Positions 1-64,000 of a stretch of DNA of 64,000 nucleotides are shown here, in pieces. The stretch's first letter is position 1. The number at the start of each line of letters is the position of its first letter. The translations under genes were made by a program, and so were the position numbers. The stretch comes from Dehalococcoidia bacterium (lineage in GTDB: Bacteria; Chloroflexota; Dehalococcoidia; DSTF01; RBG-16-68-14): NCBI GenBank assembly GCA_040882355.1, contig JBBEBM010000004.1:1-64000 (forward strand), read 5' to 3'. The notes beneath the pieces are model-generated. The model made no database searches and was not told the DNA's origin. It was given only the letters and a program-made list of their open reading frames with translations.

Positions 1-30
1 CGGGCGGCCACGTACGTCGCGCGCATGCGG

Positions 31-1182
31 TCAGTCGGCATCGAACTCGACCTGCGCCTCGTCGATCGAGGTCGCGAGCGTGTCCTGCAGGAGCGACTTC
101 GCGTCGTCGCTGTCGCGCAGGTAGGCGTCGAAGAAGGCAACGGCGTAGGTGCGCAGTAGCTCGCGCTGACGCTCGCCTTCAAGCACGGGGTCGACGCCGA
201 GGGGGTCGTCCTCGCAGCCCTGCGAGTTGAAGCCGCCGCCTTCCTCGCCCGCACCCTCGTCCTCGGGGGCGTCATTGTCGTCGTTGGAGCGCCCGCTGCC
301 GATGGCGGCGGACGCAATCGAATCGTCGGCGTCGATGTCGGCGAACTGGATGTGGTTGGCGCCGACGAGGTTCACGAAGTAGCGGGGCTGGTTGGCGATG
401 TCGTAGGGCTGACGGACGGTGGACGGTCGCACGAGCTGGTCTTCGGAGCCCGCGAGCGCCAGCAGCGGCACGTCGATGTCGGCGATGGTCTCGTCAGTGA
501 GGAAGCAGCCAGGCGCCGCGATCGGCAGCGGGGCGTCGACGCGCTCGTCGCGCGACTCCCCGTAGATGGTAAGGAGGTTGGTGAGGCCGCCGAGCGAGTG
601 GCCGGTGACACCGATCGTCTCGCCGTCGACTGCGCCCTCTAGGGGATGGCCCTCCTGCTCGCTGAGACCGATGAGGCTGTCGATGACGAAGGAGACGTCG
701 GCGGGCTGGTTGGTGACTGCGCCCAGGCGCGGGCCGCCGGGCGTGCCGAGGTGAGACTCCGGGAAGTCGGGCGCTGCGACGACGTAGCCGTGGCTGGCCA
801 GGTGCTGCCCGTACGAAGCCGAGAGCCGCGCAAGGCTGCTGAAGCCGTGCGCAAAGACGATCAGCGGGTACGGGCGGTCCTCAGTCGCCAGCGGCGCGTC
901 CTGCGCTTCAGGCCCGGCTGTCGCAGGGTCCGAGGGGTACCAGACCAGCGTGACGAGTGTGCGCTCGTCGGCGCCGGCGAAGTCGCCGTTGGGCTCGATG
1001 GAGCGGTTCGAATCGACGAGGTCGTAGGTCGCGACGCCGACGCCGTACGGGCCGCGCGCCGTTGCCTCGTCCAGAGTGGCGACGCCGACCGAATCGCTGG
1101 CGCCCGATGAGCAGGAGAGGAGGAGCGCGGCGGCGAGCGCCGTGAGCAGCAGGAGAGCGGCGGATCGAGGGATGTTGTGCAT
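31..1182 (-). CDS. Lipoprotein alpha/beta hydrolase (dienelactone hydrolase/chlorophyllase-like)
   Basis: Signal peptide with lipobox LLSC; PLIVFAHG, GYVVAAPD, nucleophile elbow GHSLGG, GSED, GANH; start set at MHNIPR. Confidence 0.8.
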   Translation of the reverse strand: MHNIPRSAALLLLTALAAALLLSCSSGASDSVGVATLDEATARGPYGVGVATYDLVDSNRSIEPNGDFAGADERTLVTLVWYPSDPATAGPEAQDAPLATEDRPYPLIVFAHGFSSLARLSASYGQHLASHGYVVAAPDFPESHLGTPGGPRLGAVTNQPADVSFVIDSLIGLSEQEGHPLEGAVDGETIGVTGHSLGGLTNLLTIYGESRDERVDAPLPIAAPGCFLTDETIADIDVPLLALAGSEDQLVRPSTVRQPYDIANQPRYFVNLVGANHIQFADIDADDSIASAAIGSGRSNDDNDAPEDEGAGEEGGGFNSQGCEDDPLGVDPVLEGERQRELLRTYAVAFFDAYLRDSDDAKSLLQDTLATSIDEAQVEFDAD

Positions 1183-1385
1183 CGTGGCGCCTTCCATCCT
1201 GTACGTCTGAGGCGTGCCGCCCGGGTTGGGTCAACCGAAGCGTCAGACGGCAGCGTGGCCAAATGTAGCCCCAGCTATGCTATACTACCAGTGCAAAGTG
1301 TCGAAAACCTATATAGCGTATGTTTGCCCCGTCCCGGCCCTGCCTCCGAACCGGGTGCAGCTAGAAGGGCTGGTAACTAGTAGTC

Positions 1386-1838
1386 TTGTTGCTCGATAAG
1401 ATAGCCGCGCTCAAGCTTCCAACGCCTCTCGCCGTGGCGAGCGGGACGAGTGTACGACAAGTAATCGACACGGTACAGCGCCAGCAGACGGGATGCGTCC
1501 TGGTCTGCGAGGGCACGCGTCTGGTCGGCATCATGACCGAGCGCGACGTGCTGATGAAGATCGTCGCGCGAGACGTCGGCTACGACGAGCCGGTCGACAA
1601 GTTCATGACCTCGGACCCAATCACCCTCACGCCGGAGCGGACGATCGGCGAAGGGATCGCGCTGATGAGCGACCACGGCATCCGCAACATTCCGGTCGTC
1701 GACCCGAAGACAGGGGAGGCGAAGGCGATCTTCCGCATCCAGGACGTGATCGACTACCTGGCCGAGTCGTTTCCGGGCCAGGTGTTGAACCTGCCGCCGC
1801 AGCCGCACCAGAAGATGAAGACTCCCGACGGAGCCTGA
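1386..1838 (+). CDS. CBS-pair domain protein
   Basis: Two CBS motifs ([28 protein letters not shown]); TTG start; directly upstream of korA. Confidence 0.85.
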
Positions 1839-1855
1839 GCGAGGGAGCTGCATTC

Positions 1856-3712
1856 ATGGCCACGCAAAACGGAGAAGTCCAGGAGGTCGATCGAGTCACC
1901 ATCCGCTTCGCCGGAGACTCCGGCGACGGCATGCAGCTCGCCGGGCTGCAGTTCACCAACACCTCGGCCGTCTTCGGCAACGACGTGAGCACGATGCCCG
2001 ACTTCCCGGCCGAGATCCGGGCGCCGGCGGGATCGCTGCCGGGCGTGAGCGCCTTCCAGGTGAGCTTCTCCAGCTACGACATCTACACGCCGGGAGACGA
2101 GCCCGACGTCCTGGTGGCGATGAACCCGGCCGCGCTGAAGACGAACCTGCCGGACCTGATCAGAGGCGGCACGATCATCGTCAACGCCGACGAGTTCACC
2201 GAGTCGAACCTGAAGAAGGCCGCCTACGAATCGAACCCGATCGAGGACGGTAGTCTGGCCGGGTACCGCCTGATCCAGGTGCCGATCACCATGCTGAACC
2301 ACCGGGCGCTGGAGGACAGCGGCCTCTCGCTGCAGCAGATCGAGCGGTGCAAGAACTCGTTCGCGCTGGGCATCATGTTCTGGCTGTACGAGCGGCCGCT
2401 GGAGCCGACGTTGCGCTGGTTCGAGCACAAGTTCGCGAAAAACCCGGCGATCGCCGAGGCGAACGCCAAAGCGCTCAAGACGGGCTACCATTTCGGCGAG
2501 ACGGCGGAGCTGTTCCACGGCCACTACCGCGTGCCCCAGGCGCACTTGCCACCGGGCACCTATCGCAACATCACGGGTAACGAGGCGACGGCGCTCGGCT
2601 TCCTGACGGCGTCGCGGCTGGCTGGCCGGCCGCTCTTCTACGCCAGCTATCCGATTACACCTGCGAGCGACATCCTGCAGGAGCTCGCCCGGTTCAAGAA
2701 CTTCGGCGTAAAGACGCTGCAGGCGGAGGACGAGATCGCCGCAGTGGGCGCGGCGATCGGCGCGGCGTACGGAGGCAGCCTTGGCTTGACCGGGACCAGC
2801 GGTCCCGGTCTTGCGCTCAAGAGCGAGGCGATCGGCCTCGCCGTCATGACGGAGCTGCCGCTTGTCGTCGCGAACATCCAGCGCTCCGGCCCGAGCACCG
2901 GCATGCCGACGAAGTCCGAGCAGGCCGATCTCCTGCAGGCGATGTTCGGGCGGAGCGGCGAATCGCCTGTCGCTATCGTCGCGCCCGCCACGCCGGCGGA
3001 GTGTTTCACGATGGCGATCGAGGCGTTCCGTATCGCTGTGCGCTACATGGTGCCGGTGATCTTCCTCTCCGACGGTTACCTGGGGAGCAGCTCCGAACCG
3101 TGGCTGATCCCGAACATCGAAGACCTGCCGACCATCGACGTCCAGTTCGCCACCGACCCCGCTACGTTCCAGCCCTACGCCCGCGACCCGGAGACACTTG
3201 CGCGGCCGTGGGCGGTACCCGGCACGCCCGGCCTGGAGCATCGCATCGGCGGGCTGGAGAAGTCGGACATCACGGGCAACGTCAGCTACGACGCTGAGAA
3301 CCACATGCGCATGGTGAGCTATCGCGCCGAGAAGGTGGCCCGCATCGCCAACGACATCCCTAAGATAGAGGTGTTCGGCGATCATGAGGGCGAGCTGCTG
3401 GTGCTGGGCTGGGGCAGCACGCACGGGACGATCCTCTCGGCTGTGCAGCGCGCGCGGGCGAAGGGTCTCTCCGTCTCGCACGCGCACGTGCGCTACATGA
3501 ACCCGCTGCCGTCCAACCTGGGCGAGATCCTGGGCCGGTATGAGAAGGTGCTGATCCCGGAGCTGAACCTGGGCCAGCTCAGGCTGCTGGTGCGGGGCCG
3601 GTATCTGATCGACGCCGTCGGCCTGAACCAGGTGACGGGACGCCCGTTCAAGACGAGCGCGGTCGAAGCGAAGATCTACGAGCTGACGCAGAGCAAGGTG
3701 AGCGTGCGATGA
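1856..3712 (+). CDS. korA: 2-oxoacid:ferredoxin oxidoreductase alpha subunit (2-oxoglutarate type)
   Basis: [43 protein letters not shown] motifs; start ATG 1856 after GAGGGAG RBS. Confidence 0.95.
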
Positions 3713-4737
3713 CTTCCGTAGCGCCTGGCGACCGGTCGGTCCTCACCCGCAAGGACTTCGTCTCTGACCAGGAGGTGCGCTGGTGCCCCGGCTGCGGCGA
3801 CTACGCCATCCTGGCGCAGACGCAAAAGCTGCTGCCGGACCTGGGCATCGAGAAGGAGAAGATCGTCTTCATCTCGGGCATCGGCTGCAGCAGCCGGCTG
3901 CCGTATTACGTCGATACCTACGGGTTCCACAGCATCCACGGACGGGCGCCGGCCATTGCCAGCGGGCTGAAGGCGTCGAGGCCGGACCTCCAGGTCTGGG
4001 TGATCACCGGCGACGGCGACGGCCTGAGCATTGGTGGCAACCACCTGCTGCACATCCTGCGGCGCAATATGGACGTGACGATCGTCCTTTTCAACAACCG
4101 CATCTACGGGCTGACAAAGGGCCAGTACTCGCCTACGTCCGAGCTGGGCAAGCGCACGAAGACGTCGCCGGTCGGCTCGATCGATCACCCGGTGAACCCG
4201 CTGATGTTCGCGCTGGGCGCGGGCGCGACGTTCGTTGCGCGGTCTATCGACAACGATCTCCGCCACCTCGTCGCGACGCTCGAGCGCGCGGCCCACCACA
4301 AAGGGACGTCGTTCGTCGAGGTCTACCAGAACTGCGTCGTCTACAACGATGACGCCTTCATCGGCTTTACGGACAAGCAGGTGCGTCTCGATAGGACGGT
4401 CACGCTCGAGCACGGCAAGCCTCTCGTCTTCGGAAAAGAGAGCAACATGGGGATCCGCCTCAACGGTCTGAAGCCGGAAGCCGTCTCGCTGGGTAATGGC
4501 GTCACCGAAGGAGATCTGCTGGTCCACGACGAGCAGGCGGCAGAACCGACGCTGGCGTTCACGCTAGCGCAGATGGAGTACCCCGAGCTGCCGGTGCCGC
4601 TCGGCGTGCTGCGCGCGGTGGCACGCCCCACATACGAGACGCTCATGGCACAGCAGATCGAGGACGTCATCGCCCGGCAGGGCGAGGGCGACCTGGCCTC
4701 GCTGTTCATGGAAGGCGACACCTGGACGGTAGAGTAG
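3709..4737 (+). CDS. korB: 2-oxoacid:ferredoxin oxidoreductase beta subunit
   Basis: WCPGCGD, SGIGCS, TPP motif GDGD...[17 protein letters not shown] overlap with korA. Confidence 0.95.
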
Positions 4738-4741
4738 CCCG

Positions 4742-5269
4742 ATGATCTGCCCATCCTGCAAGACGGACAACATCGCCGGGGCCGACTTCTGCGAGAGCTG
4801 CGGGCACGACCTGCATGAGCTGGCGCTGCCGAGCGCCGACGACGCGTTCAGCGCGCACCTGATCCATGACAGGCTTCGCGATCTGGGCGTCGAGCAGTCG
4901 CTGATCGTGGCGCCGGGCGATCCGGTGGCGCTGGCCATCCACGTCATGCAACGCCACGGGACGGAGTGCGTGCTGGTGCAAGAGCAGGACCGGCTCGTCG
5001 GCATCCTCACCGAGCGCGACATCTTGCTCAAGGCGGCCGGCGGCCGGGTCGACCTGAATGCGGTCGCCGTGCGCGAGATCATGACGCCGGACCCGGTGTT
5101 CTTGACCGGCGATGACACGTTGGCCGTTGCGCTGCATGCGATGTCGGTCGGCGGCTTCCGCCACATCCCCATCGTGCAGGCGGGGCAGGGCATGCGCGTG
5201 GTGTCCGTCCAGGACGTCTTTCGCCACGTGAGCGCCTTTATCCACGAGGCCGCGCCCTCCGCCACGTAG
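4742..5269 (+). CDS. Zinc-ribbon + CBS-pair protein
   Basis: N-terminal CPSC..CESC ribbon followed by CBS motifs LVGILTERD, IMTPDPV, GFRHIPIV. Confidence 0.88.
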   Translation: MICPSCKTDNIAGADFCESCGHDLHELALPSADDAFSAHLIHDRLRDLGVEQSLIVAPGDPVALAIHVMQRHGTECVLVQEQDRLVGILTERDILLKAAGGRVDLNAVAVREIMTPDPVFLTGDDTLAVALHAMSVGGFRHIPIVQAGQGMRVVSVQDVFRHVSAFIHEAAPSAT

Positions 5270-5409
5270 CCGGGCGCTGAAAAGCCCAAGAACCACGTTC
5301 CTTCGTTCCCGCCCACCCGCCCGGTGGTGTTTGGGTGAATTCGGGGGGACACCCCCCAGGCCCTCCCGCAGGGACGGCGCCTCCTGCGCCCCGCTTTCCA
5401 ACGCCTGCT
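5268..5409. mobile_element. Putative MITE-like element with imperfect terminal inverted repeats
   Basis: Left end AGCCGGGCGCTGAAAAG vs reverse complement of right end AGCAGGCGTTGGAAAG; internal GGGGGGACACCCCCC hairpin; partial second copy at 6869-6920. Confidence 0.5.
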
Positions 5410-5488
5410 CAGCGCGCTCGACCGGTCTGCGACTGCCACAGGCACGAGAAAGCCGCCGAACTGCGTGTCCGGCGGCTGCGGATTCCGA

Positions 5489-5565
5489 TGGCGACCCCGA
5501 GCGGATTCGAACCGCCGATCTCCGCCTTGACAGGGCGGCGTGTTGGGCCACTACACCACGGGGCC
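5489..5565 (-). tRNA. tRNA-Asp(GTC)
   Basis: Reverse complement folds as a 77-nt cloverleaf: GGCCCCG acceptor stem, CTGTCAA anticodon loop, GGTTCGAATCC T-arm, encoded CCA. Confidence 0.97.
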
Positions 5566-5701
5566 GTCAATGCGCCGGCCCGGCTGGCCCGGCGCTTCCC
5601 AAAAGTGTAGCATACTCCGGCCGGCCGGGGTCAACGCCGCCCGGCAACCGGGGCTTGTGCGCCTGCTGGAACATACGCCGAATCTCTTGTACGATATAAA
5701 A

Positions 5702-5980
5702 CGGTTTTGCGTGCTGGCTTCATCGGCTGGAACACCGACGTTCCGCGGCGGTCATCCCCATCAGGGAGTTCGACGCCGTTCAGTTCGACATGAGGCCCCC
5801 GACCAATGGGCGAGTCACCGTCGAGGCCCGCGCCAAGGCCCGAAACGAACATGTCCTGGCCGTAAGAGCTGGGGAAGTCAGCGTTGGACGCTCAAGATCG
5901 CGAAGCGATCCTCTCGTCCGCAAGGCACCGCCTGATGGCATGGAATCTTGCGGAGAGGGGGGCGGTGGGGCCGCTCCTGT
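5702..5980 (+). ncRNA. Candidate structured non-coding RNA (family unassigned)
   Basis: TACGAT -10 at 5690-5695; nested helices 5735-5742/5880-5887, 5755-5760/5870-5875, 5768-5772/5846-5850, 5785-5789/5820-5824, then three hairpins; no credible ORF. Confidence 0.4.
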
Positions 5981-6153
5981 TGCTTGACTCACGCGTGGTC
6001 GCGCACTCCCGGGCACCGAACGGCGGCTGCTTCAGGAGTGCGGCCTGCTGCCCGCTGACCCTCGCCGTCGCGCGAGAGTCAGGGAGTTGCCGGATGGCGA
6101 CAGCGCGCGGCCTGAGATAATGTAAGAGGGAAAGGCGAGGCACAGCCAGAGCA

Positions 6154-6870
6154 ATGCTTACGATTCTCATTGAAGGAGCCCGCGAGCTTGGCCTGGAGCT
6201 CACGCCGGAACAGGTCGATCAGTTCCAGGCGTACTACGAGACCCTGGTGGATTGGGCGGAGCGGGTCAGCCTAACATCGGTGAAGGACGAGGAGGGTGTC
6301 CAGCGGCGCCATTTCCTGGAATCGGCAGCGCTGATCCCGATCGTCCAGGCGGAAGGCTTTAGCTGGGAGGGCCGGTCGCTCGTCGATGTTGGCAGCGGCA
6401 CCGGCGTCCCCGGCATCCCGTTGAAGATCCTGGTACCCAGCCTGAAGCTCACGCTGGTCGAGGCGAAGCAGCGCAAGGCGGAGTTCCTGGGGGACCTGCT
6501 GCCGAAGGTCGGCCTGACGGACGTTACAGTGATCACGCGGCGGGCCGAGGAAGCCGGCCGCCATCCGCACTACCGGGAGCAGTACGACTTCGCGGTGGCG
6601 AAGGCGCTGGCGCCGCTCCGAACGCTGCTGGAGCTCACGCTGCCATTCGTTCACATGGGCGGTCTGGTGATGGCTCCGAAGGGCAAGGAGTCCGAGCAGG
6701 AAGTGAAGGAGGCGGCGGTGTCCCTCGAGACGCTCAAGGGCTCTGTGCGCGGCGTCTTCCCGCTTGCGCTGGCAGAGTCGGGCCAGTCGGTCGTCCTGGT
6801 CGACAAGGTGCTGCCTACGCCGATGCGCTTCCCGCGCCGGCCGGGCATACCCGCCAAGCGGCCTCTCTAG
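6154..6870 (+). CDS. rsmG: 16S rRNA m7G527 methyltransferase RsmG/GidB
   Basis: RHFLES, DVGSGTGVPGIPL, RAEEAG, YREQYD, C-terminal FPRRPGIPAKRPL. Confidence 0.95.
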   Translation: MLTILIEGARELGLELTPEQVDQFQAYYETLVDWAERVSLTSVKDEEGVQRRHFLESAALIPIVQAEGFSWEGRSLVDVGSGTGVPGIPLKILVPSLKLTLVEAKQRKAEFLGDLLPKVGLTDVTVITRRAEEAGRHPHYREQYDFAVAKALAPLRTLLELTLPFVHMGGLVMAPKGKESEQEVKEAAVSLETLKGSVRGVFPLALAESGQSVVLVDKVLPTPMRFPRRPGIPAKRPL

Positions 6871-6920
6871 GCGGGTGCTGAAGAAGCCCAAGCATCAACG
6901 CCACTCGTTCCCACCCACCG
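6869..6920. repeat. Truncated copy of the 5268-5409 element
   Basis: GGGTGCTGAAGAAGCCCAAG...CTCGTTCCCACCCACC matches GGGCGCTGAAAAGCCCAAG...TTCGTTCCCGCCCACC; both overlap a TAG stop. Confidence 0.55.
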
Positions 6921-7044
6921 ACACGGTAAGGGCGTAGGCGCGTCACCAATAGGCTGTGCGAACGGCAGGGCGGTGCTATACTACGCGCAATCGAAAACGG
7001 CTTGTCCGCTGGATGCGATCGAACGCCACACGGAGACGCGCGCC

Positions 7045-7689
7045 ATGATGCCGCTCGAACCCCGCCTAGACTTGGGAATCCTCACCGACCGCCTCCAGCG
7101 CCTGGTCCGCCTGGACACCAGCGTCTTCGATGAAGTGCGGCAGGACCCGGCCGCGACCACGCCGGCAGTCCTCGTCGTCGTCCTGTCGACGTTCCTCTCC
7201 GGTGTGGGCGGCTGGCTCTGGTGGATGCTGAAGGACTTCGGTGACGGCCGCGATGTCCTGGTCGAATCAGTGCTCCTGGGCAGCGTCTTCTCGATCGCGC
7301 TCTGGATCGTGTGGTTGCTGGTGGCGTGGGTGATCCTGACGCAGGTCTTTCGGGAAGAGGCTGACTGGCAGCAGATGCTGCGCACGATGGGCATGGCCTC
7401 GGCGCCGCTGGCGATCTCTGTCGTGATGTTCATCCCGGGCATCGACTTCGGGATCGCGCTCGCGTCCATCGCGCTCTTCTTCGGCCTGACGACGATCGCT
7501 ATTCAGGCGGTGACGACGGCCAACGCCGCCCGCGTGCTGGTGGCGAACCTGGTGGGCTTCGGCGTCTGGGCGATGGTGCTGGGCCTGCTCGTGAACGGCG
7601 AGAGCTTCTTCGCGCCGGGCATCTTCTTGATGAACGCGCCGGTGGACGCGCTGAGCGAGCTCTCCGGCATCTTCGACGAACTGAACTGA
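7045..7689 (+). CDS. YIP1-like multi-pass membrane protein
   Basis: LDTSVFDEV..DP.AT..A motif, ~5 hydrophobic helices, LRTMGMASAP; start MMPLEP. Confidence 0.7.
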   Translation: MMPLEPRLDLGILTDRLQRLVRLDTSVFDEVRQDPAATTPAVLVVVLSTFLSGVGGWLWWMLKDFGDGRDVLVESVLLGSVFSIALWIVWLLVAWVILTQVFREEADWQQMLRTMGMASAPLAISVVMFIPGIDFGIALASIALFFGLTTIAIQAVTTANAARVLVANLVGFGVWAMVLGLLVNGESFFAPGIFLMNAPVDALSELSGIFDELN

Positions 7690-7751
7690 TCTCGCCTCGA
7701 AGCCGTCCTGTATCATGGAGGGCGCGCGTCGACTGACGCGCGTCGTTTCGC

Positions 7752-9005
7752 ATGATGACGCTCTCACCCCAGGAACGACACGCCTACGAGGCGAACATCT
7801 GGAAGTCGTACCTCTTCCAGTTCCTCACCTCGTTCCAGCTCTGGTGGCCCGTGTGGGTGCTCTACCTGACCGACTTCCGGGGCTTTTCGCTCACGCAGGT
7901 CGGCGGGCTGGAGGGGCTGTTCTGGGTGGTCATCGTGCTCGGCGAGGTGCCAACGGGAGCGGTGGCGGACCGCTTCGGGCGGAAGATATCGCTGATCCTG
8001 GGCGCCATGTGCACGATCGCGGCGATCCTGGTCTTCGGATTCGCGACGAACTACTGGATCGTCCTACTCTCGTACGTCGCGTGGGGCCTGGGCCTCACCT
8101 TCCAGTCGGGCGCGGACTCGGCGATGGTGTTCGAGAGCCTGAAGGCGGTGGGCCGCGAGCGGGACTATCAGCGAGTGGCCGGCGTGAGCTGGGGGCTGTT
8201 CTCGCTGGGGATGCTGGCCGGGCTGCTGGTGGGGGCGCCGCTGGCGCAGGGGACGGACCTGGCGTTTCCCGTGCGGCTGAGCGCGGGGATCGCCTTTCTG
8301 ACGCTCCTCGTCTCCTTCACGCTGAAGGAGCCTGCCCTACCCCATGGCGAGACCCGCCTGTCGTACTCCAAGCTCTTCGGCGAGAGTATGCGCACGGTGC
8401 GGAGCCAGCCCGCGGTGCGGTCGATGCTGGTGCTGGCGGCGCTGATCATGGCCGTCGCGAACCCGATCATCGTGTTCAGCCAGCCGTTCCTCGATGCGCA
8501 CGACGTATCGATCGGCATGCTGGGTGTCGCCCAGGCGCCGACGCGTCTCGCCGGCATCCTGGGCGCGGTGACGGCGTACCGGATCAGCGCAGCGTTCGGC
8601 CTGCGCGCGACGATGATCACGGTGCCGGTGATCTGCGTCGCTTCGTACGCGCTGCTGGGCGGCTGGAACTCGGTCTTCGCGTTCGCCGCGACGTCGGCGA
8701 TCGTCCTGGCGCAGAGCGTCGCGATGCCGGTCACGGCCGACTATCTGAACCACCGCATCCCGAACGCGCAGCGGGCGACGATCCTCTCGATGCGGCAGTT
8801 GTTGACGAGCGTCGCCATCGTCGCTCTGCAGCCGGGCCTGGGCCTGATCGCCGACGAGGTGTCACTGCAGGCGGTGTTCTGGACGACGGCGGCGTTCATC
8901 GGGGCGCTGGCGCCGTTCGCCCTCTTCCTCTGGCTCCGTGCCGACAGCAACGAAGGACGCCAGGAGGTCGTTCCCGCTCCGGCGGCCGAGGCTGCGGGGT
9001 CCTAG
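7752..9005 (+). CDS. MFS transporter
   Basis: EVPTGAVADRFGRK (MFS motif A), SGADSA, RATILS; ~12 TM segments. Confidence 0.92.
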   Translation: MMTLSPQERHAYEANIWKSYLFQFLTSFQLWWPVWVLYLTDFRGFSLTQVGGLEGLFWVVIVLGEVPTGAVADRFGRKISLILGAMCTIAAILVFGFATNYWIVLLSYVAWGLGLTFQSGADSAMVFESLKAVGRERDYQRVAGVSWGLFSLGMLAGLLVGAPLAQGTDLAFPVRLSAGIAFLTLLVSFTLKEPALPHGETRLSYSKLFGESMRTVRSQPAVRSMLVLAALIMAVANPIIVFSQPFLDAHDVSIGMLGVAQAPTRLAGILGAVTAYRISAAFGLRATMITVPVICVASYALLGGWNSVFAFAATSAIVLAQSVAMPVTADYLNHRIPNAQRATILSMRQLLTSVAIVALQPGLGLIADEVSLQAVFWTTAAFIGALAPFALFLWLRADSNEGRQEVVPAPAAEAAGS

Positions 9006-10168
9006 GCGACGGCGCCACGTTCGCGCAAGGCGGCGATGGCAGCGGCGTCGTTGCCGAGCTCGGCGAGCACGTCGTCCGTGTGCTGGCCGACGGCGGGGCC
9101 GGGCGAGCGCACCGCCCCCGGCGTGTCAGAGAGCTTGGTGCCGATGCCCACCTGCTTCACCTTGCCCGCCTTCTCGTGCTCGACTTCGATCACCATGTTG
9201 CGCGCCAGGTTGTGCGGGTCCTGGAGCGCCTGGTCGATCGAGTAGACAGGCGCGGCGCAGATGTCGGTCTGCTTGAGGATTTCGAACCATTCGTCGCGGG
9301 TCTTCGACATGAACTGCCCCCGCAGGTGGGCGAAGATCTCATCGCGCTTCTCGCCGCTGTACTGGTAGGGGATGTAGTCTTCGCAGCCCATGACCCGGCA
9401 GAGGTTTGCCCAGAAGTGCGGCTCCAGGCTGCCCAGGCTGATCCAGCCGCCGTCCTTGCACTGGTAGACGTTGTAGGCGGGAACGTGGCCGTTGAGGACG
9501 TTCTGGCCGGGCAGCGGCACGCCGCCCGTCGCGTAGTAAGCGCTGATCGACATCGCCAGCAAGTAGAGGACGCCGTCGGACATGGCGATATCGACGTACT
9601 GCCCGCGGCCCGTGCGGCCCCGGGCGTAGAGCGCGGCCAGGATACCGTAGGCGGCGTGCATGCCGCCGCCCGCGAAGTCGGCGATGACGTTCATCGGGAT
9701 CGCGGGCGGCGTGTCCGGCCAACCGATCATGCCGAGCGCGCCGCCGACGGAGATGTAGTTGATGTCGTGGCCGACGAGCTGCGAGTAGGGGCCCGTCTGG
9801 CCATAGCCGGAGAGGGAGCAGTAGACGAGGCGCGGGTTCTTCGCGCTGAGCGTCTCGTAGTCGACGCCCAGGCGCTTGACGACACCCGGCCGGAAGCCCT
9901 CGACGACGACGTCGGCCTCCTCCGCCATGCGATAGAAGATGCCGCGCGCTTCGTCGTCGCGCAGGTTGAGCACCATGCTCCGCTTGTTGCGGCGGAGGGC
10001 GTCGTAGGCCTCGCCGAAGCGGGCGCCCGCGCCGGCTGCGGCCTTGCTGTCGGAGGGCGGCTCGATGAGCAGCACGTCGGCGCCCATGTCGCCGAGCAGC
10101 ATCGTGCAGAAGGGCCCGGGCGCGAGGCGCGAAAGGTCGAGGATGCGAATGTCATCGAGTGGGAGCAT
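9002..10168 (-). CDS. CaiB/BaiF family class III CoA-transferase
   Basis: LDLSRLAPGPF, RNKRS, EGFRPGV, SGYGQTGP, GHDINY, IADFAGG. Confidence 0.93.
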   Translation of the reverse strand: MLPLDDIRILDLSRLAPGPFCTMLLGDMGADVLLIEPPSDSKAAAGAGARFGEAYDALRRNKRSMVLNLRDDEARGIFYRMAEEADVVVEGFRPGVVKRLGVDYETLSAKNPRLVYCSLSGYGQTGPYSQLVGHDINYISVGGALGMIGWPDTPPAIPMNVIADFAGGGMHAAYGILAALYARGRTGRGQYVDIAMSDGVLYLLAMSISAYYATGGVPLPGQNVLNGHVPAYNVYQCKDGGWISLGSLEPHFWANLCRVMGCEDYIPYQYSGEKRDEIFAHLRGQFMSKTRDEWFEILKQTDICAAPVYSIDQALQDPHNLARNMVIEVEHEKAGKVKQVGIGTKLSDTPGAVRSPGPAVGQHTDDVLAELGNDAAAIAALRERGAVA

Positions 10169-10286
10169 GAGCGGGTCCTCCAGGGCGAAAGTGCGCCGGA
10201 CGGGAACCGTCCGGCGGCCACATTGTACACGAGGCGAGGGCCGAGGGCGGAAGAGCCTTGCGTTGTCGACGTTCGATGCGGGTGCC

Positions 10287-11183
10287 TTAAATCGCCAGGG
10301 CGAGCTGACCGACGGGCTCGCGCGGCGGCTGGTGGCGGGGCTGCATGTCCCAGCGCTCGCGGAGCTGCTCGACCTCGGCGTGGACCTCGTTGCTGTAGGT
10401 GCGCGGGGCGTAGGCGCCGCGATAGAAGCGCTCGTACTGCGGGAGCAGGTGCGGGTAGGTCTCGCGAAGGAAGGGCATGAACCACTCCTTCGTGCCGGGC
10501 TTGAGGTAGAGGACGTTGTCGCCGACGAACGACGCGCCGTACTCCTTCGCGGCCCGCATCACGGATTCGAGGTTCTCGCGGTCGTCGGTCAGGCCGGGGA
10601 TGATCGGCGCGAGCATGACGCCGCAGCGGACGCCCGCCTCCGCAAGCCGCGCGAGCGCCTCGAGGCGGTGGACGGGCTTCGCCGTCTCCGGCTCGATGTG
10701 GCGCCAGACCTCCTCGCGCAACGTCGCGATGCTGAAGAGCACGGTGCACTCCGCCACGTCCGACAGCTCGCGGAGCACCTGGAGGTCGCGGGTCACTGTG
10801 GGTGACTTGGTGATGATCGAGCAGGGGTTGGCGTGGTCGCGGAAGGCCTGGAGGGCGCCGCGCGTGAGGCCGTACTTGAGCTCGGCGGGCTGGTAGGGGT
10901 CGCAGGCGGTGCCGATGGTGACATGTTCGCGCCGCCAGCCCGCGCGACGCAGCTCTGCCCGGAGGACGGGCGCGAGGTTCACCTTGACGACGACGCGCTG
11001 CTCGAAGTCTCGGCCGGTGTCGTAGCCGAGATGCTCGTGGTTGCCGCGGGCGAAGCAGTAGACGCAGGCGTGCTGGCAGCCTCGATACGGATTGAGGCTC
11101 CAGCGCAGGTGGGGCATCGCGGGGACGTTGACGCGGTTGAGGGCGCTCTTGCACTCAATCTCTTCGAAGGTGATTTGCGGCAT
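10287..11183 (-). CDS. Radical SAM protein, SplB/Rv2578c-like (putative DNA repair)
   Basis: NPYRGCQHACVYCFAR (CxxxCxxC), DPYQPAE, IITKS, APIIPGLTD. Confidence 0.9.
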   Translation of the reverse strand: MPQITFEEIECKSALNRVNVPAMPHLRWSLNPYRGCQHACVYCFARGNHEHLGYDTGRDFEQRVVVKVNLAPVLRAELRRAGWRREHVTIGTACDPYQPAELKYGLTRGALQAFRDHANPCSIITKSPTVTRDLQVLRELSDVAECTVLFSIATLREEVWRHIEPETAKPVHRLEALARLAEAGVRCGVMLAPIIPGLTDDRENLESVMRAAKEYGASFVGDNVLYLKPGTKEWFMPFLRETYPHLLPQYERFYRGAYAPRTYSNEVHAEVEQLRERWDMQPRHQPPREPVGQLALAI

Positions 11184-11201
11184 GATGGACCTCCCGGGAT
11201 T

Positions 11202-11253
11202 AGAATGGACGTTCTGTGCCCAGAAGTGTAATGAGAACGCCCGTTCTTGTCAA
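11202..11253 (-). promoter_or_regulatory. Sigma70 promoter with two LexA (SOS) boxes
   Basis: TTGACA (11253-11248)-N17-TACACT (11230-11225); AGAACGCCCGTTCT at 11234-11247 and AGAATGGACGTTCT at 11202-11215. Confidence 0.85.
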
Positions 11254-11299
11254 GGGGGAGGTGGCAGCGGCACCGAAGAGGAAGCGGTGTCGAGGAGGG

Positions 11300-12415
11300 T
11301 CAGGCCGCTGGTTCGCGGAGGGGTGCGCTGACGCGGTGGAGGTACTGGATGATCTCTTTGTGGGACTGGAGCGCGCTTGTCTCGTAGTAGGGTATCGAGC
11401 GCTCCTGGCAGAAGGCCCTGACGATGACCTGCGCCTCGCGCAGCCTGTTGCGGGGCATGCTGGGGAAGAGGTGGTGCTCGATCTGGTAGTTGAGCCCTCC
11501 GTACATGAAGTCGGTGAGCGGGTGGGCCGTGATGTTTCGACTCGTCAGCACCTGGCGGCGGACGAAGTCGAGCTGGCTCTCGTCGTCCAGAAGCGGCATC
11601 CCCTTGTGGTTGGGCGCGAAGACCAGGCCGAGGTAGAGGCCGAACAGCGCCTGATGGACGACGATGAACGCCACAGCCTGGCCGGGGCTGAGCGCGTAGA
11701 AGACCAGGCCCAGGTAGGCCACGACGTGGAGCGCCATGATCAGCGCCTCGACGGCGCGGCCCTTCGGGTTGTTGGCGAGCAGGTACTGGACGCTCGCGGC
11801 CTTGGTGCCGATGCCCTCGAGGAGCAGGATCGGGAAGAAGTAGAAGGCCTGATAGCCGACCAGCCGGCGTGGCAGGCCCTGCTTCGCGCGGGCCTGCTCC
11901 TCGGAGAAGGCGAAGATCGGCAGTTGGGTGTGAGGATCACGGTCGAGGTCGTTTGGGCTGACGTGGTGCTCGTTGTGCGTGTCGATCCACCAGCTCCGGC
12001 TGAGGCCGAGCAAGAAGTTCGGTATCAGGCCGAACAGGTCGTTGCGGGGGGCGCCGTTGAAGATCTGCCGGTGGCCGGCGTCGTGGCCGAGGAAGCCGAT
12101 CTGCGCGAACGCGAACGCGAGGAAGCCGGCGTTCAGGAGCTGCAGCCAGAAGTTGTCGACGACGAGCAGGAACGCCACACTCGCGGCGAGCAGGGCGAGC
12201 CTGATGGCGACGTTGGTGACGTAGTAGGGGAGCTGCTTGTCGAGCAGCCCCTTCTCGACGATCCGTCGCTTCAGGTCGGCGTAGTCGCTCTCCAATTCGG
12301 GCGGGAAGGGCGCGGACGAGCCTTCGGCCGGACGGACTCCGGCGAGCTGCGCGGCGCGGTCCGCGGCGGTGGCGCTCTTAGGCGCGCTTAGGGGCAGGGC
12401 GTTCTCGGTAACGAT
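11300..12415 (-). CDS. Membrane fatty acid/acyl-CoA desaturase
   Basis: His boxes HDAGH, HNEHH, QIEHH; start either TTG 12295 or ATC 12415 (GGAGG 6 nt upstream, frame open). Confidence 0.9.
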   Translation of the reverse strand: MVTENALPLSAPKSATAADRAAQLAGVRPAEGSSAPFPPELESDYADLKRRIVEKGLLDKQLPYYVTNVAIRLALLAASVAFLLVVDNFWLQLLNAGFLAFAFAQIGFLGHDAGHRQIFNGAPRNDLFGLIPNFLLGLSRSWWIDTHNEHHVSPNDLDRDPHTQLPIFAFSEEQARAKQGLPRRLVGYQAFYFFPILLLEGIGTKAASVQYLLANNPKGRAVEALIMALHVVAYLGLVFYALSPGQAVAFIVVHQALFGLYLGLVFAPNHKGMPLLDDESQLDFVRRQVLTSRNITAHPLTDFMYGGLNYQIEHHLFPSMPRNRLREAQVIVRAFCQERSIPYYETSALQSHKEIIQYLHRVSAPLREPAA

Positions 12416-12580
12416 GTCAGTCCTCCAGACTCAGCGGCCGGCCGGTGTCTGTGCCCGGCCTCGCTTTCATGTGCGTTCACGATACACCATTCCGGGCTAA
12501 TGCAAATATTAGGGGACACGCCTAGAATCGCGCGGCGCTCTGGGCGCCCATGCTATCCTCACCAGTGGAGGTCGATTGAG

Positions 12581-13111
12581 ATGACGATGACGAACGACGG
12601 CTCCGGACGTCGAGAAGAGGTCTATCTGGCAGGCGGGTGCTTCTGGGGCATGCAGGACCTCCTACGAGAGATCCCCGGCGTGATCGAGACGGACGTGGGC
12701 TATACGGGCGGTGCTGTCGAGAACGCGACGTACCGCCGCCACGAAGGCCACGCCGAGGCCGTGCGCATCGTCTTCGACCCGGAGCGGCTCCCGTTCGAGG
12801 AGCTGCTTCGCTGGTTCTTCCGCATGCACGACCCGACGACGAAGGACCGCCAGGGCAACGACTCCGGGTCGTCCTATCGCTCGGCGATCTTCTACAAGAC
12901 GGAGGCGCAGCGGGCGATCGCTGAAGAGTTCAAGCAGCGCCTCGACGCGGGCGGGAGCTGGGGCAGGCCGATCGTGACGGAGATCGTGGCGGCCGGCGAC
13001 TACTGGAAGGCGGAAGAGGAGCACCAGGACTACTTGAGGAAGCGCCCCGGCGGCTACACCTGCCATTTCATGCGTCCCGACTCGGTGCTGGGCGATACCG
13101 TCAGAGCGTAG
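12581..13111 (+). CDS. msrA: Peptide methionine sulfoxide reductase MsrA
   Basis: GGCFWG, GYTGG, HDPTT, RQGND, YRSAIF, AEEEHQDY; GGAGG RBS. Confidence 0.96.
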   Translation: MTMTNDGSGRREEVYLAGGCFWGMQDLLREIPGVIETDVGYTGGAVENATYRRHEGHAEAVRIVFDPERLPFEELLRWFFRMHDPTTKDRQGNDSGSSYRSAIFYKTEAQRAIAEEFKQRLDAGGSWGRPIVTEIVAAGDYWKAEEEHQDYLRKRPGGYTCHFMRPDSVLGDTVRA

Positions 13112-13151
13112 ACGCCAGCGACTGCACGGCCATCGCAAGGAGGACGACGTC

Positions 13152-13592
13152 ATGGCATTGAACAAGGACCGGGCGACAGCCGTCTGGGAGGGGAAGGTTT
13201 CGGAAGGGGCGGGTCGCGTCACTGTCGCGAGCGGAGCGTTCCCGGAGCAAGAGATCACGTTGAAGCGTCGCACCGAGGGCGGGTCAGGCACAACGAGCCC
13301 CGAGGAGCTGATCGCGGCGGCGCACGCGTCCTGCTACGCGATGGCGCTGTCGGCGGCGCTCACGCGCAACGAAACGCCGCCCGGGCGGCTGGACGTCAGC
13401 GCTGAGGTCTCGCTGGACCGCGTAGAAGGCGGGCTGAAGATCACGTCGGTCGCGCTATCGGTGCGCGGGAGCGTGGCGGGTCTGGACGCGGCGCAGTTCC
13501 AGGAGGTCGCGGCGACGGCGGAGAAGAACTGCCCCGTTTCGAATGCGCTGCGCGGCGGCGTGAAGGTCAGCCTGCAGGCCGAGCTGGCATAG
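13152..13592 (+). CDS. osmC: OsmC family peroxiredoxin
   Basis: PEELIAAAHASCYAMALS and KNCPVSNAL catalytic cysteines. Confidence 0.93.
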   Translation: MALNKDRATAVWEGKVSEGAGRVTVASGAFPEQEITLKRRTEGGSGTTSPEELIAAAHASCYAMALSAALTRNETPPGRLDVSAEVSLDRVEGGLKITSVALSVRGSVAGLDAAQFQEVAATAEKNCPVSNALRGGVKVSLQAELA

Positions 13593-13598
13593 CAAGCA

Positions 13599-14714
13599 CT
13601 ACGGCTCCACGCGCAGCGGCTCCAGCGCCGCCCAATCGATCTCGACGCCCAGCCCCGGTCCGTCCGGCAGCCGGACGACGCCGTCGCTCGCCGTGATGGG
13701 CTCTGGCAGGATGAAGTCGCGGCGCGCGGGCGGCCAGGCCGGCGGATCGTGTGCGAACTCGATGAAGGGCGCCGTCGACACGGCCGCGGCGACGTGCAGG
13801 TTCGCGAGCAGGACGAGGCCGTCGCCCCACGTGTGCGGCGAGTAGAGGGCGCCCGCAGCGAGCGCCTCGGCCGCGAGCTGGCGCGCCCGCAGGACACCCG
13901 TGCTCCAGGCGACATCGGCTTGATAGACGTCGAGCGAGCCGTGGTGGAGGTACTCGCGTAGCTCCGCGAACTCGCGCGCGCCCTCGCCGCCGGCGATACG
14001 GACGCGCGACTGGCGCTGCAGCTCCGCGAGGCCGCGGTAGTCGTGGCGGTCGAGCGGCTCCTCCAGCCAGAAGACGTCGAGCTCGGCCAGTTCGTCGGCG
14101 ACGTGGAGCGCGGTGTCGAAGCTCCAGGGCGCTCTCGTGTCTGACGGCACGCGCCAGCCCTGGTTCGCGTCGACGACGATCGCCAGGTCGGGGCCGACGG
14201 CGTCGCGCACCGCGCGGACGATCGCCAGATCATCCTCGATGTCGTCCTGGTACATGCGCAGCTTCACGGCCGGGAAGCCGAGCGCTTTGAGGTGTAGCGC
14301 TGATTCGACGCGCTCGTCCAGGGACATGCGGGCGCCGGTCGAGGCGTAGACCGGCACGCTGTCTCGCTCCCCGCCGAGCAGCTTCCAGAGGGGCTGGCCT
14401 CGGACCTTGCCCATCAGGTCCCAGAGCGCGACCTCCAGCGGCCACATGCGATCGTAGTGGAACTGGAGGTTGTCCAGGACCTCGACGTGGCGCTCGATGT
14501 CGAACGGGTCGTGGCCGACGAAGAGCGGCTCGTGGCCCGCGAAGCCGGCCATCGCGCTGCCCGAGCCGACGCCTTCGTAGTCGCCCGCGCTCACCCGGAC
14601 GATCGTGCTCGCGAACGACCGGCGAGGCACCGGGTCCCAGGCGGCGTGGAACGGCGGCTCGAGCGGGAGGCGATAGTGCCTCAGCTCGATGCTGTCGATC
14701 GTGGGCGTGGCCAT
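13599..14714 (-). CDS. Mandelate racemase/muconate lactonizing enzyme (enolase superfamily)
   Basis: ALWDLMGK...PLWKLLGG, VPVYAS, DANQ, WLEEP, IAGGE, PDGPGLGVE. Confidence 0.9.
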   Translation of the reverse strand: MATPTIDSIELRHYRLPLEPPFHAAWDPVPRRSFASTIVRVSAGDYEGVGSGSAMAGFAGHEPLFVGHDPFDIERHVEVLDNLQFHYDRMWPLEVALWDLMGKVRGQPLWKLLGGERDSVPVYASTGARMSLDERVESALHLKALGFPAVKLRMYQDDIEDDLAIVRAVRDAVGPDLAIVVDANQGWRVPSDTRAPWSFDTALHVADELAELDVFWLEEPLDRHDYRGLAELQRQSRVRIAGGEGAREFAELREYLHHGSLDVYQADVAWSTGVLRARQLAAEALAAGALYSPHTWGDGLVLLANLHVAAAVSTAPFIEFAHDPPAWPPARRDFILPEPITASDGVVRLPDGPGLGVEIDWAALEPLRVEP

Positions 14715-14731
14715 TGTGGCGGCGAGGCCGC

Positions 14732-15955
14732 TCAGCCGTTGAGCAGGTCGTCGACGTGGACGGGGCGGCCTTCTTTGATCGAACGGTTGGCGGCGATGCC
14801 GGTCAGGATCGACATCGCGCCGGCGCGGGAGCCCGCCTGCAGGCCCAGCGGGTCCTCGTCGACGCCGCGGAAGAGGTGGTCGCGGAGGATGCGGTCGCCG
14901 CCGTAGTGCTCGCCGGTGCCGGTCTCGGGCTCGATGGCGCGGGCGGGCTTGCGGAGCGGATGCAGCGTGATCTGGACGCCGGGCTGGCGGCCTGGCGCGC
15001 GTTCGAGGAACTCGACCTCGAGGCGGCCCTCCGAGCCGTTGAAGGCGAGGCTATAGCCCTCCCACGGCGAGTAGGCGGTCATCGAGTAGCTCATGACAGC
15101 GCCGCTCTTGTAGCGCACCGTCGCCGACATCGTGTCGTAGATATCGATCTCGTCGGCGAAGACGCAGCCGTCGCGGTGGTAGCCGTCCTCGCCTTCGGCG
15201 TCCAGGTAGAGGGCGCGCATGTAGTCCTGGGCGCGCAGGTCCATGAAGAACTCGCAGGTGGCGGTGTGGGCGCACGTGAGGCAGCGGTCGCCGCGCTCCT
15301 CTCGAGTTGGGCCGTAGAAGGCGCGACGCCCCAGCGCAAAGACCTCCTCAGGCTCGGAGTCGAGCCACCAGTTGATCAGGTCGAAGTGGTGGGTTGCCTT
15401 GTGGACCAGCAGGCCGCCGGAGTTCTCCATCCGGCGGTGCCAGCGACGGAAGAAGTCAGCGCCGTGGATGTAGTCGAGGGGCCAGTGGAAGTCGACGGAG
15501 AGCACCCGGCCGATCGCGCCGTCCATGATCATGCGCTTGATCTGCTGGTGCTGGGGCGAGTACCGGTAGTTGAAGGTGACGGTCACGCGCTTGCCGGTGC
15601 GCTGTTCGGTCTCGAGGATGGCGCGGCACTTCTCGTCGTCGACGGTCATCGGCTTCTCGGTGATCGCCTCGGCGCCGGCTTCCAGGGAGCGGGTGATGAA
15701 GTCGTGGTGGGTGCGGTCGACCGTGGCGACGATGACGGTATCCGGCCGCATCTCCCTCAGCATGGCGTCGAAGTCGGTAAAGGCGGGCACGGGCGTCTCG
15801 ATGTAGCCGTTGCAGGCCGATAGCCGGACCGGGTTCACGTCGCAGATCGCGGCCAGCTCGGCGACGTCGCCGTAGTACTTCGAGAGGGGGCGCGCGTACA
15901 TGTTGATGCCGCGCACGCCGCAGCCTACCAGAGCGAAGCGTTTCACGCTGGGCAT
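14732..15955 (-). CDS. Gfo/Idh/MocA family NAD(P) oxidoreductase
   Basis: LVGCGVRG, TEKPM, FNYRY, HGADFFRRWH, SGGLLVHKATHHFDL; start MPSVKR. Confidence 0.9.
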   Translation of the reverse strand: MPSVKRFALVGCGVRGINMYARPLSKYYGDVAELAAICDVNPVRLSACNGYIETPVPAFTDFDAMLREMRPDTVIVATVDRTHHDFITRSLEAGAEAITEKPMTVDDEKCRAILETEQRTGKRVTVTFNYRYSPQHQQIKRMIMDGAIGRVLSVDFHWPLDYIHGADFFRRWHRRMENSGGLLVHKATHHFDLINWWLDSEPEEVFALGRRAFYGPTREERGDRCLTCAHTATCEFFMDLRAQDYMRALYLDAEGEDGYHRDGCVFADEIDIYDTMSATVRYKSGAVMSYSMTAYSPWEGYSLAFNGSEGRLEVEFLERAPGRQPGVQITLHPLRKPARAIEPETGTGEHYGGDRILRDHLFRGVDEDPLGLQAGSRAGAMSILTGIAANRSIKEGRPVHVDDLLNG

Positions 15956-16265
15956 TGTGGCAGGTACGCGGAGCACCGTCCAGCCCACGATCCGTCTGGT
16001 GTGGAGAACCCAGTATTGGAGGCTGGCGCTGAAGCAAGGTTCGGGCGTGGCGGCGCGACGAGTGAGGTGGGCGGAGGAGCAGCAATGATGCCTGAGACGC
16101 ATGAGGGCATCGTAGACGTTGGCCCGCGCTGCTGGCGATGCGGGCGGAAGTTGAGCCAACGCGCGCGCGGGCCAACAGGACAGGCGGGAGCAGGAAGTTG
16201 ATCCGCCCCCGCCTGCCAAGCTTCGTCTACGTCTGAGGGTGTGCGGCTAGGCGCAACGCTTTCGA

Positions 16266-16589
16266 TCAGTCGCAGGTGGCGGCGAACGGATCGCCTATCA
16301 CTGAGACCGGGTTGTTTTCGCTCTGGAAGGCGCCGCCCGGCACGCCGTGGTCAGTGAGGTTGTCGCCGGGCACGCCCTTGTGGACGTTGACATGGAACTT
16401 GTGGTAGCCGCCCTCGCCGATTTCTTTGGAGGTCTGGCCGCTGGCGATGTCCTCAACGGTTGTGCCTGGCGTGTGCAACTGATGCTCGTGGCAGGCCAGG
16501 GTCGTTTGGGCACCACCGAGCAATGAGAACGCGGCGAGCGCGACCGCCGCGAAGACTGTCGCCACGAACGTGATCATGATCCTGCGCAT
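16266..16589 (-). CDS. Small secreted His-rich hypothetical protein
   Basis: [11 protein letters not shown]; Sec signal MRRIMITF...TTLA; mature CHEHQLH...HKFHVNVH...CD. Confidence 0.7.
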   Translation of the reverse strand: MRRIMITFVATVFAAVALAAFSLLGGAQTTLACHEHQLHTPGTTVEDIASGQTSKEIGEGGYHKFHVNVHKGVPGDNLTDHGVPGGAFQSENNPVSVIGDPFAATCD

Positions 16590-16757
16590 AGTAACCTCCT
16601 CCAGGTTTTTAATGGCTGGCCGCGAATCCGTCGGGATGGTCTGGCTGTTTACCCCCTTTCTTGGCGCCTCAAGCCGCACCCACGCCGGTGGGTCGGCCCA
16701 TGCTCCGCGAATGTGTGACGGGGGTCGACGTCCCTGCCGCCGTAGGGCGTCAGGTCG

Positions 16758-16787
16758 AGTGTATTCGCAGCTTCGGCGCTATGTCAA
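16758..16787 (-). promoter_or_regulatory. Sigma70 promoter for the small secreted protein
   Basis: TTGACA-N18-TACACT on the minus strand. Confidence 0.65.
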
Positions 16788-17035
16788 GTCCCACGGCCCG
16801 CGCTATCTCGCCATAGCGATGCGCCTCACGCGGACTGGGGGCCGAAGTGCCAGCGATGCAGGAAGAAGCTGGCGGAGCGGCTGACCCGGCCCTGCGAGGT
16901 CACCTGCGTGCGGTGCAAGGCGACGAACGCCTTCCTAAAGAAGCCCATCCGATGTACGCTTGCGTCGGCGGTTCCAAGATCAGAACGGCGGCTGCGCCGT
17001 GCACACAGGCGACGCGGCAGTGCCGTGACGCCGTC

Positions 17036-17079
17036 GAGCGGCAGACGCGACTCGAACCTGCGACCGCCGGCCTGGGAAG
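17036..17079 (-). pseudogene. Degenerate 3' half of tRNA-Gly(CCC), att-site-like remnant
   Basis: Reverse complement CTTCCCAGGCCGGCGGTCGCAGGTTCGAGTCGCGTCTGCCGCTC resembles the anticodon loop to acceptor end of tRNA-Gly; no 5' half; T-stem mismatched. Confidence 0.6.
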
Positions 17080-17147
17080 ATGTCCCAAGGAAGGTGAACA
17101 GGCGCCGCGCTCTGGCGGCGAGTTATGGAGGATAATCAGCGGGATAT

Positions 17148-17600
17148 ATGTGCGTGGCTCAAGAGAGCGCTGTGCCCAAGGCCATCCGGGGCCGTGTGAT
17201 AAGAGCAGCTATCGGTGCTGCGCTCGCGGCTTTGGGGCTGGGTCTCGGCTTCGCCTGGTCGGACTGTTTGGGTACCCCGCGAGGCGGAGGATGGGAATGC
17301 CAAACGCAAGGGGCAGCCTTCGCTTTGATGGGGATTCCCGCGCTGATTGTGGGCATTCCGCTCGTCTTGTCCGCCTTGGCACCGGTAGCCGCCTTTTGGC
17401 GGAAAGTGGTCTGTTGGGGAGTCCCGGTGGTGGCAGTCATCGTGTTGGCGATCTTCATTGGCGAATCAAGCTCCGCGATCGAGGAGACAGTTTCTGTCGC
17501 GCTTATCTGGCTTCTTGGGTCAACTGCGGTCCTGTGCCTGGGCTACCTGATGTCGATCTTGCTGGGCGACCGATCTATCAAGGGCGGCAAGCGAACGTAA
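17148..17600 (+). CDS. Hypothetical membrane protein (~4 TM)
   Basis: Four hydrophobic segments, Cys pair in first loop; visibly more T/A third positions than neighbours; start uncertain. Confidence 0.55.
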   Translation: MCVAQESAVPKAIRGRVIRAAIGAALAALGLGLGFAWSDCLGTPRGGGWECQTQGAAFALMGIPALIVGIPLVLSALAPVAAFWRKVVCWGVPVVAVIVLAIFIGESSSAIEETVSVALIWLLGSTAVLCLGYLMSILLGDRSIKGGKRT

Positions 17601-17610
17601 GGAGTGCGTC

Positions 17611-18453
17611 ATGCCGGATGTCGAGCTGTCGGCGGGTATCATCGAGTACGAGGACACAGGCGGTAGCGGCCCTGTCGTCGTCCTGCTGCACGGGCTGCTG
17701 ATGGACGGCTCGCAGTGGCGGCACGTGGTCGCCGACCTACGTCGCGACTACCGCTGCGTGCTGCCGACTCTGCCGCTCGGGGCGCATCGCCGCCCGATGC
17801 GCCCGGATGCCGACCTTTCGCTCCGCGGGCAGACCAGGCTGATCGCGGAGTTCCTCGAGCGGCTCGACCTGCGCGATGTGACACTGGCGTTCAACGACTG
17901 GTGTGGCGCTCAGTTGCTCATCTCGGAGGGACTGGATGAACGGGTCGGACGACTAGTGCTCGTTTCGTGCGAGGCGTTCGACAACTACCCTCCCGGCCTT
18001 CCGGGGCACGCCATATGGCTCGCAGCCCAGGTGCCAGGCGGGATCAACGCGGCGCTACAGCCGCTTCGCCTTCGCCCGCTCCGGCGCTTGCCGATCACCT
18101 TCGGCTGGATGTCCAAAAGAGCCGTCCCGCACGAGATCATGGACGCCTGGCTGCGGCCGGCGCTCACGTCGAGGGAGATCAGGCGCGACCTACGCAAGTA
18201 CACTCGCGGCGCCAGGAAGGCCAAGCGCGACCTCCTCGCTGCGACCGAGGCGCTGCGCGCATTTGGTCGTCCGGTCCTGGTCGTATGGGCGGCGGAAGAC
18301 CGCATCATGCCACCAGAGCACGGACGGCGGCTGGCCGAGCTGTTTCCGCGCGGCCGGCTCGTCGAGATCGCTGACAGCTACACCCTCATCCCCGAAGACC
18401 AACCCGGCGAACTGGCCCGTGCGATCCGTCAGTTCGTCCAAGACACGCCATAG
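17611..18453 (+). CDS. Alpha/beta hydrolase (Asp-nucleophile type)
   Basis: VVLLHG, LPLGAH, FNDWCG elbow, EAFDNYPPG, PEDQP; AAGGAG RBS. Confidence 0.88.
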   Translation: MPDVELSAGIIEYEDTGGSGPVVVLLHGLLMDGSQWRHVVADLRRDYRCVLPTLPLGAHRRPMRPDADLSLRGQTRLIAEFLERLDLRDVTLAFNDWCGAQLLISEGLDERVGRLVLVSCEAFDNYPPGLPGHAIWLAAQVPGGINAALQPLRLRPLRRLPITFGWMSKRAVPHEIMDAWLRPALTSREIRRDLRKYTRGARKAKRDLLAATEALRAFGRPVLVVWAAEDRIMPPEHGRRLAELFPRGRLVEIADSYTLIPEDQPGELARAIRQFVQDTP

Positions 18454-18612
18454 ACCAAGCACTATCTCGCCATAGGGCGCTAGCAGCGCAGCTGGGAATC
18501 GCCGCGCAGCTGGTCACCCCGGCGTAAGTCAAGAGTGGGTTGACTTCCACGGCCAACGGATGAGTAGAATGATCCCATCAACTCCAACCGAAGACATTCG
18601 CCTGCGGAGTAG

Positions 18613-19452
18613 ATGAGCACCCAACCGGAGCCGCCCCAGCTGCCGCCCGGGTTACCCCAGCCCGCGCTCGATCTGCTGGTGCGCGCGGTGGCGTTCAATG
18701 CCCTCGCGGGCTTCGCGGCCGGGACGATTGCGGGAGGCGTCGGTTCGCGCATCGCCATGCGCATCAGCGCAGTGGCGGCTGGCAGCGCCAAGCACGGCGC
18801 CATCACCGAGTTCGAGGCCACCGTCGGCGAGATCACCGCGGGCGGAACAATCTTCCTCATCCTGGCCGGGGGCCTCGTCGGCGTCATGGGCGGGCTCATC
18901 TATCTCGCCCTCCGCCGGTGGGTTGCCGATGCCGGGAGATGGCGTGGGCTCGTATTCGGGGTGTTGCTCGTGGCGATCTTCGGGGCGGCGATCATCGCGG
19001 GCGACAACCCCGACTTCCACCGCTTCGGGCCGCCCGCCCTGAACATCACCATGTTCGCATCCTTCTTCATTCTGTTCGGGCTACTCGTAGTGCCGCTGTC
19101 CGAATGGATGGAGCGGATCGCGCGGGCGCTGCCGCCGCCCTCGCTCCAGCCCTCCGGCCTCCCCTCCCTCGCCGGTCATGCCTTCGGCCTGCTCTTCCTG
19201 CTGCCAGCCGTAGGGGGCATTGGATTCGTCGCGTCGGGAGCAGCCCGCATCTTTCTGCCGTACACACTGCTGGTGATACCGATCGCCGCCCTGCGCATCG
19301 GCCGGACCGTTGGGCGGTTCGACCGCCTTTCCGACCTACGCGGGCACTGGGGCGCGATGGCGGCGGCCCTCGCCGTGCTGGCATTGCCCGTTTCGGGCGG
19401 GATTGCGCTAAACGTCCTGGCGATCACCGATATCTTCGAGGCGGCCGGATAA
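18613..19452 (+). CDS. Hypothetical integral membrane protein
   Basis: GGVGSRIAMR...GEITAGGT, NPDF motif; 6-7 hydrophobic helices. Confidence 0.7.
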   Translation: MSTQPEPPQLPPGLPQPALDLLVRAVAFNALAGFAAGTIAGGVGSRIAMRISAVAAGSAKHGAITEFEATVGEITAGGTIFLILAGGLVGVMGGLIYLALRRWVADAGRWRGLVFGVLLVAIFGAAIIAGDNPDFHRFGPPALNITMFASFFILFGLLVVPLSEWMERIARALPPPSLQPSGLPSLAGHAFGLLFLLPAVGGIGFVASGAARIFLPYTLLVIPIAALRIGRTVGRFDRLSDLRGHWGAMAAALAVLALPVSGGIALNVLAITDIFEAAG

Positions 19453-19649
19453 CGTCTACCGAGAGGACCCGCGACCGCGCGTGCCCCGCCCGAAGGCAGC
19501 ACCCACTCGCGATCACCAGCGATCCTCAAGTCCAGCCTCTTGCGCGCGCGCAGGTTGTCGCGCTGACCTTTGCAGTGCCGTCATTGGCTTGCTACCATCG
19601 ACATGCGACGGATCGTCGCATTGTCATCTTCTCAAGGAGGGGTGGGCTA

Positions 19650-20246
19650 ATGGCCAACGATTCAGGACCTATGGACAAGTTCTTCAACGCGATGGACGAT
19701 AGCTTCTCGGCGATGTTTGACGCCATCAAACAGAGCAACGAGCGTGGCTACAAGTTCTCGCGCCGGGTGATCCGCGAGGTCGAGAGCGGACAGCGCGAGC
19801 TGCGACAGCTCGGGCGGAGGTTTGCGCGGGAGCCGAGGGACATGCGAGGCGCCTACCAGGCGAGCGTTGACCTCGCCAAGCGCACCGCCGGCAACTCGGG
19901 CGACCTGGCTCGCGAGTGGCTCTCGACCGCGGTGGACGCGCGTCAGCAGGCGCAGTCGACAGCGATGAAGCTGGCGCAGGCGAACCGGGCGGCCGCTCAA
20001 GCGCTGGGCACGGCCGTGCAGGAGGGAACGCGAGACCTGACCCAGCGCGCCCGCGAGCGGATGACCGCCCGTCCCGCTGCTGTCCCGAAGAAGGCCGCTC
20101 CCGCGCGCCGAAAGGCAACGAAGCGCCGCACGACGAGGCGGACGACTCGCAAGGCCGCGACGCCACGCGCTGCCGCACCGCGCGCCGCGGCACCCGCGCC
20201 GACGCCGATCACGCCGGCTTCGTCGACGCCGTCGGGCGGACTCTAG
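19650..20246 (+). CDS. Helical protein with basic Ala/Pro/Lys/Arg tail (phasin/PhaF-like architecture)
   Basis: AAGGAGG RBS; amphipathic helical N-part; tail KKAAPARRKATKRRTTRRTTRKAATPRAAAPRAAAP. Confidence 0.65.
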   Translation: MANDSGPMDKFFNAMDDSFSAMFDAIKQSNERGYKFSRRVIREVESGQRELRQLGRRFAREPRDMRGAYQASVDLAKRTAGNSGDLAREWLSTAVDARQQAQSTAMKLAQANRAAAQALGTAVQEGTRDLTQRARERMTARPAAVPKKAAPARRKATKRRTTRRTTRKAATPRAAAPRAAAPAPTPITPASSTPSGGL

Positions 20247-20277
20247 CTCTCAGGCGGCGCCCTCTTAGCGACGGCTC

Positions 20278-20658
20278 ATGGCCGAACGCTTCCGGATCAG
20301 GATCGACCCCTTCTGGCGTCCGTTCCTGCTGATCGGGGGCGCGCGCAGCGAGAGTTCGTACGTAGAGGTCGAGGAAGACTCCATATCGATTCGCTCCGGC
20401 TGGCTGTTCAACCAGACGATACCCCGCGACGAGATCGAGGGCGCCGCTCCGACCGAGTGGCCCTGGTGGGCGAGCAGCTGGCGGACCAACTTCAGCGGAA
20501 CGATCGGGCTCGTCGGCTCCTACAATGGAGTGGTGGAGATCCTCTTCCGGGAGCGCCGCCGGCTCTGGGGCTTCACCGGCTACCGGCGGCTTGCCGTATC
20601 GCTCGAGGAGCCTGAGCGCTTCATCGAGGCGCTGGGCGTTCCCCTGTCAGCCGCCTAG
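20278..20658 (+). CDS. Hypothetical protein (possible bacterial PH-like fold)
   Basis: GC3-rich ORF; GWLF..TIPR.EI, LVGS..GVVEI, RLAVSLEEPERFIEAL. Confidence 0.65.
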   Translation: MAERFRIRIDPFWRPFLLIGGARSESSYVEVEEDSISIRSGWLFNQTIPRDEIEGAAPTEWPWWASSWRTNFSGTIGLVGSYNGVVEILFRERRRLWGFTGYRRLAVSLEEPERFIEALGVPLSAA

Positions 20659-22175
20659 ATCGCCCCTTCGCGGAACCACTCACCGAAGCGCTCGCCGATC
20701 ATGATCGTCGGCATGTTGATGTTGGCGCGAGGGATGGTGGGCATGATGCTCGCGTCCGCGACGAACAGCCCTTCGACACCCAGCACGCGCCCGTATTGGT
20801 CGATCACGGTCAGCGGACCGTCGGGCGGGCCCATCGGCACCGTGCCGCAGGGGTGGTACCCGGAGCCGCAGTAGCGCTTCACCCAGGCGCGCAGGTCTTC
20901 TCGGTCGGACACTGATTCCGCCCTCGGGCGCACGACCAGCTCGGCGACCTCGCGGATCTCGGGGGTCTCGGTCATGCGCAGGGCGATCTCCATGCCCTCG
21001 ACGAGGCGCTCCACGTCCCAGTCGTCCTCGAGGAAGTCGGTCTCGATGACCGGCTGGGCGTCGACGTCGGCGCTCTCGAAGCGAAGGCGGCCGTGGCCGC
21101 GCGTCTTCTCGACCACGGGCGCCAGGCCGAGCAGGAGCGCCCCGCCGTCGAGCCGCTGGGCGAAGGAGAGCGGCTCGAGCTGCATGTCGTTGAACTCGTC
21201 GCTCCCCGCCGCCGTGTAGCGCAGCGTGGTCTGGATCATCGGGTGGTCCGCGCTGGCGACCCCCGGCTTGGGCACGAGCGCGACCATCGACGCCGGGTGG
21301 TCCCAGAGGCGGGCGCCGACGCCCAGCGCGTCGCGCACGACGGCGACACCGAGCCGTTCGAGCGTCTCCTTCGGCCCGATGCCTGAGCGGACGAGGATGG
21401 GCGGCGTCGCGATCGAGCCTGCTGAGAGCACGATGCGCTTCGCGTCGAGCGTCTCGACCGCACCGCCCGTCTCGACTTCGATGCCGGTGACCTTGCCGCC
21501 TGAGACGACGACGCGGCGTACGATGGTGTTCGCGCGAATCGTCAGGTTCGGCCGCGAGCGCGCGGGCATCAGGTAACCGAGCGCCGTACCGACGCGGAGC
21601 TGGCCCCGCTTGTTCATCGGGTGAGGGCCGGCGCCGGTGGTCGTCGGGTCGTTGTGGTCGGGGCAGTCGGGGTAGCCCATCGCGCGGCAGGCCCGCAAGA
21701 ACGCGGCCTGGACCGGCACCAGCTCATCGTCAGGGTAGCGGTGGATGGGGATCGGCCCGTCGGCGCCGTGGAGGTCGTTGCGGATGTCCTGGTCGTTCTC
21801 CAGGCGCTTGAACGCGGGCAGGCAGCGCTCCCACGACCACTCCGGGCAGCCAAGCGAGGCCCACTCGTCGTAGTCCTCGGCCTGGCCGCGCAGCGCGATG
21901 CAGGTGTTGACGGACGACGAGCCGCCGATCACCTTGCCGCGCGGCAGCGGCACGTCCGAGCGGACGCGGCGGTTGGGCTGGTAGATGAAGCCCCAGTCGT
22001 GGTCGACGATCGAGTTCTTGTGGCCGTTTCGCAGGTCGTCCGGCCACGAATCGCGGTCGGCGTAGTCCGGCCCGGCCTCGATGAGCAGGACGCGCTGCTT
22101 GGCGTCTTCGGTCACGCGGGCGGCGATCACTGCCCCCGCCGACCCAGCGCCGACGACAATCAGGTCGTAGTCCAT
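20655..22175 (-). CDS. GMC family FAD oxidoreductase (choline dehydrogenase/MftG-like)
   Basis: VVGAGSAG, RGKVIGGSSSVN, LVRSGIG, YHPCGT, VADASIMP, NMPTIMIGER; start MDYD. Confidence 0.93.
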   Translation of the reverse strand: MDYDLIVVGAGSAGAVIAARVTEDAKQRVLLIEAGPDYADRDSWPDDLRNGHKNSIVDHDWGFIYQPNRRVRSDVPLPRGKVIGGSSSVNTCIALRGQAEDYDEWASLGCPEWSWERCLPAFKRLENDQDIRNDLHGADGPIPIHRYPDDELVPVQAAFLRACRAMGYPDCPDHNDPTTTGAGPHPMNKRGQLRVGTALGYLMPARSRPNLTIRANTIVRRVVVSGGKVTGIEVETGGAVETLDAKRIVLSAGSIATPPILVRSGIGPKETLERLGVAVVRDALGVGARLWDHPASMVALVPKPGVASADHPMIQTTLRYTAAGSDEFNDMQLEPLSFAQRLDGGALLLGLAPVVEKTRGHGRLRFESADVDAQPVIETDFLEDDWDVERLVEGMEIALRMTETPEIREVAELVVRPRAESVSDREDLRAWVKRYCGSGYHPCGTVPMGPPDGPLTVIDQYGRVLGVEGLFVADASIMPTIPRANINMPTIMIGERFGEWFREGAI

Positions 22176-22258
22176 CCCTCTCTCCTGCGGCCACGCTCCC
22201 CGTTCGGACAGGGACACTTTGGCTTAGAGGGAGGGATCGCGCAAGGCGGGCGTCGGGG

Positions 22259-23527
22259 TCAGTCGGCGAGCACGCCGGACATCGCCTTGAGGCCGACGTC
22301 CATCATCGTCCAGGCCGTGCCCGCGTGGAACGGCTCGCCGGCGCGGAAGCGCATCGGCAGATAGACGCCCAACAGCTTCTTGCCGAGCCGCCAGAGCGGG
22401 CCGCTGCCCACCTTGTAGTCGTCCCCGGCATCAGGGCGCACCTCGACAGGACGGTCGGGATCGCCGGTGACGCGCAGCGGCACCTGGGCGAATGTGGCCT
22501 TGTCGAACTGCTCCATCACGCACATCGACACCGGATCGAAGGTCACTCGGGGCTCCGCGACGCCGCGGACATCCGCGACGATCGCCTCGGCGGTGGCGTC
22601 GGCCTGCAAGAAGGCGAGGAACGCCTGCTTCACCGGGAAGTCGCCGGCGTCGCCCGGGGCGTAGATGTCCTCTACGCCCTCGACCGCGCGGCTCTCGGGA
22701 TGTGTCTTGAGAAACCCGCGGTCGTCCGAGGGCAAGCCTTCGTACTGCACCGCCGCGACGTAGGGCGGGAACGAGATCAGCTCGTCGTAGTCGATGACGG
22801 CGCCGTTCGTGAAGGTGGCTCGTGAGGCCGTCACCTCGCTTACGACGTGCTCGAGATGGCCCTCGATGTTGCGTTCCGCGAACTCCTCCGTGACCACCTC
22901 GTGCAGCTTCGGGCCGAACGCCTGGATGTAGCTGTGCTCAGCGCTCGCCCAGACCAGCTTGACCGCGGTGCGGGCGTGGTTGCGCCGCAGGTGCGTCTCA
23001 ATCATGAAGATGATCTCGTAGAGGGGGCCGGCGCACTTGTTGTTGGGAGGGATGAGAAAGAGGAGCGTCGCGGGCTCGCCGACCTTGGCCCGCTCGACGA
23101 CGCGCTCGACCGTGGCGCGCAGCCGGAGCATGTCCTGCGGCGTCCAGATCGTCCCGCCGTGCTCTGCCAGGCCGGGGACCTCCTGCGGCCGCATGCCGGC
23201 GCCGGTCGCGATCACGAGCTTGTCGTAAGCGATGGTGCCCCGATCGAGCTGAAGCTTCTTGCTCGCAGCGTCCACGCCGACGACCCGGTCCTGAATGAGC
23301 TCGATGTCACGCAAATGGGTCGGGTGGTCGAGCGGGATCTCCAGCTCGGACGCGTCGAGGCCGAACGGGATATAGATCGTGTTCGGGCGGAAGAGGAAGC
23401 GGTCCTTGTCGGAGACGAGCGTAACGTTTACCTCGCCGTGGAGGCGGTGCTGCAATAGAAAGGCGGTCTCCAGCCCGGCGAAGCCGCCTCCCGCGATGAC
23501 GACGTGCGGTCTCCCTTTCGTGCTCAT
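22259..23527 (-). CDS. Sulfide:quinone oxidoreductase-like flavoprotein
   Basis: GGGFAG, YDKLVIATG, KCAGPLYE and MCVME cysteines, IYAPGD, KQAFLA. Confidence 0.75.
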   Translation of the reverse strand: MSTKGRPHVVIAGGGFAGLETAFLLQHRLHGEVNVTLVSDKDRFLFRPNTIYIPFGLDASELEIPLDHPTHLRDIELIQDRVVGVDAASKKLQLDRGTIAYDKLVIATGAGMRPQEVPGLAEHGGTIWTPQDMLRLRATVERVVERAKVGEPATLLFLIPPNNKCAGPLYEIIFMIETHLRRNHARTAVKLVWASAEHSYIQAFGPKLHEVVTEEFAERNIEGHLEHVVSEVTASRATFTNGAVIDYDELISFPPYVAAVQYEGLPSDDRGFLKTHPESRAVEGVEDIYAPGDAGDFPVKQAFLAFLQADATAEAIVADVRGVAEPRVTFDPVSMCVMEQFDKATFAQVPLRVTGDPDRPVEVRPDAGDDYKVGSGPLWRLGKKLLGVYLPMRFRAGEPFHAGTAWTMMDVGLKAMSGVLAD

Positions 23528-23714
23528 GGGTTCTCCTCCTGCGACCTGTTTCCGCCAGCCTACGCCATCGGCTCACGCAGTCCTAGAGGCGTTGGGCCTG
23601 CAATGTGGCGTCCGATTGGCCTAAGGGTCTCTACGGAGAGGGGCGACGCCGAGCCTAGAAGGGCTCGGCTACGATGACTTAGGAGACTCTCCGCAGGCGA
23701 GAACCCGCTTAGGC

Positions 23715-24479
23715 CTACTCGCTCTGCTTCTCGCGCCGCGCGGTGCGGCGGTGCATCAGGCGCGTGTACTGGAGCAGCTCCGGGTCGCTGTAGGCGACCT
23801 CGCCCAGCTCCGTGCCGCGCCGGATCGCCTTCATCGAGGCCTTGGTGAGCGCGACGGCGAGCGCGGGCTTGTCGACGACCTTCGTCGCGAGCTCGCGGGC
23901 GGTCGATAGCTCCGCGCCGTCGTCGGCGAGGTGCGTCGCGAGGCCCCAGTCGAACGCCTGCTGGCCGCTGAAGCGCTCGCAGAGCACGGTGAGCTCGAGC
24001 GCCTTCGCGTGACCGACGGCGCGCGCGAGGCGAGGCAGCGCGTTCCAGCTCAGCGGGATGCCCAGCTCGACCTCGGGGATCGAGAACCAGGCCGAGCGCC
24101 CGGCGACGCGGAAGTCGCAGCAGGTCGCGATCACCACCGCGCCGCCCACGGCGAAGCCGTGCACCGCGGCGATCGTGATCTGCTGCAGCTCCTCGATCGC
24201 CGCCGACGTCCGGCTGCCGATACCGGCTTGATGGCGCATCGCCAGCTCATCGTCGGGGCCGGCCTGCGTCCACTCGCTCGTGTCCGCGCCTGCGGAGAAG
24301 CCCTGGCCTTCGCCGGTGAAGATGACAACGCGGGTCGCCAGGTCCTCGCCCAGCGAGTGGCAGAGCGATTGCAGGTCGCGGTGCATCTGGTTGTTGATCG
24401 CGTTCCGCTTGTCGGGACGGTTGAGGCGGACCGTCATCACCGGCCCGTCGCGCTCCACGATCAAAGTCTCGAAGTCCAT
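23715..24479 (-). CDS. Enoyl-CoA hydratase/isomerase family protein
   Basis: LNRPDKRNA, FSAGAD, HGFAVGG, CDFR, PEVELG. Confidence 0.93.
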   Translation of the reverse strand: MDFETLIVERDGPVMTVRLNRPDKRNAINNQMHRDLQSLCHSLGEDLATRVVIFTGEGQGFSAGADTSEWTQAGPDDELAMRHQAGIGSRTSAAIEELQQITIAAVHGFAVGGAVVIATCCDFRVAGRSAWFSIPEVELGIPLSWNALPRLARAVGHAKALELTVLCERFSGQQAFDWGLATHLADDGAELSTARELATKVVDKPALAVALTKASMKAIRRGTELGEVAYSDPELLQYTRLMHRRTARREKQSE

Positions 24480-24523
24480 GGCGGCTCAGTATAGTCGTGG
24501 CTGGTTGGGGCCGCCAACGCCTT

Positions 24524-24955
24524 GTAGGGGCGCAGGGCCGTGCGCCCGACGCAACGTCGCGGTGACGGCGCGGCCGCCCGCGACCGAGACGCGCATGCCG
24601 CCGACCTCAGTCGGCGGTGTCAGATAACAGCTCCCAAAGGCCCAGCGCGGCCAGCGCCCGTGCCTCGACCGGCGCCTCCCCGACGCACATCCGTACCAGC
24701 GACCAGCGAACTCCGCGTGCCACCCACCACTTCACACTTTCGCCCGCCGCGCGTATCCTCGTCATCGAGAACTCATCGTGGGTAGCGCCGTTCAGCGCCC
24801 GCCGGCCCGATTCGTCCCGGGCCTGTCGAAGGATCCCGCGTGCCGGTTCCGCCACAGAAGGGAGTCAGCCATGCCCGCCGGGACCTGTCCTGAGCGCCGT
24901 CCTGAGCTTGTCAAAGGGCCTAGTCCTGACCTTGTCGAAGGGCGTAGTCGAAGGA
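24524..24955. repeat. REP-like repeat cluster
   Basis: GTAG-type palindrome GTAGGGGCGCAGGGCCGTGCGCCC (24524-24547); GTCCTGAGCTTGTCGAAGG-like copies at 24814, 24899, 24923 plus partials at 24887 and 24942. Confidence 0.65.
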
Positions 24956-25084
24956 TCGATCAAACGTCCCTCCCAGATTCACAGCCCGGAGCACGCGGCC
25001 TCAACTGGCTTCGAGCGTCTCCCGCTGAGAAGAGCGGTTTTGCCAAACGGACTGGTCAATCAAGCGTCTCTTGAGCAAGGGGGT

Positions 25085-25112
25085 ACCAGCGACCAGCAAC
25101 CAGCGACCAGCG
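25085..25112 (+). repeat. Heptamer tandem repeat (ACCAGCR)x4
   Basis: ACCAGCG ACCAGCA ACCAGCG ACCAGCG; two more copies at 24695-24708. Confidence 0.85.
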
Positions 25113-25127
25113 ACTATACTGTGTGAC

Positions 25128-26438
25128 ATGACTGCACCCAAAGTCGTCGCGATCGGGATCGGCAGCTTCACGTTTGGCGTGGAGCTGCTGCGCGATGTCT
25201 TTCAGACGGACGAGCTGCGCGGCTGCGAGCTAACGCTCGTCGACCTGGATGCGGAGCGCCTCGGGCTGATGACCGCGGTCGCCGAGCGGCTTAACGAGGC
25301 GTCCGGCTGGCAGGCCCGCGTCGTCGCCACGCAGGAGCGCGGCGAGGCGCTGCCGGGCGCTGGCTTCGTGGTGACGGCGGTCGAGGTGAATCGCGACGCC
25401 CTCTGGAAGCTCGACCACGAGATCTGCCTGCGGAACGGCGTCGCGTCGGTGCTGAGCGAGAACGGCGGGCCGGGCGGCCTGTCACACGCGCTGCGCACGG
25501 TGCCCATCATGCTCGACATCGCCCACGACATCGAGCGGCTCGCGCCGAACGCGCTGCTGCTCAACTACACGAACCCGGAGGGGCGCATCTGCCTCGCGAT
25601 CCGGCGGCAGACGTCGGTGCGGACCGTGGGGCTCTGCCACGGGGTGGCGGGCACGATACCGTTCGTCGCCGGGGTGCTCGGCAAGGAGCCGGGCGAGATC
25701 GACCTGCGGGCGGCCGGCGTGAACCACTTCACGTGGACGACCAGCCTGACCGATAAGCGCAGCGGCGACGATCTCTATCCGGCGTTCCGCGCGCGCCTCG
25801 CATCCCTGCCCGCGGACGATCGGCCGCTCTGCCGGCTGCTCTACGAGCGCTTCGGTTGCTTCCCGACGACCGGCGACAACCATGTCGGCGAGTACATCGG
25901 CTGGGCGGCGGAGCTGTGCGGTACTGAGGGCTACGACTTCGACGCCGTCGCGGAGCAGCGCAGGGGCGCGCTCGAGAACGTGCAGTGCTGGGGCGACGGC
26001 ACGAAGCCGGTCGAGCCGCTGCTCGCGCAACCGTCGCGCGAGGCGCGGGTCGGCACGTCGGCGGTGCGGATCATGGCCGACTCGCTCGCCCGGCGCGAGA
26101 GCCGAGTGCCCTCGGTCATCGTGCCGAACGACGGCTACATCGAAAACGTGAGCCGCGACGCCGTCGTCGAGGTGCCGGGGTTGGTCGAGGGCGGGTACGT
26201 GCGCGGCATGGCGGTCGGGGCGCTTCCCGGCCCGGTCGCGGCGATGGTGCAGAACGAAGTCGAGATCCAGAAGCTGGTCGTCGATGCGGCCGTGAGCGGC
26301 TCACGCGACCTCGCCCTAGCCGCGCTTCTGATCGACCCGGTGGTGAACAGCGCCCGCAAGGCGGAAGCGCTGCTGGACGACATCCTGTCGAGCCACGCGG
26401 CGTACCTGCCGCGCTTCGCGCAGGCCGTCGCTCGCTAG
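25128..26438 (+). CDS. Family 4 glycoside hydrolase (NAD+-dependent alpha-galactosidase/glucosidase type)
   Basis: IGIGS..FG, ENGGPGG, NYTNP, GLCHG, AGVNHF, VVEVP, ALLIDP. Confidence 0.9.
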   Translation: MTAPKVVAIGIGSFTFGVELLRDVFQTDELRGCELTLVDLDAERLGLMTAVAERLNEASGWQARVVATQERGEALPGAGFVVTAVEVNRDALWKLDHEICLRNGVASVLSENGGPGGLSHALRTVPIMLDIAHDIERLAPNALLLNYTNPEGRICLAIRRQTSVRTVGLCHGVAGTIPFVAGVLGKEPGEIDLRAAGVNHFTWTTSLTDKRSGDDLYPAFRARLASLPADDRPLCRLLYERFGCFPTTGDNHVGEYIGWAAELCGTEGYDFDAVAEQRRGALENVQCWGDGTKPVEPLLAQPSREARVGTSAVRIMADSLARRESRVPSVIVPNDGYIENVSRDAVVEVPGLVEGGYVRGMAVGALPGPVAAMVQNEVEIQKLVVDAAVSGSRDLALAALLIDPVVNSARKAEALLDDILSSHAAYLPRFAQAVAR

Positions 26439-27139
26439 GCCGCTGCCGCGAGCTCGTTCGGGCCGGTCCGGTCCGCCGCTGCCGCGACGAGCTGCTCCAG
26501 GTTGCCGCCGTCCTCGAGGTGACGGCTGTACCCGACCTGGATGCCCGGCACGGCGCGGGTGACCCGGTGCGCCAACCTCTTCGCGCCCTCAGTGTCGGTC
26601 TCCGGCATGAGCAGGACGAACCGCCCGTCTTCCAGGTGGCCGGCAATGTCAGAGCGGCGGCGCTTGCGCCGGAGCCAGTCGGCGAGCTGGCCGCGGACGG
26701 TCCAGACGTCAGCCTGCGGCGCGGCCTCCAGGACGAGGAGGCTGAAGGGCAGCTTGTAACGCACGCTCCGGTAGCACTCCTCCTCGCAGCGGAGGACGAT
26801 GTACCAGGGCGCGTAGAGGCCGGTCTCCTGCTCGTAGATGACCAGCCTCCGTCCCTCCTCGATCTGCTGGGCAGCTCGCTGAGCGAAGGCATCGGACGAC
26901 CCTGGTCCCTTCTTGCGTTTGTTGGCCCTCTGTATGCTGGCTACCGACGGGCCAGGCTCTGCGGCGGACCGCCCGCGTCGCGTCTCGATCGCGAGGGCGA
27001 TGGCGACGAAGGTCAAGGACACGACACCGAGGGCAACGCCCTCGATCACGCCGGCCAGGGCTGAGACAAAGCTCACCGCCAACGAGGCCGCGGCGGCGGC
27101 CACGAGGATCGTTTGGTTGAGCCGAGCGATGCTGATCAC
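26435..27139 (-). CDS. Membrane-anchored degenerate GGDEF-domain protein
   Basis: Two N-terminal TM helices; TGLY, RSVRY..PFSLL, RRSD I-site, EDGRF in place of GGDEF, LLMPETD. Confidence 0.75.
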   Translation of the reverse strand: MISIARLNQTILVAAAAASLAVSFVSALAGVIEGVALGVVSLTFVAIALAIETRRGRSAAEPGPSVASIQRANKRKKGPGSSDAFAQRAAQQIEEGRRLVIYEQETGLYAPWYIVLRCEEECYRSVRYKLPFSLLVLEAAPQADVWTVRGQLADWLRRKRRRSDIAGHLEDGRFVLLMPETDTEGAKRLAHRVTRAVPGIQVGYSRHLEDGGNLEQLVAAAADRTGPNELAAAA

Positions 27140-27164
27140 GTCCGTCTCTCTCTCTCCAAACGTT

Positions 27165-28268
27165 CTACGCGGCGAACGCCCGGCGCGGCGCGCTGGTCAT
27201 CAACCGCTCCAGGTCCTCCGGGTTTGAGCTGTGCGCCAGCGCGTCTTCACGTCCGATGATGTTGCGGTGGTAGAGGTCGGCGAGGGCTTGTTCCAGCGTC
27301 TGCATGCCGAACTGCGCGCCCGTCTGGAGCACGCCGGGAAGCTGGAAGGTCTTGCCTTCGCGGATCAGGTTGCGCACCGCCGCCGTCGCGACAAGGATCT
27401 CGATCGCCGGGACGCGGCTCATGCCGTCCGCCTTGCGCACCAGCTCCTGGCAGAGGACGGCCTCCAGCGTGACGGAGAGCTGCACGCGCACCTGTTGTTG
27501 CTGGTGCGGCGGGAAGGCATCGATGATGCGGTCGACAGCCTGGGGCGCGCTGGGCGTGTGCATCGTGGCCAGGACGAGGTGACCTGTCTCGGCCGCGGTC
27601 AACGCGAGCGCGAACGTGTCCAGATCGCGCATCTCGCCGACGAGGATCACGTCGGGGTCCTGGCGTAGCGCGTGGCGCAGCGCCGCCGCCATCGACTGGG
27701 TGTCGCTGCCCAGCTCACGCTGCGAGAAGAGGCAGAGCCCGTCTTCGTGGACGAACTCGATCGGGTCTTCGATGGTGATCACGTGGCGGCGGGCGTGCTC
27801 GTTGAGGTACCCGAGCATGGCTGCCAGGGTCGTCGACTTGCCGCAGCCTGTCGGGCCCGTGACCAGCACGAAGCCGCGCGGCTTGAGCATCAGGCTGGCG
27901 CAGATGGGCGGCAAGCCCAGGTCCTCGATTGTCGGAGGTTCGCGGTGCAGGAGACGCACCGCGAGCACGACCGTGCCACGCTGCCACGCGGCGTTGACGC
28001 GCAGCCGCCCGATGCCTTCGGCGTGGTAGGCGAGGTCCAGCTCCTGGTAGCGAGCGAACGACGCGCGCTGGTCTGCGGTCGTGAGCTGCTCCAGGAAGCC
28101 GTCGATAGTAGCCGGCGTGAGCACGGGCTCCGACAGCATGATGAGTTCGCCGTCGATGCGAACGACCGGTGACGCGCCGGTCTTCAGATGCAGGTCGGAC
28201 GCATTGAGCTCCGCCATCGTGCGCAACAGCCTCGCTAGATCGGGTGGTTGGTTCTGGTCAGACGCCAT
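27165..28268 (-). CDS. pilT: Type IV pilus retraction ATPase PilT
   Basis: ASDLHL, GPTGCGKSTT, TIEDPIE, LRQDPD, AETGH, AVRNLIRE, GMQT; AAAGGAGG RBS. Confidence 0.95.
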   Translation of the reverse strand: MASDQNQPPDLARLLRTMAELNASDLHLKTGASPVVRIDGELIMLSEPVLTPATIDGFLEQLTTADQRASFARYQELDLAYHAEGIGRLRVNAAWQRGTVVLAVRLLHREPPTIEDLGLPPICASLMLKPRGFVLVTGPTGCGKSTTLAAMLGYLNEHARRHVITIEDPIEFVHEDGLCLFSQRELGSDTQSMAAALRHALRQDPDVILVGEMRDLDTFALALTAAETGHLVLATMHTPSAPQAVDRIIDAFPPHQQQQVRVQLSVTLEAVLCQELVRKADGMSRVPAIEILVATAAVRNLIREGKTFQLPGVLQTGAQFGMQTLEQALADLYHRNIIGREDALAHSSNPEDLERLMTSAPRRAFAA

Positions 28269-28650
28269 GATGCACGCCTCCTTTCGATACGGCTCGTCGT
28301 TCCGCGGCCAGGAGCAGCGCCAGCATGCCGGCGGACGCGACCAGGGCGGCCGCGGCGAACGGCAAGGTCTGCTCCAAGGGCGCGCGGAGCAGCGCGAAGA
28401 TGAGCCCGGTAGCGATCTCCACCAGCGGGTCGCGCTTGGCAAGCGACGCGTTGCAGTGGCTGCAGCGCGCGCGTAGGAAGAGATAGCTCAGCACGGGCAC
28501 CAGATCGTACGGGCGGAGGAACGTCCAGCAGGACGTGCAGCGCGAGCGCGGGCTCACGATGGACTCGCCCCGCGGCAGCCGGTACGCGCACAGGTTCAGG
28601 AAGCTGCCGACGGCCAGCCCCGCGATGAATGCGACGACGATATCGAGCAT
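28258..28650 (-). CDS. Prepilin peptidase N-terminal Zn/methylase domain only (130 aa)
   Basis: GSFLN...RLP..ESIVSPRSRCTSC...DLVPVLSYL.LRARCSHC...PLVE; ends before the aspartic protease domain. Confidence 0.85.
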   Translation of the reverse strand: MLDIVVAFIAGLAVGSFLNLCAYRLPRGESIVSPRSRCTSCWTFLRPYDLVPVLSYLFLRARCSHCNASLAKRDPLVEIATGLIFALLRAPLEQTLPFAAAALVASAGMLALLLAAERRAVSKGGVHHGV

Positions 28651-28657
28651 GGGCCTC

Positions 28658-29230
28658 CTACTGCGCGACCTCGACGGTGAACGACACGCCCGCTCCGCCC
28701 TCGTCCAGGCCGAGCGACGCGATCTGAACGGAGGAGAACGCGCCCGTGTCGTCCAACTTGCGGGCGTAGCCCAGGGCCGTTTCCGAGTCCGGCGCCTGGC
28801 CGGCAAGCAGCACGGTGCCATCGCCGCTGGTGACGCTACTCACGGCGGCCCCGGGGGGCAGATTCGCCAGGAGCCGCGCCACGGCGCCGGAGAGCTTTGG
28901 CTTGCTGCCGAGCACTGCGTCTCGCTCAGCCGCCAGGTCTTCGATGGCCTGGCGGGCGGTAGCGCTCTTGAGCCGCAGCTCGCGCAGGCGGCCCAGGCTT
29001 GCCTGCTCTTCGACCAACTCGCGGTCGATGCGCTGCAGCTCGGCCCGAAGACTCTCCGCGTCGTCCGCTGCGCTACTGTTCGCCCGGTTCAACGGGATCA
29101 GGAGGAGGGCGGCGACGAGAAGGAGGGCGGCCGCGGCGGCGTACAGGGCGCTGTGGTTGCGCACCCAGCTCTCCTGCGGCAGCAGGTTCAGGTCGATGAA
29201 CTTCAGGCGCTCTGGAGAGTTCTGCTGCAT
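28658..29230 (-). CDS. pilN: PilN-like pilus assembly protein
   Basis: DLNLLP motif, TM helix, coiled coil, LP.G..VSSV...LAGQA...FS.V ferredoxin-like fold. Confidence 0.85.
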   Translation of the reverse strand: MQQNSPERLKFIDLNLLPQESWVRNHSALYAAAAALLLVAALLLIPLNRANSSAADDAESLRAELQRIDRELVEEQASLGRLRELRLKSATARQAIEDLAAERDAVLGSKPKLSGAVARLLANLPPGAAVSSVTSGDGTVLLAGQAPDSETALGYARKLDDTGAFSSVQIASLGLDEGGAGVSFTVEVAQ

Positions 29231-29233
29231 GGC

Positions 29234-30184
29234 TCAGCTCTCCTTCAGCGCCAGGCCGATGTTCACCATGTAGGTTGCCAGGGGCAACCCGACAGGGCAT
29301 TCGACGGGCGGCGCGAGCGATTCGACCTGATACGCCACGGAAGCCTCGACGACGCCGGCGGCGGCTACCTCTTGCGCCAGCGAGCCGGTCAGGAAGACGG
29401 GTGTGGAGAACGGAAGCTGGTCCTCGCGGTGGGTATCGGTGTAGAACTTGACGGTGCGGGTGAGCTCCTCACCCAGGCGCCGCACCCTGTCCTGGGTGCT
29501 GTCGTCGGGCCGCAGGCCCACCGTACGGGTGATCACGGGCACGCAACGGCGCACGACGACCACGTCGATGCTGTCCGGCTCCAGGTCGGCGATCAGCGCG
29601 TCGGCGCGGCCTACCGCGCGGACCAGCGCCAGCGGCTTGCTGTCTATCGCCTGGGGGCGCCGGTTCGCGGCCTTGAGCGCTGCGAGATGCTGTTCGATGG
29701 CATCGAGCGGTACGGCGAGAGCGAAGACGCGGGTTTGCCCGGCCTCCGGCTCGAGCGTTTGCCAGGCGAGGTGCATCTCCTCCAGCGGCATGGGCGCGTC
29801 GCGCTTGATCTCGCGGCGGACCGCCTCTTCCAGCATGCTTCCGGCTAGCGGCGGGAACTGCAGGAACCTGGGCATGGAGCGTTGGGCGCTCAGCCCGAGG
29901 ACGAGTCTGCCTCCGACCGCCCGGTGCCCGCTCAGCAGCGCTTCGATGCGAGCCCCGACGGCCCGCGGGTCCGAGATGACGCCGTCGTGAACGAGACCGG
30001 CAGGTAGCGGCTCCAGCCCCCACTCGATGACGCGGTTCTGCTTCGCGGCAAGGAAGCGGACGCTGTCGCATTCGATGTGGACGGTGACGACCGACTGGGA
30101 GAGCACGGGCACGCGCGGAGCCCAGCGGCCCCCGAGCTGCTCGGCCGCCCAATCGGCGATGCCCTGCGCGAACGTTGCCGGCAT
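29234..30184 (-). CDS. pilM: PilM-like pilus assembly protein
   Basis: PLPAGLVHDGVISDP, PMPLEEM, KPLALVRAV, VFLTG, NIGLALK; operon position. Confidence 0.85.
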   Translation of the reverse strand: MPATFAQGIADWAAEQLGGRWAPRVPVLSQSVVTVHIECDSVRFLAAKQNRVIEWGLEPLPAGLVHDGVISDPRAVGARIEALLSGHRAVGGRLVLGLSAQRSMPRFLQFPPLAGSMLEEAVRREIKRDAPMPLEEMHLAWQTLEPEAGQTRVFALAVPLDAIEQHLAALKAANRRPQAIDSKPLALVRAVGRADALIADLEPDSIDVVVVRRCVPVITRTVGLRPDDSTQDRVRRLGEELTRTVKFYTDTHREDQLPFSTPVFLTGSLAQEVAAAGVVEASVAYQVESLAPPVECPVGLPLATYMVNIGLALKES

Positions 30185-30191
30185 GCGGACG

Positions 30192-30893
30192 CTAGCCTCC
30201 CGTCTCCGATGTCTCGTTTGGCGGCGTCGCGCTCGGAGTGACGGCCGGCAGGCGGGCGTACGTGTGCACCTCCATGTCCAGGACGAATCCCTCAGGCGTC
30301 GATTGCAAGGAGAGCTTCTCCATCCTGGAGGCGCTGCCGACCGCCGTCTCCAGCGCGGCCATGAAGCCGGCCAGGTCGGACAAGCTGCCACGCAACTGCG
30401 TGTTGACGATCGCGCGCATGAAGCTGCGCTGCGGAGCCTGCGCGGCGTCGGGAGTGGCCGCAGCGGCGGCCGCAGCCCCCTGGGCGGTGTCTTCGACGAC
30501 TGTGGGCGGGCTGATGTCGATCCGCAGCAGCGCGACGTTGTGTTCGTCCGCTGCGCGCAAGACCGTTTCGACGACGTCGGGCGTCTTCAGCTCTTCGGGG
30601 AACGCGATCTCCAGTGTCGATTGGAGGTCCGTCAGGTCGGTCAGTTGGGCTTCCAGGTCTTCTATCGACTCGCCCGACTGCGCAGCGGCCAGGGCTGCTT
30701 CGCCGTTCACGACCGCGGTCGAGAAGGTAGACCGCTCGTCGCGATGCCGGCCGTATGAGAGTACGAGCGTAACGTAGGCAACGGCGATCAGCACGGCGAC
30801 GATCAGCAGCAGTCGTGACGGGTGGAGGTTGCCCTTTGTCAGGGACTGGGCGAGGAGGACGACGCTCCGCTTCGCCTCTAGTCGAGCTGCCAC
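30192..30893 (-). CDS. PilO-like pilus assembly protein
   Basis: N-terminal TM, coiled coil, LRGSLSDLAGFMAALE; operon position. Confidence 0.65.
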   Translation of the reverse strand: MAARLEAKRSVVLLAQSLTKGNLHPSRLLLIVAVLIAVAYVTLVLSYGRHRDERSTFSTAVVNGEAALAAAQSGESIEDLEAQLTDLTDLQSTLEIAFPEELKTPDVVETVLRAADEHNVALLRIDISPPTVVEDTAQGAAAAAAATPDAAQAPQRSFMRAIVNTQLRGSLSDLAGFMAALETAVGSASRMEKLSLQSTPEGFVLDMEVHTYARLPAVTPSATPPNETSETGG

Positions 30894-31765
30894 GAGATCA
30901 CCTCTACTGCTCCGTTGCCTGCGGTGGTGCGGACCGTGGCGATACTGCCGTCGCGGTCCGCGCGCAGATCGTAGCTGGCGGCAGGGAACGTGATCGACAC
31001 GGACCCGCTGCCCGACGTCGTGGTTTGAACGACAAGCTGGTAGGAGCCGGCGGCGCGCAGGTATTGGAGCAGGTACGGCGACGGGCCCGGCAGCGCCGGC
31101 AACGCGGCTCCCGAGCAGCTCGAGCGCAGGTCCGCCTGCACGCCGGCTGCGCTGGTCTGAAGGATGACGGAGACGACGCCGTCCTCAGCGGACGTGAACG
31201 GATAGCACTGCACGCCGGTGCCACCCTGCCAGGCGGGCTCGGCGGTCTGCGTGGCGTTGGCGCCAGGGACGCGCCGCACTTGAGTCGTGGGGAACGCCTC
31301 GTTGTTGATCGAGACGGGCGTTGGCTGGAGCGGCGCCTCGACGTACGATGCGCTTGCGGTGAGGAGGGGGTCGTTTCTCAGGCGCCAGAGGCCCCATTCG
31401 ATGCCGGCATCGGCCGCGTAGTTGTCGTTGATCGCCTCGTCCGCCCGGCGGCTTGCCAGGAGGTTGACGCTGACGTGCGTGAGGAAGGGCGTGACGAGCA
31501 GCGCGCCGACGGCGAGCGCCGCAAGCGCGAGCACGAGCGCCTGCCCCGACTCCGAAAGGAAATCGGGTGCGCCGGCGTGCTGCCCGATGACCATCTTTCG
31601 CATCGAGAGGCCGTCCTTGAGCGCAATCTCGTCCTGTTTGGCGCCTGAATGATTAACGTCATTGTCCGCGCCGATCTGAAATCCTACACGCGGGGTCGAT
31701 TCTAGACGCCGGTCATCAGAACGGGCATTCTGGCGCTTGGTCCAGAAACTTGTCATTAGCACCAT
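30878..31765 (-). CDS. PilX-like minor pilin
   Basis: ESG|QALVLAL class III-like site without Glu5, YAADAGIEWGLWRL, C-terminal VISWQ; start either TGATG-coupled 31765 or 31603. Confidence 0.75.
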   Translation of the reverse strand: MVLMTSFWTKRQNARSDDRRLESTPRVGFQIGADNDVNHSGAKQDEIALKDGLSMRKMVIGQHAGAPDFLSESGQALVLALAALAVGALLVTPFLTHVSVNLLASRRADEAINDNYAADAGIEWGLWRLRNDPLLTASASYVEAPLQPTPVSINNEAFPTTQVRRVPGANATQTAEPAWQGGTGVQCYPFTSAEDGVVSVILQTSAAGVQADLRSSCSGAALPALPGPSPYLLQYLRAAGSYQLVVQTTTSGSGSVSITFPAASYDLRADRDGSIATVRTTAGNGAVEVISWQLD

Positions 31766-34700
31766 CAGTCGGATCTCAGCACCGCCGCGACGATCGCCTG
31801 GCGGTTGGGGCCGCTGTGAGTGGCGCTGGCCGTGTCCGTTGTGGAGCCGGTTGCCGGGTGGTCGGCGCTGGACAGGGTGACGCTCGGGCCGCCGCCGGGG
31901 GACTGGTCGCTGGCTTCGGTCCAACCGTTGTTCCAGGTGTAGGAGCCGCCGTTGCCGGCGATCACCGCGGCCACAGCCATCGACCCATTCGTGACGCTGA
32001 CGCTCGTTGTCATCGGGTTCGGCGTGGCGGCGGCGCTCGAGTTCGTCGAGCTGTCGGCGATCGGCGACGCCTGGTCGACGTACTGGTACGAGGCCGCGGC
32101 ATACACCGGATCGGCGGGCGTCCCGCCACCCCAGGTCACGCTGAACGTGCTGCTCGTCGCCGCCGTGATGCCGGCCTCGTTCAGGTACCAGAGCTCCACG
32201 CGATCGAATGTTGTCGTGCCGGCGGCAGTGCCCGCGATCCGCGCGAGCGCCTGGCCACCGTAACTGACCGACGAGACGCCCGGGTCGGAGCCGTTCTCGT
32301 AGCCGACGACGAAGAGCAAGAGGCGGCTAGAGCCGCTCCCGAAGGTGTGCGTCAGGCCGGTTGTCCAGCCGCTGGCCTGACACACAGGCTCGCTGCCGGC
32401 CGGGTTGAGGACGGCGGCGACGATCGCCTGGCGGTTGGGGCCCGACTGCGTTGCGCTGGCAGTGTCGGTGGTCGAGCTGGTCGCGGCGTGCTCGGCGCTG
32501 GACATGTTCGTCGTGGCGCCCGACGTTTGGTCCGTGCCTTCCGTCCAGCCGTTGTTCCACGTGTACGAACCACCGTTGCCGGCGATCACGCCGGCGACGG
32601 CCATCGCTCCGCTGGTCACGCTGACGCTGGTGGTGAGAGGGTTGGGCGTTGCGCCGTTGGTCGAGTTCGTAGAGCTCGTCGCGACCGGCGCGCACTGGCT
32701 GACGTTCTCATAGGTTGCCGCGGTGTACATCGGGTCGGCGGGCGCGGCGCCGCCCCAGATCACCGAAAAGCTGCTGGACGAAGCCGCTGCAATCCCCGCT
32801 TCGTTCAGGTACCAGTGCTCGACACGGTCGAAGGTGGTGGTGCCCGCGACAGTGCCGGCGATCCGTGTGAGCGCCTGGCCACCGTAGCTGACCGACGAGA
32901 CACCGGGGTCGGCACCGTCTTCGTAGCCGACGCCAAACAGGAGCGCCCGGTCGTTTCCTGCGCCCGCCGGGTGCGTGAGGCCGGTGGTCCACGAACCAAC
33001 TCGTGTGACACCTGAGGGCGTCGGTGTGGGTGTGGGTGTGGGTGTGGGTGTGGGTGTCGCCGTTGAGGTCGACGTGGCTGTGGCCGTCGGCGTGGGCGTA
33101 GCCGGCGGCGTGCCCTTGAGGGCCAGGTAGTTGTACGCTTCCGTATTCGTGTTGACCTGCGCACTCGTGCCCACCTGGAAGCCGTCCGCTTGCAGGGCCT
33201 GGATGCGGTCGGTGTTCTGCACGGTGGCGTTCCAGAAGAGACTGGTGTCGCCGCTGGCGCTGGCGGGTCGCCAAACCGACTGCGTGGAGTCGCTTCGCTT
33301 CACCCACGCCACTTCCGGCGCGAAGCCGACGCCGGTGATGTCTCTATTGTCGATGCCGTCGCCTGTGTAGCTTCCAACAGCCACATTCGAACTCGACGCG
33401 AAGGCGAGGTAGTGATACGTGGTGCCGTTCTCGTTGACGTCGACGTTGGCGCCGACCTGGAATCCGCCGGCTTGGAGGGCCTGGATCCGATCGACGAGGA
33501 TGGCCGTGCCGGCCATGCGATACGAGGCGTCGCCCGCGAGCGTGCCGGGCCGGAAGGCGGAATCGTCCCCGTCACCAAGCGTGATCACCCACACCGGCGT
33601 GACGTTGAGACCGGTAATGTCGCGGTTGTCCGTGGCGTCGCCGACGTACGTCCCGAGCTTCAGTTCGGCGCCCGCCTTCATCGCGACCCAGTAGTAGACA
33701 GCGCCGCTGGTGTTGACGGTACTGTTCGTGCCGATCGTGAAGCCGTCGGCGTCCAGCGACTGGATCCGGTCCGTCAGGAGCGCCCCCGTGGAGTTGACGA
33801 CCTTGGCGGCGTCACCGGCCATGGTGCTCGTGCGGATCACGCCCGCTTGACCGGCGGCTGACTTGATCCAGATGACGTCGGGCTGAAAGCCGACGCCGGA
33901 AATCGAGCGGTTGTCGCTGCCGTCGCCCGTGTAGCTCCCCGTGGCCAGCTCCATTGGCGGCCCGGGCGTGGGCGTCGCTGTGCTTGTGGCGGTGTCCGTT
34001 GGTGTTGCGGTATTGGTCGGCGTTGGCGTGTCGGTTGGCGTGGCCGTGGTCGTGGGCGTCGACGTGTTCGTCGGCGAACTGGTCACGGTCGCGGTCGCCG
34101 TCTCGATTGGAGTACTGGTAGCCGTGGGTGTCGCGGTGCTCGTCGGCGGGGGTGGAGGGGTGCCAAAGATGACCCGGCTTGGGAATGCCGCCGTGTCGTA
34201 TGCGAGCCACATATCATCGTCGGCGCTGTTGCTGACGATGATCTTCACCTCGATACGGTGGCCGGCTGCGACTGTGTACGGCGAACAGGTGGGTGTGATT
34301 GTGTTCTCGACCCACGTTCCAGAACCACCCTGCCAGTTCGTTTGCGTATAGGTCGTGGAGCAGATCTCAGTGTACGAAGAGCCGTCGTAGTCGCGCAGGA
34401 AGACGCTGACACTGCCGGTCTTGTCGGCCGCAAAGTCTTTGATCGCGCTCCACAAGATCAGGGTCACCTGGCCGTCTAGCTCGACGCTTTGCGCCTGCGG
34501 GCTCGTGAGCCAGGCCTGGTACTTCGTCAGATCGGTCTCGTCGGCGCCCGATCCCCCCTTGGCGAGCAGCAGGCCGGGGGGTGCGTCGCGGTCCGTGTCG
34601 TAGTTGAAGAGCGTCGTTGCCGAGGGCACGGTGGTTTCCAGGGGTAGGGTGATCTGGGATGTGGTGTTGCCGGTTGGCGGCGACGGGTCGTTGTGGAGGT

Positions 34701-35310
34701 AGTACGTCGCGCCGAGCGGCACAGGTGTGACCGTTGGCGTATCGGTGGGCGTAGCCGTGTTGGTCGGCGTCGGCGTCGGCGTGGCCGTCGGCGTGTCGGT
34801 CGGTAGCGGCGGGAACGGCGTGGGCGTCGGGCGAAGCGTGCGCATGAGCACCGTTTCTGTACGCGACTGGGTCGCGCCACCGAGCGTGGAGGTGATGCTG
34901 ACGGTGAGCACGGCCCCGCTGACCGAGGCGCTGAAGCCGCTCCCGGCGACGTAGCGGGCGATGGTCTTGCTGACCGGCGAGCCGTTGATCGAGAAGGTGC
35001 GCACCAGATCGCCGCCGGCCTGCGCGTAGGCGCTCTGGTAGCTGTCCCCCGTGGTTTCGTCGGACCACGAGAGCGTCAGACTGGAGGCGGATGGCTGCGC
35101 GAACTCCGCGATCGCCATCTGGCCGTCGCGGTTGACCCACTGGAAGGCGTCACGCTGCTCGGCGAGGACGCTGAGCTGGTTGTTGCCGGCGGTCGTGGAG
35201 CGAGTGAACTGAACGAGGGCGCTGGAGAGGACCCCGATGACCATCGCCCCGACCAGCGTGGCGATGAGCACCTCAATGAGGGTGTAGCCGGCCTCGCCAC
35301 GCTGGTTCAC
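31765..35310 (-). CDS. Giant modular minor pilin/adhesin (~1,181 aa)
   Basis: GTGA-coupled start; EAG|YTLIEVLIA prepilin motif; three Pro/Thr linkers separating a beta domain, three GSYTGDG repeats and two ~210-aa repeats. Confidence 0.85.
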   Translation of the reverse strand: MNQRGEAGYTLIEVLIATLVGAMVIGVLSSALVQFTRSTTAGNNQLSVLAEQRDAFQWVNRDGQMAIAEFAQPSASSLTLSWSDETTGDSYQSAYAQAGGDLVRTFSINGSPVSKTIARYVAGSGFSASVSGAVLTVSITSTLGGATQSRTETVLMRTLRPTPTPFPPLPTDTPTATPTPTPTNTATPTDTPTVTPVPLGATYYLHNDPSPPTGNTTSQITLPLETTVPSATTLFNYDTDRDAPPGLLLAKGGSGADETDLTKYQAWLTSPQAQSVELDGQVTLILWSAIKDFAADKTGSVSVFLRDYDGSSYTEICSTTYTQTNWQGGSGTWVENTITPTCSPYTVAAGHRIEVKIIVSNSADDDMWLAYDTAAFPSRVIFGTPPPPPTSTATPTATSTPIETATATVTSSPTNTSTPTTTATPTDTPTPTNTATPTDTATSTATPTPGPPMELATGSYTGDGSDNRSISGVGFQPDVIWIKSAAGQAGVIRTSTMAGDAAKVVNSTGALLTDRIQSLDADGFTIGTNSTVNTSGAVYYWVAMKAGAELKLGTYVGDATDNRDITGLNVTPVWVITLGDGDDSAFRPGTLAGDASYRMAGTAILVDRIQALQAGGFQVGANVDVNENGTTYHYLAFASSSNVAVGSYTGDGIDNRDITGVGFAPEVAWVKRSDSTQSVWRPASASGDTSLFWNATVQNTDRIQALQADGFQVGTSAQVNTNTEAYNYLALKGTPPATPTPTATATSTSTATPTPTPTPTPTPTPSGVTRVGSWTTGLTHPAGAGNDRALLFGVGYEDGADPGVSSVSYGGQALTRIAGTVAGTTTFDRVEHWYLNEAGIAAASSSSFSVIWGGAAPADPMYTAATYENVSQCAPVATSSTNSTNGATPNPLTTSVSVTSGAMAVAGVIAGNGGSYTWNNGWTEGTDQTSGATTNMSSAEHAATSSTTDTASATQSGPNRQAIVAAVLNPAGSEPVCQASGWTTGLTHTFGSGSSRLLLFVVGYENGSDPGVSSVSYGGQALARIAGTAAGTTTFDRVELWYLNEAGITAATSSTFSVTWGGGTPADPVYAAASYQYVDQASPIADSSTNSSAAATPNPMTTSVSVTNGSMAVAAVIAGNGGSYTWNNGWTEASDQSPGGGPSVTLSSADHPATGSTTDTASATHSGPNRQAIVAAVLRSD
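31780..33010 (-). repeat. Intragenic tandem duplication, ~630-bp period
   Basis: e.g. CGATCGCCTGGCGGTTGGGG at 31791 and 32421; both units encode WTTGLTH...VSSVSYGGQAL.RIAG...SYTWNNGWTE...SGPNRQAIVAAVL. Confidence 0.9.
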
Positions 35311-35699
35311 CGGTCCACCTTGTAGCCCTCGAGCACGGTGAGCGTGTCGGCGCCACGCGAGACGGTGACGGTGATGAGCTGAACGGCGCTGTCGCCGCCG
35401 GAGATATCCTGTGCGCTCACGGCGATGCCGTAGCCGGCCGGAGGCGAGACGGTCGCGTACGTGGCGGGCACCGGATCGAACGGCTGGCTCTTCGTCAGCT
35501 CGAGTTGCGAGCGCGCCAGGTTCTCCGCGCTGACGCGCTCGTCGGCCGTCGATACGCCGAGAGAGCCCGTTGAGACGCCGGCGAGCAGACCCACGATGGC
35601 GATGCCCGTGATGCCGATCGCGACCAGCACCTCGACCAGGCTGGCCCCCGCTTCCGGGGAGCCGCGGCGGCACGCGCGGCGCTTTCCGGGCGACGACAT
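35307..35699 (-). CDS. Minor pilin (PilV-like)
   Basis: EAG|ASLVEVLVA; A.NLARSQLE..K; QLITVTV; LEGYK. Confidence 0.85.
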   Translation of the reverse strand: MSSPGKRRACRRGSPEAGASLVEVLVAIGITGIAIVGLLAGVSTGSLGVSTADERVSAENLARSQLELTKSQPFDPVPATYATVSPPAGYGIAVSAQDISGGDSAVQLITVTVSRGADTLTVLEGYKVDR

Positions 35700-35701
35700 G
35701 G

Positions 35702-36907
35702 CTAGTGGATGGACTGCATGATGCTGTACATCGGCATGATGATGGAGACCGCAATGAAGGCGACGACGGCGCCCACGATGAGGGTGAGCGCCGGCTGGAT
35801 CATGGAGGTGAGGGCGTTGATCCGGTCGTCGACCTCGCCTTCATAGAAGTCGGCCATCGTGTTCAGGTTGGTGTCCAGGCTGCCCGTCTCCTCGCCCACC
35901 TCCACCATCTGCACCAGGAGCGGCGGAAAGAGCTTCGTGCGCGCGAGCGGCGCCGAGAGGCCCTCGCCGGCGAGCAGGTCGTCTCGCACAGCGCCAAGGC
36001 CGTCCTTGATGATCGAGTTGGAGGTGGTGTTGATGACCAGGTCCATCACCTCGGACAGCGGGACACCGGCCCGCAGGAGGAGCCCGAGCGTCCGGGCGAA
36101 GCGCGACGCGTTGCTCAACAGCGTGATACCGCCGATCGCCGGCGCGTAGAGCAGGACGTAGTCGAGGCGCTGGCGACCGGATGGCGTTCGCAGGTAGAGG
36201 GCGGTCCCCAGGGTCGCGAGGGCGACGGCCGCGAGCATGTGCATCTTGTAGGCGCTGGCGAAGTTGCTGATAGCGATGAGCATCTTGGTGCTGAGCGGGA
36301 GCTCCGTGTCAAACTCATCGAAGAGGCTGGTCAGCGGCGGCAGCGCGGTCGTGACCAGGATGCTGACGACGACGATGGCGACGACGATCGTGAAGGCCGG
36401 ATACGCCATCGCGCCGCGCACCTTCTTGATGATCGCCTGCTCCTTCTCGATGTGCGTCGCGACCTGGCGGAGGAGCAGCTCCAAGTTGCCCGTCCGCTCG
36501 CCGACGACGATCAGGCGGCCCACGATAGGCGGAAAGACGGTCGGATGGGCCGCCAGGGCGTCCGAGAACGAGTCGCCGCTGCGGATCGCCTGGGCCATCT
36601 CGTCCAGCACGCGGCCGAGCGTTGGCCGCGCCTGGCGTTGGAGCAGCTCCAGCGCTGGAAGCACGGCGATACCGGACTCGATGAGCGTCGCCATCTGGCG
36701 GGCGAAGGTCACGATCTCCTGCGGCTTGACGGCGAAGATCGAGGGCAGCACCGCATCGAGGCGGGGCGGCTGCCAGGCGGTGCGCAGCCGGATGACGCGG
36801 TAGCCGGAATCCCAGAGAAGGCGCTCGGCGGCGTCTTCGGTCAACGCGTCGAGACGGCCTTCGATCCGCTCGCCTGAAGGTGTGACCGCGATGTAGGTGT
36901 AGGTCAC
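35702..36907 (-). CDS. pilC: Type IV pilus platform protein PilC (GspF family)
   Basis: FARQMATLIESG, GERTGNL, AMAYP, GEETGSL, P.LTLIVG, PMY. Confidence 0.93.
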   Translation of the reverse strand: MTYTYIAVTPSGERIEGRLDALTEDAAERLLWDSGYRVIRLRTAWQPPRLDAVLPSIFAVKPQEIVTFARQMATLIESGIAVLPALELLQRQARPTLGRVLDEMAQAIRSGDSFSDALAAHPTVFPPIVGRLIVVGERTGNLELLLRQVATHIEKEQAIIKKVRGAMAYPAFTIVVAIVVVSILVTTALPPLTSLFDEFDTELPLSTKMLIAISNFASAYKMHMLAAVALATLGTALYLRTPSGRQRLDYVLLYAPAIGGITLLSNASRFARTLGLLLRAGVPLSEVMDLVINTTSNSIIKDGLGAVRDDLLAGEGLSAPLARTKLFPPLLVQMVEVGEETGSLDTNLNTMADFYEGEVDDRINALTSMIQPALTLIVGAVVAFIAVSIIMPMYSIMQSIH

Positions 36908-36919
36908 CGGTCCTGCCTC

Positions 36920-38629
36920 TTACGTAATCGAGAAGATATTCCGGATCACCTCGTCCGGCGTCGTGATCCCCTGCTGCACCTTGAGCATCCCATCGCGTCG
37001 CATCGTGATCATGCCTTCGGCGATGGCGCGCCCCCGCAGGGTCCCCGAGGTCTCGCCGCGCAGGTAGAGGCGGCGCAGCTCCTCGCTCGGCGCCATCACC
37101 TCGAAGACGCCGGTGCGGCCCAGGTAGCCGGTGCCGGCGCAGATGTTGCAGCCGGCCCCGTAGTAGAGCTGGTCCGGCCGCTCTCCAAGCTCCTCCTGGT
37201 AGACAAGCTGGCCTTCGGCGGGAACGCGCGCGAGCTGTCGGCAGTGCTGACAGATGCGCCGCACCATGCGCTGCGAGACCATGCCGACCAGCGCGGAGGA
37301 GATGAGGTAGGGCTCCACGCCCAGGTCGACGAGCCGGAAGAGGACGCCGACGGCGTCGTTTGCGTGAATGGACGAGAGCACCAGGTGGCCGGTGAGCGCG
37401 GCCTGCGTGGCCATGCTCGCGGCTTCACCGTCGCGCACCTCGCCGACGAGGATCACGTCCGGGTCGAGGCGCATGATCGAGCGCAGCCCGCTGGCGAACG
37501 TGATGTCGGCGCGAGGGTTGACCTGGATCTGGGTGATGTCCTCGAAGATGTACTCGATCGGGTCCTCGATGGTAACGACGTTTCGCGTTCGCCGGTCGAG
37601 CTGGTTCACAGAGGCGTAGAGCGTCGTCGTCTTGCCGGAGCCTGTCGGCCCTCCGACGAGAATCATGCCGAAGGGCGCCCTCAGCATCCGCGTATAGAGC
37701 GCCAACGACTCTGGCGAGAAGCCCAGGTCCGTGAGGTCGAACAGCGAGAGCGCCTTGTCGAGCACGCGCAAGACCATCATTTCGCCGTGCACGCTGTCCG
37801 AGGTCGCGGCGCGGAAGTCGACGTCCTTGCTTTCGACCTGGACCGAGAACTGGCCGTCCTGCGGCCGCCTTCGTTCGGCGATGTTCATGCCGGCGAGCAC
37901 TTTGAGGCGCGAGAGCAGCGGCCGCGTGACGCCCAGCGGCAGCGTCTCCGCGTCGTGCAGGATGCCGTCGATGCGGTAGCGGACGCGCAGGCCCGCCTCC
38001 TGTGGCTCCAGGTGGATGTCCGAGGCGCGGTCGCGCACGGCCTGTTCCAGCAGCAGCTCGACTGTGCGCACGATCGGGTTCTGCGCGACCATGTCGCCGC
38101 CGGGCGCCTCATCTTCGGGTTGCGCCTGCGCCGGCACGACGCGACTGATCTGCTCCTCGATCGCGCCGCTGGCCCGGTAGCTGCGGTTGATTGCGCCGCG
38201 GATGTCGCTGGGGATGCCCACGGTGGCCTGGATGTCCATGCGCGCGCGGTTTTCCAGGTCTTCCAGGACCTGGATGTTGCCGGGGTCGGCCATGGCGACG
38301 ACGAGGCGGCCGTCCTTGAGCTCGACCGGTATGAGGTCGTTCTGACGGGCGTAGCCCTCGGGTACGAGCAGCAGCGCTTCCGGCTGGATGCGGTGCGACT
38401 TGAGATCGACGATCGGCAGGCCGAGCTGGCGGCTGAGCGTGCCGGCCACGTCCGCCGCCTGCACCAGGCCTTCCTCCACGAGGTAGTCGCCGAGGCGCAC
38501 TTGGCGCTTGCGTGCCTCCGCGATGGCAGGCTCGAGCTCCTGGCGCGAGAGGAGGCCTGCTTCGATGAGCATCTCACCGAGCTTCTTCTGCTGGGGCGCG
38601 AGGACCTGTCTAGGCATGTGCGTGATCAC
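36920..38629 (-). CDS. pilB: Type IV pilus extension ATPase PilB (GspE family) with MshEN domain
   Basis: KLGEMLIEAG/RLGDYLVEEG MshEN motifs, ASDIHLEP, GPTGSGKTTT, ICQHC..GCNIC Zn motif, GRTGVFE. Confidence 0.95.
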   Translation of the reverse strand: MITHMPRQVLAPQQKKLGEMLIEAGLLSRQELEPAIAEARKRQVRLGDYLVEEGLVQAADVAGTLSRQLGLPIVDLKSHRIQPEALLLVPEGYARQNDLIPVELKDGRLVVAMADPGNIQVLEDLENRARMDIQATVGIPSDIRGAINRSYRASGAIEEQISRVVPAQAQPEDEAPGGDMVAQNPIVRTVELLLEQAVRDRASDIHLEPQEAGLRVRYRIDGILHDAETLPLGVTRPLLSRLKVLAGMNIAERRRPQDGQFSVQVESKDVDFRAATSDSVHGEMMVLRVLDKALSLFDLTDLGFSPESLALYTRMLRAPFGMILVGGPTGSGKTTTLYASVNQLDRRTRNVVTIEDPIEYIFEDITQIQVNPRADITFASGLRSIMRLDPDVILVGEVRDGEAASMATQAALTGHLVLSSIHANDAVGVLFRLVDLGVEPYLISSALVGMVSQRMVRRICQHCRQLARVPAEGQLVYQEELGERPDQLYYGAGCNICAGTGYLGRTGVFEVMAPSEELRRLYLRGETSGTLRGRAIAEGMITMRRDGMLKVQQGITTPDEVIRNIFSIT

Positions 38630-38700
38630 TTACGACCGGCTCTCCGGGGAGGGCCGAACCTACGGAGTATCGACCTGTGGCCTGATCCGGCGTAGTAGGG

Positions 38701-38732
38701 AAAGCCATCGAGCGTCCACGACGCTCGATGGC
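38701..38732 (-). terminator. Stem-loop terminator/attenuator between pilin and pilB
   Basis: Perfect 13-bp stem GCCATCGAGCGTC/GACGCTCGATGGC followed by TTT on the minus strand. Confidence 0.6.
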
Positions 38733-38816
38733 CTGGATGGGCAGCGCGGGTGCAATCTTCCGGCGGGCGAGTGTCCCTCAGCCGTTCCTCACGTTGCGGC
38801 TTGACGCGACGCCACG

Positions 38817-39188
38817 TCAGTAGCCGGTCGTGACCTGGGTCACCTGGCCTGTGGCGGTCATCGTGTAGGTGCCGTTCGTCGCCTGACTGCGCATGTAGTT
38901 CGGGTAGAGGTCGAATCCGCCCGCAGCGCTCGTCATGTCATCGGTCGCGGTGGCGATCGCTGTGACGGTGGCCAGACTCTCAGCAGCCATCTTGGCGTCT
39001 ACGGCGGTCTGCACAATGCGGAGCTCGGTGTCCCCGGCCGTGGTCTCGCTGCCGCCGATCAGCCCGGTGAAGTTCGGGAGGACGATGGCGATCAGGACCG
39101 CCAGGATGGCCAGCACGATGAGCAGCTCGACCAGCGTAAAGCCGGCCTCGCCGCGGTTCCGCTTCTTCATCCTGCGATAACGCTCCAT
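38817..39188 (-). CDS. pilA: Major type IV pilin
   Basis: Basic leader, EAG|FTLVELLIVLAILAVLIAIVLPNF; short pilin; first gene of the operon. Confidence 0.9.
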   Translation of the reverse strand: MERYRRMKKRNRGEAGFTLVELLIVLAILAVLIAIVLPNFTGLIGGSETTAGDTELRIVQTAVDAKMAAESLATVTAIATATDDMTSAAGGFDLYPNYMRSQATNGTYTMTATGQVTQVTTGY

Positions 39189-39436
39189 TGAGATCGTACC
39201 CCCTCTTGATTGGGACGCCACTACTGGCGCTATCGCGCCGTCTTCTAGAGGAATATTCGGCTAACGGCCGTGTTGATTTAGTGCCCAATTGGGGATATTT
39301 CTCGCGAATGAGGCGCGGGCGGGTCCGGACCAGAGCCGCTCGGGCTCGGGTCGCGGGGCTGGCAGACCGCCAGAGCAGTACAATGAGCGAGGCTTGGTGA
39401 CATAACCTGGCCCGGGGTGCCGTTTTCGATACGAAG

Positions 39437-41005
39437 ATGAGGATGCTCAGACAGACCGGGTTCGCCCTGGCGCCAGCCCTCGTGCTACTGGCGACACTCC
39501 TCGCGCTGCCTTCGGGTGGCCCCCCGGCCTCGGCGGCGGGCGCGACATCTATCTCCGCGAGTCTGGACCACACGTGCGCTGTCACCGCGGGCGGCGGCGC
39601 CAGGTGCTGGGGAAGCAACGGCTTCGGCCAATTGGGCGATGGTACCATGACGCCTCGCGCGGAGCCGGTCGACGTCACCGGCCTGACGAGCGGCGTCGTG
39701 GCGATAAGCGCAGGGGAGTACCACACCTGCGCGCTGCTGGCGGGCGGCGGTGTGAAATGCTGGGGCGGCAACTTCAAGGGGCAGCTCGGCGACGGCACGA
39801 CGGTCCAGCGACCGCTGCCGGTCGACGTGATGACGCTCAGCAGCGGCGTCACAGCGATCGCCGCCGGCGGGAATCACACGTGCGCCCGCACGGCCGCGGG
39901 TGGCGCGAAGTGTTGGGGCGACAACGTCGATGCGCAGCTCGGCGCGCCAGCCAGCGACGACTGCGACCCTGGCCCGCTCCTCGATCTCTGCAGCAAGACG
40001 CCACAGAACGTGTCGGGCCTGACCAGCGGTGTGGCAACGGTCGAGGCCGGTCGCTACCACACCTGCGCGCTGACCACCGGCGGCGGCGCAAAGTGCTGGG
40101 GCCACAACTTCCTGGGTCAGGTGGGCAATGGGGCGCCTCCCGGCTATGTCATGACGCCCGCAAACGTCAGCGGGCTCACCAGTGGAGTGGCGTCGATCGA
40201 GCTAGGTGCCTTCCACACCTGCGCTATCACGACGGGCGGCGCCGCTAAGTGCTGGGGGACGAACGTAGACGGCCAGCTTGGCGCCAACTCGACGGATCTG
40301 TGCAGTGGGAGCCCGTGCGCGCGCACGCCAATCGTCGTCGCAGGGCTGGAGGGCAGCATTACGAGCATCGACGGTGGTCGCCACCACACTTGCGCAACGA
40401 TGGTCGCGGGCGGCGTGAGGTGCTGGGGCGACAACGATTTCGGCCAGCTCGGCGATGGTACGACGACACCGCACTCCGTGCCGGCGGCCGTAGATGGTCT
40501 GTCTGGCGGCAAGGCGGCGCTGGCGGTCGGCGGCTTCCACTCTTGCGCGCTGCCTTACTCAGGCACGCTCCAGTGTTGGGGCGCGAACGGCGCGGGCCAG
40601 GTAGGCGACGGGTCGGGAATGGGCCGGCTGGCGCCCGTGACTGTCTCCGGCATGGGCGCGAAGGAGCTGCCAACGCCGACATCGACATTCACGCCTACCA
40701 TCACGCCCACCCCTACGATTACGCCTACCCCGACCGTCACACTGACGCCAACCAACACCCCCACGCCGACACCGACGAACACCCCGCCGCCACCGCCACC
40801 CTGCCCCGGCGATGTCACCGGCGACCTCGTCGTTACCGTGACCGACATCGCTGAGGTGGTGGCGCACTTCGGCCACAGCGAGGCGGCCGACCCGGCGAAG
40901 TGGGCCGCGCACGAGGACGCGCGCCGGGACGTGAACGGCGACGGCGCGATCACCGCCGGCGACATCGCTCTGGTCGTGGCCGAATACGGCAGCGTCTGCT
41001 CGTAA
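39437..41005 (+). CDS. Secreted RCC1-repeat protein with PT linker and dockerin-like C-terminus
   Basis: Signal peptide; seven HTCA...CWG.N..GQLG repeats; PTPT linker; GDVTGD...DVNGDG.ITAGDI. Confidence 0.88.
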   Translation: MRMLRQTGFALAPALVLLATLLALPSGGPPASAAGATSISASLDHTCAVTAGGGARCWGSNGFGQLGDGTMTPRAEPVDVTGLTSGVVAISAGEYHTCALLAGGGVKCWGGNFKGQLGDGTTVQRPLPVDVMTLSSGVTAIAAGGNHTCARTAAGGAKCWGDNVDAQLGAPASDDCDPGPLLDLCSKTPQNVSGLTSGVATVEAGRYHTCALTTGGGAKCWGHNFLGQVGNGAPPGYVMTPANVSGLTSGVASIELGAFHTCAITTGGAAKCWGTNVDGQLGANSTDLCSGSPCARTPIVVAGLEGSITSIDGGRHHTCATMVAGGVRCWGDNDFGQLGDGTTTPHSVPAAVDGLSGGKAALAVGGFHSCALPYSGTLQCWGANGAGQVGDGSGMGRLAPVTVSGMGAKELPTPTSTFTPTITPTPTITPTPTVTLTPTNTPTPTPTNTPPPPPPCPGDVTGDLVVTVTDIAEVVAHFGHSEAADPAKWAAHEDARRDVNGDGAITAGDIALVVAEYGSVCS

Positions 41006-41034
41006 CGCCACGATGGCGTGGTACGATGGGCGGC

Positions 41035-41796
41035 ATGTTGATCGACCTGCCGCCAAACGCCCGCGAGCCGCTGCGACCGCTCTTCGAAGACTTCCCCGGC
41101 CTGCACGGTTGCCTTCACGCCGTGCTCGAGGGAACGATGGGCAGCGCGCGGGCAGATGATGCCCTGCGCCCGACCGTGGCCCTGCTTGACCTCGACTTCT
41201 CATTCCTCGCCGGCGATCCCGATGCCCCGCCTGCGGAAGAGGCTGTCCGCTCGCTGCAACTGCCCGCGTTTCTCGTCCTGTCGAGCGCCAGTTGGGAGCC
41301 GCCGCTGCGCCGGGTCTGGGGCGACGCCGTCGCGACGCGCACGCGTGTGGCGTTCCGGCCGGGCGTGTGGGACCCGCGGCGGCTCCGCGAGATCCGCGAG
41401 GCGTTGCCCGATGGCTTCTCGATCAAACGCATTGCTCTTGAAGACGCGGCGCGGTTCGCGGAGCTGGCCGGCTCCCTGGTGTACAACTTTCCGTCGCTTG
41501 AGGAGTTCGTGGCGAAAGGCGCCGGCTATGGCGTCGAGCACGAGGGGCGGTTCGTCTCCGGCTGCTCGTCGTTCGCCGTGAGCAGCCGGAGCCTGGAGGT
41601 CGACATCCAGACGCACCCGGACTTCCGACGCCGCGGCCTTGCTTGCGCGAGCGCTGCGGCGATGATCGAGCACTGTATCGAGCGAGGTCTCGAGCCTTGC
41701 TGGGACGCGCAAAACGAGATGTCGGCGGCCCTTGCGACGAAGCTGGGCTTCGCGGAGCCGGCGCCGTACACGTCGTACGAGATCCGCGCGAGGTAG
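41035..41796 (+). CDS. GNAT family N-acetyltransferase
   Basis: EVDIQTHPDFRRRGLA, PCWDAQNEMSAALATKLGF; probable leaderless start. Confidence 0.88.
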   Translation: MLIDLPPNAREPLRPLFEDFPGLHGCLHAVLEGTMGSARADDALRPTVALLDLDFSFLAGDPDAPPAEEAVRSLQLPAFLVLSSASWEPPLRRVWGDAVATRTRVAFRPGVWDPRRLREIREALPDGFSIKRIALEDAARFAELAGSLVYNFPSLEEFVAKGAGYGVEHEGRFVSGCSSFAVSSRSLEVDIQTHPDFRRRGLACASAAAMIEHCIERGLEPCWDAQNEMSAALATKLGFAEPAPYTSYEIRAR

Positions 41797-41929
41797 CCGC
41801 CGAGCCGGTAGGACGGCCGGCATACGCGACCTACGTCACGGTGCTCGCGAAGCTGGCATCGCGCTCGCGATGTCCTCTAGAATTGGGCATTAAGCAGACT
41901 GGCGGAGGTTCGGAGAACCAAGGCTGGAT

Positions 41930-42862
41930 ATGACGCAGAAGTTTCGCTTCGGGATTCAGACCTCAAACGCCGGATCGCCGGGCGAGTGGGCCGCCAAAGC
42001 GCGCAGGATCGAGGAGCTAGGCTTCTCCACGCTCTTCATTCCGGACCACTTCACGGAGCAGCTCGCGCCGATCCCGGCGCTGGTCGCTGCTGCGAACGCG
42101 ACAAGCACGCTCAGGGTCGGCACGCTCGTGCTCGACAACGACTACCGTCACCCGCTCGTGCTGGCGAAGGAGTGGGCGACGCTGGACGTGCTGTCAGCCG
42201 GCCGGACCGAGCTGGGCGTGGGAGCGGGCTGGATGCGCAGCGACTACGAGCAGTCAGGCATTCCGCTCGATCCTCCTGGCGTACGCATCAAACGCTTTCG
42301 CGAGGGACTGCGGATCGTGAAGGGCCTGTTCGCGGACGGCCCGTTCTCGTTCGCGGGCGAGTTCTACACGGTGACAGAGCACGAGGGCACGCCGAAGCCG
42401 GTGCAACAGCCGCACCCACCGATCCTGATCGGCGGCGGAGGCAAGCGGGTGCTCTCGATCGCCGCCAGGGAGGCGGACATCGTTGGGGTGAACTTCTCGC
42501 TGGCGGAGGGTGAGGTGAACCCGAAGGTCGCGGTCACCGGCAGCGCCGCCGCTACGCGCGAGAAGATCCAGTGGATCCGCGACGCGGCGGGCGACCGCTT
42601 CGACGAGCTGGAGCTGAACGTGACGGTCTTCTTCACGGTTGTGACGGATGACCGGCAGGCGATGGCGGAGCGGCTGGCGCCGGGGTTTGGTCTGACGCCT
42701 GAGGACGTGCTGTCGTCGCCGCACGTCGCCATCGGGACGGCGGACCAGATCGCTGAGAGCTTGCAGCGCCACCGCGAGGAGTACGGCTTCTCGTATATCG
42801 TATTCTCAGGCGACGTATTCGATGCGATCGCGCCAGTGGTGGCGCGGCTGGCCGGAACGTGA
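41930..42862 (+). CDS. LLM-class F420-dependent oxidoreductase
   Basis: PDHF, GTLVLDNDYRHP, GVGAGW, PKPVQQPHPPILIGGGG. Confidence 0.9.
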   Translation: MTQKFRFGIQTSNAGSPGEWAAKARRIEELGFSTLFIPDHFTEQLAPIPALVAAANATSTLRVGTLVLDNDYRHPLVLAKEWATLDVLSAGRTELGVGAGWMRSDYEQSGIPLDPPGVRIKRFREGLRIVKGLFADGPFSFAGEFYTVTEHEGTPKPVQQPHPPILIGGGGKRVLSIAAREADIVGVNFSLAEGEVNPKVAVTGSAAATREKIQWIRDAAGDRFDELELNVTVFFTVVTDDRQAMAERLAPGFGLTPEDVLSSPHVAIGTADQIAESLQRHREEYGFSYIVFSGDVFDAIAPVVARLAGT

Positions 42863-42893
42863 TGAAACGTAAGGAGCGAAAGGAAGGAACAGG

Positions 42894-43196
42894 ATGCCCA
42901 TGAAGATCACCGCGCGCAGGGCGACCGAGGTACCACAGCCCACGGCAGCGGGCAAGGTAAACGAAGACCTGGAGGCGCTGAAGGCCGCCATGGTCAAGCT
43001 GCCGGCGGGGAGCGTGCTGGAAGTGGAAGTGGAACGCGGGCGGACGGCGCGCGGCGTGAAGGCGCAGATCACCAGGGCGGGCAAGCAGCTCGGCGCCATG
43101 TGGAAGCACTGGGACTCGGGCAACAAGGTCTACGCCAAGCCGGCGCGCCGCAAGCGCGGCCCGAAGCCCGGCACGCGTCGCAAGAAGCGCGCCTGA
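42894..43196 (+). CDS. Small basic hypothetical protein
   Basis: Purine-rich RBS; GC3-rich ORF; C-terminal RRKRGPKPGTRRKKR. Confidence 0.7.
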   Translation: MPMKITARRATEVPQPTAAGKVNEDLEALKAAMVKLPAGSVLEVEVERGRTARGVKAQITRAGKQLGAMWKHWDSGNKVYAKPARRKRGPKPGTRRKKRA

Positions 43197-43307
43197 CACT
43201 CTGCGGCGCCCAGCGCCGCACAGGGGCGTTCGACGGCGACGGGCGAGCGTCGCGCCTGGCCGCACAGGCCATGAGGCGTCGACGCGTGTAATTTCGGCTG
43301 TGCCGGG

Positions 43308-44759
43308 TTAGCGCAGGCCGTCGACGGCGGGCTCCGCAGAGTCCTCCAGCGCGCGGCTCACGAAATCGCCGTCGCCGAGCAGAGACTCCTCCGGGATGTA
43401 CATGCGGCCGTAGCGCTCGAGGTAGACGAGCTGCTTCATCGAGAGGAAGCCCATGCGCATCGTGGGGTTCTCGAAGGCGCCGGCCACCACTGCCCCCTGG
43501 TACGCCTTCCCCGCCGCGCGCATGACCCGCCAGCGGTCCATGAGGGAGCGTCGCGGCGGCGCTTCGCCGGTCGCCTTGCGGATCACGTCGTCGCCGTTCA
43601 TGAGCAGCTCGCCCATGCTCACCTCGCTCAGCGGCTTCGTGAGCACCGGTTCGAAGGTCTCACGGGCGAAGTGGTGGATCTGATCGTCCGTGAGGCCGAG
43701 CGCTCGCAGGCCGACGCCGTTCGTCTCGATCATCATCTCGCCGATGTCCTTCCAGGCCCACTCCATGCCAAGCGACGCCTGGCAGAGCCGGCGAAAGATC
43801 CGTCGCGAGTCGTCGTCCATGCGCGCGACGATCCCCCAGTCGATCATGCCGAGCCGGCCATCGCGCAGCAGGAGCAGGTTGCCCGCGTGGATGTCGGCGT
43901 GGAACGCGCCGACGCGCAAGCCGGTGAGCACCCACGCCTTCAGCAGCTCCCGCACGAGCCGGGTCGGGTCGATTCCGGCTGACTGAGCGTGCGCGAGGTC
44001 GTCGATGGGCGCGCCGTCCAGCAGCTCCATCGTGACGACGCGGCGGGCCGTAAGCTCGTGATGCACCCGCGGTATGACCAGCAGCGAGAGGCCGTACTGC
44101 TCGTAGAGGCCGCGGAAGACGTCCATGCTTCGCGCCTCGTTGCGCAGGTTCAGCTCTTCGGCGATCTGGGCCCGTAGCCCGACCATCAACCCGACCATGT
44201 TGTAGGCCTGATCGACACCGCGCGCCGCCATGAAGCGCGAGAACCACTCCATCATCGCTAGGTCGGTGGCGACGGTCTGTTCGATGCCGGGACGCAGCAC
44301 CTTCACCGCCACGGGCGTCCCGTCTTGCAGCGTCGCGCTGTGCACCACGGCGATCGACGCTGCCGCAAGGGGCGTTTCGCTGAATGTCGCGAACGTGTCT
44401 TCGAGCGGGCGCTCCAGCTCCGACTCGATCGTGTCGCGGACCTGCTTGAAAGGCACGCTCGGCCCGGCATCGAGGCAGTCCCGGAACTCCTCGGCGACCG
44501 ATTCGCCGACGATGCCGGGCGCCGACGCGACGAACTGGCCGAACTTCACGTAAGTAGCGCCCAGCCGTTCGAACACGGAGCGGGCCGCCCGGGCCGGGTT
44601 CGTGTTCCTGCGAGCCACCCTCCCGAGGACGGCCGGCGTCATGTGGCGCGCGCCCAGCGCCCACACGCGAAGCAGGCGACGGGTGCCGGCGACCTTACTG
44701 GCGCTCGGCAGGGGCGCGGGCGTCACGCCAAGCTCGACCTGCTCAGTCGCTTCAACCAT
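43308..44759 (-). CDS. ABC1/UbiB atypical kinase
   Basis: LGATYVKFGQF, AAASIAVVH, VAVKVLRPG, EELNL..EA, FHADIHAGN, IDWG. Confidence 0.92.
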   Translation of the reverse strand: MVEATEQVELGVTPAPLPSASKVAGTRRLLRVWALGARHMTPAVLGRVARRNTNPARAARSVFERLGATYVKFGQFVASAPGIVGESVAEEFRDCLDAGPSVPFKQVRDTIESELERPLEDTFATFSETPLAAASIAVVHSATLQDGTPVAVKVLRPGIEQTVATDLAMMEWFSRFMAARGVDQAYNMVGLMVGLRAQIAEELNLRNEARSMDVFRGLYEQYGLSLLVIPRVHHELTARRVVTMELLDGAPIDDLAHAQSAGIDPTRLVRELLKAWVLTGLRVGAFHADIHAGNLLLLRDGRLGMIDWGIVARMDDDSRRIFRRLCQASLGMEWAWKDIGEMMIETNGVGLRALGLTDDQIHHFARETFEPVLTKPLSEVSMGELLMNGDDVIRKATGEAPPRRSLMDRWRVMRAAGKAYQGAVVAGAFENPTMRMGFLSMKQLVYLERYGRMYIPEESLLGDGDFVSRALEDSAEPAVDGLR

Positions 44760-44903
44760 CGCCCACACCATACCGCAGTTTGTGAACGAGCGCACGAACG
44801 GCGTCTACGCGCCGCTCCGGGGGTTGACACGCCCGCAGGTTCACGACTACAACACTGCACAGGCATCGTTCGGAGGAGGACGTGACGTGAAACGAGGAGC
44901 GCT

Positions 44904-45746
44904 GTGGAAGAGCTGACCGCGATGGTCACGGAACGCCCGTACGTGCTGGCGTTCCTCGCCTCGTTCCTCGTGATCTCGGGCGCCGAGCGGGGCTGGCTGC
45001 GCACGGCGTTCTGGCTTGCGAGCGGGACGATCCTGGGCTGGTTGATGGAGTTCAGCAGCACCCGCAACGCCTTCCCCTTCGGCATGTACGACTACCACAC
45101 AGAGCACTTTCCGGACGAGCTGTTCATCGGCGGGGTGCCGCTGTTCGCTTCGTTCAGCTTCGCATTCCTGCCGTACTTCGCCTACTCCGTCGCCTGCACC
45201 CTCTTGTCGCCGCTGGAGCGCCGCGACGGCGACATCCAGCGCGAGGCCGACCCGCGCATCGACAACTCGCTCCGGGTGCTCGCGCTGGCCGCGCTGATCA
45301 CGACCTGGGTCGATTTGGTGATCGACCCGGTCGCGCTGCTCGGCCGGCACTGGTTCCTGGGCGACCTCTACTCGTACGAGGAGGACGGCTTCCACTTCGG
45401 CGTGCCACTCAGCAACTACGCCGGCTGGGTCCTCACCGCCCTCCTGGTTGTCTTCGTGAACCAGCGGTTCGATGTCTGGCTGCGCGGCCGTGGCGTTGGG
45501 CCCGGTGGCTTCTACCTGCCCTTGAAGCCGCTCTGGGCTGTCGGCAGCGTGCTTGGCAACTTCGGCTTCATGCTCGGCATCACGACCTACCTGATCGCCT
45601 CGGACGCTGCCCCGGATGAGCCGCTGGGCGCCGTCCTGCTCTCAGGTTTGGCCCTGAGCGCCCTCTTCGTGCTGTTCGCGGGGTTCATGATCCGGCGAGG
45701 CCTGGCCCAGGGCGAGCTGGCATCGGCTCCCTCCGCTGCGACCTAG
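44904..45746 (+). CDS. Carotenoid biosynthesis membrane protein, CruF/DUF422-like hydratase
   Basis: FPFGMYDY, GGVPL, DLVIDP, HFGVPLSNYAGW. Confidence 0.8.
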   Translation: MEELTAMVTERPYVLAFLASFLVISGAERGWLRTAFWLASGTILGWLMEFSSTRNAFPFGMYDYHTEHFPDELFIGGVPLFASFSFAFLPYFAYSVACTLLSPLERRDGDIQREADPRIDNSLRVLALAALITTWVDLVIDPVALLGRHWFLGDLYSYEEDGFHFGVPLSNYAGWVLTALLVVFVNQRFDVWLRGRGVGPGGFYLPLKPLWAVGSVLGNFGFMLGITTYLIASDAAPDEPLGAVLLSGLALSALFVLFAGFMIRRGLAQGELASAPSAAT

Positions 45747-45816
45747 GCAGGCTTCCCGCCTCGAAACGCCTCATACTGCGCCTTCGTTCTAACGAATGAA
45801 GGCTCGCGAACCCGAA

Positions 45817-45844
45817 TTGACACGCGCGGTTCCGGTGTTATGCT
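45817..45844 (+). promoter_or_regulatory. Sigma70 promoter for the giant surface protein
   Basis: TTGACA-N16-TATGCT with TG extension; upstream hairpin GCCTTCGTT...AACGAATGAAGGC. Confidence 0.55.
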
Positions 45845-45884
45845 AAGACGTACCCCGCCTAATAGCTTTGCTAGAGGTGAGTCT

Positions 45885-48800
45885 TTGCGCTCCCGGCGAG
45901 GTCTTCTGCTCCCCATCATCTGCGGCCTGATTGCGGCCAGCGGCATCTTCTGGTCGCCCGCCGCGGCGAACCCGCCCTCGACTGTTGGGGGCGTTATCAG
46001 CGTCTCGCTCGGCGGTCACCATACCTGCGCCCTGGTCGAAGACGACCCGGGAACGCCCGGCTACGGCGTCAAGTGCTGGGGCGGCAACAGCGCGGGCCAG
46101 TTAGGCATCAACACACAATCCGATTTCTCGGCACCCGTCAGCGTCTCGGGCCTAGAGGGCGGCGTCACGGCGATCGCGACCGGCTTCCAGCACACCTGCG
46201 CCGTCATGACGACGACTCGCCTCAAGTGCTGGGGCGACAACAGCTATGGCCAAGTTGGAAATGGCACCAGCGGCAACGTGTGGCTCGGCGCTATCGAGGT
46301 GTGCACGAGCGGCGCCGGCTTCGGCTGCGTCGGAGGCGCGCCGCTCACGGGCGTCGTCGGCGTCAGCGCCGGCGACCGCCACACCTGCGCCCTGATCGAC
46401 GACGGCCCGGAGGCGACGGGCGAGACGCTTCGGTGCTGGGGCGGCAATCACCTGGGCCAGTTAGGCACGGGCGACGGCGGCGACGACGCGCCGTTCCAGC
46501 CCCTGCCCGTCGCGCCATCAGGGCCCAACTTCATCAGCGTCTCGGCGGGCGGCCACAACACGTGCGCGGTCAACACGTCGGGCGTGCTGTTCTGCTGGGG
46601 GAACAACTTCAGCGGCCAGCTCGGTACCGGCAGCGCACCCGACACGGACTCGAGCAACGGCAGTATGGGTAGCAGCGATCCGTGCTCGGCCGGCATCGAA
46701 GACGAGGCGATGTGTATCTCGACGCCGGTCGCCGTCCCCGGTCTCGTCCCAACCGTTGGCGTCAGCGCGGGCCAGACGACATGCGCGCTGACCACCGCCG
46801 GCGGGGCCAAGTGCTGGGGCTTCAACGCCCACGGCGAGGTGGGCAACGGCACACGGGTAACCGTGATCGACGAGCCCCAGAACATCGGCTTCGCAGAACC
46901 GGACCCTCAGGACGTGACCGGGCTCGCCAGCGGCGTCGCCCAGATCGGCGATAGCTGCGCGCTTACCGTGACCGATGCGGTCCTCTGCTGGGGCGACAAC
47001 ATCTACGGCGGCGTCGGCTCCGGAGTGCTTGACCTTTCGGATTCCAATGAGCTGACCCCGGTCACCGTGGTTGGGCTCAGCAGCGGCGTCGAGTCCATCG
47101 GAACGAGCGCGCACAACTGCGCTGTCATGACGGTGGGCAACGTGAAGTGTTGGGGCCTGAACAACTTCTACCAGCTCGGTGCGCCGTCGGACATATGCTA
47201 TCCGGGCGGTGTCTTCGCCCAGCCCTGCAGCCCAACGCCGCTCGAGGTCCTCTTTGCCTTCGTCGTCAACTCCACGGATGACGAAGGCGACTTCTCGACA
47301 GCCGACAACATCTGCGAAGCCGACGCGCCCGGCGTTCCTGGCGTCCGTTGCACACTGGCGGCTGCCATCGAGCAGGCGAATGCAACGCCCGGGCCGAATA
47401 CGATTCTTTTCGGCATTCCGGGCACGGCACCGTTCGTGTTCCAGCCGGGCTCAGCATACCCGGAGATCACCGAGCGCCTGACCATCGACGCCACGAGCCA
47501 GCCGGGCTACGCACCGGGTGCCCCGGTTGTCGTCCTCGACGGCACGAATGCCGGCGAAGACGTGGATGGATTGCGTCTGAGTGGCGGCCTGAGCAAGGTA
47601 CGCGGGCTGGTCATTGGGGGCTTCTCGCGGGACGGAATCGTCCTCGCGGATTCGAGCGCGACCGTCGTCGAAGCGAACTTCATCGGCGTGAACCAGACTG
47701 GCGCCGCGGCGTTCGGCAACGGCGGCGCTGGCATTGCGGTCACGAATTCAGCGCACAACATCATCGGCGGCATCACGAAGGCCAACGTGCGTAACGTGAT
47801 CTCGGGCAACGGTGGGTCGGGCATCGGTATCTCCGGCGGCGAATCGGACGGCAACGTAATCCAAGGCAACTACATCGGCACACTCGCGGATGGCGAGACG
47901 GCGCTCGGCAATGACCTCGGTATCCACGTCACCAGTTCGGGCGGCACAATCGACGGCACGATCATCGGCGGCGACGATCCAGCCGCGCGCAACGTCATCT
48001 CGGCAAACGAGGATTACGGTGTCATCATCGAGCACGGCGTCGCCAGCGTGATCGAGAACAACCGCATCGGCACCGACTTTTCCGGCCTGCACACCGACCC
48101 GGACGGCCAGCCGGACACCGGCGACGAGCTCGGCAACGGCTCCGCCGGGGTCGGCCTGTCCGGCGGCACGGAAAGTACTCATGTGCGCAACAATGTGATC
48201 TCCGGCAACCAGGTGGGCGTCTATATCTTCACACCCAACCCAGCCTCGCCGAGTAGCTTCAACCTGGTCGTCGGGAACAAGATCGGCGTCGACGTGCTGG
48301 GAGAGACGGCGTTGCCCAATCAGGGTGACGGCGTGAACATCGAGAACTCGCCAGCCAACTCGATCGGCAGCCCGATCGATGGCGAGGCGAACGTGATCTC
48401 CGGCAACGGCGCGTCCGGCGTGGAGATCGTCGGCGCAGCGTCGACGAGCAACGACGTCCGTGCCAACTTCATCGGCACGGACGATGACGGCCAGGAGGCG
48501 GTCGCCAACGGCCTCTTCGGGATAGCGCTCACAGGCGGCGCCACGAGCAACACAATCGGTGACGACACGGCGGCCAGCTTCGGCAACGTCATCGCCGGCC
48601 ATGAAACAGCCGGGGTCTTCATCGAGGCGGGCAGCGACAGTAACGTTATCGGTCACAACTACATCGGTACCGACTTCTCAGGTACCGAAACCGACCCGGA
48701 CGGCGTGCCCGCCAGCGGCGACGAGCTGGGCAACGACGTCGGCGTCTACATCCAGAACAGCGACGCCAACCAGCTCATCAAGAACCTCATCTCCGGCAAC

Positions 48801-51800
48801 GGACAAGGCGTGCGGATCGAGGCGGCCGCGGCCGGCCAGGCTACAGGAAACGTGCTGCACGGCAACTACATTGGCACAGAGTTCACGGCCGAGACCGCGC
48901 TCCCGAACGCCGGCGCCGGCGTCGCGATCAGCGCGTCCGGCAACACCGTCGGCGGCGATACAATGGAAGAAGCCAACGTCATCTCCGCAAACGGCGGAGA
49001 TGGCATTTCGCTCCGCGTGGGCGCGACGAACAACACCGTGTCCGGCAACTTCATCGGGACGGACAAGGACGGCCAGACGGACCTTGGCAATGCATTGCGA
49101 GGCGTGCTGCTCGATGGCGTGCCCCTCGCCGTCACGAACAACGTCATCGGAGGCGGCGCGGCCGGCGAGCGCAACATCATCTCCGGCAACTTCATCGGCG
49201 TCGAGCTGAACGCGGCGAACGGAAACACGGTGCGGGGCAACTACATCGGCACCGGGGCCGACGGTGACACCGCCATCGCGAACGACGAGGGCGGCGTATA
49301 CATCGCCTCCGGCGACAACAACCAGCTTCTCACCAACGTGATCTCCGGGAACGACGCGCCTGGCGTCGAGGTCCAGAGTGTCGCGGGAGTGGGAGACGGC
49401 CGCGCGACAGGGAACCTTGTTCGCGGCAACGTCATCGGACTCGATTTCGACGCTGAGTTCGAGGTCCCGAACCGGGGCGCGGGGGTGTTCCTCCTCAATA
49501 CAAGCGACAATGTGATCGGCGGCTCAGGCCCGGCCGAGCGCAACGTCATCGCCGGGAACCTCGAGTCGCTGAGCGTTCCCGATGAGCTGGACGGCTCGGG
49601 CGTCATCATTGAAAGCAGCGACGTGCCTGAAGATGGCGGTGACAACACCGTCCTCGGCAACTACATCGGTCTCGAGAAGGACGGCATCCGCGCTGTGCCC
49701 AACGAGGGCTCCGGCGTCGCGGTCAGGGACTCAGCGGGCAACACCATCGGCGGCACCGGGCCCGGTGAGCGGCAGGTCATCTCCGGCAACACCGAGGACG
49801 AGATCGTCCTCGAAGGGGCCGGGGCGAATGACAACGTCATCGCCGGCAACAACATCGGCACGAACGCGGCAGGCACCCTTTCGGTCACGGCCGCCAGCGG
49901 CGTCGGCATCTACCTGGCAGGCGCCCACAATAACTTCATCGGCGGCACGAACACCGCCGTCGGCGGCCCCTGTGTGGCCGCCTGCAACCTCATCTCGCTC
50001 CTCCACACCGGCATCCTGATCGAAGGCACGACCGGCACGAACAACGTCATCGAAGGCAACTACATCGGCACGAATCCGGCGGCCACCCTCGATCTGGGCA
50101 ACGTAAACGGCGTCGTCATCAACGGCGCCGACAACAACACCGTTGGCAGCACGTCGGCCTTCGGTCGCAACGTCATCTCCGGCAACGACATCGCCGGCGT
50201 CCTGCTCGACAGCGGCACGACGGGGAACACCGTGCTTGGCAACTTCATCGGCACCGGCCCGACGGGCGCTGGCTCGCTCGGTAACGGTACCGGCGTCTGG
50301 ATCGCTGACTCGCCCGGCAATACCGTCGGGGGCACCTCTGCCGGCGCCGGCAACGTGATCGCCAACAGCAGCGACCCGGCGCGAGGGGGCGTGCTCGTCG
50401 AAGGGCTGAACGCGATCGAGAACCCGATCCGGGCGAACTCGATCCACAGCAACGCGGGCAAGGGCATCGAGAACATCGTCGGCGGGAACTTCTCGCTCGC
50501 GCCGCCCGTCATCACCGGCGTGCTTGGCTCTGCCACCGGCACCGCCTGCGCCATCTGTACCATCGACGTCTTCTCAGACGATGAGGACGAGGGCCGCACC
50601 TACCACGGGTCGACGCTTTCGAACGGCGCCGGCGCGTGGACGTTCTTCGGGCTCCTCGCCGGACCGAACGTCACCGCCACAGCGACCGACGGCGACGGCA
50701 ACACCTCGGAGTTCTCGGCGCCCTTCCCGATCTCGCCAAACGACCCCGATGCCGATGGCGTCGCGAACGCCACGGAGAACGGCGCGCCCAACAACGGCGA
50801 CGGCAACAGCGACGGCACGCCAGACAGTCAGCAGGTGAACGTCACCTCGCTGCCCAACGACGAAGATGGCGGCTACCTCACGCTCGCGGTGGCTGCGCCG
50901 GCGCGGCTCGTGGACGTCGATGCCATCGACAAGCCCTCGCCGGGTGATGCGCCGCCGGGTATCGAGTTTCCGCTCGGCTTCGTCGACTTCTCGATTGTCG
51001 GTCTCGACCCGGGCGCAGCGACGAAGGTAACGCTGACCGACCACTCGAGCGCGACTATCGATTCGTACTACAAGTACGGCTCGACGGCAGGCACGCCCGC
51101 CGACCACTGGTACGAGTTCCCCTTCGACGGCACGACCGGCGCGCAGATCGCCGGCAACCAGGTCAGCCTGAGCTTCGTCGACGGCCAACGAGGCGACGAC
51201 GACCTGCTCGCCAACGGCGTGATCGTGGAACCGGGCGGGCCGGGCCGGCACGGCGCCACGCCCACGCCGACACGGACCGCCACGCCCACGAACACTCCCC
51301 TGCCGCCGCCCGCGCCCAAGATTCGCGCCGGACAGTCGCACACCTGCGTCATCACGTCGGAGCAGCGCCTGCAGTGCTGGGGCTCGAACATCTTCGGGCA
51401 GCTCGGCGACGGCTCGACATCCACCAGCGCCCTGCCTGTCAACGTCTGCGCTACGGGCGCCACACCGCCTTGTTCGTCCGCGAACGGTAACGTGCTCACG
51501 GGCGTCAGCGACGCGGGCGCCGGCATCTACCACACCTGCGCGCTGATGACCGGCGGTACGGTGAAGTGCTGGGGCCGCAACGACCGCGGCCAGCTCGGTG
51601 ACGGAACGACGACCGACCGCTTGACGCCGGTCGACGTCTGCGCGGTCGGCGCGACGCCGCCCTGTTCGGTCGCGAACGGAAACGCGCTCACCAACGTCAC
51701 CGCCATCGCCTCGAGCTACTACCACAGCTGTGCCCTCATCGCGGGCGGCAGCGTCCGCTGTTGGGGCTACGGCGGCGGTGGGCGGCTGGGCGTGGTCACC

Positions 51801-53486
51801 CCACCTGAGACCTGCAACGCCATGCTCGAGCCCTGCAGCACGAAGCCGATCAGCGTGGCCATCGTCGGCAGCGGGAACACCGCGATCACCGCCGGTGCCG
51901 GCTGGACGTGCACGCTCAACGGCGGCGCCGCGCCCTGCTGGGGTGCACCAGCCATCGGCGGGCCGATGGGGGCGAACATATATTACGTATGCGCGACGGC
52001 AACAAATCCGTGCGCCGCATTGGGCGGCATCGTCGCGATCGACGCCGGCGACAACCACGGCTGCGCGCTGCTCAACACCGGCTACCTGAGGTGCTGGGGC
52101 CACACCGCCGATGGTCAGCTCGGCCACGGGCCGGGCAACACCGCCGCCTGGAACGTCTCCGTCTACGCCTGCGCCACCGGCGCGACGTCGCCATGCGCGG
52201 TCGGGAACGCCAACGCGCTCACCGGTATCGAGAGTGTGAACGCGGGCGGCGACCACACCTGCGCTGTCATGATCGGCGGCGCCGCCAAGTGCTGGGGCGA
52301 CAACGACGGCGACCAGATCAACCCGCCGGGCGCCGTGGGTAGCGGGACGAATATCGATGCGTACACTCCGGTGGACGTCTGCGCGACCGGCGCCACCGCG
52401 CCCTGCTCGACGGCAAACGGCAATCACCTGAAAGCAGTCGATCACCTGGCGCTCGGGCGTCTGCACTCGTGCGCAGTGATGGATGGCGGCGGCGTCAAGT
52501 GTTGGGGCGCCGGCTACGGGAACACGCCCGTGGACTTCACGCTCAAGGGCCCCACGCCTACGCCCTCGCAGACGCCCACGCGCACACCGACGATCACGCC
52601 GGGCGGCCCGGCGACCAGCACGCCGACGCGCACCCGCACGCCGACGCCCACGGCCTCGCTTACGCCCACGCCCACCTTCACCCGTACACCCACCCGCACG
52701 CCGACTCGCACGCCCACGCCAACGCGCACAGCGACGCCGACGCAGACCCCGCTCGGCGGCGGGACGAAGCGGATGGAGGGCACGACGTCGCAAGGACAAG
52801 AGATCTATCTGGACGTGGCCTTTGACGGCACGCGCGTCTTCCTCTTCCACTACGTATGGACTTGCGGCGCGGGCCCTGTCACAACCGTCGAGGGCAACTT
52901 CACGGGCCAGTACACTGTGACGGGCGGCACCTTCAAGCTGCATTTCATGGGCACGGCCGACACAAGCATCACCGGTACGCTCAACAGCTCGTCGGCCGGC
53001 GGCACCCTCACCGGCCACGTCGACTCTTCCAATTGCAGCACCGGCACCATCACGTGGAACGCGGCCAGCGTCGTGCCCGGGACCGACTCCGACAGCGACG
53101 GCTGCTCAGACGCGCAGGAGAACGGCCCGAACGCGCAAAGCGGCGGCGAGCGCGACCCCGACATCTTCTGGGACTTCTTCGACGTGCCGACGGGTTCGCC
53201 GCTCCAGCGTGACCGGGCCGTGACCGCGGGCGACGTCGCTGCTGTTGTCTCGCGCTTCGGCTCAAACGACGGCTCGCCAGGTTCGTTCAACCGCAACAGC
53301 GACCCCCTCTCGACCCCGAACGCCGCTATCCAGCCATCGGGGGCGCGCGCCAACTACCACCCGGCCTACGATCGCGGCGGCGGCACGCCCGGCGGCGATC
53401 CCTGGGACCTGCTGCCTCCGGATGGCTCGGTCACCGCTGGAGACATCGCTTCAGCAGTCGTCCAGTTCGGCCATAGCTGCGCATAG
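45885..53486 (+). CDS. Giant multidomain surface protein (~2,530 aa): RCC1, CSLREA-like, beta-helix, choice-of-anchor-U-like, RCC1, PT linker, dockerin/flexitail-like tail
   Basis: TTG start after GAGGTG; CWG repeats; VNSTDD...[11 protein letters not shown]; many NVISGN/GNYIGT repeats; YYKYG...DGQRGDDD...[14 protein letters not shown]...WDFFDV. Confidence 0.88.
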
Positions 53487-53565
53487 CCGGCTGACCCCGC
53501 CAAGCGCGCCGCCCGGCGCTCATCCGGCCGCCTGCTGGGCGGCACGGCTGAACGCCCTAGACGGC

Positions 53566-55005
53566 TTAGCGGCGCTTGACGGAGCGGGCGAGCGCGGCCC
53601 TGGCGGCCCAGTAGCCGCACATGCCGTGCACACCGGGGCCGGGCGGCGTCGACGACGAGCAGATGTAGACGCCCTCGGCGGGCGTTCGATAGGGGGACGC
53701 GCTCCGTGTCGGGCGGAAGAACAACTGCAGGCCCCCGGCCGAGCCGCCCGCGATGTCACCGCCCACGTAGTTGGCGTTGTACTGCTGGAGTTGGGCGGGC
53801 GTGAGCACGCTGCGCGCGAGCACCCGGTCGCGGAAGCCCGGCGCGAATCGCTCGATCTGGGCCTCGATACGCTCCGTCATATCGACCGTGGAGCCGTTGG
53901 GCACGTGGCAGTAAGTCCAGGCTGTGTGCTTCCCCTCAGGGGCGCGCGTCGAGTCGAAGAGGCTCGGCTGCGCGACGATGACGTAGGGTCGGTCGGGATG
54001 CTCGCCTCGCGCGACGGCCCGCTCGGCTGCCGCGATCTCGTCCATCGTGCCGCCCACGTGGACCGTGCCGGCGCGGCGGCACGCTTCGGCCTGCCAGGGA
54101 ATCGGCGCGTCCAGGGCGTAGTCGATCTTGAACGCCGCGCCGCCGTAGCGGTATCGCTCCAGCGCGCGCCGGTAGCCGGCCGGCAGTCGCGTCCCGGCGA
54201 TCTCGACCACCTGGCGCGGCGTGACGTCGAGCATGAAGGCTCGCGCGGGCGAGAGCTCATCGAGCGAAGAGACAGGGGTCCCGGTAATCACCTCGCCGCC
54301 AAGCGAGCCGAGGTGCGCGACGAGCGCGTCCGCGACCCGCTGCGATCCGCCGCGCGCGAACGGCCAGCCGGCCGAGTGGCCGGCCGTCGCCAGGACCAGC
54401 GCGAACGACGCGGTGAGCGGCTGATCGAGCGGGAGCGTGGCGTGGGCGGCGATGCCCGCGAACAGCGCCCGCGCCGGTTCGTCCTTGAAGTGGCGGCGGG
54501 CCAGGGACCGCGCCGAGCGCAACGCGCTGAGCCCGAACCGCGCGAGCAGCAGCGGATGGCGTGGCGGCCGGAGCATGGGGCCGAGCAACTGTGCCGCAAG
54601 CTCATCCCATCCGGCAACCAGCGGCGCGAAGAGGCGATGGTAGGACGCGCCGTCCGGGCCTAACCCGCGGGCCGTCGCTGTGAGCGATCGCTCCAGAACG
54701 ACGGCTTCGCCGCCATCGAGCGGGTGGGCGAGCGGCAGGTCTGGATGGACCCAGTCGAGGCCGTGGTCGCGCAGGGGCAGCGTGCGGAAGTAGGGAGAGG
54801 CCGCGCCGAAGGCGTGCACCGCTGAGCAGATGTCGTGAACGAAGCCCGGAAGCGTAACCTCCGCCGAGCGGCTTCCTCCGCCCGGCGTCTCGCTCGCTTC
54901 AAAGACGGTGACGCTGCGGCCGGCCTGAGCAAGCGCAATGGCGGCGGCGAGACCGTTCGGCCCGGAACCGACTACGATGTCATGCGGAGCTTGTCTCTCA
55001 CGCAA
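53566..55005 (-). CDS. Phytoene dehydrogenase-like FAD oxidoreductase
   Basis: VVGSGPNGL, LPGFVHDICSAVH, GGSQ, NANYVGGDI, CSSSTPPGPGVHGMCG; start uncertain. Confidence 0.88.
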   Translation of the reverse strand: MRERQAPHDIVVGSGPNGLAAAIALAQAGRSVTVFEASETPGGGSRSAEVTLPGFVHDICSAVHAFGAASPYFRTLPLRDHGLDWVHPDLPLAHPLDGGEAVVLERSLTATARGLGPDGASYHRLFAPLVAGWDELAAQLLGPMLRPPRHPLLLARFGLSALRSARSLARRHFKDEPARALFAGIAAHATLPLDQPLTASFALVLATAGHSAGWPFARGGSQRVADALVAHLGSLGGEVITGTPVSSLDELSPARAFMLDVTPRQVVEIAGTRLPAGYRRALERYRYGGAAFKIDYALDAPIPWQAEACRRAGTVHVGGTMDEIAAAERAVARGEHPDRPYVIVAQPSLFDSTRAPEGKHTAWTYCHVPNGSTVDMTERIEAQIERFAPGFRDRVLARSVLTPAQLQQYNANYVGGDIAGGSAGGLQLFFRPTRSASPYRTPAEGVYICSSSTPPGPGVHGMCGYWAARAALARSVKRR

Positions 55006-55031
55006 GGGCGGGGTGACCGGCCTTGGACGGC

Positions 55032-55802
55032 CTAGCGCCCGCGTCGAAACGGCGCGGCTACCCAGCGGGCCGGCGCGGCCATGGTGTAGAGCGCCGAGCG
55101 GATGGCGGCGTTGTGCCAGACGTTCTTCGCCTGCGACCACTGTCGCCGGGGGTCGACGCAGGTGATCTGCATCGTCGGCTCGCTCTCGACTTCGAAGTGG
55201 CGAGCCAGCGCCCTGAGCGTGTCTTGCCAGAACTGGTCCTCCTTCGCGTAACCCCCCAGGCTCATGCCGATCTCGTACAGCGGATCACCGGTGCGGACCA
55301 GCACCTGCGTCTGCGCGACCGAGCTGGCGTCTTCCTCGAACGCGCTAAACGTGATCCAGCCGGCGAACATGTGGCCCTGCGGGGTCATCAGCGTGAACGA
55401 TTCGTCGTCCGCGTAGAGCACCATGACGCCGGTGGAGAGCTTGAGCGGCCCTTGCGAGAGGTTCAGGACAGCCACTTCGCCCGGCGCGACTCCGGTGATG
55501 GGGGCGTAGAAGCGGTTGCCCTTGGGCCAGAACGATGCGAAGTTGCTCTTCCAGGTCTGGATCACCTGGGCGGGTGTAGCCGAGCTCCCGCTCAGTCGAA
55601 TGCGGTAGGTCTTCTGCCACATCTTGCCGAAGCCCTGGAGCGGGCTGGTCAGACGCCGTCCCGAAACGTTGATGTTGACCGCGTCGCGCGGCATGTCGGG
55701 CGAGACGACCAGCTTCTCAACGGGCTGCGCCCAGTTCGGACTATCGTCCTGGCGCGAGCTTGCGCCTGTCCCGCCGGTGTCCCCCTGCGAATCGGTGGTC
55801 AT
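55032..55802 (-). CDS. Conserved hypothetical protein (DUF1990-like), last gene of the partner-switching operon
   Basis: AGGAGGGG RBS; PLQGFGKMWQKTY, FTLMTPQGHMFAGWITFS. Confidence 0.75.
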   Translation of the reverse strand: MTTDSQGDTGGTGASSRQDDSPNWAQPVEKLVVSPDMPRDAVNINVSGRRLTSPLQGFGKMWQKTYRIRLSGSSATPAQVIQTWKSNFASFWPKGNRFYAPITGVAPGEVAVLNLSQGPLKLSTGVMVLYADDESFTLMTPQGHMFAGWITFSAFEEDASSVAQTQVLVRTGDPLYEIGMSLGGYAKEDQFWQDTLRALARHFEVESEPTMQITCVDPRRQWSQAKNVWHNAAIRSALYTMAAPARWVAAPFRRGR

Positions 55803-55817
55803 GATCGAACCCCTCCT

Positions 55818-56177
55818 CTAGGCTGTGGCGACTTCTGCCAGCGCCGCCGCTTCGTCGTCGAAGATGCTGATCGCTTCGTCCAAGCGCGTCAGGCCAAAGA
55901 TCTGGCGGTAGTGCTCGTTGAGCCCGACGGCGACCAGGCGCTTGCCCTGCCGGTTCGCGCGGATGAGCAGGGTGACCAGCAGGCCGATGCCGCCACTGTT
56001 CATATACACCAGGCCGTTGAAGTTGAGCACGACGGCTTGCACGCCGGTGGCGGTCGCCTGCGTGTAGGCGTCCATCAGCACGTTTTCACAGAAGGACGTC
56101 ACCTCTCCTTCGATGTCCACGATGCTCGCCGCCCCGTCACCGCTTCGTACGTTCATCGCTACGCGAGCTTCCGGCAT
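55818..56177 (-). CDS. STAS anti-anti-sigma factor
   Basis: LNFNGLVYMNSGGIGLL with phospho-Ser; IFGLTRL. Confidence 0.92.
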   Translation of the reverse strand: MPEARVAMNVRSGDGAASIVDIEGEVTSFCENVLMDAYTQATATGVQAVVLNFNGLVYMNSGGIGLLVTLLIRANRQGKRLVAVGLNEHYRQIFGLTRLDEAISIFDDEAAALAEVATA

Positions 56178-56190
56178 TGCTGTCCCCCTC

Positions 56191-56562
56191 CTAGTTCTCT
56201 GCGGCCGCGGGCGCGGCAGCCCCGGCCAGCGCGCTCGCCTCGTCCGAGAAGATGTCCATGAAATCGGCCAGACGTGTGATCTGAAAGATCTCTCGATAGT
56301 GGTCGCTCAAATCGCAGGCGAACATGCGCCGCTGCGACTTCCGGGCCTGCGCGAGCAACCCGACGATGAGCGCGATACCGGTGCTGTTGATATACGCGAC
56401 ATTGTGGAAGTTCAGCAAGATGGCGCTTGGGCCCGTCTGTGTCGCTTCGGCGTAGGCGGCGTTCAACGTCTCCTCCGCGAAGGCATTAACGTCGCCCTTG
56501 AGTTCGATGATCGCCGTACCCTCTCGCCGGCGAACGGCCGCTTCGAAATGGCTATTCTCCAT
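56191..56562 (-). CDS. STAS anti-anti-sigma factor
   Basis: LNFHNVAYINSTGIALI; IFQITRL; AAGGAG RBS. Confidence 0.92.
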   Translation of the reverse strand: MENSHFEAAVRRREGTAIIELKGDVNAFAEETLNAAYAEATQTGPSAILLNFHNVAYINSTGIALIVGLLAQARKSQRRMFACDLSDHYREIFQITRLADFMDIFSDEASALAGAAAPAAAEN

Positions 56563-58177
56563 CGCCAGCTCCTTCCAACTTGAACACGAGCTCAATAGTG
56601 TGGTGGGTCTCGTCGCTCGTGACACGCATGTCGTCGACCATGTTCTTGATCAGAAAGAGGCCCCATCCGCGTGGCGTCTGCGCGCCGTCGAGCTTGCTCT
56701 CCAGGTCGGGCGCCTCGGGCTCCGGGATCGGTTTCCCGCCGCCGTGGTCGGTGACTCGAATCGCTAGCTCGCGGTCAGACGCTAGGAGCTGGATGGTCAC
56801 GGGTAGGTCGGCCTGGTTCTTGTTCCCGTGCTCGATGGCGTTCATTGTTGCCTCGGCGACGGCAGTCTTCAGGCGCTCCAGCCGGGAGGGCGCGATCGCG
56901 AGGCCCTGGACGGCCTCGGCCACGCGCTCCATCGCTGCGCGCTCGTTGCCCGGCTCGCTGGCGACCTCGAAGTCGGCCAGCACACGCGCGCCGTCATTCC
57001 CAACAGTCACGGAGTCCGGTTCGGGCAGCGCTCTCTTCGAATGGGAGGCGCTGGAGCGCTGGAGTGTGACGAGGGTGATGTCATCCTCCTGCTCGTGTTC
57101 TGGCCCGGCGAAGCTCGAGAGCTCCGCCAGCAGGTGATCGATGAGGCCGGCGCCGCCCGGGTGAGACCCCACCAGCCCCATCAGCTTCGGGAAACCGAAC
57201 ATCTCTCGCCGGGAGTTGTGCGCCTCAACCAGGCCGTCGCTGTGGAAGAGGACGCTTTCGCCGTGTTCCAGGACGACACGCTGCTCCTCGTAGACCATGC
57301 CGGGCATGAGGCCGAGCGGCATGCCTGTGGCACGGATCTCCCTGACGCCGCCTTCCGTCCGCAGGTACGGCAGGTTGTGGCCGGCGTTGGCGAAGTAGAG
57401 ATGCCCGCTCATCGTGTCGAGCACGGCGTACAGGCAGGTGACGAACATGTTTGGCGGGATGTCGGGATGGAGCAGATCGTTCACCCGCTGCAGCACCTGG
57501 CCGGGCGAATCGAGCCGGTCGGCGGCCGCTCGCAGGATGCTGCGCGTGGTGGCCATCACCAGGGCGGCGGGCACCCCCTTGTCACTGACGTCGCCGACGA
57601 CGATCCCCAGGTAGCCGTCAGGGAAGGCGATGAAGTCGTAGAAGTCGCCTCCTACGGCCTGGGCGGGCTGATAGAACGCTCCGATCTTCCACCCTGGCAG
57701 TTCGGGCAGGTTCTTGGGAAGAAGCGTCTGCTGGATGAGCCGGGCGACCTGCAGCTCCTGCTCCATCCGCTCACGCTCCTGGGCCTCGGCCTGCTGCTCC
57801 CGGACGAGCTGCGCGACGCGCACCGCCGGGGCCACTTGCGCGGCGAGGTTCTCGAGCAGCTTGAGATCGTCCAGGAGGTAGTCTTGCTCGCTGAGGCGCG
57901 GGCCCAGGTTGAGGAGCCCGATCAGCTCGCCCTGGCTGCGCAGGGGGACGGCCAGCCGGACGCCGGCCTCCTTGAGCGCCCTCGCGGCCGGCGAGTCGAT
58001 CCCGAGCTGCTGGACGTCGACGGGACCGTCCGCGCTCTGGAACAGCGCCACGATCGGGTCGTTCGGCGCAATGTCGACCACCGGCGGTTCCGCCTGGTTG
58101 CGGATCGTCGGCGCTTCGGCCGCGGTGGGCTCGGCCGGCCGGACCAACCTTCGAATCTGGTCCAAGAATCGTGTCAT
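56552..58177 (-). CDS. Half-GAF + SpoIIE/PP2C phosphatase + RsbW-like HATPase kinase
   Basis: AVPL...LIGLLNLG; VGGDFYDF, GDVSDKG, NAGH, SDGLVEA, DDIT; EATMNAIEHG, DHGGG, RGWGLFLI; ATGA-coupled start. Confidence 0.92.
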   Translation of the reverse strand: MTRFLDQIRRLVRPAEPTAAEAPTIRNQAEPPVVDIAPNDPIVALFQSADGPVDVQQLGIDSPAARALKEAGVRLAVPLRSQGELIGLLNLGPRLSEQDYLLDDLKLLENLAAQVAPAVRVAQLVREQQAEAQERERMEQELQVARLIQQTLLPKNLPELPGWKIGAFYQPAQAVGGDFYDFIAFPDGYLGIVVGDVSDKGVPAALVMATTRSILRAAADRLDSPGQVLQRVNDLLHPDIPPNMFVTCLYAVLDTMSGHLYFANAGHNLPYLRTEGGVREIRATGMPLGLMPGMVYEEQRVVLEHGESVLFHSDGLVEAHNSRREMFGFPKLMGLVGSHPGGAGLIDHLLAELSSFAGPEHEQEDDITLVTLQRSSASHSKRALPEPDSVTVGNDGARVLADFEVASEPGNERAAMERVAEAVQGLAIAPSRLERLKTAVAEATMNAIEHGNKNQADLPVTIQLLASDRELAIRVTDHGGGKPIPEPEAPDLESKLDGAQTPRGWGLFLIKNMVDDMRVTSDETHHTIELVFKLEGAGDGE

Positions 58178-59622
58178 CTCGCTGTATCCATACCAGAGTC
58201 CCGTCCCGAGATCGTTACGAAGCGGCCCGGCTCCCGCCCGTTCTCCGGCGCCGGAGCCGCCGGAGGTGCAGGCGCCAGCCACAGGGAGACGTGGGCCGGC
58301 TGCATGGTCTCTTCGGCCACGGCCAGCAGGTCCAGGCGGATCGCGTCGAGATCGACTTCGTCGCGAATGCGGGCGGCGAACGCCTCCAGCGTGCGGGCGG
58401 CATCGTACTTGCGCCGGTAGAACGCCCGGTCGACGGCCCGCTGGATGCCGCTTCGTGCGGGACGGAACAGCGCAGCGACGGCGAGCGTGGTGCTCACGAT
58501 CGCCAGGTCTGAGCTGCCGGTCAGCGGCCGGAAGAGCAGCCCCAACAGCACCACGCCGGCGAAGTACGCCAGACCCAGGATGCCGGTCAGCGCCGTGTAG
58601 ACGAGGGCGCGATTCACCACGCGGTCGATGTCCCAGAGTCGATAGCGCACCATCACCAGGAAGAGCGTGATCGGGATCGTGGCGAAGAGCGGCGGAAACA
58701 CGCGGAAGAGCACCCTGTTGAGCGCCTCCGACACGTTAGACTCGCCTTCGCCTACGACGAGGAGCGGGATGGCGAAGATGACCGCGACCAAGAAGACGAG
58801 CGTCAAGAGGGAGAGGACGATACGCGACTGCTGCCGTTCTTCCGGCGTCGCCGCGTGGCGCAAGCGCATTGTCTGCGAGGCGATTCCAGCGACGGGGATC
58901 AGCACGCCGAACAGGGCCACGAATCCCGTTGGATCTCCGTGGAACCCCCCCATGATGATGAAGCCGGCGAAGACCAAGATCAGGCCCGGGACATACAGAG
59001 GGATGCGCTGGAATCCGCGCAGCTCCGGGAAGTGGAACGCCGGCCTCCCGTCCGGGAACAGGAGCATGGCGAGGACGTAGGCGACGCCCGCAATCAGGTG
59101 GAAATTGCCGTGCGTGGCCTCGATCAGGACGGCAGGCATGATCTGGAGGGAGGTGTGCGACTGGAGGTTGAACACCGCGCCCGTGCCGACCATCCCGACC
59201 GCCAGCAGCCGCGCGGCCCAGTCCCTCGGCCGGAGCCAGACCAGGAAGACACCCAGCGCGATGTTGACGGCGCTGAAGATGTACTCGAGGATGACCAGGC
59301 CGCCGGGCTGGCGGCCGGCCAGGCCATAGTCCTCCGAGACGACGCCGCGGGAGGCGATCGCCGCCCGGTCTGCCATCACCTCGCACCAGCGTGGAAGGCC
59401 GGGCTGCCCATCGCCGGCACCTTCAAGGGCGGACTTCAGTGACGGGAAGGCGTGCGCGACGGCGGGCGTCAACCCGACCAAGAGCCAGAAGAGTGCGGCG
59501 CCCACGTAGGCAGCGAAGAAGATGAAGAACGCGTAATTTTCCAGCCGGCTGCCGAGGCCTTTGTTGAATCGACGCACGACGGCCACGACGATGACCGCGA
59601 CGAGAACCACCTGGAAGATCAC
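58174..59622 (-). CDS. Multi-pass membrane sensor ending in an N-terminal half-GAF (paralog 3)
   Basis: LLFPDG, RYRLWDID, DRAFYRRKYDAARTLEAF.ARIRDEVDL...QPAHVSLWL. Confidence 0.8.
   Translation of the reverse strand: MIFQVVLVAVIVVAVVRRFNKGLGSRLENYAFFIFFAAYVGAALFWLLVGLTPAVAHAFPSLKSALEGAGDGQPGLPRWCEVMADRAAIASRGVVSEDYGLAGRQPGGLVILEYIFSAVNIALGVFLVWLRPRDWAARLLAVGMVGTGAVFNLQSHTSLQIMPAVLIEATHGNFHLIAGVAYVLAMLLFPDGRPAFHFPELRGFQRIPLYVPGLILVFAGFIIMGGFHGDPTGFVALFGVLIPVAGIASQTMRLRHAATPEERQQSRIVLSLLTLVFLVAVIFAIPLLVVGEGESNVSEALNRVLFRVFPPLFATIPITLFLVMVRYRLWDIDRVVNRALVYTALTGILGLAYFAGVVLLGLLFRPLTGSSDLAIVSTTLAVAALFRPARSGIQRAVDRAFYRRKYDAARTLEAFAARIRDEVDLDAIRLDLLAVAEETMQPAHVSLWLAPAPPAAPAPENGREPGRFVTISGRDSGMDTAR
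58187..58218 (-). promoter_or_regulatory. Direct-repeat box + -10 (copy 1)
   Basis: GTAACG-ATCTC-GGGACG-N9-TATGGA. Confidence 0.6.
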
Positions 59623-59680
59623 GCTGCGCTCTCCACTGCCCTGAACAAATCGCGCTCCAGTTTACGCACAATCCACGCTC

Positions 59681-60943
59681 TCAACTACCATGCCCGCGTC
59701 CTGAGATCGTTACGCCTTGAGCTTCAGCAACACGAAGGCCAGCGGGTGAGGATCCCGCGAGCCAGAGCGAGACGTGGGCCGGCTGCACGGTCTCGTTCAC
59801 GACAGCGATGAGGTCGCCCTGGAGCGTCTCCATGTCGACCTCATCGCGCAAGCGGGCGCTGAACGCTTCGAGCGTCTTCGCGGCGTCGTAGCGGCGCCGA
59901 TTGAAGCGGTGGTCGACGGCGTCCTGGATGCGCTGGCGCGCGGGCAGGAAGAGCGCCGCGACGACGAGCGTCGTGAGCGCGATGGCGACGTCTGAGCCGC
60001 CTGTAAACGGCTCGAAGAGCGGCTCGAGGCCGATGACGAGGCCGAAGTAGGTGAGGCCAAGGGCGGCCGTCAACAGGCCATAGACCAGCGTGCGGTTGAT
60101 GATCCGGTCGATGTCGTAGAGGCGGTAGCGGAGGACGGCGACACCGATGGCGATGGGGAAGCCGCCCAGCAGCATCAGGATCACAATGCTCCAACCCACG
60201 TTGGCGACCGCCTCGACCTGCTGGAAGGCGGACAATGCCATCCCCACGGCCATCAATGCCGCCGCGTAGGCAAACCACTTGAGTTGTTGGCGTTCGACAC
60301 CTTTCGCTCGGACGAGGCGCAGGACCATAGAGAGCGCCGCGCCGACGATGCCAGCGACGAAGAACGGCCACCCGGCAGTCCGCAACCATCGCCCGAGGGT
60401 ATCGGCGCCGCCGCCAGTCAGGGGATTGTCGAAGTCGTCCGACAGGTTGGCGGCGAGTGCCTCGCCAGCGATCCAACAGGCCGCGCCAAAGGTCGCGATC
60501 CAGGCGACGAGGCGCCAGCGCGATGAGAGCAGACGCCCGTTGGGAAACAGCAGTGGCAGGTAGACCATTGGCAGGGTGAGCGCGGGAAGCCAGAGCCACG
60601 CCCCGACCCAGGCCATCCACGCTCCGCCCGCGAGCGAGTCGGGACGTAGGCTGGCGAGCTCTGCGTACGTCTCGGCTAAGCCCTGCGTGAGCCACAGGGG
60701 CGCGAACGCGCACATGATCCAGCCGACCGGGTTCTCCGGCCGGCGTGACGCGATCACGGCGCCAACCGTGGCGAAGGTGAAGAGTCCGACGGCGAAGCCG
60801 ATGGCGAGCCAGACGGAGTTCGCACTAAGCTTTGGGCCCGATGACACGCTTGCGTAGATCAGCAACGTCGCCAGCAGGGCAACGATCAGCAAGTAGAGCG
60901 CCCACAGTCCCCACGCAAGCCGGGCAGCGGTACGCCGGCTCAC
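59681..60943 (-). CDS. Multi-pass membrane sensor ending in an N-terminal half-GAF (paralog 2)
   Basis: GTGA-coupled start; RRPENPVGW, LLFPNG, ERQQLKW, RYRLYDID, YDAAKTLEAFSARLRDEVD...QPAHVSLWL. Confidence 0.82.
   Translation of the reverse strand: MSRRTAARLAWGLWALYLLIVALLATLLIYASVSSGPKLSANSVWLAIGFAVGLFTFATVGAVIASRRPENPVGWIMCAFAPLWLTQGLAETYAELASLRPDSLAGGAWMAWVGAWLWLPALTLPMVYLPLLFPNGRLLSSRWRLVAWIATFGAACWIAGEALAANLSDDFDNPLTGGGADTLGRWLRTAGWPFFVAGIVGAALSMVLRLVRAKGVERQQLKWFAYAAALMAVGMALSAFQQVEAVANVGWSIVILMLLGGFPIAIGVAVLRYRLYDIDRIINRTLVYGLLTAALGLTYFGLVIGLEPLFEPFTGGSDVAIALTTLVVAALFLPARQRIQDAVDHRFNRRRYDAAKTLEAFSARLRDEVDMETLQGDLIAVVNETVQPAHVSLWLAGSSPAGLRVAEAQGVTISGRGHGS
59682..59713 (-). promoter_or_regulatory. 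Direct-repeat box + -10 (copy 2)
   Basis: GTAACG-ATCTC-AGGACG-N9-TAGTTG. Confidence 0.55.
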
Positions 60944-62136
60944 CGCCGCGCCTCCGACGGTCGCAGCCAAAGGGAGACGTGCGCCGGCTGCACCGTCTCG
61001 TTCACGACGGCGATGAGGTCGCCCTGAAGCGTCTCCATGTCCACTTCGTCGCGCAGGCGGGCGCTGAACGCCTCGAGCGTCCTCGCAGCGTCGTAGCGAC
61101 GGCGGTTGAAGCGACTGTCGACGGCGTCCTGGATGCGCCGCCGCGCGGGCAGGAAGAGCGCCGCGACGGCCAGCGTCGTGAGGGCGATGGCCACGTCGGA
61201 GCCGCCCGCGACGGGTTGGAAGAGCGCTTGAAGGCCGACGACGAGGCCAAGGTAGGTGAGGCCGAGCGCGGCCGTCAGCAACCCGTAGACGAGGGTGCGG
61301 TTGATGATCCGGTCGATGTCGTAGAGGCGGTAGCGGAAGATGGCGATGCCTACGGAAGCGGGAACAAGGCCAATCGCCAAGAGGTAGACGGCGCCTGGCA
61401 GCGAGATCCCGGCGAACTCGAGCATAGGGCCGACGAACAGATTGAGGACGAGCGCGCAAAGCGTAGCCCCGACGAACCACTTGATCTGCTGACGCTCGAC
61501 GCTGCCCGCCCGCCGGAAGCGCAGCACCAGAGAGGGTATGCCCATGAGCGTAGCGCCGACAAACCCGAAGAATGCAGCGTCGCCGATCACCTCCATCAGA
61601 AGCCCCGTGCGGGGGATCCCGATGGGGTTCGTCAGCTCTTCGTAACCCTGCACGGCCCCCGGTGTCAGCGTCCACGCGAGCGCAGCTATGATCAGGCAGC
61701 CGGCAGCCAACCGTCCCACCCAGCGCCAGCGCGGCGTGAGGTACTCGCCTGTCGGAAAGAGGAGCGGCAGGAACGCCCCGAGCGAGCCGCCCCCCAGCAG
61801 CCACGTGCTCGTTACTAATGCCACGATTAGAGCGCGCGCCGGCAGGTCGTGGTCGCGGCCCGCTTCGTAGTAGACGCCAGCAAGGTTTGCGATCATCATC
61901 GAGACGGGCGCGAATGCGAACAGCAGGCCGATGCGATGCCCCGGAAGGCGGGCAAGGATGAGCGCGCCTACCGACGCCAAGAGCAAGAATGTGGGAAGTG
62001 CGATGACGATGTCGACTCGTGCCTGGCCTGAAGACAGGTCATCAGTGAGTGAGAGGAGGGCGAGGGTCATGACCCACAGGGCGACCGTCGCAATAACGGA
62101 CGCGAGGCCCACCAAACGTGACCCTCGAGGGCTCAT
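60940..62136 (-). CDS. Multi-pass membrane sensor ending in an N-terminal half-GAF (paralog 1)
   Basis: GGAGG RBS; LLFPTG, ERQQIKW, RYRLYDID, YDAARTLEAFSARLRDEVD...QPAHVSLWL. Confidence 0.82.
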   Translation of the reverse strand: MSPRGSRLVGLASVIATVALWVMTLALLSLTDDLSSGQARVDIVIALPTFLLLASVGALILARLPGHRIGLLFAFAPVSMMIANLAGVYYEAGRDHDLPARALIVALVTSTWLLGGGSLGAFLPLLFPTGEYLTPRWRWVGRLAAGCLIIAALAWTLTPGAVQGYEELTNPIGIPRTGLLMEVIGDAAFFGFVGATLMGIPSLVLRFRRAGSVERQQIKWFVGATLCALVLNLFVGPMLEFAGISLPGAVYLLAIGLVPASVGIAIFRYRLYDIDRIINRTLVYGLLTAALGLTYLGLVVGLQALFQPVAGGSDVAIALTTLAVAALFLPARRRIQDAVDSRFNRRRYDAARTLEAFSARLRDEVDMETLQGDLIAVVNETVQPAHVSLWLRPSEARR

Positions 62137-62193
62137 CGCCGGGCCTCCGACGCTCGCAACCGAACCGAGATCGTCGCCGGTTCCATTGCCTTG

Positions 62194-62988
62194 CTACTGC
62201 ACCTCCAGCGTGCCCTTCATCGACTCGTGACCGTCGACCGCGCAGTGGTAGGTGTAGCTGCCTGGGGCCAGCGCGGGCAATTCAATGAGCTCCTCACTGC
62301 CGGGCCGGACCGTCACATCGATAGCGAAGTCGTCCATGGTGAAGGTGTGCAGGAACGCGTCATCATTTTCCACGACGACGCGCGGCGCTTCGCCCCCGGC
62401 TACCTCGATCTGCTCCGGCGAAAACTCCGTCTTGTGCATCCTCACGGACAGAGCTCCGACCTTGTCCTGGGCGCTGACGGTGGAGCGGCCGGACACGGTG
62501 AGCACGCCCGATACGACGAATAGGACGCCCAGGACAACGACGATCGTCCCGGCGACAGCACGCTCCACGGCCGATGGCGAGAACCGAACGGCGTGGGCTC
62601 GCGTTTCGCGCAGCGCCACAATGCCGCTGGTAACCACGATAACCGATCCGGCGAGCCCAATCATGCTGGGGATGAAGTCGAAGAAGCTCTCCGGATGGAG
62701 GAGCTCGTAGTAGAAGTTGTAGCCCTGGATGAAGAACCAGACGACGAGCGCGAGAATGACCACCGGGATCATGGCCCGCGCTCCGAAACGCAACACGAGC
62801 CCTGCGAGCAAGAAGGTCACCACAAGCGCCGCGCCGCCAAAGACGAGCGCGCCTCCCCAGTCACCGGATATGCCGAACCCCACAGCCTCGAGCACGACCG
62901 ACAGGGCGAGGAGGGTGAGTCCCAGCAGAGCGCCTTGCTTGTAGACGGGCAGCCCCTCTGCAGCCTGGGCGGAAGCTCCCATAGCCAT
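62194..62988 (-). CDS. Membrane protein with C-terminal cupredoxin domain
   Basis: ~5 TM helices, then N.D.FLHTF and YHCAVDGHESMKG (His, Cys, His, Met type-1 copper ligands). Confidence 0.85.
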   Translation of the reverse strand: MAMGASAQAAEGLPVYKQGALLGLTLLALSVVLEAVGFGISGDWGGALVFGGAALVVTFLLAGLVLRFGARAMIPVVILALVVWFFIQGYNFYYELLHPESFFDFIPSMIGLAGSVIVVTSGIVALRETRAHAVRFSPSAVERAVAGTIVVVLGVLFVVSGVLTVSGRSTVSAQDKVGALSVRMHKTEFSPEQIEVAGGEAPRVVVENDDAFLHTFTMDDFAIDVTVRPGSEELIELPALAPGSYTYHCAVDGHESMKGTLEVQ

Positions 62989-63043
62989 TCGTCCGTCTCC
63001 TTTCTCGTGACCGGCGCCGCTTTGGCGCGCTGGCTTCTGTTCG

Positions 63044-63075
63044 ATTGTATGTAGCCGGCGTCACGAGAACGTTAC
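63044..63075 (-). promoter_or_regulatory. Direct-repeat box + -10 (copy 3, operon promoter)
   Basis: GTAACG-TTCTC-GTGACG-N9-TACAAT. Confidence 0.7.
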
Positions 63076-63156
63076 GACAACGATGCCCGGTTCCTGTTCG
63101 TTGCGCTGGGTCATGGTGTCGAGTATCACATCGGTAGGGAAGTGAGGCAAGACACG

Positions 63157-64000
63157 ATGCCACGCCTGGTTGTCCGATTGCTCGGCCCGCCCATCGCCGA
63201 GCTGGACGGCGCCCCAATCGAGGTCGACACCCGCAAGGCGACCGCGCTGCTCGCCTATCTGGCCGTCACGGAGCGGCCGCATGCCCGCGATTCGCTGGCC
63301 GCGCTCCTCTGGCCCGACTACGACCAGACGAGCGCTCGCGCCGCCCTCCGGCGGACGCTCTCAACGCTGCGAAAGGCGCTGGCCAGCGGCTGGCTCACAA
63401 CACAGGGCGACCTGATCGGGCTCGACAGGGATGACCTCTGGCTCGACGCGGAGCGCTTCCATAGCCTCGCCGCGCCGCGCGCCGATCACCCCCACCCGCC
63501 GTCGGAACCGTGCGCGGACTGCCTGGTAGCGCTCGAGGAAGCGCTGGGGCTCTACCGGGACAGCTTCCTCGCCGGCTTCTCGCTGCGCGACAGTCCTGAG
63601 TTCGACGACTGGCAGTCGCTGCAGGCGGAGGCGCTGCGCCGCGAGCTGGCCGAGGCGCTCGACCGGCTCGTCGCGGGCTATATCGCCGGCGAGGACTATT
63701 CGGCGGCCGCGCGCCACGCGCAACGAAGGCTGGCGCTGGACCCGCTGCACGAGCCCGCCCACCGGACGCTGATGCTGCTCTACGCCTGGACCGGCGAACG
63801 CGGCGCCGCACTGCAGCAGTACCGCGCTTGCGTGCGCGCGCTCGACGAGGAGCTGGGGGTCGCGCCACTGGAGGACACGTCGCGGCTCTACCACGCGATC
63901 GTCGGGGACCAGGCGCCGCCTCCGCCGCGGCGCTCGGTCCCCGCGGCGACTACCCCGGCTCCCGAGCGCTCTCCGGGCCCCGGGCCGCCGGCCGCGCGCG
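63157..64000 (+). CDS. SARP/AfsR-type transcriptional regulator (wHTH + BTAD), runs off the window
   Basis: Own translation from ATG 63157: MPRLVVRLLGPP...RKATALLAYL...RDSLAALLWP...LYRDSFLAGF...FDDW...LDPLHEPAHRTLM...ELGVAP. Confidence 0.9.
   Translation, partial: MPRLVVRLLGPPIAELDGAPIEVDTRKATALLAYLAVTERPHARDSLAALLWPDYDQTSARAALRRTLSTLRKALASGWLTTQGDLIGLDRDDLWLDAERFHSLAAPRADHPHPPSEPCADCLVALEEALGLYRDSFLAGFSLRDSPEFDDWQSLQAEALRRELAEALDRLVAGYIAGEDYSAAARHAQRRLALDPLHEPAHRTLMLLYAWTGERGAALQQYRACVRALDEELGVAPLEDTSRLYHAIVGDQAPPPPRRSVPAATTPAPERSPGPGPPAAR

Follow-up and report, generated by a model that had tools for sequence, protein, structure and literature searches.

GAF domains are among the commonest sensory modules and are regarded as self-contained, single-chain units. 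Completion of an incomplete fold by a segment of another polypeptide is familiar from the donor-strand complementation of chaperone-usher pilus subunits, and several paralogous sensors converge on a single phosphatase in the Bacillus subtilis stressosome. RsbT, a separate protein, binds the N-terminal domain of the PPM phosphatase RsbU, orders the linker and activates the enzyme, and C. difficile RsbZ and S. coelicolor OsaC are GAF-regulated PPM phosphatases (PMC12143880).

The locus described here lies in a 64,000-nucleotide stretch of DNA from a Dehalococcoidia bacterium, the whole of which is referred to as the window. It encodes three membrane proteins (S1 to S3), a phosphatase-kinase (PH), two STAS proteins and a further protein (P256), and the ORF list places the whole cassette on the minus strand.

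60940..62136, minus strand: S1, a polytopic membrane sensor of 398 aa (ORF), with the tail at its end and without an output domain
60964..61155, minus strand: tail of S1, residues 328-391 (tail HMM positions 1-64; E 9.9e-33)
59681..60943, minus strand: sensor S2, 420 aa (ORF), with a GTG start overlapping the S1 stop (GTGA)
59759..59950, minus strand: tail of S2, residues 332-395 (tail HMM; E 1.7e-32)
58174..59622, minus strand: sensor S3, 482 aa (ORF), with a stop overlapping the PH start (ATGA)
58276..58467, minus strand: tail of S3, residues 386-449 (tail HMM; E 3.3e-31)
56552..58177, minus strand: PH, half-GAF plus PP2C/SpoIIE phosphatase plus RsbW-like kinase, 541 aa (Pfam)
57803..58081, minus strand: half-GAF, PH residues 33-125 (GAF profile positions 63-132 only)
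57056..57622, minus strand: PP2C/SpoIIE phosphatase domain, PH residues 186-374 (Pfam SpoIIE, E 3.6e-52)
56585..56962, minus strand: HATPase_c_2, an RsbW/SpoIIAB-like Ser kinase domain, PH residues 406-531 (E 8.6e-22)
56191..56625, minus strand: STAS anti-sigma-antagonist-like protein A (Pfam, E 4.6e-14)
55818..56177, minus strand: STAS protein B (Pfam), kept in related loci
55032..55802, minus strand: P256, a DUF1990-like protein (weak DUF1990 match), fourth gene of the core cassette

PH is translationally coupled to S3, the preceding sensor gene. An earlier note had drawn PH from 56552 to 58282, which is the longest open frame; the likely gene runs from 56552 to 58177. The gene for STAS protein A downstream of PH is conserved in related loci, and the probable start of this protein is an internal ATG near 56562. 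Both STAS proteins are short and single-domain (119 and 144 aa). PH and the two STAS genes are encoded together, and this arrangement is conserved across related loci, so that a partner-switching gene set is present. In most loci homologs of P256 are found 3' of the STAS genes (E 1e-50 to 1e-105); a PDB sequence search with this DUF1990-like protein gave no meaningful match, and an Rfam search of positions 55000-63300 returned merely two sub-threshold chance matches. We interpret the cassette as a partner-switching system with a naturally split GAF domain as its input, and give this reading a probability of about 0.58.

The ORFs, Pfam and an alignment confirmed the description of three tandem membrane proteins with a shared C-terminal tail and without an output domain. 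S1 to S3 had no family match in Pfam or NCBIfam and are predicted by hydropathy and the AF2 model to span the membrane with about 8-10 helices. Identity among their N-terminal parts is 20-45%, and in the last ∼120 residues S1 and S2 are 85-93% identical to each other and either is 62-68% identical to S3. S1 and S2 share 113 of their last 124 residues with different codons at 31 of the 113, which points to purifying selection and not only to a recent copy. The conserved tail comprises 64 residues at the end of each sensor and is laid out as a juxtamembrane helix followed by GAF alpha1 and beta1 (QPAHVSLWL). It had been read as GAF helices 1 and 2 and strand 1; alpha1 and beta1 stand, and the assignment of helix 2 does not, the helices that precede alpha1 being juxtamembrane. 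Conservation within the tail peaks at its extreme C-terminus, with P57 and W63 invariant in 25 sequences. The S3 tail by itself had no family match.

The AF2 model of S1 (mean pLDDT, 85.9) has a body with pLDDT above 90, matched no solved fold at E ≤ 1e-3 in Foldseek, and leaves the beta1 segment without an intramolecular partner; from residue 384 to 398 the pLDDT is below 50 and no strand is formed. Some proteins, such as P0001, have two sensor modules with an internal tail, and the tail there would need to dock from within a loop.

The motif VTISGR at the ends of S2 and S3 was considered as a sensor-supplied GAF beta2. This reading was dropped because the underlying DNA is a conserved 17-nt element that lies upstream of gene starts and can also be found in other reading frames and at loci that lack sensors.

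58202..58218, minus strand: 17-nt element GTAACGATCTCGGGACG, upstream of the PH start, giving VTISGR within the S3 3' extension
59697..59713, minus strand: second copy of the 17-nt element, with one mismatch, upstream of the S3 start and inside the S2 3' extension

The gene after the sensors opens, as had been proposed, with the remainder of a GAF domain followed by a PP2C phosphatase and an RsbW-like kinase (Pfam). The GAF match of PH covers only positions 63-132 of the 133 in the Pfam profile (residues 51-118), and a full-profile GAF match (PF01590, PF13185 or PF13492; ∼130 positions) is absent from PH and from the S3 tail taken singly. The SpoIIE match (PF07228) is near full length (profile positions 1-191 of 192), and the motifs GGDFYD, GDVSDKG, SDGL and DDIT, which we take to be the metal-binding residues of a PP2C phosphatase, are readable in the translation. 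PDB relatives of the PP2C part include 3ke6, the best match, and 6k4e. The HATPase_c_2 match (PF13581) scored 77.9 bits against a cutoff of 27.4; the NCBIfam spIIAB and RsbW matches were weak and under their cutoffs, and the PH kinase is thus a family member and not an equivalog. Among the matches listed, 120 PH homologs of 511-574 aa are 61-100% identical. The half-GAF is preceded by a leader of ∼32 aa with a short basic helix and leads into a long helix ahead of the PP2C domain, and PH homologs share a conserved short basic/aromatic helix at the N terminus that fused forms lack. A complete GAF was expected in the enzyme homologs without neighboring sensors; this expectation was rejected, the N termini in question being low-complexity leaders.

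Fused homologs, for which a search had been proposed, were found, and in them the tail and the PH N terminus form one GAF by both profile and AF2 model. In five fused sequences (the L009 fragment, P0025, P0060, P0056 and P0020) the GAF match runs from position 1 to 132/133 and starts inside the tail, from which it follows that the tail and the PH N terminus together make up one GAF domain. P0060 is fully fused, with a membrane domain, GAF, SpoIIE and HATPase_c_2. A tail followed by a half-GAF in the same chain was seen in 14 of 120 longer homologs among the matches listed, with a spacing of 15-41 residues in the 10 fused chains that were measured. The AF2 model of the fused region, built on 12 sequences, was confident in one of five models (best pLDDT, 74.6; the other four, 45-55). 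Compared with the PDB, it gave 176 matches at E ≤ 1e-3, the top ones all GAF domains (TMq, 0.5-0.59), and the profile in addition hits the 4mcw_A GAF. Judged from these alignments, the tail is predicted to supply precisely the stretch of GAF that PH lacks. Fused forms are scattered among split forms in a quick tree, the well-supported branches of which require at least three changes, and the two forms thus appear to have interconverted repeatedly.

The split is not a local oddity: homolog listings and a count with the tail profile identify it as the prevailing arrangement in a very large family. The tail profile retrieved 9,245 cluster representatives at E ≤ 1e-10, and nearly all of the named members are called "hypothetical protein." Among 69 evaluable loci of other genomes the split recurs in 24, with 1-7 tandem genes that carry the tail at their end and stop 136-393 nt ahead of the half-GAF; one locus is fused, and 29 have no sensor within 10 kb of the enzyme, indicating that operon coupling is not required. 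Five genomes in which the locus had no sensors were tested, and all of them carry 3-11 tail matches at other sites and exactly one half-GAF. The genome of the window itself (3.33 Mb, 93.9% complete) has exactly three tails and one half-GAF, all adjacent.

The proposed count of orphan tails against half-GAFs per genome gave a many-to-one relationship and near-perfect co-occurrence in both phylum samples. With tail and half-GAF models derived from adjacent split pairs, and with E-value thresholds that in this first sample were picked after the matches had been seen, orphan tails were found in 12 of 12 own-phylum genomes that have a split-type half-GAF and in 2 of the 189 that do not (201 genomes in all), both of these only 84-86% complete. 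In the second phylum sample (201 genomes) both parts were in the same 37 genomes; with six unpublished genomes set aside, 31 of 31 carried both, and related genomes in such counts are not independent samples. The 37 genomes have 348 tails, 1-28 per genome, versus one main acceptor. Three of four fused-only genomes (G183, G201 and G219) have no orphan sensors. Such co-occurrence and synteny establish that the parts are functionally linked, but not how. The coupling of receptor to effector is real, widespread and probably new, and a route through a split GAF is plausible; as far as the literature was searched, no description of a split-GAF coupling of many receptors to one enzyme was found, in agreement with the earlier note, which knew of none.

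That the split could stem from an assembly or sequencing frameshift, from a pseudogene or from programmed frameshifting with a fused S3-PH product was suggested by the PH frame, which is open far upstream of the ATG. However, open frames of such length are frequent at 65-70% G+C, and a contig from another sample covers positions 57811-58406 of the S3-PH junction with no differences and no gaps (a comparison of contigs, not raw reads). A relative with 83% identity has the same 541-aa PH with the same start type on a contig that also has sensors, and the same split is present in G035 and in the 24 other loci; the refutation that the earlier note had allowed for, a frameshift, fails, and such an origin is hardly credible. 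It is also quite improbable that the membrane proteins serve a separate function unrelated to PH and merely travel with it on one mobile cassette. The two parts are patchily distributed among close relatives (both in the same 2 of 41 genomes), which suggests transfer as a unit, but sensors that are scattered over the chromosome, as in G210 on a single contig, are still only found together with the enzyme. No genome of the 201 in the second sample was discordant, and the existence of fused forms likewise speaks against an unrelated function.

A closer alternative, which we consider unlikely though by far less so, is that the sensors and PH cooperate without completion of a fold. The tail would then be a leftover of gene fission that now serves as a signaling or dimerization helix or binds elsewhere on PH, possibly at the leader helix or the linker, and the truncated GAF would be stable by itself or as a homodimer, with its own N-terminal helix in place of alpha1. 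The short helix that is peculiar to the split enzymes could play that part, many enzyme loci have no adjacent sensor, and all of the co-occurrence results fit this alternative equally well. When the S3 tail was co-folded with PH, the result was weakly in favor of an assembled pair (ipSAE, 0.54; best control, 0.02), with a partner pLDDT of ∼60 and no contact output. The co-fold mark was reached by 116 of the 157 solved complexes and by 2 of the 215 mismatched pairs, and scores of 0.60 or less came from only 18 of these complexes plus both of those mismatched pairs; the halves of a split domain can, moreover, score in co-folding through likeness to solved GAF structures. Three co-fold runs shared at least 88% of contacts. 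Against the alternative, the best-conserved segment of the tail, with P57 and W63, corresponds to beta1 of the fused GAF, a segment that finds no partner within the modeled sensor, and the gap in the PH GAF matches exactly what the tail supplies. Fusion has also occurred repeatedly at the same junction, which is expected under completion of the fold because the ends would already sit together.

Those parts of the earlier interpretation that could be tested in silico all came out in its favor. In the proposed mechanism, the cytoplasmic sensor tail would insert into the incomplete GAF of PH and so complete this domain at the membrane. The transmembrane bundle might then transmit its state through the continuous juxtamembrane helix and alpha1 to the GAF core, and from there through the C-terminal GAF helix and the linker to the phosphatase and kinase, which would thereby determine whether the products of the two downstream STAS genes are phosphorylated; beyond these, the conserved DUF1990-like protein is a candidate output. 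The sensors are proposed to be interchangeable or competing inputs to one enzyme because near-identical tails are found on many paralogs and there is one acceptor per genome. Docking, fold completion and the direction of regulation are inferred, and the mechanism is plausible. A stronger form, to which we give even odds, is that fold complementation serves as a receptor-effector plug in at least three phyla, the tail acting as a "key" and the single half-GAF as a "socket," with an enzyme that folds and signals only when docked. Whether, under this key-and-socket reading, up to dozens of seemingly unrelated membrane receptors per genome compete or alternate on one phosphatase-kinase is likewise evenly balanced.

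If fold completion is correct, a very large unannotated tail family would gain a name and a testable function, and it would be explained how up to 28 or more inputs could enter one partner-switching node in soil and sediment Chloroflexota, Actinomycetota and Dormibacterota. In the stronger, key-and-socket form, the cassette would represent a combinatorial switch with many inputs and one output that has no described counterpart among sensory domains. The tail (∼30 residues) and the half-GAF (∼95) would provide a natural modular docking pair for synthetic receptors, and the passage of a signal through a domain made of two polypeptides would become a general question that is directly testable.

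The nearest relatives of this system are the fused membrane-GAF-PP2C(-RsbW kinase) proteins (P0060, P0025 and the L009 gene), which have the same modules at 47-63% identity; they are single polypeptides with a complete GAF, whereas here the domain is split between chains. Donor-strand complementation shares the principle of an incomplete fold completed by another chain, but it is a structural polymerization of Ig-like subunits and involves neither signaling nor a GAF. Mycobacterium tuberculosis Rv1364c (PDB 3ke6) likewise combines PP2C and an RsbW-like kinase in one polypeptide; unlike PH, it receives input through a PAS domain, contains a fused STAS domain and lacks a split input domain and membrane partners. 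RsbZ and OsaC resemble PH in having a GAF, a helical linker and a PP2C that acts on a STAS protein, but their GAF is complete and in the same chain. RsbT/RsbU of B. subtilis likewise has a partner-switching PPM phosphatase that is switched by a separate protein at its N-terminal region and linker. RsbR, RsbS and RsbT are absent from the cassette, and its sensors have no STAS or other Pfam domain. Compared with the RsbT/RsbU stressosome, the inputs here are polytopic membrane proteins with neither STAS nor kinase domains, and the proposed contact completes a fold rather than freeing a kinase from a STAS complex.

The genes for a cupredoxin-domain protein, three tandem membrane sensors (S1 to S3), the phosphatase/kinase PH, two STAS proteins and a DUF1990-like protein form a single co-directional string on the minus strand, and a 17-nt element recurs there:

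62194-62988, minus strand, cupredoxin-domain membrane protein (Pfam Cupredoxin_1, E 2.2e-15)
60940-62136, minus strand, S1 membrane protein
59681-60943, minus strand, S2 membrane protein
58174-59622, minus strand, S3 membrane protein
56552-58177, minus strand, PH enzyme, 541 aa
56191-56625, minus strand, STAS protein
55818-56177, minus strand, STAS protein
55032-55802, minus strand, DUF1990-like protein, 256 aa
58202-58218 and 59697-59713, minus strand, 17-nt element GTAACGATCTCGGGACG, 25-90 nt upstream of the PH and S3 starts
62161-62177 and 63059-63075, minus strand, weaker copies of the element, upstream of S1 and the cupredoxin gene

The S2 start is a GTG overlapping the S1 stop, and the PH ATG and the S3 stop overlap as ATGA, which suggests translational coupling of S3 and PH. 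The enzyme-STAS-STAS-DUF1990 core was kept in almost all related loci, and the number and position of the sensors varied. The 17-nt element (4 matches in the window versus 1.06 expected) also turned up, in loci from other phyla, upstream of the enzyme gene, with 12 of 13 matches on the coding strand, and could act as a promoter or leader element; its presence at the S2 and S3 ends accounts for the VTISGR common to both.

The cupredoxin gene lies 58 nt upstream of S1 and is not conserved among the 80 related loci. The S3-like sensors P0046, P0048 and P0101 bear a cupredoxin insert or domain. Copper or redox is thus a possible, tentatively suggested, stimulus. The DUF1990-like gene was located downstream of the STAS pair in nearly all related loci (E 1e-50 to 1e-105), a structural neighbor cluster in the Atlas has a DUF1990-like fold fused to STAS, and the protein is a candidate switch output. 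A very long (2,548-aa) open frame at 45840-53486 on the plus strand lies upstream of the cassette region.

S1 to S3 matched no family in Pfam and NCBIfam. Their membrane parts are divergent (20-45% identity), and they have in common a C-terminal module (85-93% identity for S1 versus S2; 62-68% versus S3) that ends in a conserved 64-residue tail. Within the last 124 residues of S1 and S2, 113 are identical, 31 of these being encoded by different codons, which indicates that the module is under selection and more than a recent copy. Three relatives (P0001, P0010 and P0015) have two complete sensor modules per protein with one tail each, which places one of the two tails inside the chain; adjacent sensor genes of the S1/S2 kind probably fused to give them.

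In PH, the Pfam GAF match was restricted to profile positions 63-132 of 133 and was followed by SpoIIE (E 3.6e-52) and then HATPase_c_2 (E 8.6e-22). The best 120 PH relatives, all 511-574 aa and 61-100% identical, begin with a variable leader of ∼40 residues holding a short basic or aromatic helix, after which the near-invariant (V/I)(D/E)IAPNDP comes next.

The earlier note had proposed that the sensor tail and the PH N terminus correspond to parts of one GAF domain and had suggested a search for fused homologues; such homologues exist and agree with the proposal. Among 1,093 longer S1 relatives (E ≤0.001), many join the membrane module to GAF plus HisKA_3/HATPase, SpoIIE or cyclase, and in 14 of the 120 longer relatives listed, the tail HMM and the half-GAF query matched the same chain, tail first, with a spacing of 15-41 residues in the 10 fused chains measured. 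P0060 is an exact fused counterpart, with an S3-like membrane part, tail, half-GAF, SpoIIE and HATPase_c_2. The Pfam GAF match in fused proteins spans profile positions 1 to 132, beginning within the tail; the tail by itself had no Pfam match, and PH by itself matched only the back two-thirds of the profile. For the related locus L009, an AF2 model of the fused region contained alpha1 (residues 40-55), beta1 (61-64), a low-confidence loop, the half-GAF helices and strands, and a long C-terminal helix (best model pLDDT 74.6, the other four poor; alignment of only 12 rows). With this model as the query, Foldseek gave 176 PDB hits (E ≤1e-3), the top ones all GAF domains, and a profile search aligned the fused region to the GAF of 4mcw_A (E 0.0014).

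The earlier note had named a sequencing frameshift at the S3/PH junction as a possible refutation. The split is not such an artefact: across this junction (57811-58406), no difference was seen in a contig from another sample in the same study (assembled contigs, not raw reads), and the same split recurs elsewhere. Of 80 related loci taken from species genomes, 69 were evaluable, the others having no half-GAF match (3), a half-GAF cut by the contig end (3) or <1,500 nt upstream (5). In 24 of the 69, 1-7 same-strand tail-terminated genes end 136-393 nt ahead of the half-GAF; one locus (L009) is fused, 15 carry tail genes at other places within 10 kb, and 29 have no tail gene in the locus. Enzyme homologues without neighboring sensors lack alpha1-beta1 as well. 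Among 1.84 billion cluster representatives, the tail profile matched 13,699 at E ≤0.001 and 9,245 at E ≤1e-10. In 140 of the best 150 matches the tail lies ≤45 residues from the C terminus with no half-GAF after it, and fused forms among these 150 numbered zero, with a model that was built from split forms and is biased towards them. Judged from these comparisons, the split is real and the common state. In a quick, arbitrarily rooted tree of the half-GAF and PP2C region (13 fused rows and 40 split rows, every third of P0121-P0240), fused forms were interspersed among split ones, with six state changes needed, at least three of them forced by well-supported branches. In L052-L080 (Actinomycetes and Dormibacterota records), the half-GAF open frame stops ∼430 nt before the STAS gene and the protein match goes on; there, separate genes or different frames may encode the phosphatase and the kinase.

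Tails and half-GAF also occurred together across genomes; related genomes are non-independent, so these figures are counts, not probabilities. The 3 tails and the single half-GAF of the source genome are all adjacent. Among 41 same-family or same-order relatives, tails (E ≤1e-10) and strong half-GAF (E ≤1e-50) were found in the identical 2 genomes, and in the second of these (G035) three tandem tails are immediately ahead of the enzyme. In 201 genomes of the same phylum, split-type half-GAF (E ≤1e-50) was present in 12, all of which had orphan tails, i.e., tails without a half-GAF in the same chain (1-15 each; 13 in a row in one genome, 6 scattered across a single-contig chromosome in another). 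Orphan tails were detected in 2 of the 189 genomes without it, both 84-86% complete and highly fragmented, and were absent from 3 of 4 genomes with fused forms only. In 201 genomes of a second phylum, that of the L055 genome, both parts (E ≤1e-20) were found in the same 37 genomes and neither in 164, with no discordant genome (31 of 31 carriers without 6 unpublished genomes). These 37 carry 348 tails, 1-28 per genome (≤29 candidates scored per genome), and one half-GAF each, as expected if many orphan tails serve one enzyme; five show an additional, weaker match of the fused type. In each of five genomes with a sensor-free enzyme locus, there was exactly one half-GAF, and 3-11 tail matches lay elsewhere.

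In the AF2 model of S1 (mean pLDDT 85.9; 69-row alignment), the membrane bundle was confident, the tail helices had pLDDT of 60-75, and the final QPAHVSLWL had pLDDT <50, no strand and no partner within S1. Co-folding of PH(1-130) with the 97-residue S3 tail, with separate alignments, gave an ipSAE of 0.54 (runs 0.56, 0.54 and 0.54; best control 0.02), rated by the tool as weak support; split-domain halves may also reach such a score via likeness to solved GAFs. Partner pLDDT was ∼60, and ≥88% of contacts were common to the three runs. Of 157 solved complexes, 116 attained the tool's mark, as did 2 of 215 mismatched pairs; scores ≤0.60 were seen for only 18 of those 157 and for both mismatches.

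A functional receptor-enzyme relationship between the sensors and PH is highly probable, and we favor completion of the GAF fold in trans as the contact (probability roughly 0.6). On docking, the sensor tail would fill in the part of the fold that the open GAF of PH lacks. Sensor state would enter at alpha1, cross the GAF core and reach the PP2C and kinase domains through the long C-terminal helix, and these domains would act on the two STAS proteins. Such docking fits the general model of PPM phosphatases outlined in PMC12143880, in which a helical linker becomes ordered through either a second protein (RsbT) or a sensor domain at the N terminus, and the phosphatase is thereby activated.

The component parts belong to known families. 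In full-text searches of open-access papers and bioRxiv, no description of a split or trans-completed GAF, or of this cassette, was found. Most similar are the fused forms, the RsbT/RsbU-stressosome pathway, GAF-PPM phosphatases such as RsbZ and OsaC, and Rv1364c. The coupling principle, if confirmed, would be new: unlike in these systems, the sensory domain is divided between polypeptides here, with many donors and one acceptor.
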